This document shows positions 1 to 46,068 of a DNA stretch of 46,068 bases, in pieces (positions within the stretch are counted from its first letter, which is position 1; each line of letters begins with the position of its first letter). The notes under the pieces were generated by a model, which was not told the origin of the DNA, did no database searches, and worked only from the letters and a program-made list of their open reading frames with translations. The stretch lies in the NCBI GenBank assembly GCA_964596895.1, contig CAZQVZ010000001.1, positions 1 to 46,068 on the forward strand. Direction: 5' to 3'. The position numbers and the translations under genes were made by a program. The DNA is from an uncultured Myxococcaceae bacterium (GTDB lineage Bacteria; Myxococcota; Myxococcia; Myxococcales; Myxococcaceae).

Positions 1-412
1 GCGCAACGTCCGGGAGCTGGAAGGGGCGCTGGTGAAGATCTCCGCCGTGCACTCCCTCACCGGGCAGCCCATCACCGAAGAGTTCGCGGCCCAGGTGCTC
101 AAGGACATCCTCCCGCACAACCGGCCGGTGGACATCGAGCAGATCCAGCGCGAATGCGCCCGCTACTTCAAGGTGGCGGTGGAGGACCTGCGCCAGGACC
201 GGCGGATGAAGCAGGTCAGCCACGCACGGCAGATGGCCATGTACCTGTGCCGCACGCTGACCAAGGCCTCCTTCCCGGAGATCGGCCAGCGCTTCAACAA
301 GGACCACTCCACCGTGCTCGCCGCGTGCCGGAAGGTGGAGACGCAGCTGGCCACCTCTGCGCAATTGAAGAAGGAAGTGGCGGAGCTGCACCACAAGCTG
401 GGCGTGCTCTAG
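1..412 (+). CDS. dnaA: Chromosomal replication initiator DnaA, C-terminal fragment (5' end lies outside the window; codons in phase with position 2)
   Basis: The frame from nt 2 reads RNVRELEGALVKI...DIEQIQRECARYFKV..L...RR...V.ARQMAMYLCR.LT..S.PEIG..F.KDHSTVL.A, the DnaA box VII / domain IV helix-turn-helix signature. TAG stop at 410-412. Confidence 0.95.
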   Translation, partial: RNVRELEGALVKISAVHSLTGQPITEEFAAQVLKDILPHNRPVDIEQIQRECARYFKVAVEDLRQDRRMKQVSHARQMAMYLCRTLTKASFPEIGQRFNKDHSTVLAACRKVETQLATSAQLKKEVAELHHKLGVL

Positions 413-1049
413 CTCTCGGCGAAGCGCTCCGCGTCTCCCGGGATTCCATCGTGAGGGCAAGGCCCGTCGCGTGCCTCTGCGCGCCGAGCCGCCAGGCGAC
501 CTCGCGGGCGACGGCTCGAACCCTGTCACCAGCCAGCCTCGAGGGGGGAGGGACGCCCTTGCGTCCGACGCCACCTCTCCAGAGCGGCTCTTCATCCCGG
601 TCTGGTCTCGCGCGTCCTCCTCGCCGTACTCGACTCGGCGAACGAGAGGCGACTGGCGGGACCACCGGCCACCCACGCGAGCCTCTGGGTCAGGTGGCCG
701 AGCCACCTGCTGCACCATGCGCCGTCTTCGCTCACTGCGTGGCGCGACTCACCTCTCCGCCCGAGCGCGGCCGACGACTCGCGTGGAGCCTGACCCGGAA
801 GCCGCTCGACCGCACCAGGACGTTCTGGCCTCGAAGCAGACCGAGGGACCCTGGCCCCGCGCGCGTTCGAGAAAACCCCTCAAGACTCCGAGACTCTCAT
901 CCCGCCACCGCGCCTGAGCTCTCCAACTCTTGAGCAGTTCGCGCCGTCGCGCGCGGGAAGAGGGTGTCCTCCGCTCCCTGGTCCCGGTCGCCGCGTCACG
1001 CGCGGCGTGGCGCCGACCGCCACCGCGACCGCAGCCACCCGCTCGTCGC

Positions 1050-2228
1050 TCAGCGGATCCGCACCGCGTCGGCAATCACCACGCCGGAAGCGCTGGTCCA
1101 GCGGGACAAGCGGACGCGATTCCATCCCTTGCTGAAGCTCCAGGTGCCGAGCTTGTTCCACTTGCCGCCGTGCTGTTGCTGGTTGGCGTAGACGGTGCCG
1201 AGCAGGGTGCCGTTGGCGTTGACCACCATGAACGGCGCGGCGGTGGTGCGGTTGCCGCCCGCCGTCCAGCGCGCGTCTATGGTCTTCGTCCCGGCGGCCG
1301 GGAGGTAGAACCAGAAGTCCACGGTGTCGGAGACGGGCGCAGCCGAAGCGAAGTGGTAGCCCACGCCGTAGTAGCCCGCCGTGGCCGAAGTGGACGTCCA
1401 GTTGCTGGAGAGGGTGACCTTCGCCACATCCAGGTCGTTCTGGGCGTTGTGGCTGTCGACGATGAGCGCGGCCGGGGGAGGAGGCGGCGGCGGCGCCCAG
1501 AGGGAGCTCGCCTTGAAGTTCCCGTAGAGCAGCGCGACCAGCGACGAGCCGCCCCACTGGCTGGTGCCACACTGCGACGCGTAGGCGCCGACCCACGGGG
1601 TGTACGTGTAGAGCGCCGCGGTGGCGTTGTTCGCGGGGGTGACCCAGCAGTTGTCGGACGTCTTCTTCGCCACGCCCTTCTTCCAGCCGCTGATGGTGGT
1701 GCCGCCTGCCTCGAGGTCGCTCAGGTAGCCGCGGAACTTCATGGCCGAGCACTCGATCTGATTGCCGAACCCGGACCAGGACGCGCTGCAGCCGCCGGAG
1801 TCCGGGCAGGCGCAGCCGGTGGCCTTGGCGAGGTTCTTCGAGGTGCCGCTGCGGACGAGCCCGGACTCGGTCTCGATGCGCGCGAGCATGTAGACCGGGT
1901 TGATGCCGTACGCGCGGCTGCGCTGGACGATGAGCTGGGCGGCGGTCTTGCCCCAGGCCGGGTCGGTGTAGCCGGCGAGGAAGCTGCCCTTGGACTGCAA
2001 AAAGCTCTGCACCTGCGCGACGGTGACCCAGTCGAAGCCGGCCATGTCCTCGTCGGTGAGGAGGTTGTGCATGTTGAGCGAGCCCAGCGCCGCGTCCATC
2101 TGGCGGAGCTCCTCGCTGCGTGGATCTTCCGGAGGCAATCCGGAATCGAGCGCGAGGTCCTGCTCGGTGCCACAGGCGGCAACGACTGCGACGAAGCCTG
2201 CCACCAGCGCCAGTCTCCACGTTCCCAT
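1050..2228 (-). CDS. Lipoprotein. N-terminal lysozyme/glycosidase-like region, a PPPPPPP linker, and a C-terminal golvesin-type carbohydrate-binding-like domain
   Basis: ATG at 2228 preceded by AGGAGG. Signal plus lipobox MGTWRLALVAGFVAVVAAC. The INPVYMLARIETESGL segment resembles glycoside-hydrolase catalytic Glu contexts. The C-terminal ...NWTSTSATAGYYGVGYH...W....NRTTAAPF.V......GTVYANQQ..GGKWNKLGTWSF..G.N.V.L......GVVIADAVRI pattern is as in golvesin/Xly-type C-terminal domains. High GC3. Confidence 0.7.
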   Translation of the reverse strand: MGTWRLALVAGFVAVVAACGTEQDLALDSGLPPEDPRSEELRQMDAALGSLNMHNLLTDEDMAGFDWVTVAQVQSFLQSKGSFLAGYTDPAWGKTAAQLIVQRSRAYGINPVYMLARIETESGLVRSGTSKNLAKATGCACPDSGGCSASWSGFGNQIECSAMKFRGYLSDLEAGGTTISGWKKGVAKKTSDNCWVTPANNATAALYTYTPWVGAYASQCGTSQWGGSSLVALLYGNFKASSLWAPPPPPPPAALIVDSHNAQNDLDVAKVTLSSNWTSTSATAGYYGVGYHFASAAPVSDTVDFWFYLPAAGTKTIDARWTAGGNRTTAAPFMVVNANGTLLGTVYANQQQHGGKWNKLGTWSFSKGWNRVRLSRWTSASGVVIADAVRIR

Positions 2229-2491
2229 CGACCCCTCCTGTCACGGCAAAGTTTCAGTGGCCGCGCGGGTTTACGCAGGAGGTGAGCAGCGGCTGTGCCA
2301 GCACCAGTCAGTCACTGGGAGCGGGTGTCCGAACTGCAAACATACGTGACGAAATGGATGCACCAGATTCGGTCGGCTGGCGTCCGGGTTCCGGTCGGTC
2401 CAGGCTTTCACTACCGAAGGAGATCCCCCGTGTCGCCTGCGCGTTTCACGCGGTGAGGCGCGGCGGATCCTGCATACGCCTCATCCCAATC

Positions 2492-3118
2492 ATGCCCATT
2501 CGACTTGCCATCCCCTTCACCCTGCTCTTCCTCCTGACAGCGCCGCTGGCCTGGGCCGACGAAGTCGTCGACGACGAATACGGCGACGACGACGGCATCT
2601 GCATGAGCGACCAGGAATGCGCGCCGTATGAGATCTGCACCGTCTCGATAGGCGATTGTGGCCCCGGTCCCGGCAAGGCAGACGTCTGCACTGGCACCTG
2701 CGAGATGGGGCGGCGCCTGCGCGTCGTCCCCTACGCCGGCGGCGGCCTTCACCGCGCCACGCAGGGCGTGACCCTGGGCACCGGCATGGGACAGCTCGGT
2801 CTCGAGCTCATCCCGCCGGTGCTGGCTGGCCACCTCTCCATCAGCGCCGAGTACTTCGCCGGAACGCTGCGCACCGGCGTCGCCTCGCCATGGCCGCTGT
2901 TCGACGGCTTCCTGCTCTCACCCAGGCTGGATGTGCTGCCCCTCCGACGAGGCGGGATGGGCCTCACCGCCGGCCTGCGGCTCGACTACTTCCCGTGGAT
3001 GCCGTTCAAGTTCCTCACCCCCGCGCACTACTTCTCCATCGCCCTCGAAGGCGGCGGCGCGCTCCTGGAGCGGACGCGATACCCGTACGGCACGCTGAGC
3101 CTGCGCATCTGGCTGTGA
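2492..3118 (+). CDS. Secreted hypothetical protein with a Cys-rich acidic N-terminus and a Gly/aromatic-rich C-terminal half (possible small beta-barrel)
   Basis: Internal ATG of ORF 2120..3118 gives signal peptide MPIRLAIPFTLLFLLTAPLAWA/DE. The upstream part of the ORF is Arg-rich junk. C-terminus is ...YGTLSLRIWL. An alternative GTG about 39 nt upstream is possible. Confidence 0.6.
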   Translation: MPIRLAIPFTLLFLLTAPLAWADEVVDDEYGDDDGICMSDQECAPYEICTVSIGDCGPGPGKADVCTGTCEMGRRLRVVPYAGGGLHRATQGVTLGTGMGQLGLELIPPVLAGHLSISAEYFAGTLRTGVASPWPLFDGFLLSPRLDVLPLRRGGMGLTAGLRLDYFPWMPFKFLTPAHYFSIALEGGGALLERTRYPYGTLSLRIWL

Positions 3119-3254
3119 CGCGTGAAGCCGCGGAACCGGAGAGCCTCCTGCCGACCCGGCCATTTACGACACGAGCCTCGTGCATGACCATCCGTGCCGA
3201 CGACGAGCTCGTCGGTAGCCGCTTCCCTCAACGCAGAGCCATCCCGGCGAAGAC

Positions 3255-4976
3255 CTACTCGCTCGGCAGCTCCGCCAGCACCACCCGGAACGCAGTGTTC
3301 TCCCCTGCCTTGATGGGCGTGGAGAGCACGCGGGTCTTCCCATCCGGTCCGCGCAGCCGCAGCAGGTGCGTCCCCGCCGGCAGCGCCTGATTGAACAGCG
3401 GGGTCTTGCCCAGCTCCCGCTTACCGCGCAGCACCGTGGCCTCGGGGATGGTGATGAGCGTCAGCGTTCCTTCCGCCGCCTTGCGCTGCTTCTTCCCGCC
3501 TGACTCCGCGTCCGCCGTCTGCGCGCCAGCTGTCCCCTGGCCGCTGGGAGTCGCGCCCGCGGCTGTCGGGCCGCCGTCCGTGGCAGCGCTCTCGCCGAAC
3601 ACGCCGAGCCTCGGGTCCTGCCAGAGCGGGAGGGGTTTTGCTTCGGCCGCAGAGGGGTCCAGCCGGTCCTCCGCCGCCGGCGGCAGCGCGAACACCAGCT
3701 TCCACACGCCGAAGCCCCCGCCCACGATGATCACCGCCACCGCGAGCGCGGCCACCGTTCCCCAGCGACCCGAGCGCGCCTCTTCACCCCCGGCGACACC
3801 ACCCTCCACCTTGGTATCCGGCGCCGGCAGGGTGGGGCGGACGTTGGTGTCCCGCGGCAGGTCCGGCTGCGCCTTCACCCGCGCCTTCGGCTTGCCATTG
3901 ACCCGCGCGCCCGGCCTCCGGCCGACCACGCTCTCCTCGAAGTCCATCCCCGCGTCGCCCTTGAGCTGGCCCACTGCCGCGTGCGCCAACTGCTGCGCCT
4001 CCGCCTTCGATTCACCGGCAGATTCGAGGAGCGCCCGGGTGGCGGCCATCTTCTTTTCGAACAGCTCCTTCATCAGGACGGCGATCTGCTCCTGGTCGAA
4101 GAGGATTGGCCCGCAGGCCTTCTCCAGGGCCCGCGCCATGTCCCGCGCCGTCCCGAACCGGTCCGCCCGCTCGCGCGCGAGCGCCCGTGCCACCACGTCC
4201 GACACCGCCTCCGGCACCAGCTCATTGAGCGCGTGCAGCTTCGGGATGGGCTCTTCGAGGATGAGCTTCATCTCCTCGACCTCGGTGGGCGCGGAGAAGA
4301 GCCGCTGGCCCGAGAGCATCTCGTGCAGCATCACCCCGGCGGAGAAGATGTCGCTGCGGCCGTCAATCTCCTCGCCGCGCACCTGCTCCGGAGACATGTA
4401 CCCGGTGGTTCCCTTCACCATCCCCTGGCCGGTGCGCCCGAGCTTCCCGCGCACCTTGGCGATGCCGAAGTCGAGCAGCCTGGTGGTGCCGTCGTAGGTC
4501 ACCATCACGTTCTTCTGCGCGACGTCGCGGTGGATGACCGGGTAGCTCCTGCCCACCGGGTCGGTGAACGTGTGCGCGTAGTGCAGGGCGTTGAGGACGT
4601 CCCGCGCCACCGTGCAGGAGAAGCCCAGCGGGATGGTGCGCTTCGCCCGGTTACATGCCGACGCGACCTGGTTGAGGTTCTGGCCGGAGATGAACTCCAT
4701 GGCCAGGTAGAGCCCGTCCTCCTCCTCTCCGAGGTCGAACACCTGCGCGATGTTCGGGTGGCTCAAGGCCGCGGTGATGCGGGCCTCGTCCAGGAACATC
4801 TTCACGAACTGCTCGTCGCCCTTGACGTCCGGGAGGATGCGCTTGACGACGACGTACTTGCGAAAGCCGCCGGGGCCCGCGGTGAAGGCGAGGAACAGCT
4901 CCGCCATCCCGCCGATGCTGAGCTGTGCCAGCACCTCGTACTTACCGATGTGTTGGCCGCGGTAGAGGTCGTCCAT
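3255..4976 (-). CDS. Hanks-type Ser/Thr protein kinase with TM segment and C-terminal PEGA domain
   Basis: Kinase subdomains are YVVVKRI (Lys), HRDVAQKN, LLDFGIAK and GYMSPEQ. TM helix is WGTVAALAVAVIIVGGGFGVW. C-terminal PEGA-like segment is GTLTLITIPEATVLRGKRELGKTPL...LPAGTHLLRL. ATG at 4976. An alternative TTG at 5009 lies 2 nt after the upstream stop. Confidence 0.9.
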   Translation of the reverse strand: MDDLYRGQHIGKYEVLAQLSIGGMAELFLAFTAGPGGFRKYVVVKRILPDVKGDEQFVKMFLDEARITAALSHPNIAQVFDLGEEEDGLYLAMEFISGQNLNQVASACNRAKRTIPLGFSCTVARDVLNALHYAHTFTDPVGRSYPVIHRDVAQKNVMVTYDGTTRLLDFGIAKVRGKLGRTGQGMVKGTTGYMSPEQVRGEEIDGRSDIFSAGVMLHEMLSGQRLFSAPTEVEEMKLILEEPIPKLHALNELVPEAVSDVVARALARERADRFGTARDMARALEKACGPILFDQEQIAVLMKELFEKKMAATRALLESAGESKAEAQQLAHAAVGQLKGDAGMDFEESVVGRRPGARVNGKPKARVKAQPDLPRDTNVRPTLPAPDTKVEGGVAGGEEARSGRWGTVAALAVAVIIVGGGFGVWKLVFALPPAAEDRLDPSAAEAKPLPLWQDPRLGVFGESAATDGGPTAAGATPSGQGTAGAQTADAESGGKKQRKAAEGTLTLITIPEATVLRGKRELGKTPLFNQALPAGTHLLRLRGPDGKTRVLSTPIKAGENTAFRVVLAELPSE

Positions 4977-5011
4977 GGTCGGGTCGGCAGGGGCAACAGC
5001 GAGCCCCAACC

Positions 5012-6313
5012 CTACCGCTTTTCGAGGAGCTCCCGGAACACCGGCCGCAGATCTCCCTTCGCCCGCAGCAGCTTCAGGTTCTGCAGGAGGCCTCCGAGCG
5101 CGCGCCCCACCAGCAGCGCCTCCGCCGGAGGCTTGATGCGCACCAGGTCCAAAGGCCGGGACCGCTTGAGCCCCGCCAGCTTCATCAGGGTGTCGTCCCC
5201 GGAGAAGTCCCGGAAGCCCTCCACCGGCCCTCGGCTCAGCTGCACAATCTCCTCGAGCAGCGCCCGCGCCTTGTCCTCACCCAGGTTCACCGTGAAGCCG
5301 CCCTTGCGCATCACCGCCACCCAGTCCGGCGAAGGCCCGCCCAAAGATGCGTCCAGCACCTCGAGGCTCGCCGCATGGAACGCCTCGCTGCCGTTCTTCA
5401 CGCAGCCGAAGTCGAGCACGCCCAACCGCCCGTCCTCCCGGAGGATGAAGTTGCCCGGGTGGGTGTCCGCGTGGATGGCGCGGTGGCGAATCCATGGACC
5501 CCAGGTGGCCCGCACCATCTGCTCGGCCCGGCGCCACCGCTCTTCTTCCGTCCACTGCGCGTGCCCCGCGTCCGCGTCTGCACAGGCCTTCGCCAGGGTC
5601 GGCCCGAAGAAGCGCTCGAGCACCAGCACCCGCTTCGTGCACAGCTCCGGATACGCCTTCGGCGCGCTGAGGTCCGGCCACTCGGCGTAGAGGGTGTGGA
5701 AGCGGTCCAGGAACGCGCGCTCCCGCTCATAGTCCAGCTCGCCGCCAATCTCGGTGCGGATCTCCTGCGCGTAGGTCCCCGAGTCGATGAGCCCGCTCAT
5801 CCCCAGGGCGCCCAACATCGACTCCAGGTTCTTCAGGTCGTCCTCGAGCGCCTCCGCCACGCCCGGGTACTGCACCTTCACCACCACGTCCTCGCCGGTG
5901 TGAAGCTTCGCCGCGTGCACCTGTCCCAAAGACGCGGCGGCGAGCGGCTCGCGCGAGAACTCGGCGAAGAGCGCCTCCACCGAAGCGCCCAACTCCGCCT
6001 GCAGCACCGGCCCAACCTTCTCGAAGGGAAGGGTGGGCGCCTGGGAGAAGAGCTTGCCCATCACCAGGCGCGCCTCGGGGGGCAGCGTGTCCGCGAAGAG
6101 CGAGAGCGTCTGTCCGGCCTTCAAGGCCGCGCCCTTCAACCCGCCGAGCGTCTCCAGGATCCGCTTCGCCGCGAGCTCGTGCCCAGAACCCTGGCCACCA
6201 AAAAGCTTGCGCACCCGGTCAGCGGCCAGCCCCGCGCCCACGCTCGTGGCCATACCGGCCATCTTCCGGAAACGCTGCAGCCGGCCCTGGGGAATCTCGT
6301 CGTCCGTCGCCAT
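5012..6313 (-). CDS. ABC1/UbiB (AarF) family atypical kinase
   Basis: FSREPLAAASLGQVHAAKL..GEDVVVKVQYPG... and HADTHPGNFIL...LGVLDFG are hallmark ABC1-family motifs. Start taken at the internal ATG (MATDDEIPQGRLQRFRKM...). The part of the ORF upstream of it looks non-coding. Confidence 0.9.
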   Translation of the reverse strand: MATDDEIPQGRLQRFRKMAGMATSVGAGLAADRVRKLFGGQGSGHELAAKRILETLGGLKGAALKAGQTLSLFADTLPPEARLVMGKLFSQAPTLPFEKVGPVLQAELGASVEALFAEFSREPLAAASLGQVHAAKLHTGEDVVVKVQYPGVAEALEDDLKNLESMLGALGMSGLIDSGTYAQEIRTEIGGELDYERERAFLDRFHTLYAEWPDLSAPKAYPELCTKRVLVLERFFGPTLAKACADADAGHAQWTEEERWRRAEQMVRATWGPWIRHRAIHADTHPGNFILREDGRLGVLDFGCVKNGSEAFHAASLEVLDASLGGPSPDWVAVMRKGGFTVNLGEDKARALLEEIVQLSRGPVEGFRDFSGDDTLMKLAGLKRSRPLDLVRIKPPAEALLVGRALGGLLQNLKLLRAKGDLRPVFRELLEKR

Positions 6314-6528
6314 CGGAATCGCGCCTGTGGAAGAAGGTGTGGACGGATACTGGAGGCCGCAGGGGAAGGGTGTGGAAAAAGGCGGCAGGTGTCCGACCCC
6401 TGTGGCCAGGTGTGGGTAACCGCCGCTGCCGTCCACAGGTTGCGATCTGCGAATCCGCTTGAGTGACGCGGACTTGGGCAGTTCCCCACAAGATCGACGC
6501 CTCTACGGTCATGACCTCTTGGATCTCT

Positions 6529-6546
6529 CCTCTATTTCTATAGAGG
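6529..6546. promoter_or_regulatory. Perfect inverted repeat CCTCTAT-TTCT-ATAGAGG, nested in GACCTCT...AGAGGTC (6513-6548), in a divergent promoter region
   Basis: Read directly from the sequence. It lies in the locally AT-richer 258-bp spacer between the ABC1 kinase start (6313, -) and the GTG of the next gene (6572, +). Confidence 0.3.
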
Positions 6547-6571
6547 TCTGAAGAAGGGTTAGCGTTCGCCT

Positions 6572-7423
6572 GTGCGTCGCGCCCGCCTGCTCGCCTGCGT
6601 CTTCCTCGTCTGCGTCTGCGCTGCGGTGGGCACGGTGCAAGCCCAGGTCCCCACGGCGCTGGAAGCCGCTGAACACGCGTTCGAAGATCTCGAGTTCGAA
6701 CAAGCGGCGAAGCTCTACCGCCGCGCGCTCTCGGCCCCTGGGAGCCGCGACGAGCGTACCCGGGCCTACCGCGGTCTCGGCCTGTGCCTCGCGTACCTGG
6801 GGGACGCAGCGGGCGCCCAGCGTATGTTCGAGACCTTGCTCGTCCTCGACCCGACCGCGAAGGTGAACACCGCGCTTGGTCCGAAGATCTCCCGGCCGTT
6901 CGAGGCGGCGCTCAGGGCGGTGAAGAAGGCGCCCGCGGAGCTGGCGGTGACGCGCGACGAACGCACAGGCGAGGTCAGCGCGATTCTGACCGGCCTGCTC
7001 CCCGCGGCGGACATCGTGGAGCTCCACTCGATGCCAGGGGAGGACGCCTCGCTGCGCGCACAGGCGCACGCTCCCGGCCCTGCGCGCCTGGAGGTCGAAC
7101 CGTGGAAGGAGGTGCGCGCCTTCGCCCGCGTGTTGGATGCAGGCGGCGGTGAGCTCCTGGGTGACGGCTCGGCGGATGTGCCCTCGAGGTTCGCTGCCAC
7201 CGCGCGCGCCCCCGTGGCGCTCGTGCCGGAGGTGGAGGAAGCGCCGGCGCGCGCGTGGCCGGAGGACCCTGAGCCCACGGACTCGACGAGGCGAACCCGC
7301 TGGCCACTGTGGGTGGCTGGCGCTGCGGTGGTCATCGGCGGAGGCGTGGCCGCGGCCCTGGCGCTGCGCCCACCCGAGCCGTTGAGCCTGCCGCCCGCGG
7401 ACCGCTCCGGGAGGTTGCCCTGA
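6572..7423 (+). CDS. Secreted/anchored hypothetical protein with an N-terminal TPR-like helix pair and a C-terminal TM helix
   Basis: GTG start. Signal MRRARLLACVFLVCVCAAVGTVQA. TPR-like segment AEHAFEDLEFEQAAKLYRRAL...AYRGLGLCLAYLGDAAGAQRMFETLLVLDP. C-terminal WPLWVAGAAVVIGGGVAAALAL. Confidence 0.6.
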   Translation: MRRARLLACVFLVCVCAAVGTVQAQVPTALEAAEHAFEDLEFEQAAKLYRRALSAPGSRDERTRAYRGLGLCLAYLGDAAGAQRMFETLLVLDPTAKVNTALGPKISRPFEAALRAVKKAPAELAVTRDERTGEVSAILTGLLPAADIVELHSMPGEDASLRAQAHAPGPARLEVEPWKEVRAFARVLDAGGGELLGDGSADVPSRFAATARAPVALVPEVEEAPARAWPEDPEPTDSTRRTRWPLWVAGAAVVIGGGVAAALALRPPEPLSLPPADRSGRLP

Positions 7424-7449
7424 CCTGCGCTCGCTCCGGCCGCCGAGCT

Positions 7450-8334
7450 GTGACCGTCGGGTCCGCGCTGGGCCTGGTGCTGCTCGTTGCCGGCTGTCCC
7501 ACCGCTCCGCCACTCACCGCGCAGCCCTTGTGTGAGGGCCTCGTCTGTCCAAAGGCGCAGCGCTGCGTGGAGGGCAGGTGCCTGAGTTCCCAGTGCGGTG
7601 ACGTCTCTTGCGGCGCAGGCCAGGTCTGCGCGAGTGACACCTGCGTGGACGACGCCTGCATCGGCGTGCGCTGCGCGGAGGGTGAGCGTTGCCGGGCCGG
7701 CGTCTGCCGCGTGGTCCTCTGCGCGGCGAACACCGGCTGTCATCCCACCGAAGCGTGCGTGCAGGGGCGCTGCGCCCAGGATGCCTGCCTCGGCGTGCGC
7801 TGTGCGCCGGGGCTGGTCTGTCGCGAGGGCGGGTGCAGCGTGGTGACCTGCTCGCAGGATCTCGAATGTGGCGACGGCGAGGCCTGCGGCACCGACGGTC
7901 GCTGCGTGGTCACCGGCGGGTGCGCGGCGCTGGCGTGTCCTTCGAAGCAGGTGTGCCGAGACGGCGCGTGTGGGGTGACCGCGTGCCGCGCGGACCCAGA
8001 CTGTGCGCAGGCAGAGGTCTGTCGAGACGGCGCGTGCCTGGGCCAGGACGACGCCTGCGCGAACATCACGCCCTGTCCGCCCGGTCAGGTCTGCCGCAGC
8101 GGCGCCTGTGAGGCAGCCTCCTGCGGTCCCTCCCGGCCGTGCCTCGGCGCCGAACAATGCCGGGACGGGGTGTGCCAGCCGCCGCTCCTGCTCGAGCAGG
8201 CGACCCTGGCGCCGGCCGCGGGCGTGGTGGAGCTGGAAGGCGGCCTGCAGAGCTACGGCAGCCTCGGCGCCGGCGCCGTCGGTGAGACCGAAGTGGGAGG
8301 CGGACAGAAGACGCGGACTCAGACCGCGCCGTGA
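7450..8334 (+). CDS. Lipoprotein built from about 10 myxobacterial cysteine-rich repeats
   Basis: ...GSALGLVLLVAGC lipobox, followed by a reiterated roughly 20-aa unit C-x(2-6)-C-x(3-5)-[EQ]xC-xxGxC (e.g. CIGVRCAEGERCRAGVC, CLGVRCAPGLVCREGGC). Start is uncertain: GTG 7450 is used, and GTG 7309 would overlap the upstream gene. Confidence 0.75.
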   Translation: MTVGSALGLVLLVAGCPTAPPLTAQPLCEGLVCPKAQRCVEGRCLSSQCGDVSCGAGQVCASDTCVDDACIGVRCAEGERCRAGVCRVVLCAANTGCHPTEACVQGRCAQDACLGVRCAPGLVCREGGCSVVTCSQDLECGDGEACGTDGRCVVTGGCAALACPSKQVCRDGACGVTACRADPDCAQAEVCRDGACLGQDDACANITPCPPGQVCRSGACEAASCGPSRPCLGAEQCRDGVCQPPLLLEQATLAPAAGVVELEGGLQSYGSLGAGAVGETEVGGGQKTRTQTAP

Positions 8335-8690
8335 ACGGCCGGAGACGGCGGCCGAACCGCTGGCGCCTTCGCGAGCCGCACCAGCGCGTAGACGAGCAGC
8401 ACCGTCATCGCGATGTGGATGACCGTGCTCACCGCCGTCGCGCCGAGCTGGGCGGTGACGAGTGACTCCACGCCGCCGCGGCCGGCGAACCAGCTCGCCG
8501 CGTAGAAGAGCGCCTGGCCGAAGACCGACCACACCAACTCCATCACGCTCCACACCACCAGCGGCGCCGAGGCCTCGGGCCGGTGTCGGCGCACCACCGC
8601 CACCACCACGGCGAGCACCGCGATGCGCAGCAGCACGTTCACCAACCAGGAGACGCCCAGCCCCACCGAGTGCAGCGTCGTCACATCCAT
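8319..8690 (-). CDS. Small integral membrane protein (3-4 TM helices), hypothetical
   Basis: ATG at 8690 with GAGGAGG 7 nt upstream, 3 nt after the stop of the upstream CPBP gene. Hydrophobic helices throughout. Its 3' end overlaps the convergent gene by 16 nt. Confidence 0.6.
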   Translation of the reverse strand: MDVTTLHSVGLGVSWLVNVLLRIAVLAVVVAVVRRHRPEASAPLVVWSVMELVWSVFGQALFYAASWFAGRGGVESLVTAQLGATAVSTVIHIAMTVLLVYALVRLAKAPAVRPPSPAVHGAV

Positions 8691-8693
8691 GTC

Positions 8694-10034
8694 TCAACCT
8701 CCTCGAAGCAGCATCACCAGCGCCGCGGTCCCGTTCATCACCACGTGCAGGGCGATGGGCGCCTTGAGCCCACCGCTCGCCAACCTCGCCCAGCCGAGCA
8801 CCACGCCGTACCAGAGGATGAGCAGCACGAAGGCGCCGTAGTACAGGTGCAGCACCGCGAAGAGCGAGGCGGAGATGACCAGCGCCGCCACCTTCGGCAG
8901 AAAGCCTGCGAGCCACGGCAACACCGCGCCGCGGAACAAGAGCTCTTCGCCCATGGGTCCCAACACCACCACCGGCAGGATGAACAGGGCCCAGCCCAAC
9001 GGCCCCAACGGTCCCTGCGCCAGGGCGTGGAGCGGCGAGTCCCCGAACGGCGCCGGCGCAGCGTCCTGCGTGAGCGCGGTGAAGACGAGGACGCAGATGC
9101 CGACGCGCAGCGCGCCGGTGAGCCCATACAGCACGCCGAGCCCGACCGCGTGCGGCCAGGGGAGGGTGGGCGAGCGCTCGGCGCGGTGGCCCCAACCCTT
9201 GCGGCGCGCTCGGCGCCACAGCCAGAGCCCGCCGGCGATGAGCAGCACCGTCTGCGCGAGGACTCCGACGAGGAAGGTGCCCGCGGCCTGGCCGCCGATG
9301 AGCGTGCAGGTCAACAGCGACGCGCCGCTCGCGCCGGCGGAGACCCCCACCAGGAGCAGCGCCGCCCACAGCACCGTCGCGTCCATGCCGCGGCGCCGGC
9401 CCCAGGCGTAGAGCCCGAAGACCGCCAGCGCGCCGATGAGGGGAAAGATGAAGCCGCGTCGCAGGGGACCTCCCCCAGGTGCGCAGGTCGAGCCCGGGTC
9501 CGGCTCGAACAGGCCCCGGGTCACGTGGGCGCCGAGCGGGACTGCGACGCTGAGCAGGTCGCCTTCGCGCTCCACCTCGACCTGCACCGTGTCCCCAGGC
9601 GAATGCTCGGCGAGCCGCGCGCGCAGCTCCGCCAGGGTCGAGACCTGCTGCTCATCCACCCGCCGCACCACGTCACCCGCGCGCAGGCCCGCTGCTGCGG
9701 CCGCGCCGCCCGCGACGGCCTCCTCCAGCCTGGGCGGAGTCGAGCCCGCTTCAATCCGCACGCCCAGCGTCACCCGCGGCGCCGCCGAGCCCACAGCCAC
9801 CGGCTGCTGCGGCATTCCCCCCAACACGCTCACCAGGAGCAGCACCAGCACCACATCCAGGGTGAACAGCCCGAACAGCGCACGGGTCCACCGGCGGTGC
9901 GACGCGCGCTCGGCCTCGGGGACGCGCCGGTCGTACGCGGCGATGAGCGCGAGCGTCAGCGCCGCCGGCAGGCCCAGCCCCGGAACGAAGATGCCGCCCA
10001 GGGCGATGTGGAAGAACAGCCGGGCGCGGCTCAC
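8694..10034 (-). CDS. PDZ domain-containing CPBP (CAAX/Abi) family intramembrane glutamic endopeptidase
   Basis: PDZ-like segment GLRAGDVVRRVDEQQVSTLAELRARL...GDTVQVEVEREG lies between TM helices. The C-terminal CPBP motifs are GPMGEELLFRG and FAVLH...PIALHVVMN. The GTG start overlaps the upstream stop (GTGA). Confidence 0.85.
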   Translation of the reverse strand: MSRARLFFHIALGGIFVPGLGLPAALTLALIAAYDRRVPEAERASHRRWTRALFGLFTLDVVLVLLLVSVLGGMPQQPVAVGSAAPRVTLGVRIEAGSTPPRLEEAVAGGAAAAAGLRAGDVVRRVDEQQVSTLAELRARLAEHSPGDTVQVEVEREGDLLSVAVPLGAHVTRGLFEPDPGSTCAPGGGPLRRGFIFPLIGALAVFGLYAWGRRRGMDATVLWAALLLVGVSAGASGASLLTCTLIGGQAAGTFLVGVLAQTVLLIAGGLWLWRRARRKGWGHRAERSPTLPWPHAVGLGVLYGLTGALRVGICVLVFTALTQDAAPAPFGDSPLHALAQGPLGPLGWALFILPVVVLGPMGEELLFRGAVLPWLAGFLPKVAALVISASLFAVLHLYYGAFVLLILWYGVVLGWARLASGGLKAPIALHVVMNGTAALVMLLRGG

Positions 10035-10894
10035 TGGAGGTGGCAGCAGACGGCCCAGGCGGTGACCTGTGTAGAGGGCGCGCCGCTTCCGGAGGCTTCA
10101 CAGCGGAAGCCGTTGCTCACCGGCACCTGGTCCACGGTGTAGCCAGAGCCCTGGGGCACGTCCTCGCAGCCGCCGCCGGTGGGCACCTCGCCGGAGTTGC
10201 AGGTGGCGGTGACGCCGGCGCTGAACGAACCCTGCGCGCTTCGCCGGGAGCAGCTGAGCTCCGGGAGCGAATGGCTGTGGTTGGAGCGCGCGGCCGAATT
10301 CGAGCTGCCGGAGCCGCTGAAGGCCACGTCCACGCGCAGGTCTCCGCTGCTGGTGCTCACGTTGAGGCCATTGCCGAACACGGTGGGGACGCCGTCCAGC
10401 TTCGCCTTGTCGGCCGCGCTCAGAAAGCCACCGCTGGAGGGCGTCGCCACAGGGTGTGAATGCGAGGCGCTGGCGAAGTCGCTCGCCTCCTGGCCCTGGA
10501 GTCTCACGGCGTCGGCCGCCTTCAAGGCGTAGGGGCTCGAAGCGATGGGCAGCCGGGCCCCCATGGCCTGCTGACCAGCCAGCGCCACCGACAGCCAGCG
10601 CGCGGTCCCGTCGAAGAGCCCGTTCAGAGGCGTGGAGGCGCCGAGCTCCACGGCGTAGTAGCCGTTGCTCAGGGTCACGCCCATGTGCGTCTCGGTCCAC
10701 AGGGGCGTGCCGCCCTGGGCCTGGTCATGGAGCGAGAACTGGAGGTTCTGCGGCGCCGTCTCCGGCGTGCCGTCCGAGCGCACCAGTCGCCCCTGGAAGA
10801 CCAGCCGCTGGGGGACGTCCGCCTGCGCTGCGGCCAGGCTCGCGGTGATGAGCACCAGCAGCGCGCACAGTCGCCGGGTGGAAGACACGGGCAT
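10031..10894 (-). CDS. Secreted hypothetical protein (surface/fibre-like N-terminal module, Cys-containing C-terminal module)
   Basis: ATG 10894 with AAGGAGG upstream. Signal CALLVLITASLAAAQA. The LVFQGRLVRSDGTPETAPQNLQFSLHDQAQGGTPLWTE...VTLSNGYYAVELG pattern recurs in bacterial surface proteins. C-terminus has 6 Cys (..CNSGEVPTGGGCE...GFRCEA...AWAVCC). Confidence 0.7.
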   Translation of the reverse strand: MPVSSTRRLCALLVLITASLAAAQADVPQRLVFQGRLVRSDGTPETAPQNLQFSLHDQAQGGTPLWTETHMGVTLSNGYYAVELGASTPLNGLFDGTARWLSVALAGQQAMGARLPIASSPYALKAADAVRLQGQEASDFASASHSHPVATPSSGGFLSAADKAKLDGVPTVFGNGLNVSTSSGDLRVDVAFSGSGSSNSAARSNHSHSLPELSCSRRSAQGSFSAGVTATCNSGEVPTGGGCEDVPQGSGYTVDQVPVSNGFRCEASGSGAPSTQVTAWAVCCHLQ

Positions 10895-11018
10895 GAAGCC
10901 TCCTTGGCCTGCCCGACACTATAGCGAGCAGGCCCGGTCCCATCGTGGAAGCCGCTTGGCGTCCGACACCGGCCGGTGCGAGCATCCAGGCCTGACGGCC
11001 GGAGTCCGGGAGGTAGCT

Positions 11019-13205
11019 GTGCGCGCGGTCGTGTTCTCGCTGATCGCAGTCGTGTCGTGGTCGTGTCGCGGTGGAGGGCTCTCCAACGCGGACGGCGAGG
11101 TGCAATTTGCCCGCGAGGCGCAGCACCTGGGCGCGGTCTACAGGTCGCTCGGGATCACCGGCAGCATTACCGTCTACAACCGCGGCAGGAGCCCCATGGC
11201 GGTGACGTGGGAGGAGCCCGAGGGCTTCCTCCTGGTCAGCCCACCGTCGGTGCTGGAGGCCGGAGAGACGAAGGTGGGCGTGGCGCTCACCCACGATGCG
11301 CCGGGCATCTACCGCGGCGTCCTCGAGGTTTCGGCCTCCAATTCGGGGGACGAGCTCCTGCTGATCGCCACGGTGCTGGACTTCCCCGAATGCCAACCGT
11401 CCACCCCGTGCAGCACCTGGAACTTCGATCCGGCGCTGGGCGAGTGCGTGGAGACGGTCCTCCCGGACGACACCGTGTGTGACCCGAGGAGCGCGTGCGT
11501 GCAGGACGCCACCTGCCAGGGCGGCAGGTGCGTGGGGCCCTCCATCGTCTGTGACGACGGCAACGCGTGCACCCTCAACACCTGCAACGCGGTCACCGGC
11601 TGTGAGTTCCCGCCTGCGCCGCCATGCCCGGGTGACGGCGCCTGCGGCGTGGGCGTCTGTGACCCGGCCACAGGCTGCACCACCACGCCTGCGGAGGACG
11701 GCACCGTGTGCGGCGAAGGCACCTGCGTCTCCGCGAAGGTCTGCATCGACGGTACGTGCGTGGAGCGGGACCCGCCGGACGGCTTCGTCTGCGCCGAGCC
11801 CACGCCCTGCCGCGAGGCCGGCGTCTGCCAGGGCGCCACCTGCGTGCAGCCTCCGGCCACGCCGGTCGCGTACGACTGGTCCTTCAACGCGCCGGACCCC
11901 ACCGGGCAGACGGTGCAGAAGCGCCTGCACGACTTCGTCATCGAGCCCGACGGCCGGATGTCGATGATGGGGTTCTTCGCCACCACCGTCATCAATGGCG
12001 GCACGACGGCGATGAGGGAGATTGCCAACACCGCGTCTCGTCGCTGCCTCATCTGGAATGGCCGGCTCACCTGCGCGGACCACCGCGAATACGACGTGCC
12101 CGGAGAGGGCCTCGACGGCGCGGTGAAGGTGCTCGACGAGAACGGGCTGCCCCTGTGGCGGTTCCGGCTGGCGCAGCACCGGCCGCAGTTTCTGGCCGAG
12201 AACCAGAACCTCTTCATGGCGCGCATGGTGGTGATGGGCCCGGACCGGCTGGCCGCGGTCTACGAGGCCTACCCTGCCAACCTGGGGAGCGAGACCCGGT
12301 GCCGCAACTACTACATGGCGGTGCTCAACGCCTCGGGTGAGCTCGTCAACGCCCACAAGCTGGTCGACCCGCTGCTGACCCAGTGCAACCACCCGCATCC
12401 CTACGGGGCGGTGGCGGACGCGGCCGGCAACCTCTACCTGTCCTTCTCGCCTTCGTCGGAGGGCAACGCGCCGCTTGCCGCGCAGAACCCCACCTTGCTC
12501 ATCTCCTGGGACAAGGACGGCATCTTCCGGTGGAAGCGCGTGGATGGGTATCCCGGCGGCGAACTGGGCGTGGTCGGAGAGCTGCTCTTCTCTGAAGGTT
12601 CGCAGACGCCGCTGGACGCGAAGACCGGCATCCCGCTGCAGGCGCAAGGTGGCCCGCGGGAGCTGATGGGCCGGCCGGTGGTGACGAAGGACCACTACGT
12701 CTCCAGCCCCTGGATGGGCTTTGGCGGCGGCACCGAAATGCACGGCTACGCGCACACCTCGCGGCGGCAGTGGACGTACACGTTGCCGGCTCCGACGGAC
12801 ACCTTCCTCACCCGCGAGCTTCGGCTGGCGAGCTGGCACCCGCGGCCGGAGGCGCAGCGCCGGGAGGTGGTGCTCACCTTCGCGCGCATCAACGGCGTGG
12901 GGACGCTCGTCGCGGTGGACCCTTCGATGGGCAAGGAGGCGTTCCGGTGCGAGTTGCAGGCGCCCATCATGGACGCGCCGCAGTTGTTCGAAGTGGCCAA
13001 CGACCGGCTGGCGGTGATGGGAGATGCCCTGACGCTCGGAGACGGGGACCCACCGTTCGCCAACAGCTACGCGTCGTTCTGGCGGTTCCTGTTGCCGGGC
13101 ATCTCCCCGTCGCGCTCGCCGTGGCCTGGCACCTGGGGCGGCCCCACGCACGACCACCGGGAGAAGGGCACCCACCCCTCCACCCCCGGCAGCGCTGCCC
13201 AATAG
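11019..13205 (+). CDS. Large lipoprotein with an Ig-like N-domain, myxobacterial Cys-rich repeats and a C-terminal beta-propeller-like region
   Basis: GTG 11019 is preceded by GGGAGG (11008-11013). MRAVVFSLIAVVSWSC signal. DDGNACTLNTCNAVTGC / GDGACGVGVCDPATGC / GTCVSAKVCIDGTC repeats. The upstream part of ORF 10665.. overlaps the neighbouring gene and looks non-coding. Confidence 0.8.
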   Translation: MRAVVFSLIAVVSWSCRGGGLSNADGEVQFAREAQHLGAVYRSLGITGSITVYNRGRSPMAVTWEEPEGFLLVSPPSVLEAGETKVGVALTHDAPGIYRGVLEVSASNSGDELLLIATVLDFPECQPSTPCSTWNFDPALGECVETVLPDDTVCDPRSACVQDATCQGGRCVGPSIVCDDGNACTLNTCNAVTGCEFPPAPPCPGDGACGVGVCDPATGCTTTPAEDGTVCGEGTCVSAKVCIDGTCVERDPPDGFVCAEPTPCREAGVCQGATCVQPPATPVAYDWSFNAPDPTGQTVQKRLHDFVIEPDGRMSMMGFFATTVINGGTTAMREIANTASRRCLIWNGRLTCADHREYDVPGEGLDGAVKVLDENGLPLWRFRLAQHRPQFLAENQNLFMARMVVMGPDRLAAVYEAYPANLGSETRCRNYYMAVLNASGELVNAHKLVDPLLTQCNHPHPYGAVADAAGNLYLSFSPSSEGNAPLAAQNPTLLISWDKDGIFRWKRVDGYPGGELGVVGELLFSEGSQTPLDAKTGIPLQAQGGPRELMGRPVVTKDHYVSSPWMGFGGGTEMHGYAHTSRRQWTYTLPAPTDTFLTRELRLASWHPRPEAQRREVVLTFARINGVGTLVAVDPSMGKEAFRCELQAPIMDAPQLFEVANDRLAVMGDALTLGDGDPPFANSYASFWRFLLPGISPSRSPWPGTWGGPTHDHREKGTHPSTPGSAAQ

Positions 13206-13213
13206 GTTGACGA

Positions 13214-13232
13214 CCTCTCCTCCTGGGAGAGG
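13214..13232. terminator. GC-rich hairpin CCTCTCC-tcctg-GGAGAGG between convergent genes
   Basis: 7-bp perfect stem read from the sequence. It sits in the 37-bp gap between stops at 13205 (+) and 13243 (-). No clear U-tract. Confidence 0.35.
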
Positions 13233-13242
13233 GACGGGAGCG

Positions 13243-15513
13243 CTAAGGCGCCGACAACACGCTGAGCGGCACGCGGACCTTCGTCTCTTCGCCGGCTGAA
13301 ATCTGCACCGGCAACGAGACCGCCTTCTTGTCTGGTCCCACCAACCGCAGCGTGTGCCGCCCCGCGGGAAGCTCCTGCTTCACCACGGGGGTGATGCCCA
13401 GCTCCCGGCCGCCGAGGAACACCGTGGACCAGGGCTCGGTGATGAGCGTCAGGGTTCCCTTTGCCTTCACCGGCGAGGCGACAGCGGGCTTGCCCCAGTC
13501 GTCCTCCGCGTCCGTCGCTGCAGCCGCCGCCGCGGCGGGCTCGGTCTTCGCCGAGCTCCCCGTCGACCGCGAGGCCCTGGCACGCACCGCTGTCCGCTTC
13601 GGCTCCGGCCGGGCCCGGGTCTTCGCCGGCGTTTCGGCGGCGGGCTCGGCCAGCGCTGCAGCGTCGGCCTCCGCAACCAGCGGCACCGGCTCCACGTCCG
13701 CCACCGCCACCGCATCTGCATCCACCACCGTGACCGTATCGGCCGCGGCAGGCACACGCTCGGCCGCGGCCTCCGGCGCCTCCGCGACCGCGACTCCCTC
13801 CGGCACCGGCGCGACCGCCACAGGCCCCAGCGGCACCGCGGCCGGCGGCTTCGGTGCCAGCTCCGGCGCATCGAGCCCCAGGATTTCTCCCAGGTCTTCG
13901 TGCAGCCCGAGCGCGTAGCCGCTCACGCCCACCGCCGCGAGCAATGTGGCGGCCACCACCCCCACCATCATCATCATCCCTCCGCGACCGCCGCCCGCGG
14001 CGCGGCCGCTGGTGGTCGTCTCCACCACGCTCGCGGTGCGCTCCTCATCCCGCGGCGGCAGGCGGAACCGCGGGTTCGTGCGGTCCAGCGCGGCGAGATC
14101 CGGCAGCTCCCCCGGCAACGTCCGCTCCTCCGGCGGGAAGTGGGCCTCGTCGAAGTCCGGCACCGGCGGCGGCAGCGAAGCCCTGGGACCGCTCGGGCGC
14201 GGCGCCCTCCGGCGCGGCGGGTCCACCAGGTGCGGATGCTCGAGCACCGTGACCTCCTGGGGCGGCGTCTGAATGGGCGCAGCCCGGGTCACCGCGGGCA
14301 TCGAGTGGGTGGGCACCGGAGGCGGCAGCGGCGCGCGCTTCGGGGGGGCAGGTGGCTCGGGCGGCAGGGGCCGCCGAGGCGGCGCGGGCGCATCTGCGGA
14401 GACAGCGGGGGCCGGCGGAATTGGCGGAGGGCCTGGCGGCGGCGAGATGACCTGCGGCGCGCCCGGCACCGGCGGCGCGTCCGCGAAGAGCTTCGCCAGC
14501 TTGAACTCGCCGGTGTGCTCGTGGCCCTGCGCGCCGCTCATGAGCTGGCGGGTCTGCTCGCGGCGGTCGGAGAACAGCCGGGTGATGAGCTGCGCGCTCT
14601 GCTCCGGGTGCCAGATGAGCGGGCCGGCCACCCGCTCGATGGCGCGGGCGAGCTCCAGCGCAGTCGCGTAGCGCTCTTCGCGCGTGCGCTTGAGGGCCTT
14701 CAGCGTCACCGCGTCCAACTCCGGCGGCACCTGCGGGTTCTGCCGGGACGGCGGCGCCACCTCTGCCTTGAGCGCCTGCATCATCGCGTCTTCGGCGGTC
14801 TTCGCGTGGAACAGCCGCATCCCGGTGAGGCACTCGTGCAGCACCACGCCCAGCGCGAACACGTCGCTGCGCGGGTCCAGCGGCTCCCCGAGGATCTGCT
14901 CCGGAGACATGTAGCCGCTGGTGCCCTTCACCATCCCCACCGAGGTGCGGCTGGCGCGCCCGAGCGCCTTGGCGATGCCGAAGTCGAGCAGCTTCGTGGT
15001 GCCGTCGTAGGTCACCATGATGTTCTTTTCGGCCACGTCCCGGTGGATGACCTGCACCGCCCGGCCCATGGGGTCCGTGAAGGTGTGCGCGTAGTGCAGC
15101 GCCAGCGCCGTGTCCCGCACCGCCATCAGCGTGAGCCCGGGCGGGATGGGCTCGCCCGCCAGCCGGCAGGCCCGCGCCACCTCCACCAGCGTCGCCCCCG
15201 GCACGAACTCCATGGCCAGGAACAGCTCCCCGTCGTCGATGTCGAGATCGAACACCTGCGCGATGTTCGGGTGGGTGAAGGCCGCGGTGATGCGCGCCTC
15301 GTCCAGGAACATCCGGACGAACTCCTCTTCGCCCTTGATGTCCGGGAGGATCTGCTTGAGCACCACGAACTTGCGGAAGCCGGCGAGCCCCTTCTGGAAC
15401 GCGAGGAAGAGCTCACTCATCCCGCCCATGGAGAGGCGGCAGAGAATCTCGTATTTGCCCAACCGCCGGCCGCTGTGGACGTCCGGGGCGAGCACCAGGG
15501 AGGAGCCGGCCAT
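13243..15513 (-). CDS. Hanks-type Ser/Thr protein kinase with a long Pro/Ala-rich linker, TM segment and C-terminal PEGA domain (paralog of 3255-4976)
   Basis: Start at internal ATG (MAGSSLVLAPDVHSGRRLGKYEIL...). FVVLKQI, HRDVAEKN, LLDFGIAK, GYMSPEQ. PPPGPPPIPPAP... linker. TM helix MMMMVGVVAATLLAAVGVSGY. C-terminal KGTLTLITEPWSTVFLGGRELGITP...LPAGRHTLRL. The 5' 970 nt of ORF 13243..16485 is antisense to the next gene and is rejected. Confidence 0.9.
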   Translation of the reverse strand: MAGSSLVLAPDVHSGRRLGKYEILCRLSMGGMSELFLAFQKGLAGFRKFVVLKQILPDIKGEEEFVRMFLDEARITAAFTHPNIAQVFDLDIDDGELFLAMEFVPGATLVEVARACRLAGEPIPPGLTLMAVRDTALALHYAHTFTDPMGRAVQVIHRDVAEKNIMVTYDGTTKLLDFGIAKALGRASRTSVGMVKGTSGYMSPEQILGEPLDPRSDVFALGVVLHECLTGMRLFHAKTAEDAMMQALKAEVAPPSRQNPQVPPELDAVTLKALKRTREERYATALELARAIERVAGPLIWHPEQSAQLITRLFSDRREQTRQLMSGAQGHEHTGEFKLAKLFADAPPVPGAPQVISPPPGPPPIPPAPAVSADAPAPPRRPLPPEPPAPPKRAPLPPPVPTHSMPAVTRAAPIQTPPQEVTVLEHPHLVDPPRRRAPRPSGPRASLPPPVPDFDEAHFPPEERTLPGELPDLAALDRTNPRFRLPPRDEERTASVVETTTSGRAAGGGRGGMMMMVGVVAATLLAAVGVSGYALGLHEDLGEILGLDAPELAPKPPAAVPLGPVAVAPVPEGVAVAEAPEAAAERVPAAADTVTVVDADAVAVADVEPVPLVAEADAAALAEPAAETPAKTRARPEPKRTAVRARASRSTGSSAKTEPAAAAAAATDAEDDWGKPAVASPVKAKGTLTLITEPWSTVFLGGRELGITPVVKQELPAGRHTLRLVGPDKKAVSLPVQISAGEETKVRVPLSVLSAP

Positions 15514-15601
15514 GCGCGCGTGTCGGCCGACTATAGGCGATCCGCCCTGCTCCCTGCCCGTGCGGCCGCCGGGGAGGGCCAATCCGCTATGCTCGCCGGC
15601 C

Positions 15602-17134
15602 GTGCGGCCGCTCCCCCTCTTCGCGCTGCTCCTCAGCTGTGGTGCCTTCGGCTGCCGGGTCCCGGAGGCCGGGCTGCACGTGGTGGTGGAGGGAGCACTC
15701 ACACCCGGAGTGGACTTCGACCGGCTGTCGCTCGTCGCCTCTTCGGACGGGAAGCCGCTGCTCGCCGAGGTCGTCGAGGGCGAGGAGCTGACCCTGCCCT
15801 TCACCTTCAACGTCCTCTCAGGCCCTGCGACGCCGCCGGGGACGCGGGTGTCGCTGCTGGCCTCCGCGGAGCGCGAAGGTGAGGTCGTCTCCGCCATCCG
15901 CGGCGAAGCGGAGCTGCAGAGCGGAACAGGCAGCACGCTGGTCCTGACCCTGCCAGACCTGGTGCCTACCTCACCGGATGGCGGCGCGCCGCCGGAGCTG
16001 TGCGACGACGGCTTCGACGACGACGGCGACGGACTCGCAGACTGCGCGGACCCGGACTGCGCTTCAAAGGCGTGCGCGGACGACGGGCTCGTCTGCAGCG
16101 CGGGCGCGTGTGGCTGTGGTGAAGACGGGCGGGTGGGCACCTGGCGACAGCCCCTGCCCGGGCTCGCGGACCGGACGGCGGTGCGGCTGTTGATGCTCGA
16201 ACGCGGCGCGCGCGCGGGGTGGTGGGTGCTCGCCGGTGGCGAAGAGGACGGCAGCGCCAGCCCGAAGCTGGAGCTCTTCCGCCCCGGCCAGAACCTGCTC
16301 GAGCCGCTCTCACCTTCGCCCGCGCGCGGGGCGGTGGCGCTCGTGGAGCTGTCGGACGGCAGCGTGGTGCTCATCGGCGGAGAGGACGCGAGCGGCGCTG
16401 CCCTCTCCACGGTGAGCCGGCTGTCGTTCGACGGGGGCACACCGAAGCTGGACGCGGTGACGCTCTCTGCGCCCCTGCCGCTCAACGACGCGCACGCCTT
16501 CCGCGTGGGGGGAGGCGACGCCGTCTACGTCACCGGCGGGGACCTCGGCGCGCGGCTGGTGCGCCTGGGGTTCGACGCGGCGTTCACCGAGGCGACGTGG
16601 GAGGAGCTGCCCCCACTGTCCGCATCGCGCGAGACCTCGGCCGCGCTGGGGGATGGACGGCGGGTGCTCGCCTCGGGTCCGGATGCGACGACGCAGGTGG
16701 ATCTCGTCACCTCCGACGGCGCGCTGCACAGCGGCCCGCCGCTGCCGGTGCCGGTGGCGAAGGCCGCGCTCGCGCAGACCGCGGGTGGCCGGGTCCTGGT
16801 GGTGGAAGGTGGCGGCGCCCAGTCCTCCCGTGCCTTCCTGCTGGAGGTCGTGGGAGAGGCGGTGTCAGTCAGGGAGACGGGCGGGGTGCCGGCCGCGCTG
16901 GAGGCGCCGAAGGCCGTCCCCCTCGAGCGCGGCTGGGTCTACGTGCAGGACGCAGGCTCGAGGACCGCGTGGTGGTACGACCCCGCGTCAGGGGCCTTCG
17001 TGGCCGCCGCGGAGCCTGTGCCCTCTTCGGCGCCTGCCTGGAGCGACGAAGCGCTGGGCACGAGCGGGCGCGCCGTGTACCGGATTGCCGGCGGCGAGGC
17101 GCAGGTGCTCGAGCGCCGCTGTCCGCAGGGCTGA
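15602..17134 (+). CDS. Lipoprotein with a MopE-like acidic Cys motif and Kelch/beta-propeller-like repeats
   Basis: GTG 15602 gives MRPLPLFALLLSCGAFGC. ELCDDGFDDDGDGLADCADPDCA matches the C-x-D-x-D-[DN]-D-G-D-G...DC-DP-DC putative metal-binding motif. It is followed by repeated ...G.VL..GG.. blades. An alternative ATG at 15512 would overlap the divergent kinase start. Confidence 0.7.
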   Translation: MRPLPLFALLLSCGAFGCRVPEAGLHVVVEGALTPGVDFDRLSLVASSDGKPLLAEVVEGEELTLPFTFNVLSGPATPPGTRVSLLASAEREGEVVSAIRGEAELQSGTGSTLVLTLPDLVPTSPDGGAPPELCDDGFDDDGDGLADCADPDCASKACADDGLVCSAGACGCGEDGRVGTWRQPLPGLADRTAVRLLMLERGARAGWWVLAGGEEDGSASPKLELFRPGQNLLEPLSPSPARGAVALVELSDGSVVLIGGEDASGAALSTVSRLSFDGGTPKLDAVTLSAPLPLNDAHAFRVGGGDAVYVTGGDLGARLVRLGFDAAFTEATWEELPPLSASRETSAALGDGRRVLASGPDATTQVDLVTSDGALHSGPPLPVPVAKAALAQTAGGRVLVVEGGGAQSSRAFLLEVVGEAVSVRETGGVPAALEAPKAVPLERGWVYVQDAGSRTAWWYDPASGAFVAAAEPVPSSAPAWSDEALGTSGRAVYRIAGGEAQVLERRCPQG

Positions 17135-17164
17135 CCTGCCGTTCGGGAGAGTTTCAGGAGAATC

Positions 17165-17614
17165 ATGAGCGACGACTTCGCCGAGTTCATCAACGCCTCC
17201 GGTGCAGACGGCTGGATGAAGGCCAACGGGCTGCGGCTCACGCGCGCCACCGTGGACGAGGTGCAGGGCACGCTGGAGGTTCGGCCCGAGCATCTGCAGG
17301 CCTACGGCATCGTCCACGGTGGCATCCACGCCGCCATCATCGAGACGCTGGCCTCCGTCGGCGCGGCGGTGAACGCCATGCCCCACGGGCGCAGCGTGGT
17401 GGGCCTGGAGAACCACACCTCATTCCTGCGCGCGGCCCGCGAAGGCACGCTGCACGCCACCGCGCGTCCGCTGCAGCGCGGGCGCCGAAGCCACGTCTGG
17501 GAGGCCGAGGTCAAAGACGGCGAGGGGCGCTTGCTGGCCACCGGAAGGGTGCGCCTGCTGGTCCTCGACGAAGGTGCGCCGCTCGCCGGCAAACCCGCAG
17601 GCGTGCCGTCCTAG
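17165..17614 (+). CDS. PaaI-family hotdog-fold thioesterase
   Basis: AGGAG is 4 nt upstream of the ATG. Typical of PaaI/DUF4442-type thioesterases: ...G.LEVRPEHLQAYGIVHGGIHAAIIETLASVGA.....VGLENHTSFLRAA..G.L.A.A.....GRRSHVWEAEV.D..GRLLATGRV.L. Confidence 0.85.
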   Translation: MSDDFAEFINASGADGWMKANGLRLTRATVDEVQGTLEVRPEHLQAYGIVHGGIHAAIIETLASVGAAVNAMPHGRSVVGLENHTSFLRAAREGTLHATARPLQRGRRSHVWEAEVKDGEGRLLATGRVRLLVLDEGAPLAGKPAGVPS

Positions 17615-18987
17615 GCCTGGCCTCCGACAGCGCGCGTCGTCGCTACCTGGTGAGCGGTTCCTATTGCCAGTGGCACCCGCGCCGTGAAGACGGCGCCGCC
17701 GTCCGAAGCGTTCGCGGCCGTGAGCGAGCCGCCCATCTGCTCCAGATGGGCCAGCGACACCGGCAACCCGAGCCCTGTGCCCTTGCCGACCGGCTTGGTG
17801 GTGAAGAACGGCGTGAACAGCTGGGGCAAGTGCTCGGCCGGGATGCCGGGGCCGTTGTCCCGGACGCTCACCTCCACCGCATCCCCCTCCACCTCAACCG
17901 AGATGAAGACCGCCGGTTCGGAGCGGAGCACACCGGCGTCGCGCGCGGACTCCAGCGCATCAGACGCGTTCACCAATAGGTTGACCAGCACCTGCACCAG
18001 ACGGCGCGCGTCCGCGTTCGCCGCTGGCAGGTCCGGAGGCAGCGATACCGAAACCTCCGCCACGCTTTGCAGCCGCAGCCGCGTCATCCGCAGGCACTCG
18101 TCGAGGACCGCGCGCACGTCGCAATGGCCGGGCGCCACCGGCACGTCCCGGGCGAAGGCCTTCAGGTCCCCGACAATGGACTCGATGCGCGACAGCCCGG
18201 CGGACGTCTCCTCGGTGAGGTCCCGCAGCTCCGCGTCGTCCAGCGTGCGGTCCTCGAGCTCTTCGGCGAGGCAGCGGACGTTGGCCTTCACGAACGCCAG
18301 CGGGTTGTTGACCTCATGCGCCACGCCTGCCGCCAGCCGGCCCACGGTGGCCAGCCGCTCCTGCTCCCACGCGCGAGACTGGAGCGACTGGAGTGTCTCC
18401 AATGCCTTCGTCGCGGCGCCGCGCAGCCCGCGCGCCTGGTAGGCGGCGAACGCCGAAACGCCGATGGTCGCCAGGTAGTCCACGGCCTTCGCGGCAAAGT
18501 CCTCGCCCCTCACCCCGTCATTCCAGAGCATGCCCACGCACGTGGCAGAGAACAGTGTTGCGCCCACGGTGGCTCCGGCCGTGTCGATGGGCAGCATCAC
18601 CACGCAAACCAGCGGCACCGCGATGGTCCACCAGAAGGCGATGCTCTCGGAGCTGCCGGTGGCCAGCACCAGCAGGGCGTAGAGCACGAGGATGCCGCCC
18701 ACGCTCGCGCGACAGACCCAGAGCTCGCCGAAGCGGTTGAGGAGCGGCGTCCACCACCAACCCACGACGGCGCAGAAGGCCGCCATCCCCAACCGGGCAA
18801 GGACCGACCAGACGGAGAGAGGATGGTCAGCCGGGGACAGCACCACCATCAAGCCGGCCATCCCCAGGAGCGTGGAGCGCCGTTTCCGCGCCTCCTCCCG
18901 CGCGCGCAGGGCCGGGAGGTCTTCCGTCTCCTGCAGGGGGCCGGCGGGCTGGGCCTGGGCCCGGTAGCGCTCGGGAGCGGAGGGCAT
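17611..18987 (-). CDS. Membrane-bound sensor histidine kinase (orphan, no adjacent response regulator)
   Basis: Multiple N-terminal TM helices. H-box VGRLAAGVAHEVNNPLAFV, N-box LVNLLVNASDAL, G1 VRDNGPGIP, G2 GKGTGLGLPVS. Confidence 0.9.
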   Translation of the reverse strand: MPSAPERYRAQAQPAGPLQETEDLPALRAREEARKRRSTLLGMAGLMVVLSPADHPLSVWSVLARLGMAAFCAVVGWWWTPLLNRFGELWVCRASVGGILVLYALLVLATGSSESIAFWWTIAVPLVCVVMLPIDTAGATVGATLFSATCVGMLWNDGVRGEDFAAKAVDYLATIGVSAFAAYQARGLRGAATKALETLQSLQSRAWEQERLATVGRLAAGVAHEVNNPLAFVKANVRCLAEELEDRTLDDAELRDLTEETSAGLSRIESIVGDLKAFARDVPVAPGHCDVRAVLDECLRMTRLRLQSVAEVSVSLPPDLPAANADARRLVQVLVNLLVNASDALESARDAGVLRSEPAVFISVEVEGDAVEVSVRDNGPGIPAEHLPQLFTPFFTTKPVGKGTGLGLPVSLAHLEQMGGSLTAANASDGGAVFTARVPLAIGTAHQVATTRAVGGQA

Positions 18988-19045
18988 CGACCGCCAGGCA
19001 CAGCAAAATCCGTTCCGACCAAACCTTAGAGGAAGAAGGGGCGCG

Positions 19046-19072
19046 CCGCCCGGGTCCGTGGAGACCGGGCGG
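19046..19072 (-). terminator. GC-rich hairpin (about 10-bp stem with a 1-nt bulge) downstream of the 19105-19692 gene
   Basis: The minus strand reads GACCGCCCGGTC-tccacg-GACCCGGGCGGC followed by a pyrimidine-rich CCCCTTCTTCCTCT run. It lies 33 nt after the stop. Confidence 0.35.
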
Positions 19073-19104
19073 TCACGCAGGACCCGGTTGGGGTCCGAGG
19101 GCGG

Positions 19105-19692
19105 CTACTCGCCTGCGCCGCCCACGCCGGTCTCCATGTCCATCTGTCGATAGTCCTTCGGAATTTCGAAGAGGTTCTGCGGCTGCGGCCCCACCTTCAC
19201 GTTCTTCAGCTCCATCACGAAGTCGTCGCGCTCCACCTTCAGGGGATACGCCAGCGCCTGGTCCACCCAGAAGGTGGCCACCTGCTGGCCGCTCCCGTCG
19301 GTCGCTACCCACTTGTTCGCCTTGCGCCCGGCGACCTGTTCGCTCCCCGCTCTCTTGCAGGTGAACTCGTCCTGCCCGTCGCAGGGGTTCTCGCGCCGCA
19401 GCCCCGAGAGGTCGTTGCCCACCACGTCCTGGGGCACCTCCATCACCACCTTGTGCTCGGGGACGAGAAGCCACGCCTGCGACTTCTTCTGGTCGAAGAT
19501 CATCACCGAGCGCTGCTCGCTCTCGGTCGCCTCCACCCGCATCTTGTCGCCGCTGGCGTTGAGCTTCGCCTCCACCGGCTTCGTGCCCGCTTCGGTCTTC
19601 ATCAGCACGTCCGCGGAGAAGTCCTTCTTCGCCCACGCGCTGCCCGCCGCCAACAGCACCGCCAGCGCCATGCCCGTCCCAAGTCGTCTCAT
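19105..19692 (-). CDS. Secreted periplasmic protein, DUF4412/LolA-like (hypothetical)
   Basis: ATG with GGGAGG upstream. Signal MRRLGTGMALAVLLAAGSAWA. Lys/Glu-rich beta-type sequence ...MRVEATESEQRSVMIFDQKKSQAWLLVPEHKVVMEV...FEIPKDYRQMDM. Confidence 0.7.
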   Translation of the reverse strand: MRRLGTGMALAVLLAAGSAWAKKDFSADVLMKTEAGTKPVEAKLNASGDKMRVEATESEQRSVMIFDQKKSQAWLLVPEHKVVMEVPQDVVGNDLSGLRRENPCDGQDEFTCKRAGSEQVAGRKANKWVATDGSGQQVATFWVDQALAYPLKVERDDFVMELKNVKVGPQPQNLFEIPKDYRQMDMETGVGGAGE

Positions 19693-19800
19693 CGCAGCCT
19701 CCCGCGGGCCCTCCGTTGGGCCTGTGGAAAGCTGCGCAGCAAGAGACGGAGCCGCCCCGTTCGAGCGGCCCCGCCCTCGTCTGCTCTCTCGCTCTGCGGC

Positions 19801-21162
19801 CTAATCCGCGCCCTTGATGCAGGCGATGGGACGCAGCCGCTTGTGCACCCGCGCCAGGTGCGCCTCCTCGACGGTCTCCAGCACGTCGTCGAGGTTCTTG
19901 TAGCAAGGCCCGCTTTCGTCCAACGGCGTCTGCCGCGTGTTGAGCAGGATGCCGGCCTCCGCCATCCGCGCGTCGGTCCGCTTCTGGTCCAGGGACCGCT
20001 TCGCCTCGCCCCGCGAGAGCCTGCGGCCCGCGCCGTGGTTCACCGAGTAGATGGACTTCGCTGCGTGCTCCTCGGCGAAGAGGATGGCGCTGCCGGTCTC
20101 CATGGACCCCGGGATGAGGATGGGGTGCCCGCTCTTCTCCCAGGTGGTGCCCCTGAGCGCCGGGTGCCCGCCGGGGAAGGCGCGGGTGGCGCCCTTGCGC
20201 GCCACGAAGCGGCCGGACTCCTTCTGGATGAGGTTGTGGGAGATCTCGTAATAGATCTCCGCGCTCCCTCCGAAGACGGCCTCGAGCGCCTCGCACACCG
20301 CCTCGCCGATGATGAGCCGGTTGGCCACGGCGAAGTTGGCGGCCATGTTGTGGAGGTTCCAGTACTCGCGGCCGAGCTTCGAGTCCGCGTCGAACCAGAC
20401 GTGGTCCTCGCTCGCGCGGGAGAGCTCCAGGTTCTTCGCGCCGAGCACGAAGAACTGCTTGGCGATGTTCCACCCGAAGCCGCGGCTGCCGGTGTGGAGC
20501 ATCACCCAGACGTTCCCGTCCTCATCCACCTGCATCTCGGTGAAGTGGTTCCCGCCGCCGAGCGAACCCAACTGGTCCCGCTTGGCGTACGCGCGGTCGG
20601 GGATGTCCACCCGGTCGTCTTCGACGGGGATGAAGCTGCGCTCGGTGACGTTGGAGGTCCGGCCGAGCGCCTTGGCGCCGTGGCGAACCACTTCGGCGAA
20701 GGTCTTCGAGTCCACCTTGCGCTGCTTCTGCACGCGGCTCGCGCCCACGCCCACGGCGATGCGCCGGGTGACCTCGTCAATCCACTGCCGCCGCTTCTTC
20801 ACGTCCGCGATGTCGTCCGCGGTGAGCGTGGTCCGAAGCTGCACCATCCCACAGCCGATGTCGTAGCCCGCCGCCGTGGGCAGCAGCACCCCTTCGGTTT
20901 CGATGGCGGTTCCAATGGGCACGCCGTAGCCCACGTGGCAGTCCGGCGTCACCGCGACCCGGGTCACGCCCGGGAAGCTGGCGGCGTTGACCACCTGCGA
21001 GAACACCGCCTCCTCCAGGCCCATGTCGCCGTTGGTCTTGTCCGGCTCGCCCCACAGGAGCTTGTCGGAGAGGAACAGGTCCGCGTGGGTGCGCATGGTC
21101 TTCGTCTGCGGCAGCACCCAGTGCCCGTCGCCCACCTTCTCCAGTGTCTGCTTCCAGCTCAT
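19801..21162 (-). CDS. rtcB: RNA-splicing ligase RtcB
   Basis: Motifs PDCHVGYG, GYDIGCGM, GSLGGGNHF, HTGSRGFG, HNMAANFA, YEISHN and SVNHGAGR are all diagnostic of RtcB. GGAG RBS. Confidence 0.95.
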   Translation of the reverse strand: MSWKQTLEKVGDGHWVLPQTKTMRTHADLFLSDKLLWGEPDKTNGDMGLEEAVFSQVVNAASFPGVTRVAVTPDCHVGYGVPIGTAIETEGVLLPTAAGYDIGCGMVQLRTTLTADDIADVKKRRQWIDEVTRRIAVGVGASRVQKQRKVDSKTFAEVVRHGAKALGRTSNVTERSFIPVEDDRVDIPDRAYAKRDQLGSLGGGNHFTEMQVDEDGNVWVMLHTGSRGFGWNIAKQFFVLGAKNLELSRASEDHVWFDADSKLGREYWNLHNMAANFAVANRLIIGEAVCEALEAVFGGSAEIYYEISHNLIQKESGRFVARKGATRAFPGGHPALRGTTWEKSGHPILIPGSMETGSAILFAEEHAAKSIYSVNHGAGRRLSRGEAKRSLDQKRTDARMAEAGILLNTRQTPLDESGPCYKNLDDVLETVEEAHLARVHKRLRPIACIKGAD

Positions 21163-21246
21163 GGGACGCTCCTAAGCACCCGGCGGCATTCCCGCCGCGA
21201 GGGTCCGCCCGGACGCGCGAGCGCCAGGCGGCCTGACGAACCAGCA

Positions 21247-21280
21247 CCCCCTCTCCCTCTGGGAGAAGGTTGGGGTGAGG
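21247..21280. repeat. REP-like GC-rich palindromic element (CCCCCTCTCCC-TCT-GGGAGAAGGTTGGGGTGAGGG)
   Basis: Hairpin TCTCCC-tct-GGGAGA (21252-21266) flanked by CCCC/GGGG runs. It lies between the ATP-grasp stop (21302) and the rtcB start (21162). The core is the same type as the hairpin at 13214-13232. Confidence 0.3.
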
Positions 21281-21301
21281 GCCTCGGGTGAAGCCCCGCG
21301 G

Positions 21302-22255
21302 TCACCGCCCCCTGGCGCGCACGTTCTCCACCAGGTACCGCGCGATCGCCGCGCTGATGGGGTGCCCGAGCTTCCGCTCCACATCCAGGTAGATGGGCGA
21401 AGAGTTCAGCTCGAGGAACACCCAATCATCCCCCTGCTGCTTGATGTCGATGCCCGCGAACGCCAGCCCCAGCTCGCGGGCGGCCTTCACGCACTGGACC
21501 TTCACCGCGTCGGGGAGGGTGACCTCGCGGTACATGGCCTTGCCCGCGCTGTAGACGTCGTCCCCGCGGAAGTCGAGGTGCTGCGCCGGCGTCACGATGG
21601 CCACGCTGGAGACGATCTCGTCGCCCACGAGCATGATGCGCAGATCGTCTCCGGGCGCGCGGGACTGGAAGATGACCGGCGAGGTGGTGATGGCAGGGAG
21701 CTGCTCGAGCGCCTCGTCATCCAGGGGGCGGGTCAAGGCGCCGCCCATCACCGGCTTGAAGATGACGTCGCCCACCTCGGCCTTGAAGGCGCGGACCTTC
21801 GCCGGGTCGTTGGAGATGAGCGTCCGCGGAAGCTGCGCGCCCACGCTGCGCAGGACGTCGAGCTGGAACGGCTTGTACTGGAGCACGCTCGCGGCGTGCG
21901 GCGGGTTCACCATCACCGCGCCGCGCTGCTGCAGGCGAAGGAGCCAGGCCACGAAGAAGGAGGCGCGCTCGCGCTCGTGCATGTAGCGGGTGAACCAGTC
22001 TTCGTACAGCCGCAGCTCCCCGTCCTGCTCCATGTACGGCGCGTAGGGGGCGGGGATGAAGCGCAGGTAGAAGCCGTGCACGTCGTCGACCTGCACACCT
22101 CTATAGAAGGTGCGGTCGTCGTCGAAGCTGATCGGCAGGCCCGCATCGAAGGCATCCGCTCGAAGCAGAATGTTCTGTGCGCCGAGCTTGTCCAATTCCT
22201 TCGCCACTGCGTGGCACTGCAGGTCCTGGTCACTCCCGAAGATGCCGATCTTCAT
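21302..22255 (-). CDS. ATP-grasp ligase, microviridin/graspetide macrocyclase-like (MdnB/MdnC family)
   Basis: 317 aa. YKPFQLDVLRSVGAQLPRTLISNDPAKVRAFKAEVGDVIFKPVMGG, DDLRIMLVGDEIVSSVAI...HLDFR, and GLAFAGIDIKQQGDDWVFLELNSSP (E-x-N Mg site). Size and motif order are as I recall for MdnC-type enzymes. It is divergent from a multi-core TTxxxxEE peptide gene. Confidence 0.85.
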   Translation of the reverse strand: MKIGIFGSDQDLQCHAVAKELDKLGAQNILLRADAFDAGLPISFDDDRTFYRGVQVDDVHGFYLRFIPAPYAPYMEQDGELRLYEDWFTRYMHERERASFFVAWLLRLQQRGAVMVNPPHAASVLQYKPFQLDVLRSVGAQLPRTLISNDPAKVRAFKAEVGDVIFKPVMGGALTRPLDDEALEQLPAITTSPVIFQSRAPGDDLRIMLVGDEIVSSVAIVTPAQHLDFRGDDVYSAGKAMYREVTLPDAVKVQCVKAARELGLAFAGIDIKQQGDDWVFLELNSSPIYLDVERKLGHPISAAIARYLVENVRARGR

Positions 22256-22357
22256 TTTCCTGCTCCAAACCAGGGTTCTTTACGCAACCCGTCAAATGAC
22301 CTGCCGACAATGGGGGTGAATGTAGGCCTCACCCTTGCGAACACGAAGGTTACTGCC

Positions 22358-23038
22358 ATGAAGATTCCTGCGTCCTTCATCAAGTACGAGCTGCCCCGCT
22401 GCGACTCGAACGCCGACGACTCCCAGAAGACCACCAAGGCCCTGGGCGAAGAGGGCGGGAACAAGCCGCCTCCGGACATGACCACCCAGGCCGTGGGCGA
22501 AGAGGGTGGCACCAAGCCGCCTCCTGTCTACCCGACCCTGGCGGTGGGTGAAGAGGGCGGCACCAAGCCCAAGTCCAACGGCGGCGGCGGCGACGGGTTC
22601 GACGCCACCACGATGGCGGTGGGCGAAGAGGGTGGCACCAAGCCGCCTCCCGTCTACACCACGCTGGCGGTGGGCGAAGAGGGCGGGACGAAGCCGCCTC
22701 CGGACATGACCACCATGGCAGTGGGCGAAGAGGGCGGGACGAAGCCGCCTCCCGTCTACACCACGCTGGCGGTGGGCGAAGAGGGCGGGACCGCGCCGAA
22801 GACGTCCGACAAGGGCGACGGCTTCGAGACCACGCAGGCCGTGGGCGAAGAGGGTGGCAGCCGGCCGCCGCCGGACATGACCACCATGGCGGTGGGCGAG
22901 GAGGGTGGCAGCAAGCCGCCTCCCGTCTACACCACCCTGGCCGTGGGCGAAGAGGGCGGGACCAAGCCGCCGTCCAAGGATGACCCCATCCTGACCACCA
23001 TGGCGGTGGGCGAAGAGGGCGGCAGCGGCACCAAGTAG
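22358..23038 (+). CDS. Putative graspetide (omega-ester peptide) precursor with a 24-aa leader and 11 tandem TTxA[VL]GEEGG cores
   Basis: ATG 22358 with GAAGG about 10 nt upstream (alternative ATG at 22310). High GC3 in this frame only. MKIPASFIKYELPRCDSNADDSQK, then 11 x (T-T-x-A-V/L-G-E-E-G-G plus a Pro-rich or DGF-containing spacer). TAG at 23036-23038. Confidence 0.75.
   Translation: MKIPASFIKYELPRCDSNADDSQKTTKALGEEGGNKPPPDMTTQAVGEEGGTKPPPVYPTLAVGEEGGTKPKSNGGGGDGFDATTMAVGEEGGTKPPPVYTTLAVGEEGGTKPPPDMTTMAVGEEGGTKPPPVYTTLAVGEEGGTAPKTSDKGDGFETTQAVGEEGGSRPPPDMTTMAVGEEGGSKPPPVYTTLAVGEEGGTKPPSKDDPILTTMAVGEEGGSGTK
22430..23023 (+). repeat. In-frame tandem coding repeat array (11 units of 51-69 nt, with a three-unit super-repeat)
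   Basis: The string ggcgaagagggYggc recurs 11 times. Spacers alternate between (T/S/N)(K/R)PPPDM, (T/S)KPPPVY and long DGF(D/E)-containing versions. Confidence 0.9.
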
Positions 23039-23067
23039 AGAGTTGCACGCGTCCATCGCGGGCACGG

Positions 23068-23115
23068 ACGCCACCTGGAGACCTCCTCCCCCGGGTCTTC
23101 AGGTGGCGTTGTCTT
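23068..23115 (+). terminator. Strong intrinsic-terminator-like hairpin directly after the precursor gene
   Basis: ACGCCACCTGGAGACC (23068-23083) pairs with GGTCTTCAGGTGGCGT (23094-23109). This is 16 bp with one G-U pair and a 10-nt loop, followed by TTGTCTT. It begins 30 nt after the stop. Confidence 0.6.
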
Positions 23116-23182
23116 GAGCGGTCCCGGTGATGGCAACGGCCTTGCGGATGCCGCTCGCGACCTCGCCGTGTAACCTCGCCGA

Positions 23183-23827
23183 ATGCCCCTCGGTCCATGT
23201 CCCGCCTGTGCGGGACGTTTGACAGCTCGAGACGGTGACCATGCGTGGGTGTGCGCGAGCTGCCGGGCGGTCGTCGCCCGGCCCGCAGAGCTCCGCGAAG
23301 CGGCGCGAGAGGAGCTGGTCTTCGCGCGCGCTGGTGGTGCGGACGATGAGACCGAGCCCTTCGCCGCGCAGCCTCGAGGCGCCTGTCCTCTCTGCCGGGG
23401 CGAGCTCGCGCTGCTGGACCAGGAGCCGTGGTCCATGTGTCCAGAGTGCCGAGTGCGCGTGGTGCCCCGGCGGGCGCTCAGGCGGATCGCGAGGGATCCC
23501 GACCTGGCCGCCAGGTCGCCTCTCGGGATCCCGAGCGACGACATCTCCAACGACTCGCCTCACAGCCGGGTGCTGCGAATGGCGCTGTCGGTCTTCCTCA
23601 TCGTCTGTGCCGGGCTTCTCTTCACCAGCGCCTTCGCGTCGGTGGAGAGGTGCGACCGGCTCAAGGGGGACCGGACCGTCAGCGTGCAGTATGCGCGGAG
23701 CGTCTGTGAGCGACTTGTCTGGCACAACGTCCTCGGCGGCGTATGCCTGCTCAGCGCCGTCGGCATCATGGTGACGCTCGCGGCCGGGCGACACGAGCAC
23801 AGGGGGCACGTCCCCAACCTCCCGTAG
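23183..23827 (+). CDS. Membrane protein with two N-terminal zinc-ribbon (zf-TFIIB-like) modules and two C-terminal TM helices
   Basis: CPAC-x17-CASC and CPLC-x16-CPEC, each followed by an Arg-rich helix. TM helices VLRMALSVFLIVCAGLLFTSAF and VLGGVCLLSAVGIMVTLAA. Confidence 0.65.
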   Translation: MPLGPCPACAGRLTARDGDHAWVCASCRAVVARPAELREAAREELVFARAGGADDETEPFAAQPRGACPLCRGELALLDQEPWSMCPECRVRVVPRRALRRIARDPDLAARSPLGIPSDDISNDSPHSRVLRMALSVFLIVCAGLLFTSAFASVERCDRLKGDRTVSVQYARSVCERLVWHNVLGGVCLLSAVGIMVTLAAGRHEHRGHVPNLP

Positions 23828-24056
23828 CAGCGCCCGCACGCAGGCAGCTCGAGGTCGAGCGCCTGGAACTCGTCCGGCCACAGGTAGACGAGCAGTCCAA
23901 CCCGCAGCCACCTGTGCACTGCGCGGCAATGCCGGGGTGCTTGAATTCAACCCGCAGGGCGGGGAGCACTGAGGCGTCGTGGCTGAGGAGAATGGATCAC
24001 TGGCCACGGCGCCCGCTGCGCAACCTGGCAGCGGCACTCGAGGTAAAGCCCTCCTC

Positions 24057-24779
24057 GTGAGGAGGTGCCTGCTCACATTCGTGGTGGTGGTGCTGGCCGG
24101 TTCAGCCGGCTGCGTCTTCAGCCCGCATCTGTGCCTCGATGGCGTGACGAAGCACTGTGCCACCCGAAGGCGTGCATCGCCCAGGGCGGCATGTTGCTGC
24201 GTGGAGAAGGGGTGGACCGCAATGAGGTGCTGGCCCGACGTGCCTTCGACCGGGCCTGCGCGCTGGCTCTCCCAGAGGGCTGCAACCACTTCGCGGAGCT
24301 CGAAGCACTCGGCCGGCGGCGGCACCCGCGACCTCCCCCATGCCATCGAGCTGCTGCAGCGCTTGTGCGAGGAAAGGGAGCGGGCGAGCTGCGCGTTGCT
24401 TGCGGACGTCCGCCGGCGCCAGGTCCTGCACGACGCGATGGCCCAGCCTCCGGACTGCAGCGCTCCCGACCGAGAGGCGATCTGGGCGCGGACGCACGCC
24501 GAGGTCCTCTCTGCGCATCACATCGAGTTCGACTTCTGCTACCGCCGGGAGCTCGCGGCCGGCCTGGATCGAGACGGCGAAGTGCTCCTTCGCTACGTCA
24601 TCGCCCCCGCTGGTGGGGTCGAGCAGGTTGAGCTGACGGCGGTTTCACCGGGCCTGGACAAGGTGGCTCAATGCGTCCTCGAGCAGATGCGCTCCTTTCC
24701 GTTCGGGCAGCCGCGTCCGGAGGACAGGCGGGCCTACCCGCACACTCTGAGGGTGCTCCGAAATTCGCCGAGCCCGTGA
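24057..24779 (+). CDS. Lipoprotein with Sel1-like repeats and a C-terminal AgmX/TonB-C-like domain. The reading frame is intact, but about 170 nt look out of frame (see findings)
   Basis: GTG 24057 gives MRRCLLTFVVVVLAGSAGC. The C-terminal ...HIEFDFCYRRELAAGLDRDGEVLLRYVIAPAGGVEQVELTAVSPGLDKVAQCVLEQMRSFPFGQP resembles the myxobacterial TonB-C/AgmX-type domain. The segment at about 24146-24313 reads as a Sel1-like repeat only in the neighbouring frame. Confidence 0.5.
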   Translation: MRRCLLTFVVVVLAGSAGCVFSPHLCLDGVTKHCATRRRASPRAACCCVEKGWTAMRCWPDVPSTGPARWLSQRAATTSRSSKHSAGGGTRDLPHAIELLQRLCEERERASCALLADVRRRQVLHDAMAQPPDCSAPDREAIWARTHAEVLSAHHIEFDFCYRRELAAGLDRDGEVLLRYVIAPAGGVEQVELTAVSPGLDKVAQCVLEQMRSFPFGQPRPEDRRAYPHTLRVLRNSPSP

Positions 24780-24928
24780 CGGCGCGCGCCACCCCGACCG
24801 GGCGGTCTCCGCTTCGTCAGCGCGCTCAGGTGCACGCATTCTGTCCGCGTCCATGCGCACCAGCAGGCGACCCACCGCGTCCGCCCACCCGCGACGCGAC
24901 CTTCTGCTGCTAGCCTGCGCGGCTCACC

Positions 24929-26188
24929 ATGAAGCTGAAGCGACGCCAGGTGCTGTGGATGCTCGGAGCGGGCGGCGTGACGTTGGGCGGGATGCGGCAC
25001 GGGTTCGTGCGCGCGGCCAGGCCGGCGGCGCCGGACGGTCCGCTCTCGAAGGAAGCGCAGGCCCTCTACGACCGTGCCTGGGAAGGGCTGGACCCGCCCC
25101 AGGTGCTCGACACCCACGCGCACGTGGTGGGCCTGGGGACCGGCGGCAGCGGCTGCTGGGTCAACCCCAACATGCAGAGCCTCCTCAACCCGCTGCAGTA
25201 CGCACGCTTCGCCATCTACAAGCGCGCCGGCGGCGTGACGGACGCAGACGACGCAGACCGCCAGTACGTGGAGCAACTGGTCGCGCGGGTGCGTTCGCAG
25301 ACCCCCCACGGGCGGATGCTCATCCTCGCCTTCGACTGGGCGCACGACGACTCCGGCGCCATCGACCGCGCGGCCACCGAATTCCACACGCCCAACGACT
25401 ACGTCCTGCAGCTCGCCCGCGAGTTCCCCGACTGCTTCGTGCCCGTGGCCTCCATCCATCCGTATCGCAAGGACGCGGTGGACGAACTGCACCGGGTGGT
25501 CGAAGCCGGCGCGGTGGCGGTGAAGTGGCTGCCCAACGCGCAGGTCATCGATCCCGCGGCGGCGCGCTGTGACGACTTCTACCGCGCGCTCGCAGAGCTG
25601 GAGGTGCCGCTCATCTCCCACGCGGGCGAAGAGCGCGCGGTACACGCGGAAGAAGCGCAGAAGCTCGGCAACCCGCTGCGGCTGCGCCGGCCGCTGGAGG
25701 CGGGCGTCAAGGTCGTGGTGTCCCACTGCGCCTCTCTGGGCATGGGCGAAGACCTGGACGCCGGAGAAGGCGCGCCGCAGGTGGAGAACTTCGACCTCTT
25801 CCTCCGGATGATGGACGAGCCCCAGTACGAAGGCCGCCTCTTCGGGGACATCTCCGCGCTGCCCCAGTTCAACCGCGCCGGCAAGCCGCTGCAGCAGATG
25901 CTCGAGCGGACGGACCTGCACCACCGGCTGGTCAACGGCAGCGACTACCCACTCCCGGCCATCAACGCGCTCACCCGCACCGGCGTGCTCGTCGGCCTGC
26001 ACTACCTCGACGACGCGCAGCGCGAGCTGTTGAACGAGCTCGACCAGCACAACCCGCTCGCGTTCGACTTCGCGCTCAAGCGCACCTTGCGCCTGAAGAC
26101 CGCGGACGGGACGGTGCAGGCCTTCGCGCCGGCCATCTTCCAGGCGCCGAACGGGCTGTTCCCGAGGCTGCCACCACCGCCAGCCTGA
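24929..26188 (+). CDS. Tat-exported metal-dependent amidohydrolase (TIM-barrel, Amidohydro_2-like)
   Basis: MKLKRRQVLWMLGAGGVTLG twin-Arg signal. LDTHAHVVG (HxH), ...ISHAGEE..., VVVSHCAS and NGSDYP metal-ligand-like positions. Confidence 0.8.
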   Translation: MKLKRRQVLWMLGAGGVTLGGMRHGFVRAARPAAPDGPLSKEAQALYDRAWEGLDPPQVLDTHAHVVGLGTGGSGCWVNPNMQSLLNPLQYARFAIYKRAGGVTDADDADRQYVEQLVARVRSQTPHGRMLILAFDWAHDDSGAIDRAATEFHTPNDYVLQLAREFPDCFVPVASIHPYRKDAVDELHRVVEAGAVAVKWLPNAQVIDPAAARCDDFYRALAELEVPLISHAGEERAVHAEEAQKLGNPLRLRRPLEAGVKVVVSHCASLGMGEDLDAGEGAPQVENFDLFLRMMDEPQYEGRLFGDISALPQFNRAGKPLQQMLERTDLHHRLVNGSDYPLPAINALTRTGVLVGLHYLDDAQRELLNELDQHNPLAFDFALKRTLRLKTADGTVQAFAPAIFQAPNGLFPRLPPPPA

Positions 26189-26221
26189 CCTCCTTCGCCC
26201 CGGCGCGGTAGCCTCACCCGG

Positions 26222-27736
26222 ATGCGAAATACTCTCTGGATGTTCGGCGCGGCGGCGCTTCTCTCTGGCTGCGCTTCGACAGGCGCCGCCTCCACGGCAG
26301 CCTCCGCGCGAGCCTCCGCGCAGCCGAACGAGCCCGTCGCGCCCGCGCAGCCGCGTGTCGCGCTGTTCGATGCCGGGAGCCGGACCTTCGCGCACGCCCA
26401 CCCGAGCGTGCTCACCTGGACCCCGGGCACCTCCGGAGGTGGAGGGGAGCTCCGCTTCTACTTTGCTTCTCGACCCGGGGAGCGGCTCCGCTTTGTGGCC
26501 ACCTGTCGGGCCGAAGAGCGCGCGGAGCTGGCGGGGCCGGTGGAGTGCCGCGGATACACGGAACGGAAGATCTCGGTGCGGCCGCAAGGCCCCGGGCGCG
26601 TTGAGGTCCTCCTGCAAGGCGATGGTTGGGCGCAGGGGAGCCCAACCTCCCTGGTCCTCCATCAAACCAACGGCGTCCGGGCCGCCTTCGAGCACTTCGA
26701 GCCGGCGGCCGGAAACAGCAGCCCGGAGACCCGCCACCTCGAGCCGCTCGTCGCCCCGTATCTGAAGGAGCTCGACCGGATGGGCCAGGCAGACCAGGAC
26801 CGGGTGGAGCGCGAGCTGCAGGCGCTCGGATGGGACCTCGTGGGACTTCCCCTGGCCACCGCAAAGTCCATCCGGGATGCCGTGGCAGAGAAGCCGACGT
26901 ACCTGCTCGGCGCCGCGGAGGAGGACAGAGAGCCGCTGCTGAAGACCTTCTTTCGAGAGGCCATCGACAACCGGATTCATGACCTCGTCGTCGAGCTGCC
27001 TCCGCTGCAAACGGACCTCGCCGAGGCCCGCTTCGAAACCCTGCAGCCTGGAAGCGGAGCCAGCCCCAGACCCACCGACGTCGTCCACGCGCGTCTGTCC
27101 GCCGCCACGTCGAGCGGAGCGGTGTTCCGCTCCACGCGCGGCGAACCCAGGGAGCTGCGCCTGGTGAAGGAGCTCCCCGCGCTCAGCGAGGCGATTTCGC
27201 GCATGCGCGTGGGAGAGCGCGCTCGAATCTGGGTCCCCGAAGCGCTCGCGTACGAAGGCAGGCCGCGCAGCCCGAAGGGGACCCTCGTCTTCGAGGTCGA
27301 GCTGGTGGACATCCTCGAAGAGCGCCGCGCGCCACCTGCGCCCCCGGATATCCAGGCCTCCCCCACGAACGCGCAGCGCACCGGGGCGGGGGTGGTGTAC
27401 CAGGTGCTGGACGAAGGTGACCGCGCCTTGCCCCTCCCGCGCAACTGGGACTCCGTCCGCGTCCACTACGTGGCCTGGTCCATCGACGGCGACGTTCTCG
27501 ACAGCTCCATTCCCCGCGCCCTCCCCACGTCCCTCTCCCTGAGTGGGGGCAACCCCTTCGCAGAGGTCCTGGCCACCCTCCACCCCGGCGCCACGGTCCG
27601 CTTCTGGGTCTCCGCGGAGCAGCGCCGCTACGCCCTCGCCTTCGGCAGCCAGGTGAGGGTCCCTGAGGAGACCGCGGCCCTGGAGGCAGCGCCGGACCCG
27701 GTCGTCTACGAGGTGCGGGTGGTGCGTCCGCGGTGA
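26222..27736 (+). CDS. Lipoprotein with two C-terminal FKBP-type peptidyl-prolyl isomerase-like domains
   Basis: MRNTLWMFGAAALLSGC lipobox. ...LSEAISRMRVGERARIWVPEALAYEG.....KGTLVFEVELVDI, and a second ...GAGVVYQVLDEGDG..P...DSVRVHYVAWSIDGDVLDSS.... Confidence 0.8.
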   Translation: MRNTLWMFGAAALLSGCASTGAASTAASARASAQPNEPVAPAQPRVALFDAGSRTFAHAHPSVLTWTPGTSGGGGELRFYFASRPGERLRFVATCRAEERAELAGPVECRGYTERKISVRPQGPGRVEVLLQGDGWAQGSPTSLVLHQTNGVRAAFEHFEPAAGNSSPETRHLEPLVAPYLKELDRMGQADQDRVERELQALGWDLVGLPLATAKSIRDAVAEKPTYLLGAAEEDREPLLKTFFREAIDNRIHDLVVELPPLQTDLAEARFETLQPGSGASPRPTDVVHARLSAATSSGAVFRSTRGEPRELRLVKELPALSEAISRMRVGERARIWVPEALAYEGRPRSPKGTLVFEVELVDILEERRAPPAPPDIQASPTNAQRTGAGVVYQVLDEGDRALPLPRNWDSVRVHYVAWSIDGDVLDSSIPRALPTSLSLSGGNPFAEVLATLHPGATVRFWVSAEQRRYALAFGSQVRVPEETAALEAAPDPVVYEVRVVRPR

Positions 27737-27835
27737 CCTCGGGAAAGCCGAGGTATGTGGACGTAACTTCCTTATTCTCTATATCCGGGCGTCCTGCGAG
27801 AGGTGCTGCACACGCAGTTCACGTCAGGAAACGAA

Positions 27836-28990
27836 ATGCAGACGCCTCACCCCGAAGTCCGACACCCGAGCACCCGCACCGCCTTGTTCATCCTCACCCT
27901 CGCCTTGACCCTGGGGTGTGGCTCTCCGGAGGGGACGGAGGATGGGCCGGACGCGGGCGGCGGCGGGGACGGCACTGACGCAGGCCAGACGGCCAACGCG
28001 CCGGAGGTCGAGAGCACCTCGCCCCTGGCCGCTGCGACGGACGTCGCCCTGAACGCGCCCATCACCGCGCACTTTAGCCAGGACCTCTCGCCCGTCTCCG
28101 TCACCGCGGCCACCTTCACCGTGACCATGGGGACCGCCCAGACGCCGGTCGCCGGAGTGGTCATCTACGCCAACCGGCGCGCCCACTTCTGGCCCGCCCA
28201 CAGGTTGCAGAGCAACACCGCGTACACCGCGACGGTGCACACCGGCGTCCTGAACACAGAAGGCGCGGCGCTCGCCGAGTCCCACGGCTGGACCTTCACC
28301 ACCGGTGACAGCGTGGGGCCGGGGCTGCCGGTGGACCTTGGGACCGCGGGCGGCTTCGTCATCCTCTCCAAGAGCGGCGTCTCCACGGTGCCCACCTCGG
28401 CGGTGACCGGCAACATCGGCGTGAGCCCCGCGGCGGCCAGCTACATCACCGGGTTCTCGCTCACCGTGGACGGGACGAACGTCTTCTCCTCGTCGCCCCA
28501 GGTGACCGGCCAGCTCTACGCCGCGGACTACGCCGCGCCGACTCCCGCGAACCTGACCACCGCCGTGGGTGACATGCAGCTCGCCTTCACCGACGCCGCC
28601 GGCAGGTCCTCCGACTTCACCGAACATGGCGCAGGCGACATCGGCGGGATGACACTCGCGCCGGGCGTCTACAAGTGGGGCACCGGCGTGCTGGTCCCCA
28701 CCGACGTCACGCTGAACGGCTCGGCGACGGACGTGTGGATCTTCCAGGTTGCCCAGGACCTGACCGTGGCCAACGGCGTCACGGTCCTCCTCTCCGGCGG
28801 AGCCCTGGCGAAGAACGTGTTCTGGCAGGTGGCGGGGAAGGTGGAGCTCGGCACCACCGCTCACATGGAGGGCGTCCTCCTCAGCCAGACCTCCATCACC
28901 CTGCAGACCGGCGCCTCCTTGAACGGCCGGATGCTGGCGCAGACGGCGGTGGACCTGGACGGGAGCACTGTGGTCCAGCCCGCGCCGTAG
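27836..28990 (+). CDS. Lipoprotein with an Ig-like (SbsA/Big_5-type) domain and a DUF3494 ice-binding-family beta-solenoid
   Basis: TALFILTLALTLGC lipobox. PEVESTSPLAAATDVALNAPITAHFSQDL...TVT... Ig-like. LGTAGGFVILSKSGVSTVPTSAVTGNIGVSPAAASYITGF ... GVYKWGTGV ... LNGRMLAQTAVDL are typical of DUF3494. Confidence 0.8.
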   Translation: MQTPHPEVRHPSTRTALFILTLALTLGCGSPEGTEDGPDAGGGGDGTDAGQTANAPEVESTSPLAAATDVALNAPITAHFSQDLSPVSVTAATFTVTMGTAQTPVAGVVIYANRRAHFWPAHRLQSNTAYTATVHTGVLNTEGAALAESHGWTFTTGDSVGPGLPVDLGTAGGFVILSKSGVSTVPTSAVTGNIGVSPAAASYITGFSLTVDGTNVFSSSPQVTGQLYAADYAAPTPANLTTAVGDMQLAFTDAAGRSSDFTEHGAGDIGGMTLAPGVYKWGTGVLVPTDVTLNGSATDVWIFQVAQDLTVANGVTVLLSGGALAKNVFWQVAGKVELGTTAHMEGVLLSQTSITLQTGASLNGRMLAQTAVDLDGSTVVQPAP

Positions 28991-29029
28991 CCGCCGCCGT
29001 CGCGATACGAGCCACCAACGCAGCCCCTG

Positions 29030-29063
29030 CGCCCGCGGAGCTCCCGCGGGCGTTGTGCGTTCT
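29030..29063 (+). terminator. Intrinsic terminator candidate
   Basis: CGCCCGCGG-agctc-CCGCGGGCG (9-bp perfect stem) followed by TTGTGCGTTCT. It starts 40 nt after the stop at 28990. Confidence 0.5.
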
Positions 29064-29075
29064 ACGGTCCCCGCG

Positions 29076-29990
29076 TCACTTGAAGATCGCCTGCCGCGCG
29101 GCATTGACGATGGCCAGCACCGCCGGGTGCTGGAGCCTGCGGTCCACCGAGATGGCGTAGAACTGCTGCACCACCTTCGGGAGCCTGCCCACCACCTGCA
29201 CGCCGTACCGCTTGCGGAACTCGCCCTCGAAGACGGTGGGCGTCGGGAAGATGCCGCGCCCCTCCTCGCCGAACGCGTACATCAGCGCGCTGTCGTCGAA
29301 CTCGGCCACCAGCGCCGGTCGGACGTTCTGGGTGTCGAACCACAAGTCGAGGCTGCGCCGCAGCGTGGCGTGCGCGCTCGGCAGCAGGCAGGGCGCACCG
29401 CCTATGGATTTGGGGAACCCGCGCCGAAGCCTCCTCGCCAGCTCCGGTCGGGCCACGAAGGTCGTCCCGCACTCGCCGAGCAGGTGGTTGAACGCCTGCA
29501 CCTGGATGCCGGGGCCCAGTGGCCGGTCCGCGAGCACCAGGTCCAACTCCTGCCCCACCAGAGCACCCATGAAGTCTTCGACGACGCGGTTCTCCCGGCA
29601 GATGAGCTGGACGGGGCGGCCGATGTCGAAGGCAGGGCCCACCAGCTTCTGCACCAGCACCTTGGGCAGGACGTCTGCCACGCCCACCGTGAGCCGCAGC
29701 GGCCTGTCGGACGGGCCGCCCTTCAGCGTGCTCATCAGGTCCTGGCCCAGGGAGAAGATGTCGTCCGCGTACCGGAAGACCGTCTGCCCCACCGGCGTCA
29801 GCACCAGCTTGCGCCCCACGCGCTCGAACAGCTTGACGCCCAGCACCTCCTCCAGCCGCCGCACCTGCCCGCTGATGGTCGGCTGCGCCAACCTCAGCTC
29901 TTCGCTCGCGCGCACCACGCTGCCGTAATGGGCCGTGGCCCAGAAGTAGAGGAGGTGGTGGTAGTTGAGCCATTCCATGGCGGGGACCAT
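29076..29990 (-). CDS. LysR-family transcriptional regulator (NhaR-like N-terminus)
   Basis: M(VPAM)EWLNYHHLLYFWATAHYGSVVRASEELRLAQPTISGQVRRLEEVLGVKLFERVGRKLVLT is a LysR wHTH closely resembling the NhaR INYNHLYYFW start. ATG 29990 has GGAG 8 nt upstream (alternative ATG at 29978). The upstream third of ORF 29076..30284 is rejected. Confidence 0.9.
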   Translation of the reverse strand: MVPAMEWLNYHHLLYFWATAHYGSVVRASEELRLAQPTISGQVRRLEEVLGVKLFERVGRKLVLTPVGQTVFRYADDIFSLGQDLMSTLKGGPSDRPLRLTVGVADVLPKVLVQKLVGPAFDIGRPVQLICRENRVVEDFMGALVGQELDLVLADRPLGPGIQVQAFNHLLGECGTTFVARPELARRLRRGFPKSIGGAPCLLPSAHATLRRSLDLWFDTQNVRPALVAEFDDSALMYAFGEEGRGIFPTPTVFEGEFRKRYGVQVVGRLPKVVQQFYAISVDRRLQHPAVLAIVNAARQAIFK

Positions 29991-30081
29991 CGCACGCGCT
30001 CCACACCGAAATGGCCGAAGGAGGCAACCCTGCCCCGCGTCGGCGCGAGAATACGGAAGGCCCTCACCCGGGAGTTCAGTG

Positions 30082-30540
30082 ATGTCCGTGAACGGAGTTG
30101 GCGGTCCCAAAGCGCCGCGCACCACCACCAGCAGGACGCCCGCCCAGCCGAAGGGCAGCAGCCAGGGCTCCAGCGAGGCAACCGGGTACGTGAACAGCAG
30201 CGCCTTCGAAGGCGACACCCGCGAAGCGCAGGTCCGCGACTTCATGGACAAGATGAAGCTCCTGCGCGACCACGGGACCGTCACCGAGACAGAGGGTCAG
30301 GGCACGTGGGTGGACAGCGGCACGCGCCTGACCGAGTGGGGCCATGAGCAGGTCGAGCAGAAGCTCGAGGCCCTGATGAAGGATCCGCCCAAGTCCGCAG
30401 CGGCCTTCGCGGAGAAGATGGGCGAACTGCAGAACTGGGCCGAAACCAACGCCTGGATGAACAAGAACCAGTTCGAGACCATGTTCAAGGAGCTGATGGG
30501 CAAGCTCGAAGAGGCCTCCCGGAAGCTGCACCAGTGGTAG
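30082..30540 (+). CDS. Hypothetical cytoplasmic protein, Ser/Thr/Gly-rich N-terminus and Lys/Glu/Met/Trp-rich helical C-terminus
   Basis: ATG 30082 with GGGAG 7 nt upstream. Divergent from the LysR gene (91-bp spacer). I recognise no motif. Confidence 0.55.
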   Translation: MSVNGVGGPKAPRTTTSRTPAQPKGSSQGSSEATGYVNSSAFEGDTREAQVRDFMDKMKLLRDHGTVTETEGQGTWVDSGTRLTEWGHEQVEQKLEALMKDPPKSAAAFAEKMGELQNWAETNAWMNKNQFETMFKELMGKLEEASRKLHQW

Positions 30541-30626
30541 GCGCAGGCGTCTGGCCAGCCTGACGTCCAGCGGCCTCGCCTTCCCCGCGCTTTGAAGTCA
30601 GGACCCGTGCGCTGCCGCGCGCCCCC

Positions 30627-31778
30627 CTAGCCCCGCGCCAGCTGCCCCCTCGCCGCCGCGCCCCCGGCCAGCTGGTCCAGCTCCGCGCCCACGGCGACCT
30701 CCGCCATCACGTCCGCCTCCAGCGCCTGGCTGCGGCTCAGGGACTCCAGCTTCCGCGACAGCGCGGTGAGCTCCGCGGACTGAAGCGCCTGCCGGCCGCC
30801 CTGCACGTCCTCCAGTGACGCGCGCGCCCGGCCGAGCAACGCCACCTCCGCCTCCAGCCGGGCCCACAGCCGCGCCTGCTCTATGCGCATGGCCTCCACG
30901 CGCGCCAACTCCTCGCGCGCCGCATCGAGCGCCACCTCCAGGTGCTGGCGCACCACCGCGTCGTCCGCTTCCTCCAGGTCCGCCTCGAGTCGCGCCACGT
31001 GCGCCTGCCCTGCCTCCAGTCTCGACGCGTCACCTCGCGCGAGCAGCGACGCCAGCCGCTCCGCCTGGTCCAGCGCGCCGGAGACCAGCCCGAACAGCGA
31101 CGCCACCAGCTCCGCGCGGGTCGTATGTCGCGGCAGCTTCGAGGTGAGGACGGCGCAGTCCTTGTGCAGCGCCACCGCCTCCAGGGCCAACGAACGCAGG
31201 CGCCCATCGGAGAGCGACGGGCGCAGCGCCCGGACCCGCTCGGCGAGCGCGTCCGCCGCCTCCGCGAAGTGCGCGGGGAGCTGCGCCACCGAGAGCAGCA
31301 GGCCAGACGCGGCGCCGACGAAGATGAACGCAGGCAAGGGCGGCACCCCGAGCTGCTCCAGCCGGAGGAGGAAGACCGCCGCGACCACCTCGGCCAACGC
31401 GCCCAGGACGCCTCCCGCTGCCGCCCCCGCGGCGATGCGACCGGTCGTCTGCCAGGGGGGATCGGCGTGCACGGCGTGGAGCCTCGCCCACACCAGGGTC
31501 GCGCCCAGCGCGGCGCCGGAGAACGCCGCCCCATGGGGCGCTCCCAGCAACCCACACAACGGCGCCAGGAACGCCCCCGCTCCCAGCAGGCCCCAGGGCT
31601 GGCCCCGGCCCGTCGCCACCGCCAGGAGGACCCCTGGCACCAGCGCGGGCCACAGGGTGACGTCTGACCACCGCAGGTAGCCGCCGAAGAAGAGGGGCGC
31701 GAACAGCACCATCGCCCCGCTGGCGATGACGCCGCGCCACACCGTGCGCTCGAACGCCGCCGTGTCTCTGAGGGTCAT
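30627..31778 (-). CDS. Membrane protein with about 5 N-terminal TM helices and a long C-terminal coiled coil (hypothetical)
   Basis: ATG with AGGAG overlapping the upstream stop. Gly/Ala-rich TM helices, then heptad-like ...ARLEADLEEADDAVVRQHLEVALDAAREELARVEAMRIEQARLWARLEAEVALL... Confidence 0.65.
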   Translation of the reverse strand: MTLRDTAAFERTVWRGVIASGAMVLFAPLFFGGYLRWSDVTLWPALVPGVLLAVATGRGQPWGLLGAGAFLAPLCGLLGAPHGAAFSGAALGATLVWARLHAVHADPPWQTTGRIAAGAAAGGVLGALAEVVAAVFLLRLEQLGVPPLPAFIFVGAASGLLLSVAQLPAHFAEAADALAERVRALRPSLSDGRLRSLALEAVALHKDCAVLTSKLPRHTTRAELVASLFGLVSGALDQAERLASLLARGDASRLEAGQAHVARLEADLEEADDAVVRQHLEVALDAAREELARVEAMRIEQARLWARLEAEVALLGRARASLEDVQGGRQALQSAELTALSRKLESLSRSQALEADVMAEVAVGAELDQLAGGAAARGQLARG

Positions 31779-31788
31779 GGGCAGGCTC

Positions 31789-33234
31789 CTAGTAGGCGTT
31801 GCTGGCGCCGAAGCTCTCGATGGACTTGCGGTCCATCTGCTTCGCCGCCTGGTTCATGTCACCGGAGTCCAGGTACGTGCGGGACTCCTCGATGGTGGAG
31901 CCGGCGAGCGCGCTGGCGCTGGCGCCGAAGAGGCCGCGGATGTTGTCGAACCCCAGGGACAACGACCGCCTGGCCTCCTCGCGCTTGCCCTGCCGCGCCA
32001 GCGCCGCGGCGAGCTGCACCTGGCGCGCGGCCTCGGCGTTGGCCGCGTGCGCCATCACCTCTTCGTCCGCGTGGTCCAGGGCCCGCCTGGCGTCCGCCGT
32101 CACCTGCCCGGTCAGGGACACCGCCGCCACCTTGCGCTCACCCGAGGCCACATCCGTCCACCGCAGCTCCGCCTTCACCGTCTCCTTCGGCGTGGTGCCC
32201 GCCGGACCGTCCACGCTGAAGCGCACCACCAGCCGGTTGTTGAGGCCGGAGGACAGGTCGTACAGCTTCAACTTCGCGCCGTCGCTCTCCCGCACAAACG
32301 ACCGGCCGAGCACCTCCTCCACCCGCACCCCGGGCGGCGTGGTCAGCCGCAGCTCCACATCCCGCGCCACCAGCCGCGAGGCCTGGTCCAGCTCCCGGGC
32401 GAAGATCTCCGCCAGCTTCGACGAGTCGCTCACGTAGCCGTAGAAGCCGCCGCCGGCCTCGGCCAGCGCGCCCATCAGCCGCTCGTCGAAGTCCGCGCCC
32501 ACGCCGAGCGACGTGACGGTGAAGCCGTGTTCGCGCATCCGGGTCACCACGCGGGTCAGCCCAGCGGGCGACACCTCCCCCATGGTGGGCTGGCCGTCGC
32601 TGAGCAGGACCACCCGGTTGGTGCGGAACGCCTCGCGGTGCGCGAGCCCCTCCACCAGCGCGCGCTCCAGCCCGCCGCTGATGTTGGTGGAGCCGTCCAC
32701 GCGGATGGTGTCGATGAACGCGAGCAGCGCCCTCCGCCCGCGCGCGTCCGCAGGGGTGCTCTGCAGGGCGGTCACGTTGCTGCCGTAGTGGACCACCGCC
32801 AGCCGGTCCTCTTCGCCCAGCTGCTCCACCAGCGCGCGGGCGGCGCCGAGCGCGTCGTGCATCTTCTGGCCGTTCATCGAGTACGAGCGGTCGATGACGA
32901 CCACCAGGTTCGCCGGGTTGCGCGTCGCCTCCAGGTCCCCGCGCACCGGCGCCTGCACCTCGAGGCTCAGGTAGTTGGGCGCGCCGCCGTTGGCCACGTA
33001 GCCAGAGGCGAGCTTGCCCGTCAGCGTCACGTCGTCCGCTGCGCCCGCGACGGTGGCCTCGGGGACACGGGTCACCTCGGCGGGCGCGGCGACGGCGTCT
33101 GGTGAGGTGGCGACGGCGACGGCGGTGGCGGTGGCGACGGGGGGCGGCTTCGGCGCTTCGGGTCGCGGGGCGGCGACGAGCGCCAGCAGGGCGAGCCCCG
33201 CCGCGGCGGAGAGGACGAGAGCGGTGCGGTTCAT
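31789..33234 (-). CDS. Secreted von Willebrand factor type A (vWA) domain protein
   Basis: ATG 33234 with GAGGAG upstream. Signal MNRTALVLSAAAGLALLALVAAP. MIDAS VVVIDRSYSMNG (DxSxS), ...VVLLSDGQPT... The C-terminal part resembles BatA/vWA-associated regions. Confidence 0.85.
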   Translation of the reverse strand: MNRTALVLSAAAGLALLALVAAPRPEAPKPPPVATATAVAVATSPDAVAAPAEVTRVPEATVAGAADDVTLTGKLASGYVANGGAPNYLSLEVQAPVRGDLEATRNPANLVVVIDRSYSMNGQKMHDALGAARALVEQLGEEDRLAVVHYGSNVTALQSTPADARGRRALLAFIDTIRVDGSTNISGGLERALVEGLAHREAFRTNRVVLLSDGQPTMGEVSPAGLTRVVTRMREHGFTVTSLGVGADFDERLMGALAEAGGGFYGYVSDSSKLAEIFARELDQASRLVARDVELRLTTPPGVRVEEVLGRSFVRESDGAKLKLYDLSSGLNNRLVVRFSVDGPAGTTPKETVKAELRWTDVASGERKVAAVSLTGQVTADARRALDHADEEVMAHAANAEAARQVQLAAALARQGKREEARRSLSLGFDNIRGLFGASASALAGSTIEESRTYLDSGDMNQAAKQMDRKSIESFGASNAY

Positions 33235-33356
33235 GGTCAGGCTCCTCGGGTAGGTGACGAGGAGCACTCTGCGCGCACCGCTTTGGGCGTCTCATCGGTC
33301 AGCGGGAGGAGGGTCCTCCCAACGTCCGAGGGTCCACCCGATGACCGATGCGCGCG

Positions 33357-34091
33357 TCAGCGCGCGAAGATCAGGAAGTACTGCTCGGGCAGAAGCTCCA
33401 CCCGCTCCACCAACACGAAGCCAGCTTCGACGAGGTCCCGCTCCACCGCCTGCGCAGGGAGCTTGTGGTCCTCCGGAGGCCCCAGCGCAGACTCCGGCTT
33501 GAAGTCGATGATGGCAATGCGCCCGCGCGGCGCCAGCTTCTCGCCGAGCCTCCGGAAGTAGGCAGGCCGCTCGCTGATGTGGTGGTGCGTGTTCACCATC
33601 AGCACCAGGTCCACCGCCTCCGGCAGCTTCGCGTCGTCGGGCGTGGCCTGCACCGACTTCAAGTTCGGCAGGCCCTCCCGCACCGCGCGGTCTCGCAGGT
33701 ACGCCACCATGTCCGGCTCGAGGTCGCTGGCGTAGACCACGCCGTCTGGCACCGCGCGCGCGAGCCTCACCGCGAAGTAGCCGGTGCCCGCGCCCACGTC
33801 CGCCACCTTCGCGCCGGGGGGCAGGTTCAGCGCTGACACGACCTCATCTGGCTTCTGCCACCCGTCGCGCTCGGGGGACTCGAAGCGGGCCACCCACGCC
33901 TCCGCGTCCTGGAAGCGCGCCTGGTCCATGTGGTCGTGGTGACCGTGACCGGGCCCGTGCCCGGGACCTCCGTGGCGGTGCGCGTCGTGCTCACCGGGCT
34001 CTTCGCGCGCGCCCTTCTTCGCAGACCGGGAGCAGGCGGCCACGAGGACCGCGACGAGGACCACCGCCAGGAGGATGAGGAGCGTGCGCAT
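33357..34091 (-). CDS. Class I SAM-dependent methyltransferase with an N-terminal lipoprotein-type signal and a His-rich linker
   Basis: MRTLLILLAVVLVAVLVAAC. HDAHRHGGPGHGPGHGHHDH. SAM motif I KVADVGAGTGYFAVRLA, motif II-like DLVLMVNTHHH. Confidence 0.85.
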   Translation of the reverse strand: MRTLLILLAVVLVAVLVAACSRSAKKGAREEPGEHDAHRHGGPGHGPGHGHHDHMDQARFQDAEAWVARFESPERDGWQKPDEVVSALNLPPGAKVADVGAGTGYFAVRLARAVPDGVVYASDLEPDMVAYLRDRAVREGLPNLKSVQATPDDAKLPEAVDLVLMVNTHHHISERPAYFRRLGEKLAPRGRIAIIDFKPESALGPPEDHKLPAQAVERDLVEAGFVLVERVELLPEQYFLIFAR

Positions 34092-34101
34092 GCCCGCACC
34101 C

Positions 34102-35373
34102 CTAGCGCATCTTCAGGGTCTCGCGCACTGCGTCTGCCGCGGCATCGCCCATCGCCGTCTGGCCTGCCCGAGACGGATGGATGCCGTCGTAGCCGTAGCC
34201 GTCCCGGAAGCGGTTCACGTCCCCGGGCCGCGCGGTGGCCGCCTCAAAGTCCACCACCCGCGCCACGTGGGGCGGACGCGCCCGCAGCCACGCGTTCACC
34301 TGCGCGCGCCGCGCGTGCACCACCGACAGGTCGAAGCCATCCGCGCGCTCCCGGGGGACGAGCGTCCCTGCCCAGACCTCGCACTTCTCGTGGAGCCCGT
34401 CGAACAGCAGGCCCAGCCGCCGGATGAGCTCCGGCCCTTCGATGGCCGCGAGGTCATTGGTCCCGAGCATCACCAGGCAGTGCGTGATGCCGGGCACCCA
34501 ATGAAGCTCCGCCTCGCGCAGTTCGTTGGCCTGGTAGACGCCCTGTCCGCTGACCGCGCCGTTGACCACGGGGACCTGCGCCTGCACCGCGGCCAGGTGT
34601 GGCCAGGCGTGGCGCACGTCGTCGTCGCCGGAGACGTAGCCCTCGGTGATGCTGTCCCCCACCGCGAGGAACACCGGCGCTTCGTCCGCCTCCACCAGCA
34701 CCGCGGTGAGGCCCCACAGCCGCTCCTGCGGCGCCGCCCCCACCAGGTGGGTGTGCCACGCCTGTCCCTCCGGGGCGATGAAGGAGCCCGGGAAGGCGTC
34801 GATGAGGCTCGCCCGCACGCCGCCGTCCACGTCCAGGGAGATGACGAGGTCCTCCGGCGCGTCCACCTCGAAGCTCAGCGGATCGCTCGCGACCCGCTGC
34901 AACGAGGGCACCGTGACCTGTGGCTGGTCCGCGAAGCGAAGCTGCCGCGCCTTGCCGTCGAGGCTGCCGTTGCCGCCGTCCCGCCCCACCGTCGCCTGGT
35001 GGATGACCAAAGACGAATTGCCCGCCGCGACGACGATCTGGATGCGCTCACCGCTGCGGGTGACGGGGATGCGGTAGCGCAAGGTCACCCGGCCGTGGGT
35101 CTTCCGCGACGCGCGCAGGTTCTGGAAGAAGCCGGGCTGGAAGGCGCGCACCACCGGTTGGGGCTCCGGGTCAGGCTCTGGGTCTGGGTCTGGGGGGGGG
35201 GGCGTTGGCTCTTCTGGGGTCGGCGGCTCTTCGGGGCCCGGCCCCTGGGGAAACTGCTCCGCGACGGGAGGCGAGCCCGACACGGGATCCACCCGTCCCG
35301 GCCACTCCGCCTCGCCGCCGCAGCCGAACCCGCACAGCACCGGCAGGACCCACGCCCACGCCCGTCGCCCCAT
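34102..35373 (-). CDS. SGNH/GDSL-family hydrolase lipoprotein with a Pro/Glu/Asp-rich linker
   Basis: ATG 35373 with GGGGGGAG upstream (alternative ATG at 35400). MGRRAWAWVLPVLCGFGC. Block I AVGDSITEG, block III MLGTNDL, block V YDGIHPS. Confidence 0.8.
   Translation of the reverse strand: MGRRAWAWVLPVLCGFGCGGEAEWPGRVDPVSGSPPVAEQFPQGPGPEEPPTPEEPTPPPPDPDPEPDPEPQPVVRAFQPGFFQNLRASRKTHGRVTLRYRIPVTRSGERIQIVVAAGNSSLVIHQATVGRDGGNGSLDGKARQLRFADQPQVTVPSLQRVASDPLSFEVDAPEDLVISLDVDGGVRASLIDAFPGSFIAPEGQAWHTHLVGAAPQERLWGLTAVLVEADEAPVFLAVGDSITEGYVSGDDDVRHAWPHLAAVQAQVPVVNGAVSGQGVYQANELREAELHWVPGITHCLVMLGTNDLAAIEGPELIRRLGLLFDGLHEKCEVWAGTLVPRERADGFDLSVVHARRAQVNAWLRARPPHVARVVDFEAATARPGDVNRFRDGYGYDGIHPSRAGQTAMGDAAADAVRETLKMR
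35192..35202. repeat. G11/C11 homopolymer inside the SGNH hydrolase coding sequence (encodes PPPP), adjacent to a (GGGTCT)3 microsatellite
   Basis: Read directly. The plus strand is t-ggggggggggg-c. On the coding strand it is acg ccc ccc ccc cca gac cca gac cca gag. Confidence 0.9.
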
Positions 35374-35506
35374 TGCCGACTCCCCCCGGTGCCGCGACAT
35401 CCGGCCGCAAAGCTAGGCACCGCGCGGCCGGAGGGAAGTGGTGCAGTCGACGGGTGGACAGCAAAGCTCTGGCGAGGCGCGTCACGCGTGCTAAGGCCGC
35501 TCCCCT

Positions 35507-35791
35507 ATGTCGGACGCGAAGGCCCTCTCCGAGCGCGCGCGCCAGCTCGTCGGCGAAGGCGCACTCCTCCTCGACGTGCGCACCCCTGAAGAGTTTCGGC
35601 AGGGGCACCTCGACGGCGCGGTGAACATTCCGGTGCAGGAGCTCGCACGCAGGCTCGCGGAGCTCGAGCCGAAGGCGCGCCCCCTGGTCGTCTATTGCGC
35701 GGCGGGCATGCGCGCGCAGTCGGCGGTGGAGCTGCTGGTCCGCCAGGGCTTCGAGAAGGTCCTCTGCCTGGGCGGGATGAGCGCCTGGTGA
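35507..35791 (+). CDS. Single-domain rhodanese-like sulfurtransferase
   Basis: LLLDVRTPEEFRQGHLDGAVNIP ... PLVVYCAAGMRAQ (active-site CxxGxR loop). Confidence 0.85.
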   Translation: MSDAKALSERARQLVGEGALLLDVRTPEEFRQGHLDGAVNIPVQELARRLAELEPKARPLVVYCAAGMRAQSAVELLVRQGFEKVLCLGGMSAW

Positions 35792-35826
35792 AGCAATCAA
35801 TCAAAGATGAAGTGGAAGGAGCAGAC

Positions 35827-37206
35827 ATGAGAGCCGTATCCCTGATCCTCTGCCTGATGGCCCCCCTGGCCTTCGCGCAGGCCCCGGCCTCCGCGTCCCT
35901 GAAGGTGGAGCATGAGAAGTACCAGCTCGACAACGGGCTGGAGGTCATCCTCCACGTCGACAAGCGGCTGCCGGTGGTGGCGGTCAACGTCTGGTACCAC
36001 GTGGGCGCGTTCCACGAGCCCGAGGGCCGCAGCGGCTTCGCGCACCTGTTCGAACACATGATGTTCCAGGGCTCGGCGCACGTCGGAGACGACCAGCACA
36101 TCGGCATGCTGGAGCGGCTCGGCGCCACCGACCTCAACGGCACCACCAACTTCTACCGGACGAACTACTTCCAGAGCGTCCCCACGAACCACCTGGAGAC
36201 GGCGCTGTGGCTGGAGAGCGACCGGATGGGCTTCCTCCTCCCTGCGCTCACCGGGGAGAAGCTGAAGACGCAGCAGGAGGTGGTGAAGAACGAGCGGCGC
36301 CAGCGCATCGAGACCGCGCCGTACGGCTTCGCGCAGGAGAAGCTCTGGCAGACGATGTTCCCCCAGCGGCACCCGTACCATGGCCGGGTCATCGGCTCGA
36401 TGGCGGACCTCGAGGCAGCCACCGTCAAGGACGTGAGCGACTTCTTCACCACCTGGTACGCGCCCTCCAACGCCACGCTCGCCATCGCCGGGGACATCGA
36501 CCCTGCGCAGGTGAAGCCGCTGGTGGAGAAGTACTTCGGCTCCCTCCCCGGCGCGCCTGAGCCGAAGGCGCCGGAGGTCGCGGACGCGAAGCTGGAGAAG
36601 GAGACGGTGCTCTCGCACGACGAGCAGATCGCCACGCTGCCTGGCCTCTTCATGGCCTGGCACACCCCGGCGCTGTTCGAGGAGGGGGACGCCGCCAGCG
36701 ACGTGCTCTCCTCCGTCCTCTCCGAAGGCAAGGCGAGCCGGCTGCACAGAAGGCTCGTCCGCGAGAAGCGCATCGCCCAGTCGGTGAGCGCGTTCCAGTG
36801 GAGCATCCAGGGCCAGAGCGTGTTCATGGTGGAGGCCATCGCCGCGCCGGGGCACGACGTGCAGGCGCTGCAGGCGGAGATCGACGCGGTGCTGAACGAG
36901 GTGCGCGAGAAGGGCGTGACCGAAGAGGAGGTCCGCCGCGCGCGCAACCGCATCGAGACCGACTTCGTGGCCGGCCTGCAGTCGGTGGGCGGGATGAGCG
37001 GCAAGGCGGACCGGATGCAGCTGTACAACCACTTCTTCGGTGAGCCGGATGGCTTCGGGCGGGACCTCGCACGCTACGAGGCGGTGACCCCCCAGGCGGT
37101 GCAGGCGTTCGCGAAGACGTACCTCACCCCGGAGCGCCGCGCGGTGATGCGCGCAGTGCCGGCCGGTGGTGCGCAGGCCGAGCAGGCCCAGAAGGAGATC
37201 AAGTGA
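35827..37206 (+). CDS. M16-family (pitrilysin-type) zinc peptidase, active subunit
   Basis: ATG 35827 with GGAAGGAG upstream. Signal MRAVSLILCLMAPLAFA. Inverted zinc motif GFAHLFEHMMFQG (HxxEH) and downstream ...NGTTN...T.Y. Confidence 0.9.
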   Translation: MRAVSLILCLMAPLAFAQAPASASLKVEHEKYQLDNGLEVILHVDKRLPVVAVNVWYHVGAFHEPEGRSGFAHLFEHMMFQGSAHVGDDQHIGMLERLGATDLNGTTNFYRTNYFQSVPTNHLETALWLESDRMGFLLPALTGEKLKTQQEVVKNERRQRIETAPYGFAQEKLWQTMFPQRHPYHGRVIGSMADLEAATVKDVSDFFTTWYAPSNATLAIAGDIDPAQVKPLVEKYFGSLPGAPEPKAPEVADAKLEKETVLSHDEQIATLPGLFMAWHTPALFEEGDAASDVLSSVLSEGKASRLHRRLVREKRIAQSVSAFQWSIQGQSVFMVEAIAAPGHDVQALQAEIDAVLNEVREKGVTEEEVRRARNRIETDFVAGLQSVGGMSGKADRMQLYNHFFGEPDGFGRDLARYEAVTPQAVQAFAKTYLTPERRAVMRAVPAGGAQAEQAQKEIK

Positions 37207-38795
37207 TGCGCGCGCAGACTCTCTTCATGTCCACGCTCCTGGCCGCGGCGCTCCTCTTCGCCGCCGGCTGCAAGACCACGCCCGAGCCGCGCGAGGACGC
37301 GTCCGCTGACGACCAGGCCGGCGCCAGCGCGCCGGGTGAACTGCCGCAGGTCCCCGAAGGGGAGGCCTGGCGGCAGCAGCTGCCGAAGCCCGGCGAGGCG
37401 CCGGAGCTGGTCATCCCCACCTTCGAGCGGACCACCCTGGGGAACGGGCTCACCCTCATCGTCAGCCAGCGGCGGGACTTGCCCTTGGTGTCCATGGTGG
37501 TGGCGCTCGCGAGCGGCGCGGCGCAGGACCCGGACGGCAAGGCAGGCCTCGCGGAGCTGACCCACCGGACGCTGCTGGAGGGTGCCGGCAAGCGGGACGC
37601 CATCGCGCTCGAAGAGGCGTTCGCGGAGCTGGGCGGCACGCCCTTCGTGGGCACCCAGTATGACGGCGCGGTGCTCGGCACCCGGGTGCTGCGTCGCAAC
37701 GCGCAGGACGCGCTGGCGCTACTCGCGGACGTGGTGCTGCGGCCCACCTTGAAGCCCGAGGACTTCGAGAGGAAGAAGTCGGAGCACCTGAACACGCTCG
37801 CGCGTCAGATTGGGACGCCCGGCTACCTCGCGCAGTGGGCCTTCGCGAACGTGCTCTACGGGGCGAAGCATCCGTATGGGCAGCTCGTGGGCGGCACCCC
37901 GGACTCGGTGCAGGGGCTCACCGGCAAGGACGCGCAGGCGTTCTGGAAGAAGCACGCAGGCCCGCGCGCCGCGGCGCTGGTGGTGACCGGTGATGTGACG
38001 CTGGAAGAGGCGAAGGCCTGGGCGGAGAAGACCTTCGGAGGGTGGAAGAGCGCCGCGGTGCGGCCGCCCAGGCCGCCGGAATTGCCCGTGGCGACGGGGA
38101 CCCAGGTGGTGTTGGTGCCCAAGCCGGGGCTGGTGCAGACGGTGGTGGCCATGGGGCGCCCCTCCATCGAAGCGGGGCACCCGGACGAGGCCGCGCTGGA
38201 ATTGGCTACCACCGTGTTCGGCGGGATGTTCGGCTCGCGGCTGAACATGAACCTGCGCGAGGCGAAGGGCTACACCTACGGCGCCTCCTCCTACGTGAGC
38301 ACGCGCCGCGGTGAAGGTCCCCTGGTGGCGTCGTCTTCGGTGCGGGCGGACGTGACGGGGCCCGCGGTGCAGGAGTTCCTGAACGAGCTGCGCGGGCTGC
38401 AGGAGCGCCCCATCACCGAGGCGGAGCTCACCGACGCGCGGGTGGGGCTCATCCAGTCTTTGCCCGGGAGCTTCAAGACGGTGGACGCGCTGGCGCAGGC
38501 CGCGGCCGGCATCTGGCTGTCGGAGAAGGACCTCGACCATTACCGGAAGCTCGTGGAGCGGCTGGAGGCCGCCACCCCCGCGCAGGTGCAGGCCGCCGCG
38601 GAGCAGTACTTCGCGCCGAAGACCCTGAACCTGGTCCTGGTCGGTGACCCCGAGGTGGTCCGCAAGCAGCTCGAGCCGCTGGGGCTCGGCGAGCTCCAGG
38701 TGCGCCCCCCGCCGGAGGTGCCGAAGGGTGCCGCGCCCGCTGGCAAGCCCGCCGCGAAGCCGGCGCCGGGCGGCTCCACGTCCAGCGCGCCGTAG
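37203..38795 (+). CDS. M16-family peptidase-like lipoprotein lacking HxxEH (probable non-catalytic partner subunit)
   Basis: The start overlaps the upstream stop (GTGATG). MMRAQTLFMSTLLAAALLFAAGC. M16 fold signatures are GLAELTHRTLLEGAG and ...NLREAKGYTYGASS..., but there is no HxxEH. Confidence 0.85.
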   Translation: MMRAQTLFMSTLLAAALLFAAGCKTTPEPREDASADDQAGASAPGELPQVPEGEAWRQQLPKPGEAPELVIPTFERTTLGNGLTLIVSQRRDLPLVSMVVALASGAAQDPDGKAGLAELTHRTLLEGAGKRDAIALEEAFAELGGTPFVGTQYDGAVLGTRVLRRNAQDALALLADVVLRPTLKPEDFERKKSEHLNTLARQIGTPGYLAQWAFANVLYGAKHPYGQLVGGTPDSVQGLTGKDAQAFWKKHAGPRAAALVVTGDVTLEEAKAWAEKTFGGWKSAAVRPPRPPELPVATGTQVVLVPKPGLVQTVVAMGRPSIEAGHPDEAALELATTVFGGMFGSRLNMNLREAKGYTYGASSYVSTRRGEGPLVASSSVRADVTGPAVQEFLNELRGLQERPITEAELTDARVGLIQSLPGSFKTVDALAQAAAGIWLSEKDLDHYRKLVERLEAATPAQVQAAAEQYFAPKTLNLVLVGDPEVVRKQLEPLGLGELQVRPPPEVPKGAAPAGKPAAKPAPGGSTSSAP

Positions 38796-39299
38796 GTGCG
38801 GGCCGCCGCTCTCCCGCGCCTGAGGGCGGCGGCGGTGAGAGCGGGCGTCCCGCGGCAGGCTCTCACTTCTCTTCATCCCCGGCTGCGTCGCCACGGGGCG
38901 TGCCGAAGGGGTTACCGCCAGGAGCAGCGTAACGTCCGGTACATCGTCCATGACGTCACGCGCTCGATCACCTTCTACACCTCGCACCTCGGCTTCACCC
39001 TGGAGGCACATCCGGCCCCGGGGTTTGCCATCGTCTCGCGGGGGGCGCTCAAGCTCTTCTTGAACCAACCCGGCACCGGCGGGACCGGGCAATCAATGCC
39101 GGACGGACGCGCGCCCGAGCCCGGCGGCTGGAACCGCATCCAGCTCCGGACGACAGACCTGGACGGCCTGGTGGAGGCGCTGCGAGCGGCCGGCGCCCGA
39201 TTCCGCATCGACATCGTGCAGGGAAATGGCGGCCGGCAGATTCTCCTCGAGGACCCCTCCGGCAACCCCATCGAGCTCCTGGAGCCGGTGGCGCGTTAG
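38796..39299 (+). CDS. VOC-family (glyoxalase/bleomycin-resistance/dioxygenase fold) protein. Start codon uncertain
   Basis: From about 38934 the frame reads VRYIVHDVTRSITFYTSHLGFTLE......FAIVSRG.LKLFLN.........GW.RIQL.T.DLD.LV..L...G..F.......G..GRQILLEDPSGNPIELLEP. The only in-frame ATG/GTG/TTG codons upstream are GTG 38796 and 38835, and the translation between them and the domain looks non-protein-like. Confidence 0.7.
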   Translation: MRAAALPRLRAAAVRAGVPRQALTSLHPRLRRHGACRRGYRQEQRNVRYIVHDVTRSITFYTSHLGFTLEAHPAPGFAIVSRGALKLFLNQPGTGGTGQSMPDGRAPEPGGWNRIQLRTTDLDGLVEALRAAGARFRIDIVQGNGGRQILLEDPSGNPIELLEPVAR

Positions 39300-39335
39300 C
39301 CGGCACCGCCGCAATCGGCGGAGCGAACATGGCCA

Positions 39336-40160
39336 TCAGGAGAGCTGCTGGTAGGCCGTTCCGAGCAACTGCACCGCGGCGCGGAGCGCCTGGGCTGCCG
39401 CCTCTGCCGTCTTGCGCCCGAGAAAGGGTATGGCCACCTCGCAACCGAGCTGGGCGTCGCCCGGAACGTCGGCAGGGACGAAGCGGCCCACCGGCGCCCA
39501 TCGCTGCAGCCGGTCGATGAAGCCGGCCGGCAGACGCGCGCGAAAGAGGCGTGGGTCGCCTTGGAGATGCGCGGCCACCCGCAGCCATCCGATGCCCAGG
39601 TGATAGACGTGGAAGTGCCCAACCACCCCCAGTCCGGGCAGCGGCATGTCGAACGCGCCATGACGGGCCGGGAGGCCGAGCGCTGCGAGCGCGGGGTCCA
39701 GTGAAACGCCGTCCGGGGCCCCCGGAAGCACCGGCGCCTGTCGGGAGTTGCCCGTGGGTCTACCCTGAACGTCCTCGGCGCAGGCCGCAAGGTGGGACAG
39801 CAGCGCGAGCAGGTTGCCTTCCCCGAGCACTGCGCCTTCCATGGGCAACGCCAAGGTCAGCTCGAGCTGCTGCCCGGGAGCATCGCCGGAGTACAGGCGG
39901 GCCGCGGGCAGCGGCGCCTGCTTGAGAAGACAGTCGGACGTCCCCAGGGTCTTGCCTGGGCCCAGCGGGTCAGAGACGGTCAGCCGCAGCGCGTTCGCCT
40001 CCAGCAGGGCGGTGTAGGCCGCGGGTGTCCGCCCCGGACCCGGTGACCACCGAAAGCCTGCGTAGAGCGTTCCTCTCGCCGAGGCCCGGACGTCGTACTT
40101 GAAGCCGCTGGCATCCAGGGCTTCGAACAACGGCGCGCTCGCCACGTCACTGGGTTTCAT
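39336..40160 (-). CDS. Hypothetical cytoplasmic protein, candidate immunity or chaperone partner of the upstream nuclease-domain protein
   Basis: ATG 40160 has a GGAG/GAGG-rich upstream sequence and overlaps the 3' end of the 860-aa gene by 14 nt. No signal peptide or TM helix. It looks like two similar halves. I recognise no catalytic motif. Confidence 0.6.
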   Translation of the reverse strand: MKPSDVASAPLFEALDASGFKYDVRASARGTLYAGFRWSPGPGRTPAAYTALLEANALRLTVSDPLGPGKTLGTSDCLLKQAPLPAARLYSGDAPGQQLELTLALPMEGAVLGEGNLLALLSHLAACAEDVQGRPTGNSRQAPVLPGAPDGVSLDPALAALGLPARHGAFDMPLPGLGVVGHFHVYHLGIGWLRVAAHLQGDPRLFRARLPAGFIDRLQRWAPVGRFVPADVPGDAQLGCEVAIPFLGRKTAEAAAQALRAAVQLLGTAYQQLS

Positions 40161-42729
40161 GTTCGCCTCGCTCTCCGGTGATGAAGGCGCCGGCCGGCCC
40201 CATGAACGTGCCCGGCGGTTTGACGGCGCCGTCCGGCCGCAGCATCACTCCGGGAATCTCACTGAGCGGGATGCTGTACTGAGGCAGCTGCGATTGGGTT
40301 CGGGTGTTGAGGGCAGGATCGTTCGGGATGCGCCAGGCGGCCACCGGCTCGCCGGCCGCGTTGGTCTCCACGAAGATGAACGCCCTCGGGATGGGCGTCT
40401 GGTTGGCGGTCTGCGAAGGTGTGCCCTCGTAGAGCGGTAGCTCCCGGTACCCGCCGCCGCGGCTGCGAATCGCCCGCACCAGATGGTTCCGGAGGAAGCT
40501 GTTCCAGAACCTCGCCTGCGGTGTGAAGTTGGACACGTCGGCGTTCGAGCTGCGGACGCCGGGCCCCTCCAGGCGGTCCACGTAGTCGATTCCGTGTCCC
40601 TTCTCGAAGAGCCGCCCCGTTCCATCCTCGAGGTAGGGGTTCTGGTCCCCCACGCCTCGGAGCTCCGGAGGGAGCCGGTTCTCTCCGCCCTGGTACGTAT
40701 CGTTCGGAGGACGGGTCATCGCTTCGCTCTGGAGGACGCGGTCTCCGGAGCGGACGTTGAAATTTATCTTCCCCTGGCCATCCGAGAAGATGCTGATTTC
40801 GAGCGGAACCTCGGGCGCGGTCGGCTCGCGGAAGACGGACCACTCCGGTCCCTGGCGGACCCAGTAGTGCCCTTCCGGCAGAACCGGAAGGCGCTCCGCC
40901 GGGAGCGCGTGGAAGTCGGCGAGGTTGCCGCGCACCTCTGGCGCGACCGAACGTCCACCGGGGCTGCCGCGCATCCCGCGCACCATGAGGATGATGCCGA
41001 CGAGCTGCAGGACGCCCGTGGTGCCGACCTCCCACTGCCCCTCCTCAGAGAGACCCAGCGGCGCGCCCGTCAGCAGCGACTCGTTGCGGCTTCCTTCAAT
41101 GATTCCGGAGATGCCGAGCGTGTCCAACGCGGCGACCATCGGGACCAGCATCAGCCGCCAGCGGTTGTCGGAGCGCCACGCTTCCACGAGGCGGGAACCG
41201 AAACTCATGACGTAGCCCGCCGCCAGCGCCACGGCGCCGACGACTAGCATCGCGGCGCCGAAGGCGATGGCGCCCTTCGCTGCGAGGACAATCAGCCCGG
41301 CCGCGGCGGCCATGACCAGGAGCGCGGCGCCGAACTTCGCCACAGACGTCATGACGCCTCTGGCCCACGGCGGCAGCTCGTTCCACCACCCGGAGATTGC
41401 GTCCGTCGCAGCATCTTCAAGCTCGATGAACGGTGTAAGGACACCACCGAGGAGCCGGGCCAGCGATGCCGTCAGCCCATCCAGCCAGCCAGGACGGGCG
41501 TCGGCGTCCGCCCTGTCCCGTTGCTGTGCGAGCCACGCAGCATCGGCAGAAAGCAAATAGCGCCGCAGGCTGTCGTACTGGTCGCCGGCGCTCAGGCGGG
41601 GGTCAAGGAACGCTGCGGATTCGGCGCTGCCCAGGAATGAGAGCCCGCCGGACCGCCCAAGGTTCGCCGCGGCGCCCCGGGCCTGCAGCGACAGAGACTC
41701 CCCTGCCGCCGCGTATTGGGCGAAGTACCCGGTGACAGGACCGCTGCCCTGGATCGAAGCGGTGACGTAGCCTGAATCCCCCCTCAGGTTGAGAAGCGCC
41801 TCGAAGGAGGGTTCCTCGCCGCCCAGCGCGCCCAGTTGGGCGGCCATGGTCCGGTCGCTGAAGAACACGCGCCCGTCAATTTCGACGGTGACGCTCCTCC
41901 CGTTCGCGTCGGTGTAGGAGACGGTCCGCGAATAGCGCAGCGTATAGGGGTAGGCGGGGCGGTCATCGACAGGACCGAGCCCGTACTCGGGATTCAGCTG
42001 GACGGTTGGAGGCCCCACCACGCCGACGCGCCTATCCGGTTGGTGGTCGAGGACGACGTGCGAATCACTCAGGATTTGCCCCCCATCGCCGGAGGCGGCG
42101 ACGGAGATGTCGTAGCTGGCCCGGGCTCCACCGTCGGCGTCCTGGCTCGCGCCGAACGAAAGGCGGCTCGAGCTCTCCGGGTGGGTCAGCCCCACCCGCT
42201 GCAGCCCTTGCACCTCCCTGTCGCTCTGGGATTGCAGGTCGGGAAACCACTGCTCCGGCCCATAGGCGAGCACCATCCCGCGAGGCGCCGACACCCGGGG
42301 ACGGTGCGGCAGTCCCGCCAGGATGCGGGCGGCGCCGTGGTCGGCGTCGTGTTCGAGCTGCTGCCGTGAGCCCGGCGGCGCATCTGCCCGGAACTGTGAG
42401 CGGTGCGCGGCTTCGTGGGCCAGGATGACGTCGCGGTCCAGACGGGTATGGACCCTGCTGGACAGCGTCGTTCTGCCATCCCGGGTCGTTGCCAGCGGCG
42501 ACGAAGAAGGCGCCCTTCGCCGCTGCGACCGGACTGTCTCGAACGAATGGAGAGCATGCGCTTGCGAGCGCGCGTCCGGAACCGCCGTGCGCGACGAGGT
42601 GTCAGGCGTCTCCTTCGAGTCGGCCGAGGACTTCCTGTGTGAAGGGGCAGCGAAGGGCATATCGGCACACGGTGGCTCTTCCGGCTTCAGGGCAGTCGAA
42701 CCGAAGGGCCGAGCCCGGAAACCCCGCAC
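40147..42729 (-). CDS. Polymorphic-toxin-like protein with an N-terminal DUF4157-like HExxH segment, a central TM-helix cluster and a C-terminal His-Me-finger (DNA/RNA non-specific endonuclease-like) domain
   Basis: SRVHT...VILAHEAAHRSQ (HEAAH at 42403-42417). Three or four TM helices (VMTSVAKFGAALLVMAAAAGLIVLAA..AIAFGAAMLVVGAVALAAGYV.., LMLVPMVAALDTLGISGII, TTGVLQLVGIILMV). C-terminus has LFEKGHGIDY...SNFTPQARFWNSFLRNHL (His codon at 40594-40596), comparable to Serratia-nuclease DRGH...SNITPQ...N..W..LE. Start is uncertain (GTG 42729 or ATG 42660). Confidence 0.7.
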   Translation of the reverse strand: MRGFRARPFGSTALKPEEPPCADMPFAAPSHRKSSADSKETPDTSSRTAVPDARSQAHALHSFETVRSQRRRAPSSSPLATTRDGRTTLSSRVHTRLDRDVILAHEAAHRSQFRADAPPGSRQQLEHDADHGAARILAGLPHRPRVSAPRGMVLAYGPEQWFPDLQSQSDREVQGLQRVGLTHPESSSRLSFGASQDADGGARASYDISVAASGDGGQILSDSHVVLDHQPDRRVGVVGPPTVQLNPEYGLGPVDDRPAYPYTLRYSRTVSYTDANGRSVTVEIDGRVFFSDRTMAAQLGALGGEEPSFEALLNLRGDSGYVTASIQGSGPVTGYFAQYAAAGESLSLQARGAAANLGRSGGLSFLGSAESAAFLDPRLSAGDQYDSLRRYLLSADAAWLAQQRDRADADARPGWLDGLTASLARLLGGVLTPFIELEDAATDAISGWWNELPPWARGVMTSVAKFGAALLVMAAAAGLIVLAAKGAIAFGAAMLVVGAVALAAGYVMSFGSRLVEAWRSDNRWRLMLVPMVAALDTLGISGIIEGSRNESLLTGAPLGLSEEGQWEVGTTGVLQLVGIILMVRGMRGSPGGRSVAPEVRGNLADFHALPAERLPVLPEGHYWVRQGPEWSVFREPTAPEVPLEISIFSDGQGKINFNVRSGDRVLQSEAMTRPPNDTYQGGENRLPPELRGVGDQNPYLEDGTGRLFEKGHGIDYVDRLEGPGVRSSNADVSNFTPQARFWNSFLRNHLVRAIRSRGGGYRELPLYEGTPSQTANQTPIPRAFIFVETNAAGEPVAAWRIPNDPALNTRTQSQLPQYSIPLSEIPGVMLRPDGAVKPPGTFMGPAGAFITGERGEHETQ

Positions 42730-42813
42730 ATTCTACGAACCGCACGCACTCTACCCGAGGCGGCCCTTGCTGCGAGTGCGTCGCACATTGCATCCGAGCT
42801 GCGCGTCGTGCGC

Positions 42814-45015
42814 CTACCTCCGGCTCACCACCGCGGCTCGAGCCTCGCCGCCCGCAGGCGCCGCAGGCCGCGGACTGAACCCCACCGCTGCCCGGCGATT
42901 CTCCGGCTTCTGTCGCCACTCGTCCTTCAGTCGCTCCAGCACCGTCCACGCGTCCTTCGGCGCACCGAGCAGCGGCGCCTGGCGCAGCACGGTGCGGAAG
43001 TCACCGGGCGTGAGCCCCTCCAGCGCGTCCAGAGATGCGCGCAGGGCTCGTGCATCCACGACCTCCACCGCCAGCTCACGCAGCGTCGCCCCGAAGAGCG
43101 CCCAGCGCTGTGGCGACGTCGGCGGCTCGAACCGCAGCTTCAAGGAGAAGCGCCGCAGGGCCGCCGGGTCCAGCGTGTCGAAGTCATTGGTGGCGCAGAG
43201 GAAGAGCCCGTCGAAGACCTCCATCTGAACAAGGAGCTCATTGACCTGGGTGACCTCCCAGGACTGCCGCGCCGAGGCCCGGTCGCGCAGGAAGCCGTCC
43301 GCCTCATCCAGGAGCAGCACCGCACCTTCGTCACGCGCGCGAGCGAACATGCCCGCGAGGTTCGCCTCCGTCTGTCCCACGTAGCAGCCGAGCAGGTCCG
43401 ATGCGCGCTGAAGCTGCAGCGGCCGCCCAAGCACCTCCGCCAGGTGGTGCGCGAACGCGGTCTTCCCGGTGCCCGGCGGGCCGGACATGCACAGCGTCGC
43501 CCACGGATGGGCGACCAGCCGCTCCACCAGCGCCGGCAGCGAACAGCCCGCGACGTTCACGTAGGACAGCGCGTACGCCGGCCCATCCGAAAGCTGCGTC
43601 CTTCGCGCCGGACCCTGCGTCCGAAGCGAGGCCTCCAGCGCGCGCGTGAGCAATTCGCCCCGCGCCTCCATGGAGTCTGGCCGCACCAGCCCACACAGCC
43701 TTCCCGCGCGGGCGATGTGCGCGGGCGTGAGCCGTTCGTCCGCCGAAATGCGCCGCAGCACGTCCGGAGACAGCGCGTCCTCACCGAGCGTCCGGCGCAG
43801 CAGCGCGGCGCGGGCGCGCGCGGGCGGGGCACGCAGCTCCAACAGGTAGTCGAAGCGGCGCAGGAACGCCGGGTCCATCCGCGAGATGTCGTTGCAGACC
43901 CAGATGGCCGGCACCGGGTTCTCCTCCAGGAGCCGGTTCACCCACGCCTTGCCCACCACCTGCTCGCGCGGCGCTCCGAGCGGATCTCCGAACACGTCCT
44001 CCACCTCGTCGAAGAAGACGAGGGCCCGACCCCCGTGACCGCGCCCCACCACCCGCTGACACAGCAGGTATGCGCCGAAGCGCCGGCCCGGCGGCAGCGC
44101 AGAGCCATCGCCCGCTTCGTCCGCGACCTCGTACAACCGAGCATCGACAGCGCCCGCGAGCACCCGCGCCAGCTCCGACTTGCCGGTGCCGGGCCGGCCG
44201 TGGACGAGCACGTTCACGCCGCGGGCTCTCCGCTCCAGCGCCGCGCTGAGCAGCCGCCGCAGGGCATGCAGGTCCGCAGCGACGTGCGAGAAGTCCTCCA
44301 CGCCGCACGACGCCGGGCGCTGCGGCCGGAAGAAGTGGTGGAGCAGCGCCTGCGAACCTGCGTGCCGTGTGAGCAACAGCCGCGTCAGCCCGTTGGCTGG
44401 GCGCAGAGGCGGATCTCGGTGACGCTCCGGATCGCTCAGGAGCAGGAGCCGTCCGCGCAGCAGCGTTCCGTCCGGCCCCAAGGCAGAGATGACCGCGCGC
44501 GCCGGCAGGTGCAGCAGCTTCGCGACAACCGAGGCCACCTGCGGCGTGGACCAGACCTCCACGTGCTCCATCAGCTCGTGCAAGGGCGTCGAGACCTCCA
44601 GCGCCACCGCGAACAGCAGCAACTCGCGCTCCACTTCAGAGAGCCCCAGCGCGTCACCCAGAGAGGCCAGGTTCTCGAACGGCTCGCCCTTCCGCCGCCC
44701 CGGCCGCTTCTCCGCCTTCACCCACGCGCGGTGGAACACCGACCGGCAGGCTTCTTTGGGCAGGTCCTTCCACTCCAGGTCACGCGGGATGGCGAGCTGC
44801 CGGCGCAGGTCTTCGTCCAGGCGGCCGCCCACGTGGTGCTGCCACAGGTCCAGCTCCACCAGGCCGCGCAGGCACCACAGCGAGATGGTCCGGTCGAGCG
44901 CAGCGTCGCCGGAGCGGTTTGAGAGCTTCGAAGTCATCTTCGGGTCCGCGGACGCGGTGCGCCGCGCGCGACTGACGGCCATCAGCCGCGCTCGCGGATG
45001 ACCATCCGTGGCCAT
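42814..45015 (-). CDS. Tandem-AAA+ ATPase (two classic-clade AAA modules, CDC48/Afp15-like architecture)
   Basis: D1: VLVHGRPGTGKSELA (Walker A), LVFFDEVEDVF (Walker B), NDISRMDPAFLRRF. D2: LCMSGPPGTGKTAFA, VLLLDEADGFL, ATNDFDTLDPAALRRFSLKL. About 260-aa N-terminal domain of unknown type. ATG 45015 (alternatives 44982 and 44937). Confidence 0.85.
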   Translation of the reverse strand: MATDGHPRARLMAVSRARRTASADPKMTSKLSNRSGDAALDRTISLWCLRGLVELDLWQHHVGGRLDEDLRRQLAIPRDLEWKDLPKEACRSVFHRAWVKAEKRPGRRKGEPFENLASLGDALGLSEVERELLLFAVALEVSTPLHELMEHVEVWSTPQVASVVAKLLHLPARAVISALGPDGTLLRGRLLLLSDPERHRDPPLRPANGLTRLLLTRHAGSQALLHHFFRPQRPASCGVEDFSHVAADLHALRRLLSAALERRARGVNVLVHGRPGTGKSELARVLAGAVDARLYEVADEAGDGSALPPGRRFGAYLLCQRVVGRGHGGRALVFFDEVEDVFGDPLGAPREQVVGKAWVNRLLEENPVPAIWVCNDISRMDPAFLRRFDYLLELRAPPARARAALLRRTLGEDALSPDVLRRISADERLTPAHIARAGRLCGLVRPDSMEARGELLTRALEASLRTQGPARRTQLSDGPAYALSYVNVAGCSLPALVERLVAHPWATLCMSGPPGTGKTAFAHHLAEVLGRPLQLQRASDLLGCYVGQTEANLAGMFARARDEGAVLLLDEADGFLRDRASARQSWEVTQVNELLVQMEVFDGLFLCATNDFDTLDPAALRRFSLKLRFEPPTSPQRWALFGATLRELAVEVVDARALRASLDALEGLTPGDFRTVLRQAPLLGAPKDAWTVLERLKDEWRQKPENRRAAVGFSPRPAAPAGGEARAAVVSRR

Positions 45016-45091
45016 ATGTGACCTTCATCGTCACGCGTTGACCCGCCCAATGACGCCGGGATAGACCCGCTCGAACCTTCCGGGGAGCCGC

Positions 45092-46068
45092 ATGGAATTC
45101 AAGATCGCCGCCGACGAGCTGAAGAAGGCCCTCTACCGGGCGCAGGGCATCGTGGAGCGCAAGACCACCATGCCCATCCTCGCCAACGTCCTCATCAACG
45201 CCACCAGGACCGGCGTCTCGGTGACCGCGTTCGACCTGGACATCGGCGTGGTCAGCGAGCACCCCGCGGAGGTGATGAAGCCGGGCGCGGTGACGGTCTC
45301 CGCCAAGTACGTCTTCGACATCGTGCAGAACGCGCCGGACGCGCACCTGACGCTCAAGCGCCTGCAGAACAACTACGTGGAGATCACCTCCGGCCCCTCG
45401 CACTTCAAGATCGTGGGCATGGCGCCGGAGGAGTACCCGAAGCTCCCGAAGGAGGAGAACGCGGAGCTGGTGAAGGTGAACGGCGGCATTCTCCTGGAGA
45501 TGATCAAGCGGACGCAGTTCGCCATCTCCACCGATGAGACCCGCTACATCCTGAACGGCGTCTTCTTCGAGCCGCGCGAAGGTGGGCAGACCCGCATGGT
45601 CGCCACCGACGGGCACCGGCTGGCGCTGGTGGAGCGCGCCATGGAGGGAGACTTCAAGCTCAAGAGCGGCGTCATCATCCCGCGCAAGGGCCTCTTCGAG
45701 CTCAAGCGCCTCCTGGACGAAGCGCCAGACGCGGAGTGCCACCTGGGGTTCGCGGAGAACTCGGCGCTCTTCAAGAAGCCCGGCCTCACCATGGTGATGC
45801 GGCTCATCGACGGGCAGTTCCCCGAGTACCAGCGCGTCATTCCCAAGGAGGGCGAGAAGCAGGTGACCCTGCCTCGCATCCGCTTCCTCGAAGGCCTGCG
45901 CCGCATCGCGCTGCTCTCCGCGGACAAGTCCAACGCGGTGAAGGTGCGCCTGTCCGACAACCTGCTGCGCATCACCTCGCACAACCCGGACCTCGGCGAA
46001 GCGCGGGACGACATCGACTGCACCTACCGCGGCGCGGAGCTCACGGTGGGCTTCAACGCGCGCTACCT
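45092..46068 (+). CDS. dnaN: DNA polymerase III beta sliding clamp DnaN, N-terminal about 325 codons (3' end lies outside the window)
   Basis: Not in the ORF track because it is open-ended. ATG 45092 with GGGGAG 4 nt upstream. The frame reads MEFKIAADELKKALYRAQGIVERKTTMPILANVLINA...FDLDIG...QFAISTDETRYILNGVFFE......MVATDGHRLA..E........GVIIPRKG..ELKRLL......FKKPGLTMVMRLIDGQFPEYQRVIP, a classic DnaN sequence. Confidence 0.95.
   Translation, partial: MEFKIAADELKKALYRAQGIVERKTTMPILANVLINATRTGVSVTAFDLDIGVVSEHPAEVMKPGAVTVSAKYVFDIVQNAPDAHLTLKRLQNNYVEITSGPSHFKIVGMAPEEYPKLPKEENAELVKVNGGILLEMIKRTQFAISTDETRYILNGVFFEPREGGQTRMVATDGHRLALVERAMEGDFKLKSGVIIPRKGLFELKRLLDEAPDAECHLGFAENSALFKKPGLTMVMRLIDGQFPEYQRVIPKEGEKQVTLPRIRFLEGLRRIALLSADKSNAVKVRLSDNLLRITSHNPDLGEARDDIDCTYRGAELTVGFNARY

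Follow-up and report, generated by a model that had tools for sequence, protein, structure and literature searches.

What product is encoded by a divergent gene pair in which one partner is an ATP-grasp ligase and the other is a protein built from a short leader and 11 repeated cores? The pair lies within a stretch of 46,068 nucleotides (hereafter the window, meaning the whole of the DNA analysed), which has a GC content of 70%. In a high-GC member of the Myxococcota, the two genes very probably constitute a minimal biosynthetic unit whose product is a graspetide of group 2 (plesiocin type), and the locus is best classed as a new, uncharacterised member of that group. Earlier work has already documented the motif, the type of enzyme, and precursors with many cores; a literature search found no paper characterising any member of the myxobacterial clade to which the window belongs.

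Organization of the locus

The features of the locus are listed below, with coordinates, strand, and the evidence for each in parentheses.

21302..22255, minus strand: putative ATP-grasp peptide macrocyclase gene, PsnB homologue, 317 aa, ATG start (ORF list; profile, PDB, and fold searches)
22256..22357, no strand: divergent intergenic region of 102 bp with presumed promoters and both ribosome-binding sites (sequence)
22358..23038, plus strand: precursor peptide gene, 226 aa, 22.7 kDa, pI 4.4, 24-aa leader and 11 cores (ORF and repeat analysis)
22358..22429, plus strand: leader peptide MKIPASFIKYELPRCDSNADDSQK, 24 aa (start supported by the N-termini of homologous precursors)
22373..22399, plus strand: presumed leader recognition motif S-F-I-K-Y-E-L-P-R, aa 6-14 (conservation in 9 related precursors)
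22430..22459, plus strand: core 1, TTKALGEEGG (repeat analysis, as for all cores)
22481..22510, plus strand: core 2, TTQAVGEEGG
22532..22561, plus strand: core 3, PTLAVGEEGG, first Thr missing
22607..22636, plus strand: core 4, TTMAVGEEGG
22658..22687, plus strand: core 5, TTLAVGEEGG
22709..22738, plus strand: core 6, TTMAVGEEGG
22760..22789, plus strand: core 7, TTLAVGEEGG
22829..22858, plus strand: core 8, TTQAVGEEGG
22880..22909, plus strand: core 9, TTMAVGEEGG
22931..22960, plus strand: core 10, TTLAVGEEGG
22994..23023, plus strand: core 11, TTMAVGEEGG
23067..23117, plus strand: probable intrinsic terminator, an 18-bp perfect stem with an 8-nt loop, then UUGUCUU (folding)

The precursor ORF begins with the ATG at 22358 and its stop codon ends at 23038. 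Inspection of the intergenic region identifies GAAGG 8 nt before the precursor ATG and, on the minus strand, GGAG 7 nt before the ligase ATG as the likely ribosome-binding sites. Two intergenic blocks, CCTACA-N4-CC.C.ATTGTC and GGTTGCGT, are kept in the relatives L001 and L010; a sigma-70 consensus scan matched no promoter. Downstream of the precursor, the segment 23036-23125 folds with an MFE of -43.5 kcal/mol (z -2.8), and none of 200 shuffles is as stable. The terminator hairpin was missed by a consensus terminator scan and recovered by folding.

No exporter, leader protease, or GNAT gene is present across the whole 46-kb window; PCAT, ABC, and HlyD genes are found neither adjoining the locus nor elsewhere in the window, which also lacks a second ATP-grasp gene and a second TTxxxxEE ORF. 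A first-pass annotation had placed the ligase at 21302-22255 on the minus strand and a divergent repeat ORF at 22358-23038 across a 102-bp gap, and all of these coordinates are correct; its remark that no GNAT, protease, or ABC exporter gene is adjacent also holds, and the absence extends to the entire window.

Several neighbouring or associated genes were considered as parts of the system and set aside. The RtcB gene (19801-21162), downstream of the ligase, occurs beside the locus only in the window, L001, and L010; owing to its absence in the other relatives, it is taken as lineage synteny outside the locus. The Amidohydro_2 gene (24929-26188), downstream of the precursor, has an orthologue directly 3' of the precursor in L010 and none in the other relatives, and about 1.9 kb and a strong terminator separate it from the precursor in the window. 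Two extra conserved genes of L002, L003, L005, and L006, designated X (TPR-like) and Y (306 aa, no family match), are both missing from the window.

The precursor

The plus frame of the precursor is a coding frame. Its GC content by codon position (0.65/0.56/0.89) has the signature of high-GC coding DNA, as compared with GC3 values of 0.65 and 0.58 in the two long antisense ORFs lying over it, and pairwise comparison of the cores yields 140 synonymous versus 62 non-synonymous codon differences, the latter mostly at the variable third residue. A degenerate DNA pattern for TxA[VL]GEEGG has 11 matches, all in the precursor ORF, versus 0.00 expected from 100 shuffles, and TRF reports 51-bp and 102-bp periods in the repeat region. 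The Glu-Glu pair is encoded by GAA-GAG in 10 of the 11 cores, a usage that is not kept across relatives and that probably reflects recent homogenisation of the repeats. The exact precursor sequence, with either of two alternative starts, is absent from a 15-billion-protein collection; it must therefore have gone uncalled as a gene or been called with another start.

The leader conforms to a consensus, [PS]F[ITV]x[YF]E[LT]P, that is kept in 9 related precursors. In plesiocin the leader motif of the PsnA2 precursor, LFIEDL, inserts Phe15 into a hydrophobic pocket of the enzyme and directs Asp18 to Arg181; leader Phe7 of the window precursor is the presumed counterpart of Phe15. No double-Gly leader cleavage motif precedes core 1.

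The cores start at aa 25, 42, 59, 84, 101, 118, 135, 158, 175, 192, and 213. Ten of the 11 conform to TTxA[V/L]GEEGG, and the remaining one, core 3, reads PTLAVGEEGG; lacking the first Thr, core 3 could therefore carry at most one ester, in the inner ring. From core 1 to core 11 the third residue is K, Q, L, M, L, M, L, Q, M, L, and M. The earlier description of a leader of about 24 aa and 11 TTxA[V/L]GEEGG copies was exact, including the P-T of core 3, and its assignment of the ORF as a TTxxxxEE precursor of plesiocin type (group 2) is supported by a pattern that matches the plesiocin core TTxAIGEE.

The ligase

On profile, alignment, and fold comparisons alike, the ligase is placed as a graspetide-clade macrocyclase whose closest characterised relative is PsnB, the plesiocin enzyme. 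Its best NCBIfam matches are three ATP-grasp RiPP maturase models, TIGR04187, TIGR04185, and TIGR04184 (112, 83, and 74 bits), with RimK (50 bits) and GshB (38 bits) below them. The top maturase score of 112 bits compares with a curated cut-off of 350 bits, and those of the MvdC and MvdD models (83 and 74 bits) with cut-offs of 425 and 475; because these scores are far under the cut-offs, the ligase belongs to none of the curated maturase equivalogs. The RimK model TIGR00768 (49.9 bits, cut-off 143.4) and the GshB models (36-38 bits, cut-offs 272-299) likewise fall short. The Pfam domains that pass are all generic ATP-grasp ones, namely RimK (45.7 bits) and GSH-S_ATP (31.8 bits).

PsnB (7DRM) is the top phmmer match in the PDB (E 3e-43, 151 bits), followed by PruB (71 bits), MdnC (50), MdnB (44), RimK (38), and GshB (22), and BLASTP aligns the ligase to PsnB with 34% identity over 299 aa (E 4e-50). 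Foldseek searches with an AF2 model of the ligase (pLDDT 90.4) return PsnB chains at ranks 1-14 (TM 0.76-0.81), then MdnC, AMdnB, PruB, CdnC, and MdnB, and then RimK, ArgX, and LysX. The grouping of the ligase had been named beforehand as one point that could refute the graspetide reading, and it falls with the graspetide macrocyclases, in the same order by sequence (PsnB 151 bits vs RimK 38 and GshB 22) and by fold. The first-pass label “MdnC-like” is better replaced by PsnB-like, as identity to MdnC/MdnB is only 20-23% in structural alignments. The direct PsnB score (155 bits) would probably produce no edge at the alignment score of 70 used for the sequence-similarity network of the 2026 RODEO update, so that membership in the group 2 network would hang on intermediates.

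The catalytic and core-binding residues of PsnB are conserved. In PsnB, contacts to the ring-forming Glu and to ATP are made by R72, R101, R213, and the DFR loop; the PsnB preprint describes R101 as group-2a specific. By alignment, R72 corresponds to R65 of the ligase, R101 to R95, R213 to R206, and DFR233-235 to D228-F229-R230; all of these, along with K167, E282, N284, V194, and F196, are invariant in 40 members of the ligase clade. The N-terminal pre-ATP-grasp region, which is presumed to bind the leader, aligns to PsnB from residue 3. In the leader pocket, PsnB Y171/I193/L196/V201/F203 map to F166/L186/I189/V194/F196 and R181 to R176, each conserved or conservatively replaced; PsnB Arg192 is Gln185 in the ligase.

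Relatives and the number of cores

Homologous precursors occupy the same divergent position in L001, L002, L003, L008, L009, and L010. Across 9 related loci, the ORF, leader motif, and divergent arrangement are preserved but the linkers and the number of cores differ, as would be expected of cores that are the units under selection; a TTxxxxEE precursor accompanies the ligase in every relative examined. L001 and L010, the closest relatives, have two-gene units like that in the window.

Myxobacterial relatives with the F-x-x-Y-E-L-P leader carry 1, 2, 9, 10, 12, or 17 cores: Archangium, Hyalangium, and Stigmatella have 1-2, and the window and related MAGs have 9-17. A 2-core Stigmatella precursor with the leader motif of the window was catalogued by Makarova et al. 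2022 (PMC8939145), whose supplementary file 13 also lists a TTxAxGEE precursor of roughly 15 cores from Moorea producens. Among the 120 best database matches to the precursor, the commonest number of TTxxxxEE motifs is 8 and the maximum 16. In other phyla, many TTxAxGEE repeat proteins bear a large N-terminal domain or a Tat signal where the window precursor has its short leader. The early suggestion that 11 cores would be unusually iterated is accordingly valid only against characterised plesiocin, with 4 cores, and fails against relatives with 9, 10, 12, and 17 and databases reaching 16. It is conceivable, though somewhat short of probable, that within one Myxococcota lineage a plesiocin-type precursor grew from 1-2 to 9-17 cores while its leader stayed at 22-27 residues and its locus at two genes with neither exporter nor protease, and that, if all cores are modified, it yields a 22-kDa multi-specific protease inhibitor.

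Proposed mechanism and product

The steps proposed here follow PsnB/PsnA2 by homology. After translation of the 226-aa precursor, leader Phe7 of SFIKYELP would dock in the hydrophobic pocket of the ligase and activate it. Each TTxA(V/L)GEE core would then enter the active site, where Arg206 (PsnB Arg213) would set the first Glu beside ATP. Phosphorylation of this Glu and attack on it by the second Thr would close the inner ring (T2-E7). The outer ring (T1-E8) would follow, with Arg95 (PsnB Arg101) holding the second Glu as it is linked to the first Thr. In plesiocin the corresponding rings form in the order T32-E37, then T31-E38. Processing of all 11 cores would generate up to 21 esters in a chain of bicyclic hairpins, with core 3 (P-T) forming the inner ring only, and perhaps poorly, as the T31A variant of PsnA2 is a much poorer substrate. 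The total of 21-22 Thr-Glu esters is an upper prediction, and the earlier forecast of 22 dehydrations, or 21 given the P-T of core 3, is retained in that sense, with the reading of core 3 confirmed.

The sequences themselves show the anatomy of the genes, their homologies, the conserved functional residues, and the preservation of leader and core across the family; ester formation, the topology and order of the rings, inhibition of proteases, and what becomes of the leader are inferred from analogy with the plesiocin system. Plesiocin inhibits elastase and chymotrypsin with nM Ki, and the third residue of its “LLLL” cores is Leu; engineered Arg at this position (the LLLR variant) gained trypsin inhibition (PMC10125368), and potency grows with the number of cyclised motifs (PMC13097080). 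Because the third residue varies (K/Q/L/M) at this engineered specificity position, the most likely product is a polyvalent inhibitor of serine proteases whose specificity is mixed.

Alternative readings

Four other accounts of the locus differ widely in plausibility. It is scarcely credible that the 226-aa ORF represents non-coding tandem repeats or a chance open frame in high-GC DNA: its frame does remain open 1.08 kb further upstream (ORF 21275-23038), antisense ORFs overlap it, and the exact protein is absent from the protein collection, but the GC3 contrast (0.89 in frame vs 0.58-0.65 antisense), the excess of synonymous differences among cores, the SD-like GAAGG before the ATG, and the strong hairpin after the stop all indicate a gene, and 9 loci have, in the corresponding place, homologous ORFs with the same leader and core but other linkers and copy numbers, several of which are annotated genes. 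It is also very improbable that the ligase is a RimK/GshB-type amino-acid ligase (e.g., a poly-glutamylase), either unrelated to the repeat ORF or adding Glu to it. A PsnB score more than 110 bits above RimK, RimK and GshB family models that score far below both the maturase models and their own cut-offs, an N-terminal region that aligns with the leader-binding part of PsnB, retention of the graspetide-specific R213 and DFR equivalents, and the constant TTxxxxEE partner outweigh the generic Pfam domains and the database labels of homologues (“RimK family alpha-L-glutamate ligase” or “glutathione synthase/RimK-type ligase”) that suggest it.

Modification with a topology other than that of plesiocin, such as one ring per core or inter-core or intermolecular crosslinks leading to a network, is unlikely. 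The ligase is only 34% identical to PsnB, Rheinheimera RcpA yields 4-5 of the possible dehydrations on variant motifs, Gra-5 carries one dehydration, and plesiocin has no described equivalent of the invariant GG after EE or of the Pro-rich linkers; yet the core pattern is that of plesiocin, PsnB needs native TTxxxxEE for efficient reaction, the Glu-binding arginines R206 and R95, plus R65, are invariant in 40 homologues, and each graspetide enzyme is reportedly restricted to its own core motif and connectivity. A more serious possibility, although a rather doubtful one, is that the chemistry is as proposed but the leader is retained and dedicated export is lacking, so that the whole 22-kDa, roughly 21-ester “beads-on-a-string” protein, and not a small leaderless RiPP, functions inside the cell or after lysis, or that general proteases cut its Lys/Pro-rich linkers. 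The window has no transport, protease, or GNAT genes, the closest relatives likewise have two-gene units, core 1 is not preceded by a double-Gly motif, plesiocin was assayed as the in vitro product of PsnA2 and PsnB, and large N-terminal domains or Tat signals are common among TTxAxGEE proteins of other phyla. An NHLM-type peptidase transporter is found in only 31%, and HlyD in 28%, of 801 group 2 BGCs, where they are frequent rather than defining. However, a transporter or protease may be coded outside the window, which is a single 46-kb contig, and L002, L003, L005, and L006 do carry extra conserved genes.

Significance

The plesiocin-type reading, if confirmed, would make this an uncharacterised and naturally highly multivalent relative of plesiocin. 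Plesiocin is reported to gain potency as more motifs are cyclised, and the cores here differ in the residue that probably sets specificity; the product could therefore be a ready-made multi-protease inhibitor. If all cores are modified, these proteins would rank among the most ester-crosslinked ribosomal polypeptides known, with 21-22 esters in the window product and as many as 34 in the relative with 17 cores. A single N-terminal leader would then license reactions at cores some 190 residues distant, which would suit the system to tests of whether graspetide enzymes act distributively or processively and of substrate capture assisted by the cores. The ligase and precursor form a compact system for studying the reach of a macrocyclase from its leader, and the series of 1 to 17 cores across the clade is a natural set for studying repeat expansion in RiPP precursors. 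The general picture of graspetide biology is unchanged by this locus, which is a rather ordinary addition to a known family of peptides that form rings and probably inhibit proteases.

Comparison with known graspetide systems

Microviridin (group 1; MdnA/MdnB/MdnC) shares with the window system the ATP-grasp fold, a leader-dependent mechanism, and the R213 and D(F/W)R equivalents. It differs in its KYPSD-type core, its PFFARFL leader, its two ligases (one for ester and one for amide bonds), its GNAT, and often an ABC transporter, and its enzymes match the window ligase more weakly (50 and 44 bits; 20-23% identity). Group 1 membership was rejected, as the window has neither a TxKYPSDxE/D core nor a PFFARFL leader, a single ligase, and no GNAT. 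The “long repeat precursor” graspetide groups 34/35 (PMC13097080) were also rejected, their Streptomyces and Nostoc representatives having unrelated motifs.

Rheinheimera RcpA/RcpB (PMC11626197) is an experimentally confirmed group 2 pair, likewise with TTxxxxEE and one ATP-grasp enzyme; in contrast to the window system it has one canonical and two variant motifs, a multi-BGC context with transporter and protease, and a loss of only 4-5 waters. The same core is repeated many-fold in Moorea producens 3L EGJ32583.1 (cluster10071, about 15 cores) and in planctomycete (Stieleria) and cyanobacterial proteins (8-16 cores), whose large N-terminal domains or Tat signals and conserved C-terminal tails (e.g., PFGxF, WKNFRRW) contrast with the short F-x-x-Y-E-L-P leader of the window.

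The plesiocin system of Plesiocystis pacifica, PsnA2/PsnB (7DRM/7DRN/7DRO/7DRP), resembles the window in its one ATP-grasp macrocyclase, its myxobacterial host, and a TTxA(I/V/L)GEE core repeated within one precursor; the equivalents of R72, R101, R213, and DFR are kept in the window ligase, and the residues of the leader Phe pocket are kept or conservatively replaced. Plesiocin has 4 cores as against 11, all with Leu in the third position, whereas the window has a mixture of K/Q/L/M and one degenerate P-T core, with an invariant GG after EE and Pro-rich linkers alternating between PPPVY and PPPDM. The window leader is very short (24 aa), and its SFIKYELP compares with LFIEDL of PsnA2: Phe-Ile is common to both, but SFIKYEL is one residue longer, its acidic residue is shifted by one, and Asp18 has no in-register counterpart. 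The two ligases are only 34% identical.

The nearest described counterparts are those of Stigmatella aurantiaca (STAUR_8142; cluster2725, PMC8939145), Hyalangium rubrum, and Archangium minus, which share the leader xSFIxYELP, TTLAVGEEGG cores, the divergent layout, and ligases 66-67% identical to that of the window. The precursors of these cultured strains have 1-2 cores in 51-72 aa, whereas those of the window and the nearest MAGs have 9-17.

Architecture and coding evidence of the locus

The reading of this locus as a plesiocin-type graspetide system is strongly supported in silico, by sequence comparison and structural modeling, and is very probably right. The window has a GC content of 70%, and the two genes are divergent and separated by 102 bp:

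21302-22255, minus strand: ATP-grasp ligase, 317 aa, ATG start
22358-23038, plus strand: precursor, 226 aa (22,684 Da), ATG at 22358 and stop at 23036-23038; translation gives a 24-residue leader, MKIPASFIKYELPRCDSNADDSQK
23067-23117: probable terminator hairpin, 18-bp perfect stem followed by UUGUCUU, 28 nt past the precursor stop

After the leader, the precursor translation contains 11 copies of TTxA[V/L]GEEGG, including a third core that reads PTLAVGEEGG. The cores are joined by 7-residue, Pro-rich linkers (TKPPPVY alternating with TKPPPDM) and by three longer linkers. Tandem Repeats Finder reports repeat periods of 51 bp and 102 bp, the latter a super-unit of the form TTM...PPPVY / TTL...PPPDM. 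A degenerate DNA pattern for the core has 11 matches, all inside the precursor ORF (0.00 expected from shuffles). The first-pass annotation had described this locus down to the spacing, leader, copy number and P-T third core, and ORF translation bears out every element.

GC content at codon positions 1, 2 and 3 of the precursor frame is 0.65, 0.56 and 0.89, versus third-position values of 0.65 and 0.58 in two long antisense ORFs; the coding signature belongs to the plus frame. Pairwise codon differences among the cores comprise 140 synonymous and 62 non-synonymous changes, the latter concentrated at the variable third residue. A Shine-Dalgarno-like GAAGG lies 8 nt 5' of the ATG. Neither the exact 226-aa product nor the longer form that would start further upstream, at ATG 22310, is present in a 15-billion-protein collection that does contain the neighbouring ligase; because the frame is open for 1.08 kb further upstream, gene callers probably picked another start or strand.

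The Glu-Glu codons are GAA-GAG in 10 of the 11 cores (22430-23023), whereas GAG predominates in the neighbouring genes (2 GAA and 13 GAG in the ligase, 5 and 26 in RtcB). Relatives do not share this codon choice, so recent homogenisation of the repeats is its probable origin. The divergent intergenic region (22256-22357) carries two conserved blocks, CCTACA-N4-CC.C.ATTGTC and GGTTGCGT, that are common to the window and to the loci of its two nearest relatives (L001:3896-4000 and L010:3874-4000), the flanks otherwise diverging; the blocks may represent a promoter or operator common to the three loci.

Identity of the ATP-grasp ligase

Pfam recognizes only generic RimK and GSH-S ATP-grasp domains in the ligase. 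The top three NCBIfam models are those of ATP-grasp ribosomal-peptide maturases (TIGR04187, 112 bits; MvdC, 83; MvdD, 74), followed by RimK-family (50 bits) and glutathione synthase (38 bits) models; all of these scores fall under the curated cut-offs, and the ligase is therefore not a member of any of these equivalogs. The top-scoring PDB sequence, well ahead of all others, is PsnB, the plesiocin macrocyclase of Plesiocystis pacifica (7DRM/N/O/P; E 3e-43, 151 bits, residues 3-300 aligned; 34% identity by BLASTP). Lower scores are obtained for PruB (71 bits), MdnC (50), MdnB (44), AMdnB (41), RimK (38), CdnC (29) and GshB (22). An AlphaFold2 model built from 40 homologues (mean pLDDT 90.4, pTM 0.87) retrieves PsnB chains at Foldseek ranks 1-14 (TM 0.76-0.81), then the remaining graspetide macrocyclases, and then RimK, ArgX and LysX. 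The distinction between graspetide macrocyclases and RimK or GshB had been named at the outset as a check that could overturn the reading; PsnB comes first in both searches and RimK/GshB lower. By sequence and model, the ligase is thus assigned as a graspetide macrocyclase that is PsnB-like rather than MdnC-like, and the earlier MdnC-like label is replaced.

Structural work on PsnB (bioRxiv 10.1101/2021.03.09.434688) gives roles to individual residues. Arg213 recognizes the ring-forming Glu, the DFR233-235 loop is essential and touches ATP, the core backbone is contacted by Arg72, and Arg101, conserved in group 2a enzymes only, binds the second Glu. The pocket for leader Phe15 consists of Tyr171, Ile193, Leu196, Val201 and Phe203, and Asp18 of the leader is paired with Arg181. 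In the PDB-search alignment, the counterparts are R206, D228-F229-R230, R65 and R95, with F166/L186/I189/V194/F196 in the pocket and R176 at Arg181. The sole change among the mapped residues is Arg192 to Gln185, at a position described in the same work as a modest contributor. R65, R95, R206, D228, F229, R230, K167, V194, F196, E282 and N284 are invariant in 40 clade members. The ligase looks fully functional from its residues, including the group-2a-specific arginine.

Precursor motifs compared with plesiocin

The plesiocin core is TTxxxxEE with an "AIGEE region" containing Gly36, Glu37 and Glu38 (bioRxiv 10.1101/2021.03.09.434688), and therefore reads TTxAIGEE. The window core, TTxA[V/L]GEE, has the same pattern, in agreement with the plesiocin-type assignment of the first-pass annotation. 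In the plesiocin precursor PsnA2, the inner ring (T32-E37) forms first and the outer ring (T31-E38) after. Core 3 of the window precursor lacks the first Thr; the equivalent PsnA2 change, T31A, gives a much poorer substrate, and core 3 would form an inner ring at most. The predicted maximum is 21 esters because of this core (a mass loss of about 378 Da), the same figure that had been proposed from its P-T sequence.

Where the PsnA2 leader has the conserved element LFIEDL, the window leader has SFIKYEL, and nine related precursors have [PS]F[ITV]x[YF]E[LT]P, located 15-32 residues ahead of the first core. The leader Phe is common to PsnA2 and the window, but the window motif is otherwise a distinct variant. 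The only strongly variable core position is the third residue (K, Q, L, M, L, M, L, Q, M, L and M in cores 1-11). In plesiocin, one core position is Leu in all four cores, and a change to Arg there ("Psn-LLLR") confers trypsin inhibition (PMC10125368). We infer that the third core residue of the window corresponds to this Leu position.

Relatives and core number

The protein collection contains 287 ligase homologues (E<=1e-10); those that are named are all Myxococcota (Archangium, Vitiosangium, Hyalangium, and MAGs labelled Myxococcaceae or Polyangiaceae). In every relative with readable DNA, a TTxAxGEE precursor adjoins the ligase, mostly divergently.

Ligase identity to the window and core number at relatives' loci
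L001, MAG: 83%, 10 cores
L010, MAG: 81%, 9 cores
L002, MAG: 68%, 9 cores
L003, MAG: 69%, 12 cores
L005, MAG: 66%, at least 11 cores (precursor runs off the contig end)
L006, MAG: 62%, 17 cores
L009, Hyalangium rubrum: 66%, 2 cores
L008, Archangium minus: 67%, 1 core

The precursor query retrieves 222 proteins at E<=1e-5. The best 120 of these have 1-16 TTxxxxEE motifs per protein (mode 8) and include Planctomycetes (Stieleria) and cyanobacterial proteins with large N-terminal domains or Tat signals. The catalogue of Makarova et al. 2022 (PMC8939145, supplementary file 13) lists a protein from Moorea producens in which TTxAxGEE occurs about 15 times, and a precursor of the window's own family, STAUR_8142 from Stigmatella aurantiaca (MPRHPKGPSFIQYELP...TTLAVGEEGG...TTMSLREEGG). 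A literature search found no paper on this myxobacterial ligase/precursor clade.

Several relatives carry additional genes. In L006:4001-6972 (Myxococcales MAG SJ252, JADLDB010000193.1), the 17-core precursor (5099-6070, minus strand) is flanked by two ATP-grasp genes. The product of 4001-4945 shares 62% identity with the window ligase; that of 6130-6972, a divergent paralogue at only 34% and with weak, fragmented maturase-model matches, may be a degenerate partner subunit. A conserved 306-aa gene (MKPSRLSFFNEQEP...) immediately follows the ligase, or sits close to it, in L002:4952-5869, L003:6342-7259 and L006:7108-8028; it has no Pfam or NCBIfam match and is missing from the window. A TPR-like secreted protein of about 380 aa is conserved beside the ligase in L003, L005 and L006. 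Both may be clade accessory genes.

Genomic surroundings

Two neighbouring genes were weighed as system parts:

19801-21162, minus strand: RtcB RNA ligase, co-oriented with the ATP-grasp gene and 140 bp downstream
24929-26188, plus strand: Amidohydro_2 protein (PF04909) with a Tat-like signal, downstream of the precursor

The RtcB arrangement is kept in L001 and L010, with a 128-aa SpoIIAA-like ORF inserted between the genes, and not in more distant relatives. An Amidohydro_2 orthologue (75% identical) directly follows the precursor in L010 (85-bp gap); neither L001 nor the other loci have it. PF04909 includes lactonases, so the protein could conceivably be connected with ester turnover, though the evidence for any connection is weak. 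Both genes were left out: their synteny is limited to the nearest relatives, and the terminator hairpin stands between the precursor and downstream genes. The system is therefore taken to be the ligase, intergenic region, precursor and terminator (21302-23117).

Further genes on the ligase side encode a DUF4412 lipoprotein, a histidine kinase and a Ser/Thr kinase; the precursor side also has a small zinc-ribbon/TM ORF, a weak TonB_C-like ORF and an FKBP protein. The rest of the window includes kinases, VWA, methyltransferase, GDSL lipase, AAA ATPase and dnaN genes. The sole protease genes, an M16 (insulinase-type) peptidase pair (35695-38795, plus strand) and a PDZ-Rce1/CAAX protease (8694-10034, minus strand), lie 12-13 kb from the locus without any link to it. 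PCAT, ABC, HlyD and GNAT genes are lacking throughout the 46-kb window, extending the first-pass report of no GNAT or ABC exporter beside the locus. Leader removal, should it take place, and product export are not explained by the locus itself. A secreted protein (27803-28990, plus strand) with a Big_5 Ig-like domain and an ice-binding-like domain (PF11999, E 6e-73) is unrelated to the locus.

Proposed mechanism and comparison with known systems

In the proposed mechanism, leader Phe7 would dock in the conserved ligase pocket and activate the enzyme. R206 would position the first Glu of each core for phosphorylation by ATP, after which the second Thr would capture it; R95 would hold the second Glu, which would then be linked to the first Thr. 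Repetition across the cores could yield up to 21 esters in a chain of bicyclic hairpins. Core glutamates themselves add to PsnB affinity, and for this reason distal cores could plausibly be captured through their glutamates once the leader has activated the ligase. The product is likely a multivalent serine-protease inhibitor, with a mixed specificity that would follow from the variable third residue matching the plesiocin Leu/Arg position. Plesiocin potency is reported to grow with copy number (PMC13097080), and the window product would be expected to gain likewise.

Experimentally characterised group 2 graspetides comprise only plesiocin, with four cores, and a few short members (RcpA, PMC11626197; Gra-5). 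Of the 801 group 2 BGCs in the 2026 RODEO update, only 31% have an NHLM-type peptidase transporter (PMC13097080). The first-pass description of the precursor as "unusually iterated" holds against plesiocin but not against relatives with 9-17 cores or database proteins with up to 16, and the argument was overstated: eleven cores are in the upper range, neither exceptional nor a record, and not new as a concept. The locus is a new, uncharacterised member of a known graspetide kind; it is of value chiefly for the natural series of 1 to 17 cores that its clade provides and for its bare two-gene architecture.

What the first reader, a model, noticed from the sequence alone, without database searches (positions are those of the whole stretch)
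39336..42729. Polymorphic-toxin-like pair: HExxH/DUF4157-like, TM cluster and His-Me nuclease protein with an overlapping downstream partner gene
The 860-aa product combines three parts. (i) SRVHT...ILAHEAAHRSQ near the N-terminus. These are the two conserved flanks I associate with DUF4157, the domain found at N-termini of eCIS-associated and other polymorphic toxins. The segment between the flanks is only about 8 residues here, far shorter than I recall for the family. (ii) A central block of three or four TM helices. (iii) A C-terminal FEKGH...SNFTPQ...WN..L..H segment that parallels the DRGH...SNITPQ...N..W..LE active site of Serratia-type non-specific endonucleases. There is no signal peptide. 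A 274-aa cytoplasmic ORF overlaps its 3' end by 14 nt, the classic toxin-immunity arrangement. I do not recognise this domain combination as a described system.
Basis: partly seen in the sequence, partly recalled or inferred. Interest (0 to 1): 0.75.

Follow-up and report, generated by a model that had tools for sequence, protein, structure and literature searches.

The report
Injection-system nuclease toxin with immunity gene
This is a three-gene cassette (loading-type AAA+ ATPase, an 837-860-aa membrane-inserting nuclease toxin, and its cognate partner protein) of the kind that phage-tail-like contractile injection systems carry; it is a new, Pfam-invisible variant of an already described effector class rather than a new kind of system.

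Summary
ORF 40147-42729 (-) encodes 860 aa (837 aa from the ATG the database uses), and the 274-aa ORF 39336-40160 (-) overlaps it by 14 nt. Neither protein has a direct Pfam or NCBIfam hit. An exhaustive profile search shows four shuffled modules.

- **N-domain:** a truncated HExxH domain. In homologous proteins canonical PF13699 (DUF4157, 'eCIS_core') sits at that position.
- **Middle plus TM block:** a conserved middle domain and four hydrophobic segments, reused in front of other toxin domains.
- **C-terminal domain:** a divergent Endonuclease_NS nuclease. The best Foldseek matches are EndoG and NucA, and one relative passes the PF01223 cutoff.
- **Partner:** it follows the nuclease domain in 7 of 8 independent locus types, three of which have unrelated N-terminal architectures. 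It is absent after the same delivery module in the three loci where that module carries another toxin domain and the downstream DNA is held. That pattern fits an immunity protein, although its confident model is a tandem T3SS-chaperone/YbjN fold.

Homologues lie next to baseplate genes, WHD-AAA+ ATPases and PF13699 effectors. The window has only the ATPase (42814-45015) and no structural CIS genes. The combination of DUF4157, TM helices and a DRGH nuclease is already described (Tme, 2024). I rate it a new variant of a known kind, of moderate interest.

The parts
42814..45015 (-). AAA+ ATPase, 733 aa: winged-helix N-domain, a degenerate first AAA domain and a classical second AAA domain. It has the architecture of the ATPases encoded beside relatives of the effector, and I read it as the CIS cargo-loading type (Afp15/Pvc15/Alg15).
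   Evidence: Pfam gives PF22977 WHD plus two stretches of PF00004 AAA. ATPases with WHD and AAA lie directly upstream of relatives of the effector in L001/L002 and L010/L011, and an AAA ATPase lies close by in L013. Identity to the L001 ATPase is only 34%, in the second AAA domain. The PADLOC IetA hit is generic AAA similarity, and the L001 ATPase gives it too.
42508..42729 (-). Variable, disordered, basic N-terminal region of the effector (residues 1-74 from the GTG; the database start is the ATG at 42660). Candidate loading signal.
   Evidence: Composition: 81% disorder-promoting residues, net charge +7. The region is not conserved and is gappy among orthologues. Disordered N-terminal regions are the loading signal of AlgoCIS cargo (bioRxiv 10.64898/2026.05.27.728243).
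42256..42507 (-). Truncated DUF4157-like HExxH domain (residues 75-158; H105, E106, H109, Q112).
   Evidence: The HExxH..Q residues are invariant in 7 orthologues. hhalign to four PF13699 domains aligns only the second half, with P = 0.0027. No direct Pfam hit appears even at E <= 10. The same subfamily domain heads proteins that carry Endonuclea_NS_2, DddA-like, WHH, HopA1 or lipase domains.
41446..42255 (-). Conserved middle domain of unknown fold (residues 159-428). It is always found together with the TM block.
   Evidence: The domain recurs in PF13699 proteins of 650-2300 aa (P0041, P0057, P0064, P0075, P0084). The only PDB sequence match is a weak one to CdiA-CT, 6cp8, at E = 0.016.
40966..41445 (-). 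Membrane module (residues 429-588) with four hydrophobic segments: a hairpin at ~466-510, then 526-544 and 568-586.
   Evidence: Kyte-Doolittle window peaks are 2.44, 1.95 and 1.58. The module is conserved in orthologues. It is reused in front of other toxin domains in P0026-28, 32-34, 38, 39, 43, 59, 84 and 94.
40150..40944 (-). C-terminal divergent Endonuclease_NS (DRGH-type, beta-beta-alpha-Me) nuclease domain (residues 596-860). The motif is K710-G711-H712. N734, N743, R747 and N748 are also conserved.
   Evidence: The AF2 model has pLDDT 71. The five best Foldseek PDB matches are EndoG and NucA, at E = 2.9e-4 to 5.9e-3. PF01223 hits appear in relatives. The catalytic-motif residues are invariant.
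39336..40160 (-). 274-aa partner, a single-chain tandem duplication of the T3SS-chaperone/YbjN fold. Probably the cognate immunity protein of the nuclease domain.
   Evidence: The AF2 model has pLDDT 85.7 and pTM 0.86. Foldseek matches YbjN, AmyR, SycE, ExsC, SycH, SicP and VecA, with probability mostly 0.9-1.0 and target TM-score mostly 0.45-0.62, each covering one half. Homologues lie directly downstream of the nuclease domain in L001-L004, L007, L008, L013 and L015-L017. They are absent after the same delivery module carrying other C-terminal domains.

Best explanation
**The cassette.** The region 39336-45015 (-) encodes an effector cassette of a contractile injection system (an eCIS-type phage-tail-like particle).

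**The effector.** The 837-860-aa protein is a modular, polymorphic effector built of five parts:
- a disordered basic N-terminus, the inferred loading signal;
- a truncated DUF4157-type HExxH domain;
- a conserved middle domain;
- a four-segment membrane module;
- a C-terminal Mg-dependent, non-specific DNA/RNA nuclease of the Endonuclease_NS (DRGH) family, with H712 as the general base.

**The other two genes.** The upstream WHD-AAA+ ATPase is inferred to unfold and load the effector. The translationally coupled 274-aa protein is inferred to bind the nuclease domain and keep it inactive in the producer and in sister cells, acting as an immunity protein.

**After injection (inferred).** The membrane module is proposed to insert into the target's cytoplasmic membrane and bring the nuclease into the cytoplasm, where it degrades nucleic acid.

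**Shown here:**
- the gene structure and the modular homology;
- the nuclease fold and motif;
- the partner's fold;
- co-variation of the partner with the nuclease domain;
- the CIS context of the homologues.

**Inferred, not tested:** enzymatic activity, inhibition by the partner, loading by the ATPase, and the role of the membrane module.
For: **Modularity.** 353 representative proteins match the full-length profile.
- Some match only the HExxH, middle and TM part and carry a different C-terminus. Sequences are and Pfam results: GH-E nuclease in P0084 and P0094, and no family for P0026 or P0027.
- Some match only the nuclease domain, at their own C-terminal ends. 17 of 44 of these carry canonical PF13699.
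- Some match only the HExxH domain and carry other toxin domains.

**Nuclease.** Foldseek matches EndoG 6m3f at 2.9e-4 and NucA 2o3b/1zm8. H712, N734 and N748 are invariant.

**Partner co-variation.**
- A homologue lies immediately downstream in the window, L001/L002, L003, L004 and L015-L017.
- It also lies downstream in L007, L008 and L013. Their effectors have unrelated N-terminal architectures, such as canonical PF13699 with DUF6861. Local HMM E-values are 6e-27, 1.8e-9 and 2.4e-22, and searches agree.
- No homologue is found after P0026, P0033 or P0059, which have the same delivery module and another C-terminal domain.

**CIS context.**
- L003 and L014 follow Tail_P2_I baseplate genes.
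- The window, L001 and L010 have a WHD-AAA+ ATPase directly upstream.
- PF13699 effectors are neighbours in L001, L003, L005, L012 and L015.

**Literature.**
- DUF4157 marks eCIS cargo (PMC8213781, PMC8894135).
- The disordered N-terminal region and Alg15 mediate loading (bioRxiv 10.64898/2026.05.27.728243).
- Tme combines DUF4157, TM helices and a DRGH nuclease, and its toxicity depends on the catalytic His (PMC11126660).
Against: - **No structural genes.** The 46-kb contig holds no sheath, tube or baseplate gene. The ATPase abuts dnaN at the contig end.
- **Orphan pair.** In Aliiglaciecola the pair sits alone between methylamine-utilisation genes and a sigma-54 activator, so a link to a CIS is not obligatory at the locus level.
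- **Weak DUF4157 evidence.** The window protein itself hits neither PF13699 nor PF01223. The hhalign probability for DUF4157 is only 11%.
- **Imperfect model.** The nuclease model has pLDDT below 50 over the loop just after the catalytic His (residues 119-138 of the domain). TM-scores to EndoG and NucA are only 0.31-0.37.
- **Missing Glu.** No equivalent of the Glu127 of Serratia nuclease is evident.
- **Partner's fold.** It is that of secretion chaperones, not of any immunity family known to me.
- **One exception.** L014 carries the nuclease domain and has no detectable partner.
- **Small sample.** The co-variation rests on a handful of loci.
Confidence: 0.62

Rival explanations
1. The 274-aa protein is mainly a secretion chaperone or loading adaptor and not an immunity protein. 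Like a T3SS class I chaperone dimer, the tandem domains would hold part of the effector unfolded or soluble and hand it to the AAA+ ATPase. It could also do both jobs.
For: A confident model (pLDDT 85.7) shows two alpha-beta3-alpha-beta2-alpha repeats. Each matches SycE, SycH, ExsC, SicP, VecA and YbjN. The effector has four hydrophobic segments that would need shielding in the cytoplasm. An unfoldase-type ATPase is encoded next door. Tandem T3SS/YbjN-type chaperone domains have been predicted in other conflict systems (PMC9503650).
Against: The partner tracks the nuclease domain. It does not track the N-terminal, middle or TM modules that a loading or TM-shielding chaperone would be expected to recognise. 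It is present with unrelated N-terminal architectures (L007, L008, L013) and absent with the same delivery module carrying other toxins (L005, L010, L012). The pair also occurs with no ATPase nearby (L004).
Confidence: 0.2
2. The cassette works without any injection particle. The protein would be a membrane-anchored nuclease of the producer cell, held in check by the partner and triggered or remodelled by the AAA+ ATPase. It would act as an abortive-infection, defence or programmed-death module.
For: The window has no CIS structural genes. The pair is an orphan in Aliiglaciecola. The ATPase gives IetA-type hits in PADLOC. Four hydrophobic segments are compatible with a resident membrane protein.
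Against: The IetA hit is generic AAA similarity, and the ATPase encoded next to the PF13699 effectors in L001 gives it too. Neither the effector nor the partner hits any PADLOC model. The family is embedded in PF13699 and baseplate neighbourhoods. Shuffling of C-terminal toxin domains together with matching downstream genes is the signature of exported polymorphic toxins.
Confidence: 0.1
3. The protein is delivered by another export route that also uses DUF4157-type or polymorphic toxins, for example a T6SS, and not by an eCIS-type particle.
For: DUF4157 is reported in some T6SS effectors as well (stated in PMC11297309). TM-bearing T6SS effectors with dedicated chaperones are known (my own knowledge). 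The window gives no direct link to a particle.
Against: No PAAR, VgrG, Rhs or T6SS adaptor domain was found in the protein or its neighbours. The linked ATPase has the WHD-AAA architecture found beside the relatives of the effector. The neighbourhoods of the homologues contain Tail_P2_I baseplate genes and PF13699 effectors.
Confidence: 0.05

Closest known systems
Tme (BN159_7576) of the Streptomyces davawensis CIS and 'tme-like' effectors (PMC11126660)
   Same: An N-terminal DUF4157-type domain, predicted TM helices and a C-terminal EndA/Endonuclease_NS-type DRGH nuclease. Toxicity of Tme depends on the catalytic His. It is associated with a contractile injection system.
   Different: Tme is 2247 aa and ~70% disordered. 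[quoted passage not shown] The window protein is 837-860 aa with no tape-measure-like region. Its DUF4157 domain is truncated and Pfam does not detect it. It has a distinct conserved middle and TM module, and a dedicated downstream partner. Its nuclease motif is KGH instead of RGH.
DUF4157 (PF13699, 'eCIS_core') eCIS-associated toxins: EATs, and Cgo1/Cgo2 of AlgoCIS (PMC8213781, PMC11297309, PMC8894135)
   Same: A disordered N-terminal region, then an HExxH domain, then a long linker and a variable C-terminal toxin. The genes lie near the ATPase and at the 3' end of CIS operons. Some have adjacent immunity genes.
   Different: The window's N-domain fails the PF13699 model and lacks its first half. 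The window itself has no CIS structural genes. The papers read here do not describe a shared middle and TM module.
Pne1, the nuclease effector of MACs (bioRxiv 10.1101/543298)
   Same: [quoted passage not shown]
   Different: Pne1 belongs to PF13930, has no DUF4157 (bioRxiv 10.64898/2026.05.27.728243), carries a nuclear localisation signal and targets eukaryotic cells. TM helices and an immunity partner are not mentioned in the passages I read.
NucA-NuiA of Anabaena (PDB 2o3b); colicin DNase-Im and CdiA-CT/CdiI pairs
   Same: A nuclease neutralised by a protein encoded next to it. NucA is the second-best structural match of the C-terminal domain.
   Different: The partner resembles T3SS chaperones and YbjN in a tandem arrangement. 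No NuiA chain appears among the 50 matches printed for the partner.
T3SS class I chaperones and the YbjN superfamily (SycE, SycH, ExsC, SicP, YbjN, AmyR)
   Same: Each half of the partner has their alpha-beta-beta-beta-alpha-beta-beta-alpha fold. The tandem copy mimics their homodimer.
   Different: It is a single chain with two copies. It has no T3SS context. It co-varies with a C-terminal toxin domain, not with an N-terminal chaperone-binding region.

Membership tests
PF13699 DUF4157 / eCIS_core | A match to the Pfam model at or above its gathering score (22 bits) | tested here: not met
   No hit for the window protein at E <= 1, or for any of the 7 orthologues at E <= 10. Of 22 proteins with the same N-domain subtype, 2 hit, with a best E-value of 0.0011.
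PF13699 DUF4157 / eCIS_core | The HExxH motif followed by a conserved Gln, preceded by the 'A-[FY]-T-x-G-x-x-[IV]-x-F' element | tested here: met
   H105, E106, H109 and Q112 are invariant, as are the A, T and D of the A-x-T-x-D-G-x-T-x-L element; its Gly is nearly so. hhalign aligns exactly these elements to four PF13699 domains, with P = 0.0027 and probability 11%.
PF13699 DUF4157 / eCIS_core | The N-terminal half of the domain ('f..VRiHtd..a...a..lgA') | tested here: not met
   The region upstream of residue 78 is unconserved and gappy among orthologues. hhalign covers only template columns 49-86.
PF13699 DUF4157 / eCIS_core | Positional equivalence: the domain sits upstream of the same downstream modules as canonical DUF4157 | tested here: met
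   P0084, P0094 and P0057 have PF13699 (198-209 bits summed over two copies each); in P0084 and P0057 one copy lies just before the homologous middle/TM module, and in P0094 a Peptidase_M91-like stretch does. P0033 and P0059 score 21 bits. P0034 and P0039 carry textbook DUF4157 sequences by eye.
PF01223 Endonuclease_NS (DRGH, beta-beta-alpha-Me nucleases) | A match to the Pfam model at or above its gathering score (23 bits) | tested here: inconclusive
   The window protein gives no hit. Relatives give hits below the cutoff in one register: P0012 at 21.8 bits, P0013 at 20.2, P0011 at 17.4, P0015 at 14.3, and one orthologue at E = 0.0074. P0029 passes with 30.8 bits and matches the window family's domain at E = 8.7e-84.
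PF01223 Endonuclease_NS (DRGH, beta-beta-alpha-Me nucleases) | Fold similarity to solved family members | tested here: met
   Foldseek against the PDB: the five best matches are EndoG and NucA (6m3f, 2o3b, 6nju, 1zm8), with probability 0.99-1.00 and E = 2.9e-4 to 5.9e-3. TM-scores are only 0.25-0.37, and the model has pLDDT 71 with a weak active-site loop.
PF01223 Endonuclease_NS (DRGH, beta-beta-alpha-Me nucleases) | The catalytic [DE]-[RK]-G-H histidine and conserved Asn residues (N..PQ, and a helix Asn as metal ligand) | tested here: met
   H712, N734, N743 and N748 are invariant in 15 relatives, and K710 and G711 nearly so. The wider set of 44 keeps R-G-H and N-x-T-P. Which Asn binds the metal is unresolved, and no equivalent of the Serratia Glu127 was seen.
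PF01223 Endonuclease_NS (DRGH, beta-beta-alpha-Me nucleases) | Mg-dependent DNA/RNA cleavage | not testable with these tools
   Needs a biochemical assay.
Polymorphic toxin with cognate immunity gene | One delivery module joined to alternative C-terminal toxin domains, and one toxin domain joined to alternative N-terminal modules | tested here: met
   The 7 close orthologues themselves all keep the same C-terminus.
Polymorphic toxin with cognate immunity gene | The downstream gene co-varies with the toxin domain | tested here: met
   The partner is present in 7 of 8 distinct locus types that carry the nuclease domain. It is present in 0 of 3 informative loci with the same delivery module and another C-terminal domain. 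The sample is small.
Polymorphic toxin with cognate immunity gene | The partner neutralises the toxin | not testable with these tools
   No multimer prediction or experiment was available.
eCIS cargo / eCIS-associated toxin | Encoded in or next to a contractile-injection gene cluster | tested here: inconclusive
   The window has the ATPase only and no structural genes in 46 kb. Among homologues, L003 and L014 follow baseplate genes. L001 and L010 follow WHD-AAA ATPases. L004 is an orphan pair.
eCIS cargo / eCIS-associated toxin | A disordered N-terminal loading region | tested here: met
   By composition only: 81% disorder-promoting residues, net charge +7, and unconserved among orthologues. 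No dedicated disorder predictor was run.
Tme-like effectors | Tape-measure-like coiled coil, the largest ORF of the cluster, located just upstream of baseplate genes | tested here: not met
   The protein is 837-860 aa and has no such region. It lies downstream of the ATPase. Some proteins that share its nuclease domain do have long Ala/Gln-rich N-terminal parts, such as P0045.
T3SS class I chaperone / YbjN superfamily (partner) | The alpha-beta-beta-beta-alpha-beta-beta-alpha fold | tested here: met
   The model has pLDDT 85.7 and pTM 0.86, with two such repeats. Foldseek probability is mostly 0.9-1.0 and target TM-score mostly 0.45-0.62, one half per match. The window partner has no Pfam PF10722 hit. 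The homologue in L008 has a weak one on record.

The most novel reading that the evidence does not exclude
The middle domain plus the four-segment membrane block would be a self-contained translocation device, reused by many DUF4157-type effectors. It would carry cytoplasm-acting toxins (this nuclease, GH-E nucleases and others) across the target's inner membrane after a contractile particle has breached only the outer layers. The tandem T3SS-chaperone-like partner would be a new immunity family that doubles as the adaptor presenting the effector to the loading AAA+ ATPase. That would be a T3SS-like chaperone-ATPase hand-off in a phage-tail-derived machine.
Probability: 0.15. Interest if true: 0.75.

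Novelty: new variant of a known kind. Interest (0 to 1): 0.45.

Why it matters
**Hidden effectors.** A whole subfamily of DUF4157-type effector N-domains escapes the Pfam model that current eCIS toxin predictors rely on. Effector catalogues are therefore incomplete.

**Reusable modules.** The analysis defines two reusable parts: a middle and TM 'delivery' module, and a divergent Endonuclease_NS toxin domain. It also defines a matching partner family with a secretion-chaperone fold. This gives a concrete pair for testing how nuclease cargo with membrane segments is kept harmless, loaded, and moved into a target cytoplasm. These questions remain open for engineered injection systems.

**Limits.** The general architecture and the biology are already described, so this refines known work and is not a discovery of a new kind.

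Tried and rejected
- **Direct family scans.** Pfam, NCBIfam and PADLOC scans of the effector and the partner found nothing.
- **PDB sequence searches.** Profiles of the full length, the C-domain and the N-domain gave only chance-level matches: CdiA-CT at 0.016, SLC15A2, and His-tag artefacts in pyrophosphatase entries.
- **Word-indexed protein search.** It gave only 7, 8 and 5 relatives for the effector, the C-domain and the partner. Modularity became visible only in the exhaustive search.
- **GTDB genome scan.** It found a single locus, in Aliiglaciecola.
- **Metagenome scan with the partner.** It returned only three more orthologous loci.
- **Defence-system reading of the ATPase (IetA).** Rejected as generic AAA similarity.
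Rejected because that element is not conserved.
- **I-OnuI meganuclease matches of the partner.** Rejected: TM-score 0.15 and rmsd ~20 Å.
- **TM-shielding chaperone reading of the partner.** Disfavoured by the co-variation.
- **Promoter and terminator scan of 39000-45200.** Uninformative.
- **Look-ups that failed.**
  - P0001 could not be looked up for an assembly accession.
  - The cluster look-up gave no names.
- Multimer prediction of the nuclease with the partner, and structure prediction of the middle domain.

Full report
**1. What is in the sequence**

The window is a whole 46,068-bp contig with ~70% GC. Three genes lie head to tail on the minus strand.

| Gene | Coordinates | Size |
|---|---|---|
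| AAA+ ATPase | 42814-45015 | 733 aa |
| Large ORF | 40147-42729 | 860 aa from a GTG; 837 aa from the ATG at 42660 used by the public gene call, P0001 |
| Partner ORF | 39336-40160 | 274 aa |

- The partner overlaps the large ORF by 14 nt and has a GAGG 6 nt before its ATG.
- Third-position GC is 0.82-0.87 in the three frames, as in the other genes of the contig.
- dnaN starts divergently just beyond the ATPase, at the contig end. A glyoxalase-family gene converges on the partner.
- The hydrophobic block consists of a strong double-length stretch (residues 466-510) and two moderate segments (526-544 and 568-586). The N-terminus is hydrophilic, basic and rich in disorder-promoting residues.

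**2. Direct annotation fails; homology shows modules**

Pfam, NCBIfam and PADLOC give nothing for the large protein or the partner. The word-indexed search of 5.8 billion proteins finds only seven full-length relatives. They are 56-65% identical and conserved from end to end, so the C-terminus does not vary within the family.

The exhaustive profile search of 1.84 billion representatives finds 353 relatives that fall into classes.

| Class | What matches | What else the proteins carry |
|---|---|---|
| a | HExxH domain, middle domain and TM block (profile positions ~46-570) | A different C-terminus. P0026-28, 32-34, 38, 39, 43 and 59 were read. P0084 and P0094 end in GH-E nucleases. |
| b | Only the C-terminal domain (~585-839), usually at the end of 900-1100-aa proteins | 17 of 44 carry canonical PF13699. 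|
| c | Only the HExxH domain (~43-142) | Endonuclea_NS_2, DddA-like deaminase, WHH nuclease, HopA1, DUF4329 or lipase domains. |
| d | Only the middle or only the TM block | These lie inside 1.2-2.3-kaa proteins. |

This is the architecture of a polymorphic toxin.

**3. The N-domain**

- Profile-profile alignment against four PF13699 domains from neighbouring effector genes aligns 'A-x-T-x-D-G-x-T-x-L ... L-A-H-E-x-x-H-R-x-Q' with 'A-F-T-x-G-x-x-I-x-F ... L-A-H-E-L-x-H-v-v-Q'. The support is weak: P = 0.0027, probability 11%.
- The first half of DUF4157 is absent.
- The stronger argument is positional. Upstream of the homologous middle and TM modules, other proteins carry canonical PF13699 (P0084 and P0057 by Pfam; P0034 and P0039 by eye). 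P0033 and P0059 carry a version at 21 bits against a cutoff of 22.
- I therefore call it a truncated, divergent DUF4157-type domain that fails formal Pfam membership.

**4. The C-terminal domain**

- Five relatives give PF01223 hits below the cutoff in the same register.
- P0029 passes the cutoff at 30.8 bits. It shares the domain with the window family at E = 8.7e-84.
- An AlphaFold2 model of residues 594-860 has pLDDT 71, with a weak loop after the catalytic His. Its five best PDB matches are EndoG and NucA. The sixth is a snake-venom phosphodiesterase, which to my knowledge carries a related nuclease-like domain.
- H712, N734, N743, R747 and N748 are invariant in 15 relatives, and K710 and G711 nearly so. 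The wider set keeps R-G-H and N-x-T-P.
- The spacing from N-x-T-P-Q to N743 equals that from N110 to N119 in my recollection of Serratia nuclease. However, N748 is the Asn kept in more distant relatives, so the metal ligand is unresolved.
- No counterpart of Glu127 is apparent.

**5. The partner**

- A confident model (pLDDT 85.7, pTM 0.86) shows two alpha-beta3-alpha-beta2-alpha repeats.
- Each half matches YbjN, AmyR and the T3SS chaperones SycE, SycH, ExsC, SigE, SicP, VecA and SchA. Probability is mostly 0.9-1.0 and target TM-score mostly 0.45-0.62.
- On fold alone this suggests a chaperone. Gene neighbourhoods say otherwise.

| Locus type | Effector architecture | Partner homologue directly downstream? 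|
|---|---|---|
| Window, L001/L002, L003, L004, L015-L017 | Orthologues of the window protein | Yes |
| L007, L008, L013 | Same nuclease domain on unrelated N-terminal architectures (canonical PF13699 with DUF6861; a long Ala/Gln-rich N-terminal part) | Yes. Local HMM E = 6e-27, 1.8e-9 and 2.4e-22; BLASTP 30% identity over 245 aa; hhalign probability 96.7% |
| L014 | Nuclease domain | No |
| L005/L006, L010/L011, L012 | Same HExxH, middle and TM module with another C-terminus | No. An unrelated 117-aa gene, a regulator, or another effector follows |

L009 ends too soon to judge. The partner therefore tracks the toxin domain, as an immunity protein should. The sample is small, and neutralisation was not tested.

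**6. Context**

- Homologues lie at the 3' side of Tail_P2_I baseplate genes in L003 and L014.
- They lie directly after WHD-AAA+ ATPases in L001/L002 and L010/L011. An AAA ATPase is nearby in L013.
- They lie among PF13699 effectors, most of which are followed by a small gene.
- The window's ATPase has the same WHD, degenerate AAA and AAA architecture.
- The window has no sheath, tube or baseplate gene. Its other genes are ordinary chromosomal ones: Ser/Thr kinases, M16 peptidases, RtcB and dnaN.
- In Aliiglaciecola sp. SL4 the pair stands alone between unrelated genes.
- The effector-partner pair is thus the mobile unit. Linkage to a particle is supported at family level and not at this locus.

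**7. Mechanism**

*Shown:* the modular effector, the nuclease fold and motif, the partner's fold, the co-variation, and the family-level CIS association.

*Inferred from the literature on related systems:*
- The disordered N-terminus is the loading signal, and the AAA+ ATPase loads the cargo, as shown for AlgoCIS Cgo1/2 and Alg15 (bioRxiv 10.64898/2026.05.27.728243).
- DUF4157 is an accessory effector domain (PMC8213781, PMC8894135, PMC11297309).
- The nuclease kills through H712, as in Tme (PMC11126660).
- The partner inhibits the nuclease in the producer.

*My own inference:* the membrane block takes the nuclease across the target's cytoplasmic membrane. Non-homologous hydrophobic blocks precede the same nuclease domain in P0029, P0040, P0045 and P0048, which suggests the requirement is general.

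**8. Comparison and novelty**

- The closest described protein is Tme of S. davawensis, which combines DUF4157, TM helices and an EndA-like DRGH nuclease. It is three times longer, resembles a tape measure protein, and sits elsewhere in its cluster.
- Pne1 shows that eCIS particles can deliver nucleases of this superfamily.
- EATs and Cgo1/2 define the general cargo architecture.
- What is new here:
  - a DUF4157 subtype that Pfam does not detect;
  - a recurrent middle and TM module;
  - a divergent Endonuclease_NS clade with KGH;
  - a partner family built from two T3SS-chaperone/YbjN domains that behaves genomically like an immunity gene;
  - an ATPase-effector-partner cassette detached from structural genes.
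- Verdict: a new variant of a known kind, with interest about 0.45.

Noticed in passing
window 45065-46066 (+): dnaN (the DNA polymerase III beta clamp, all three Pfam domains) starts divergently, less than ~100 bp from the ATPase gene, and runs off the contig end. The cassette therefore sits in what is usually the origin-proximal region, and no dnaA lies upstream of dnaN.
   Followed up: partly
L004 9863-13349 (Aliiglaciecola sp. SL4, NZ_JBGOSE010000007.1): The effector-partner pair is 57% identical to the copy in the 70% GC window, yet it sits in a marine gammaproteobacterium. There it is an orphan pair between methylamine-dehydrogenase genes and a sigma-54 activator. This suggests horizontal transfer of the two-gene unit across phyla.
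   Followed up: partly
P0084 (2307 aa), P0094 (2233 aa), P0057 (1993 aa): These giant proteins have two PF13699 domains each. They look like two effectors fused head to tail. In P0057, for example, an Ntox1 toxin domain is followed by a second PF13699 domain and the middle domain shared with the window protein. P0084 and P0094 also carry the shared TM module and end in a GH-E nuclease.
   Followed up: partly
window 41446-42255 (-), residues ~150-221 of the profile: The middle domain has a weak sequence match to the CdiA C-terminal regions 6cp8 and 6vek (E = 0.016 and 0.042). This is too weak to interpret.
   Followed up: no
L014 4001-8816: This PF13699 effector has the same nuclease domain and no detectable partner. 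Two short reverse-strand ORFs and an unrelated 289-aa ORF follow it. It is an exception to the co-variation rule.
   Followed up: partly
P0029 residues 452-621; L007: Pfam DUF6861 occupies the hydrophobic Gly/Ala-rich block just before the nuclease domain in a canonical DUF4157 effector. DUF6861 may be another pre-toxin membrane module.
   Followed up: no
P0015 (208 aa, on a 196-kb NCBI contig): This gene call contains only the second half of the nuclease domain and starts just before the KGH motif. It could be a truncated or misannotated gene, or an orphan toxin fragment.
   Followed up: no
window 35695-38795 (+): Two tandem M16 (insulinase-type) peptidase genes overlap by 4 nt. They are probably a heterodimeric pair.
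   Followed up: no
window 27803-28990 (+): A protein with a Big_5 Ig-like domain and an ice-binding-like domain (PF11999, E = 5.6e-73).
   Followed up: no
window 3255-5009 (-), 13243-16485 (-), 19801-21162 (-): Two eukaryotic-type Ser/Thr protein kinases (one with a PEGA domain) and an RtcB RNA ligase. Together with the 70% GC content, this gene content looks like a myxobacterium-type genome. That is an inference only; the organism was not identified.
   Followed up: no
L003 5838-10004; L001 19367-21046: Large genes of 795, 591 and 559 aa inside the effector islands have no Pfam match. They may be further uncharacterised CIS components or effectors.
   Followed up: no

Follow-up and report, generated by a model that had tools for sequence, protein, structure and literature searches.

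How extracellular contractile injection systems (eCIS) choose and load their cargo is an active question, which is also relevant to the engineering of protein-delivery tools. The ATPases Pvc15, Afp15, Alg15, and Cis15 of these systems comprise about 700 amino acids, are arranged as N-D1-D2, and have a classic D2 with a GxxGTGK[ST] motif, a DE(A)D Walker B motif, and an RR finger. In Pvc15, D1 is degenerate and D2 is the only catalytic ring (PMC11495950), and eCIS ATPases act on disordered cargo leaders (bioRxiv 10.64898/2026.05.27.728243). Among the cargo proteins, Tme of the Streptomyces davawensis CIS has been described as a DUF4157-TM-EndA-like nuclease effector (PMC11126660).

Here, we analyzed a stretch of 46,068 nucleotides from an uncultured Myxococcaceae bacterium (positions 1 to 46,068 of contig CAZQVZ010000001.1, assembly GCA_964596895.1), referred to as the window in the following. 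It encodes a tandem AAA+ ATPase whose gene directly precedes an eCIS-type cargo gene, as is the case for the ATPases named above, with which the protein also shares size, N-D1-D2 layout, a homologous N-domain, and the D2 motifs. However, unlike in Pvc15 (PMC11495950) and five eCIS-linked ATPases, its D1 keeps Walker A, Walker B, and arginine fingers, and in contrast to eCIS ATPases it is encoded outside an eCIS operon and belongs to a family that is common in eCIS-free genomes. We named this family 'W-type'. The assembly is a metagenome-assembled genome (MAG) of 732 contigs (84% complete, 3.9% contamination).

Layout of the locus

The locus comprises the following features (positions in the window).

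38796..39299, (+) strand: VOC/glyoxalase-fold gene at the far end of the variable island
39336..40160, (-) strand: partner ORF, 274 aa, probably an immunity protein; 14-bp overlap with the toxin stop
40147..42729, (-) strand: toxin, eCIS-cargo-like ORF, 860 aa
42730..42813, (-) strand: spacer of 84 bp between the ATPase stop and the first possible toxin start (GTG 42729)
42814..45015, (-) strand: tandem AAA+ ATPase ORF, 733 aa, W-type family
42817..43530, (-) strand: classic AAA D2 with lid and C-terminal helices, residues ~496-733 (GPPGTGKT, LLLDEAD, RRF, YVG pore loop)
43576..44268, (-) strand: AAA module D1, residues ~250-480 (Walker A GRPGTGKS, Walker B FFDEVED, RRF finger)
44368..44727, (-) strand: N-terminal winged-helix-like domain, residues ~97-216 (weak PF22977 match and hhalign)
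45092 onward, (+) strand: dnaN, flanking the cassette on the ATPase side

A sequence-only reading of the window had described the ATPase gene as lying 84 bp upstream of the toxin gene on the same strand, which agrees with the ORF coordinates, and had placed ATPase, toxin, and partner between the VOC gene and dnaN, in line with our ORF and Pfam data. The gap measures 153 bp with the toxin ATG at 42660, the start used in the 837-aa database version P0121. The true start of the ATPase may be the ATG at 44937 (M27), because alignments with homologues begin at residues 14-49. A consensus scan detected no promoter- or terminator-like sites in the 84-bp spacer, a result of little weight at 70% GC; over positions 39000-45300, the scan returned a single promoter-like site, which lies within the toxin gene, and no terminators, and is uninformative because of the same GC content of the genome. 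As had been noted earlier, the window is devoid of injection structural genes, with no match for sheath, tube, cap, or baseplate on the 46-kb contig.

Domain architecture of the ATPase

Both AAA modules of the ATPase are complete, as had been read from the sequence. The Pfam AAA model (PF00004) matches two stretches of the protein (E 1.2e-33), the one in D2 covering residues 508-630, and each module carries Walker A (GRPGTGKS at residue 273, GPPGTGKT at 512), Walker B (ALVFFDEVE at 331, AVLLLDEAD at 565), and RR(F) arginine fingers (386-388 and 621-623). The arginine fingers are unchanged across 40 homologues, the window ATPase and each of the 40 W-type homologues in the alignment have an intact D1, and 51 columns, both P-loops included, are invariant among 40 W-type sequences. 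Among solved structures, VAT, Cdc48/p97, NVL, and AFG2 match best (E 1e-23 with the single sequence, 1e-49 with a profile). Two stacked AAA rings, the second region of homology, and the D2 pore-loop motif are shared with type II unfoldases, including Msm0858 of Mycolicibacterium smegmatis. In contrast to these, the window ATPase has a PF22977-like winged-helix variant as its N-domain instead of one of the Cdc48 type, and its D1 has no obvious aromatic pore loop. The match of the N-domain to PF22977 (E 3.2e-4, 20.8 bits; 23 bits in the genome scan) stays below the cut-off of 27 bits, and the model is not exclusive to eCIS, as it matches two control genomes as well; we found no literature mentioning it.

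More than 100 homologues of about 700 aa share 36-50% identity with the ATPase along its entire length; for P0001, P0002, P0011, and four relatives, this identity extends over 579-720 aligned residues. Full-length homology, two intact sets of Walker A and B motifs, and the common N-domain place it in the W-type family. When the N-domain alone served as query, at least 258 cluster representatives were retrieved, most of them of about 650-750 aa and the remainder shorter. The W-type proteins form a widespread, mostly chromosomal type II AAA+ family of about 700 aa, characterized by a winged-helix N-domain and ATPase motifs in both rings.

Relationship to the eCIS loader ATPases

We compared W-type and eCIS-type ATPases side by side, the latter being defined by ATPases inside eCIS loci, with Pvc15 and Afp15 included by description rather than by sequence. 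In an IQ-TREE phylogeny, five eCIS-linked and 52 W-type ATPases are divided by a 100/100 branch, and the window ATPase falls on the W-type side, where it is sister to P0001/P0002 (100/98). In BLAST comparisons with four eCIS-linked ATPases, it aligns over single AAA modules only (D2 31-37% over 134-183 aa), whereas alignments among these four extend to as much as the full length. The fifth eCIS-linked ATPase (locus L127) aligns over 232 D2 residues with the window ATPase, compared to 610 aa with the ATPase encoded on contig C56 of the same assembly. All five eCIS-linked ATPases examined have a D1 without Walker A, their single Walker A being located in D2. At the same time, the N-domains alone of the window and eCIS ATPases match each other in hhalign with a probability of 95.8% (E 7.8e-9; cross-controls below 0.3%), which marks the domain as homologous though divergent, and N-D1-D2 is colinear between the two types over 585 alignment columns. 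The possibility that the protein is unrelated to CIS-associated ATPases, also raised in the sequence-only reading, is only half right: the tree assigns it to a different clade, but the N-domain comparison reveals distant kinship.

The W-type family and the eCIS cargo-loading ATPases (Pvc15, Afp15, Alg15) are distant sisters, D1 having decayed in the latter. Loaders of the Cis15 type are thereby joined by a sister family that is large and uncharacterised, whose N-domain is homologous and whose D1 is putatively active, and it is plausible that the W-type family is an ancestor or a reservoir of loaders. That the window ATPase itself is an Afp15/Pvc15-type eCIS ATPase, relocated away from the structural genes, is extremely improbable. 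Its N-D1-D2 layout, the weak PF22977 match, and the 'DEAD' Walker B motif in D2, as in Pvc15 (PMC11495950), speak for such an origin, but the Afp15/Pvc15-type identity proposed earlier is contradicted by the separate clade (100/100), the intact rather than degenerate D1, the eCIS having its own ATPase, and the presence of the family in eCIS-free genomes. We also considered a chimeric ATPase with a W-type N-terminus and an eCIS-type C-terminus, since such a chimera by recombination could explain the adjacency to the toxin. It was rejected: the W-type alignment continues up to residue 726, and the LTPGDF C-terminal motifs are W-type.

Distribution and neighbors of the W-type family

Co-occurrence of the ATPase family with DUF4157 proteins had been proposed as a check in the sequence-only reading; W-type ATPases are not linked to eCIS. 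In 80 W-type genome loci with flanks of up to 10 kb, BLAST and HMM searches (the latter with a positive control) identified neither eCIS proteins nor DUF4157 nor toxin domains. Among 40 relatives, the eCIS cap is present in ten and a W-type ATPase in five, with a single genome possessing both. Six of the ten checked genomes with a W-type ATPase have no eCIS marker, and cap and DUF4157 are absent from the W-type carriers G028, G036, G039, Ottowia, Hydrogenophaga, and Rheinheimera. The neighbors of W-type genes are of the housekeeping and proteostasis kind, namely PEPCK and MetH (Comamonadaceae synteny), GrpE-DnaK, and HSP20-Lon. The window ATPase would thus act as a hexamer that unfolds proteins, either generally or in proteostasis, the latter role being based on only two gene contexts. 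Six-frame ORF clustering around the 80 loci, which is noisy because of spurious high-GC ORFs, gave PEPCK and MetH as the only recurrent neighbors, reflecting Comamonadaceae synteny.

Toxin and partner

The interpretation of toxin and partner as eCIS-type cargo was corroborated, since their homologues occupy the ends of eCIS operons and mostly come right after the eCIS ATPase. In six loci (L030, L038, L127, L128, L132, L134), a toxin with the same C-terminal domain is directly preceded by an eCIS-type ATPase gene. The ATPase gene is convergent to the toxin in L032, the toxin is inside an eCIS operon in L037, and Aliiglaciecola and the P0122 locus have orphan cassettes without any ATPase. The cassette is rare, with 16 homologues in 5.8 billion proteins. 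In all loci read, the toxin is followed by a homologue of the partner, even where only the C-terminal nuclease domain is shared, and the partner is probably the immunity protein of the toxin. The near-constant position of this rare Tme-like nuclease cargo family directly behind a loader gene argues for selection on adjacency. A W-type ATPase beside such a toxin was found neither among the other toxin loci read nor among more than 85 W-type loci, and a literature search on orphan Afp15 or orphan effectors yielded nothing relevant. The position of the window ATPase relative to the toxin equals that of the eCIS ATPases in the six loci.

The toxin consists of a disordered N-terminus (residues 1-76), a HEAAH half-DUF4157 motif at about residue 105, a beta domain (187-345), TM helices (381-586), and a C-terminus with the NucA/EndA-like motif KGH..DY...NFTPQ..WN..RN. 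KGH (H712) and NFTPQ (N734) are invariant across 16-17 sequences of the toxin family; the C-terminal domain is a putative nuclease. Foldseek placed Anabaena NucA on top for this domain, although not significantly (E 0.27-0.49); no Pfam model matched it, a profile search against PDB sequences returned chance-level matches only, and Foldseek of the whole toxin against PDB gave nothing with E <0.1. The label 'DUF4157-like' used in the sequence-only reading has only a motif as its basis: HEAAH is present and almost invariant within the toxin family, but PF13699 does not match even at E 10. The comparison of the toxin with the C-terminal half of DUF4157 by hhalign gave P 1.3e-3 at a probability of only 18%, and local BLAST against the cargo on contig C322 of the same assembly gave 38% over 63 aa. 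Of the other family members, P0127 has a true N-terminal PF13699 domain, and genuine DUF4157 or cargo leaders are present in both P0127 and P0128. Taken together, the toxin resembles Tme in its disordered leader, the HExxH (DUF4157-type) element, TM helices, the C-terminal [DK][RK]GH / N..PQ nuclease motif, and homologues encoded in eCIS loci. It differs from Tme in its length (860 versus ~2250 aa), in that no tape-measure-like region was seen and PF13699 was undetected, and in having a dedicated partner gene.

These contexts also bear on a stand-alone unfoldase-toxin system without an injection machine, in which the ATPase would extract or activate a membrane-inserting nuclease, or which would act as a defense or abortive-infection module. 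Although toxin and partner occur away from a visible eCIS in Aliiglaciecola, most toxin homologues lie within eCIS loci and the genome under study has an eCIS of its own, and we consider such a system quite improbable. D2 scores on the PADLOC and NCBIfam models of the anti-phage ATPase IetA/IteA (E 1e-34 to 1e-37), but the IetA score of 118 bits, compared to a cut-off of 510 bits, stems chiefly from the AAA module, and no IetS-like protease is adjacent. Unlike IetA/IteA of IetAS, the window ATPase is a tandem AAA protein with a WHD N-domain. An IetA-type defense ATPase was rejected on the score and the absent IetS partner.

The eCIS and its own ATPase

The genome search located the injection machine, which had been suspected to be encoded elsewhere, on contigs C197 and C56 of the same assembly. 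C197 encodes a Pvc16_N cap, two sheaths, tubes, and a DUF4157 protein; C56 encodes VgrG and spike, Baseplate_J, and a 671-aa ATPase with a single Walker A and a PF22977 match of 38.7 bits. All cap, sheath, tube, and baseplate matches in the genome are confined to these two contigs. Matches to PF13699 were obtained on C516, C322, and C197, and none on C1, the contig of the window. Similar GC content and an eCIS cap in the same-genus genome G001 support the inference that C56 and C197 come from the same organism as the window.

A variable island next to dnaN

The idea that the ATPase might be a conserved neighbor of dnaN did not hold: in both same-genus genomes, two different genes fill the interval between the M16 peptidase and dnaN, and ATPase and cassette are both missing. 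Since a single variable island holds both, they may have arrived together. Toxin and partner are the more atypical in composition (GC3 0.82, RSCU distance in the 89th-92nd percentile) compared to the ATPase (GC3 0.875, 75th percentile). A chimeric metagenomic join at the ATPase-toxin junction would likewise produce the pairing, and the MAG is fragmented into 732 contigs. However, no contig in the bin is longer than this one, GC content stays even over the junction, and both flanks (M16 peptidases and dnaN) have the same order and orientation as in the same-genus genomes, which makes an assembly artefact very improbable.

Origin of the pairing

With the ATPase families assigned, the gene contexts read, and an eCIS with its own ATPase present in the assembly, we consider it probable that an ordinary W-type ATPase stands beside an orphan eCIS cargo cassette, that the eCIS relies on its own ATPase for loading, and that the pairing is no conserved module. 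Toxin and partner would represent an orphan cassette in the variable island by dnaN, the toxin being Tme-like, with a putative disordered loading leader, a DUF4157 remnant, TM helices, and a NucA/EndA-like nuclease. The cassette would most likely be loaded by the C197/C56 eCIS via the ATPase of that system. What speaks against this explanation is that random relocation would rarely place a cassette in a co-directional position 84 bp downstream of the one ATPase in the genome, besides that on C56, which combines the loader N-D1-D2 layout with a homologous N-domain, in the very position occupied by eCIS ATPases in the six loci, and that ATPase and cassette may have arrived together in the island.

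Alternatively, the W-type ATPase might have replaced an eCIS-type ATPase in the order ATPase-toxin-partner and be dedicated to unfolding or loading the TM cargo of the eCIS encoded elsewhere, or to keeping this cargo soluble. This co-option is possible but doubtful. Position and orientation are as in the canonical arrangement of the six loci, eCIS loaders have a homologous N-domain and a colinear, homologous N-D1-D2 layout, the first 76 residues of the toxin form a disordered leader of the type on which eCIS ATPases act, ATPase, toxin, and partner share an island missing from same-genus genomes, and no terminator-like sites separate ATPase and toxin. On the other hand, the case is single, with no W-type ATPase at other toxin loci and no such cargo at the more than 85 W-type loci, the eCIS already has an intact loader, ATPase-free orphan cassettes are known (Aliiglaciecola, P0122 locus), and codon usage of ATPase and toxin differs somewhat. 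That a housekeeping-type, double-active sister of the loaders was recruited for an orphan TM nuclease cargo, as a natural non-orthologous replacement, is considered unlikely. If recruitment were true, cargo recognition would reside in the common winged-helix N-domain, and ATPases from outside eCIS operons could take over; if the two came to lie side by side by chance, the locus amounts to an ordinary orphan cargo cassette beside an ordinary AAA+ gene. An ATPase of the sister family in the position of the loader in one genome offers a natural test of whether such ATPases handle eCIS cargo.

Gene row between a VOC-fold gene and dnaN

The window is the longest contig of a MAG of 6.2 Mb in 732 contigs (completeness 84%, contamination 3.9%, GC about 70%), whose nearest protein matches are from Myxococcota. 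Three closely packed ORFs, bounded by a VOC-fold gene on one side and dnaN on the other, were analyzed:

42814-45015, minus strand: ATPase, 733 aa, first of the three ORFs
40147-42729, minus strand: toxin-like protein, 860 aa, starting 84 bp downstream of the ATPase
39336-40160, minus strand: partner, 274 aa, overlapping the toxin by 14 bp

The gap between ATPase and toxin widens to 153 bp if the toxin starts at the ATG at 42660, as in its 837-aa database version. Pfam PF00004 covers two stretches of the ATPase (E 1.2e-33), with Walker A at residues 273 and 512 and Walker B at residues 331 and 565. This layout and these motifs bear out the sequence-only reading in its observation of a tandem-AAA ATPase upstream of a toxin-like gene. 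Its description of that neighbour as "DUF4157-like" holds by motif but not by Pfam, which gave no PF13699 match even at E 10.

In both same-genus genomes (G001, locus L046; G002, locus L045), two unrelated genes fill the interval from the M16 peptidases to dnaN, one for a membrane protein (about 400 aa) and one for a lipoprotein (about 620 aa); at 38796-45015 of the window, it holds the VOC-fold gene, the partner, the toxin and the ATPase instead. The interval is therefore a replacement hot-spot within the genus, with two genes versus four. Neither the window ATPase nor the toxin was found in these two genomes. Because the ATPase is missing there and the interval is swapped, it is not a conserved housekeeping neighbour of dnaN, the possibility that the sequence-only reading had set against itself. 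Composition deviates more in the toxin and partner (GC3 0.82; 89th-92nd percentile of codon-usage distance) than in the ATPase (GC3 0.875; 75th percentile), which mildly favours separate histories for the ATPase and the toxin-partner pair.

The toxin as predicted eCIS cargo

Only 16 homologues of the toxin (41-66% identity) were found among 5.8 billion proteins, and none in 40 relatives; the homologue in the gammaproteobacterium Aliiglaciecola shows 57% identity. The layout below was read from an alignment of the family together with an AlphaFold model (mean pLDDT 71.6):

Residues 1-76: disordered leader
Conserved element: LAxTxDGxT...ILAHExxHRxQF...LExDA
Residues 187-345: beta domain
Residues 381-586: TM helices
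C-terminal domain: invariant KGH..DY, NF.PQ and WN..RN

In hhalign, the HExxH element gave a weak alignment to the C-terminal half of DUF4157 (P 1.3e-3, probability 18%), and its region matched a cargo protein on contig C322 of the same assembly (38% over 63 residues). Within the family, P0127 and P0128 have either a true PF13699 domain or the leader usual for cargo. At its C-terminus the toxin shows the motif of NucA/EndA nucleases, and the corresponding activity is predicted; the top Foldseek matches of a domain-only model were Anabaena NucA, at non-significant values (E 0.27-0.49). The closest characterised protein is Tme, a DUF4157-TM-EndA-like effector of the Streptomyces davawensis CIS (PMC11126660). 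The DUF4157 cargo candidate on C322 (1190-4795, minus strand; 1167-1201 aa) additionally has a second, truncated 'RLDARAVLAHERAH' element, which lies N-terminal to its full DUF4157 domain, at a distance of about 140 residues, and is similar to the half-motif in the window toxin.

At six loci (L030, L038, L127, L128, L132 and L134), an eCIS-type ATPase lies directly upstream of a toxin with the same C-terminal domain. In L032 the toxin and the ATPase converge where an eCIS operon ends, and in L037 the toxin lies within such an operon; only Aliiglaciecola and the P0122 locus have it on its own. We consider these gene contexts decisive for its assignment as a predicted eCIS-type cargo. A partner homologue always follows the toxin, even at loci that share the nuclease domain only; this constancy fits an immunity protein, and the 274-aa partner is a putative one. 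Toxin and partner in two low-GC Gammaproteobacteria-like contigs (L031, Aliiglaciecola sp. SL4, GC 42%; L030, GC 45%) are 57-63% identical to the window copy (GC 68%), suggesting that the cassette has spread horizontally between phyla. In L030 (4985-9735), the gene immediately upstream of the eCIS-type ATPase encodes a Peptidase_S8, recalling the ATPase-protease pairing of IetAS; eCIS structural genes were not found within 10 kb on either side.

An eCIS with its own ATPase elsewhere in the assembly

A genome search located eCIS structural genes on two contigs, over which the locus is spread. C197 (L016:1-10480; 10.5 kb) encodes a Pvc16_N cap, two sheath and two gp19-type tube proteins, a CIS_tube protein and a DUF4157 protein. 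C56 (L019:1-19960; 20 kb) encodes on a single strand a VgrG-like protein, a spike, a 756-aa membrane (TM) protein, Baseplate_J, a 760-aa Afp12-like protein and the following:

C56, 7985-10000, minus strand: canonical ATPase, 671 aa, with degenerate D1
C56: two fibre-like proteins, 507 aa and 1179 aa

The C56 ATPase scored above the cut-off for the N-domain winged-helix model PF22977 (38.7 bits) and has one Walker A only, in D2. It shares its degenerate D1 with Pvc15, for which this pattern has been reported (PMC11495950). Judged by these features, the eCIS is already equipped with its own loader-type ATPase. With toxin homologues sitting in eCIS loci and the machine encoded on C197 and C56, the proposal that the cassette is orphan eCIS cargo for a machine encoded elsewhere is supported. 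At C197:689-1951 (minus strand), an LGT-like gene (prolipoprotein diacylglyceryl transferase, PF01790) adjoins a DUF4157 cargo gene, and the same neighbourhood occurs in an unrelated eCIS locus (L038:14760-15902); it may be a recurrent accessory gene.

The window ATPase and its family

A large set of homologues of about 650-750 aa aligned over the full length of the window ATPase (36-50% identity), all with two intact P-loops, and its RR fingers are unchanged across 40 homologues. We refer to this family (N-domain-D1-D2, both AAA rings intact) as W-type. With four eCIS-linked ATPases (C56, L030, L032 and L038), BLAST aligned single AAA modules only (D2, 31-37% over 134-183 residues), whereas among themselves these four gave alignments of up to full length. 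Likewise, the eCIS-linked ATPase of L127 aligned over 232 D2 residues with the window ATPase versus 610 aa with the C56 ATPase. In a maximum-likelihood tree of 57 sequences, a long branch (100/100) divides all 5 eCIS-linked from all 52 W-type sequences, and the window ATPase is nested with P0001 and P0002 (100/98). The two families are nevertheless related according to profile-profile alignment, being colinear over 585 columns (E 3e-42), with matches for the N-domain alone (probability 95.8%, E 7.8e-9) and D1 alone (92.7%), against below 0.3% for mismatched-domain controls. Among solved structures, those of the type II unfoldases VAT, Cdc48/p97, NVL and AFG2 are closest. The separate clade, the two intact P-loops and the separate loader-type ATPase of the eCIS speak against the proposed Afp15/Pvc15 type: the window ATPase belongs instead to a sister family that is widespread.

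No eCIS or DUF4157 gene was found within 8-10 kb of the closest W-type homologues (43-50% identity). Across 80 W-type loci from species-representative genomes, BLAST and purpose-built HMMs, which recovered all three DUF4157 genes of the MAG as a positive control, detected neither eCIS structural proteins nor DUF4157, the toxin or the partner. Among the 40 relatives, 10 have an eCIS cap, 5 a W-type ATPase and 1 both; cap and DUF4157 were absent from the ATPase-bearing genomes of three near-complete relatives and also from those of Ottowia, Hydrogenophaga and Rheinheimera. A tie between this ATPase family and eCIS or DUF4157 was thus not borne out.

We lean towards an orphan cassette beside a W-type ATPase that is not its loader. 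Genuine recruitment of the ATPase at the loader position appears rather unlikely; in its favour, the genome's only other ATPase with loader architecture fills the slot held by eCIS ATPases at six other loci. The remaining probability is divided among an assembly artefact, a stand-alone system and the sequence-only reading taken literally.

W-type ATPases of Comamonadaceae show synteny with PEPCK and MetH. One myxobacterial lineage has GrpE-DnaK two genes upstream of the ATPase (L005:6036-12127), and another lineage has an HSP20-Lon-ATPase row with a close homologue (L137:4997-10094). Such housekeeping and proteostasis neighbours weakly suggest a general protein-remodelling role, and the HSP20/Lon and GrpE-DnaK rows hint at a proteostasis function for this uncharacterised AAA+ family. 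Among more distant homologues (37-39% identity), that of L025 (11401-15255) is followed by a SNF2 helicase and a SWIM protein, and those of L026 (6286-7842) and L027 (10959-12883) adjoin a conserved vWA-domain protein.
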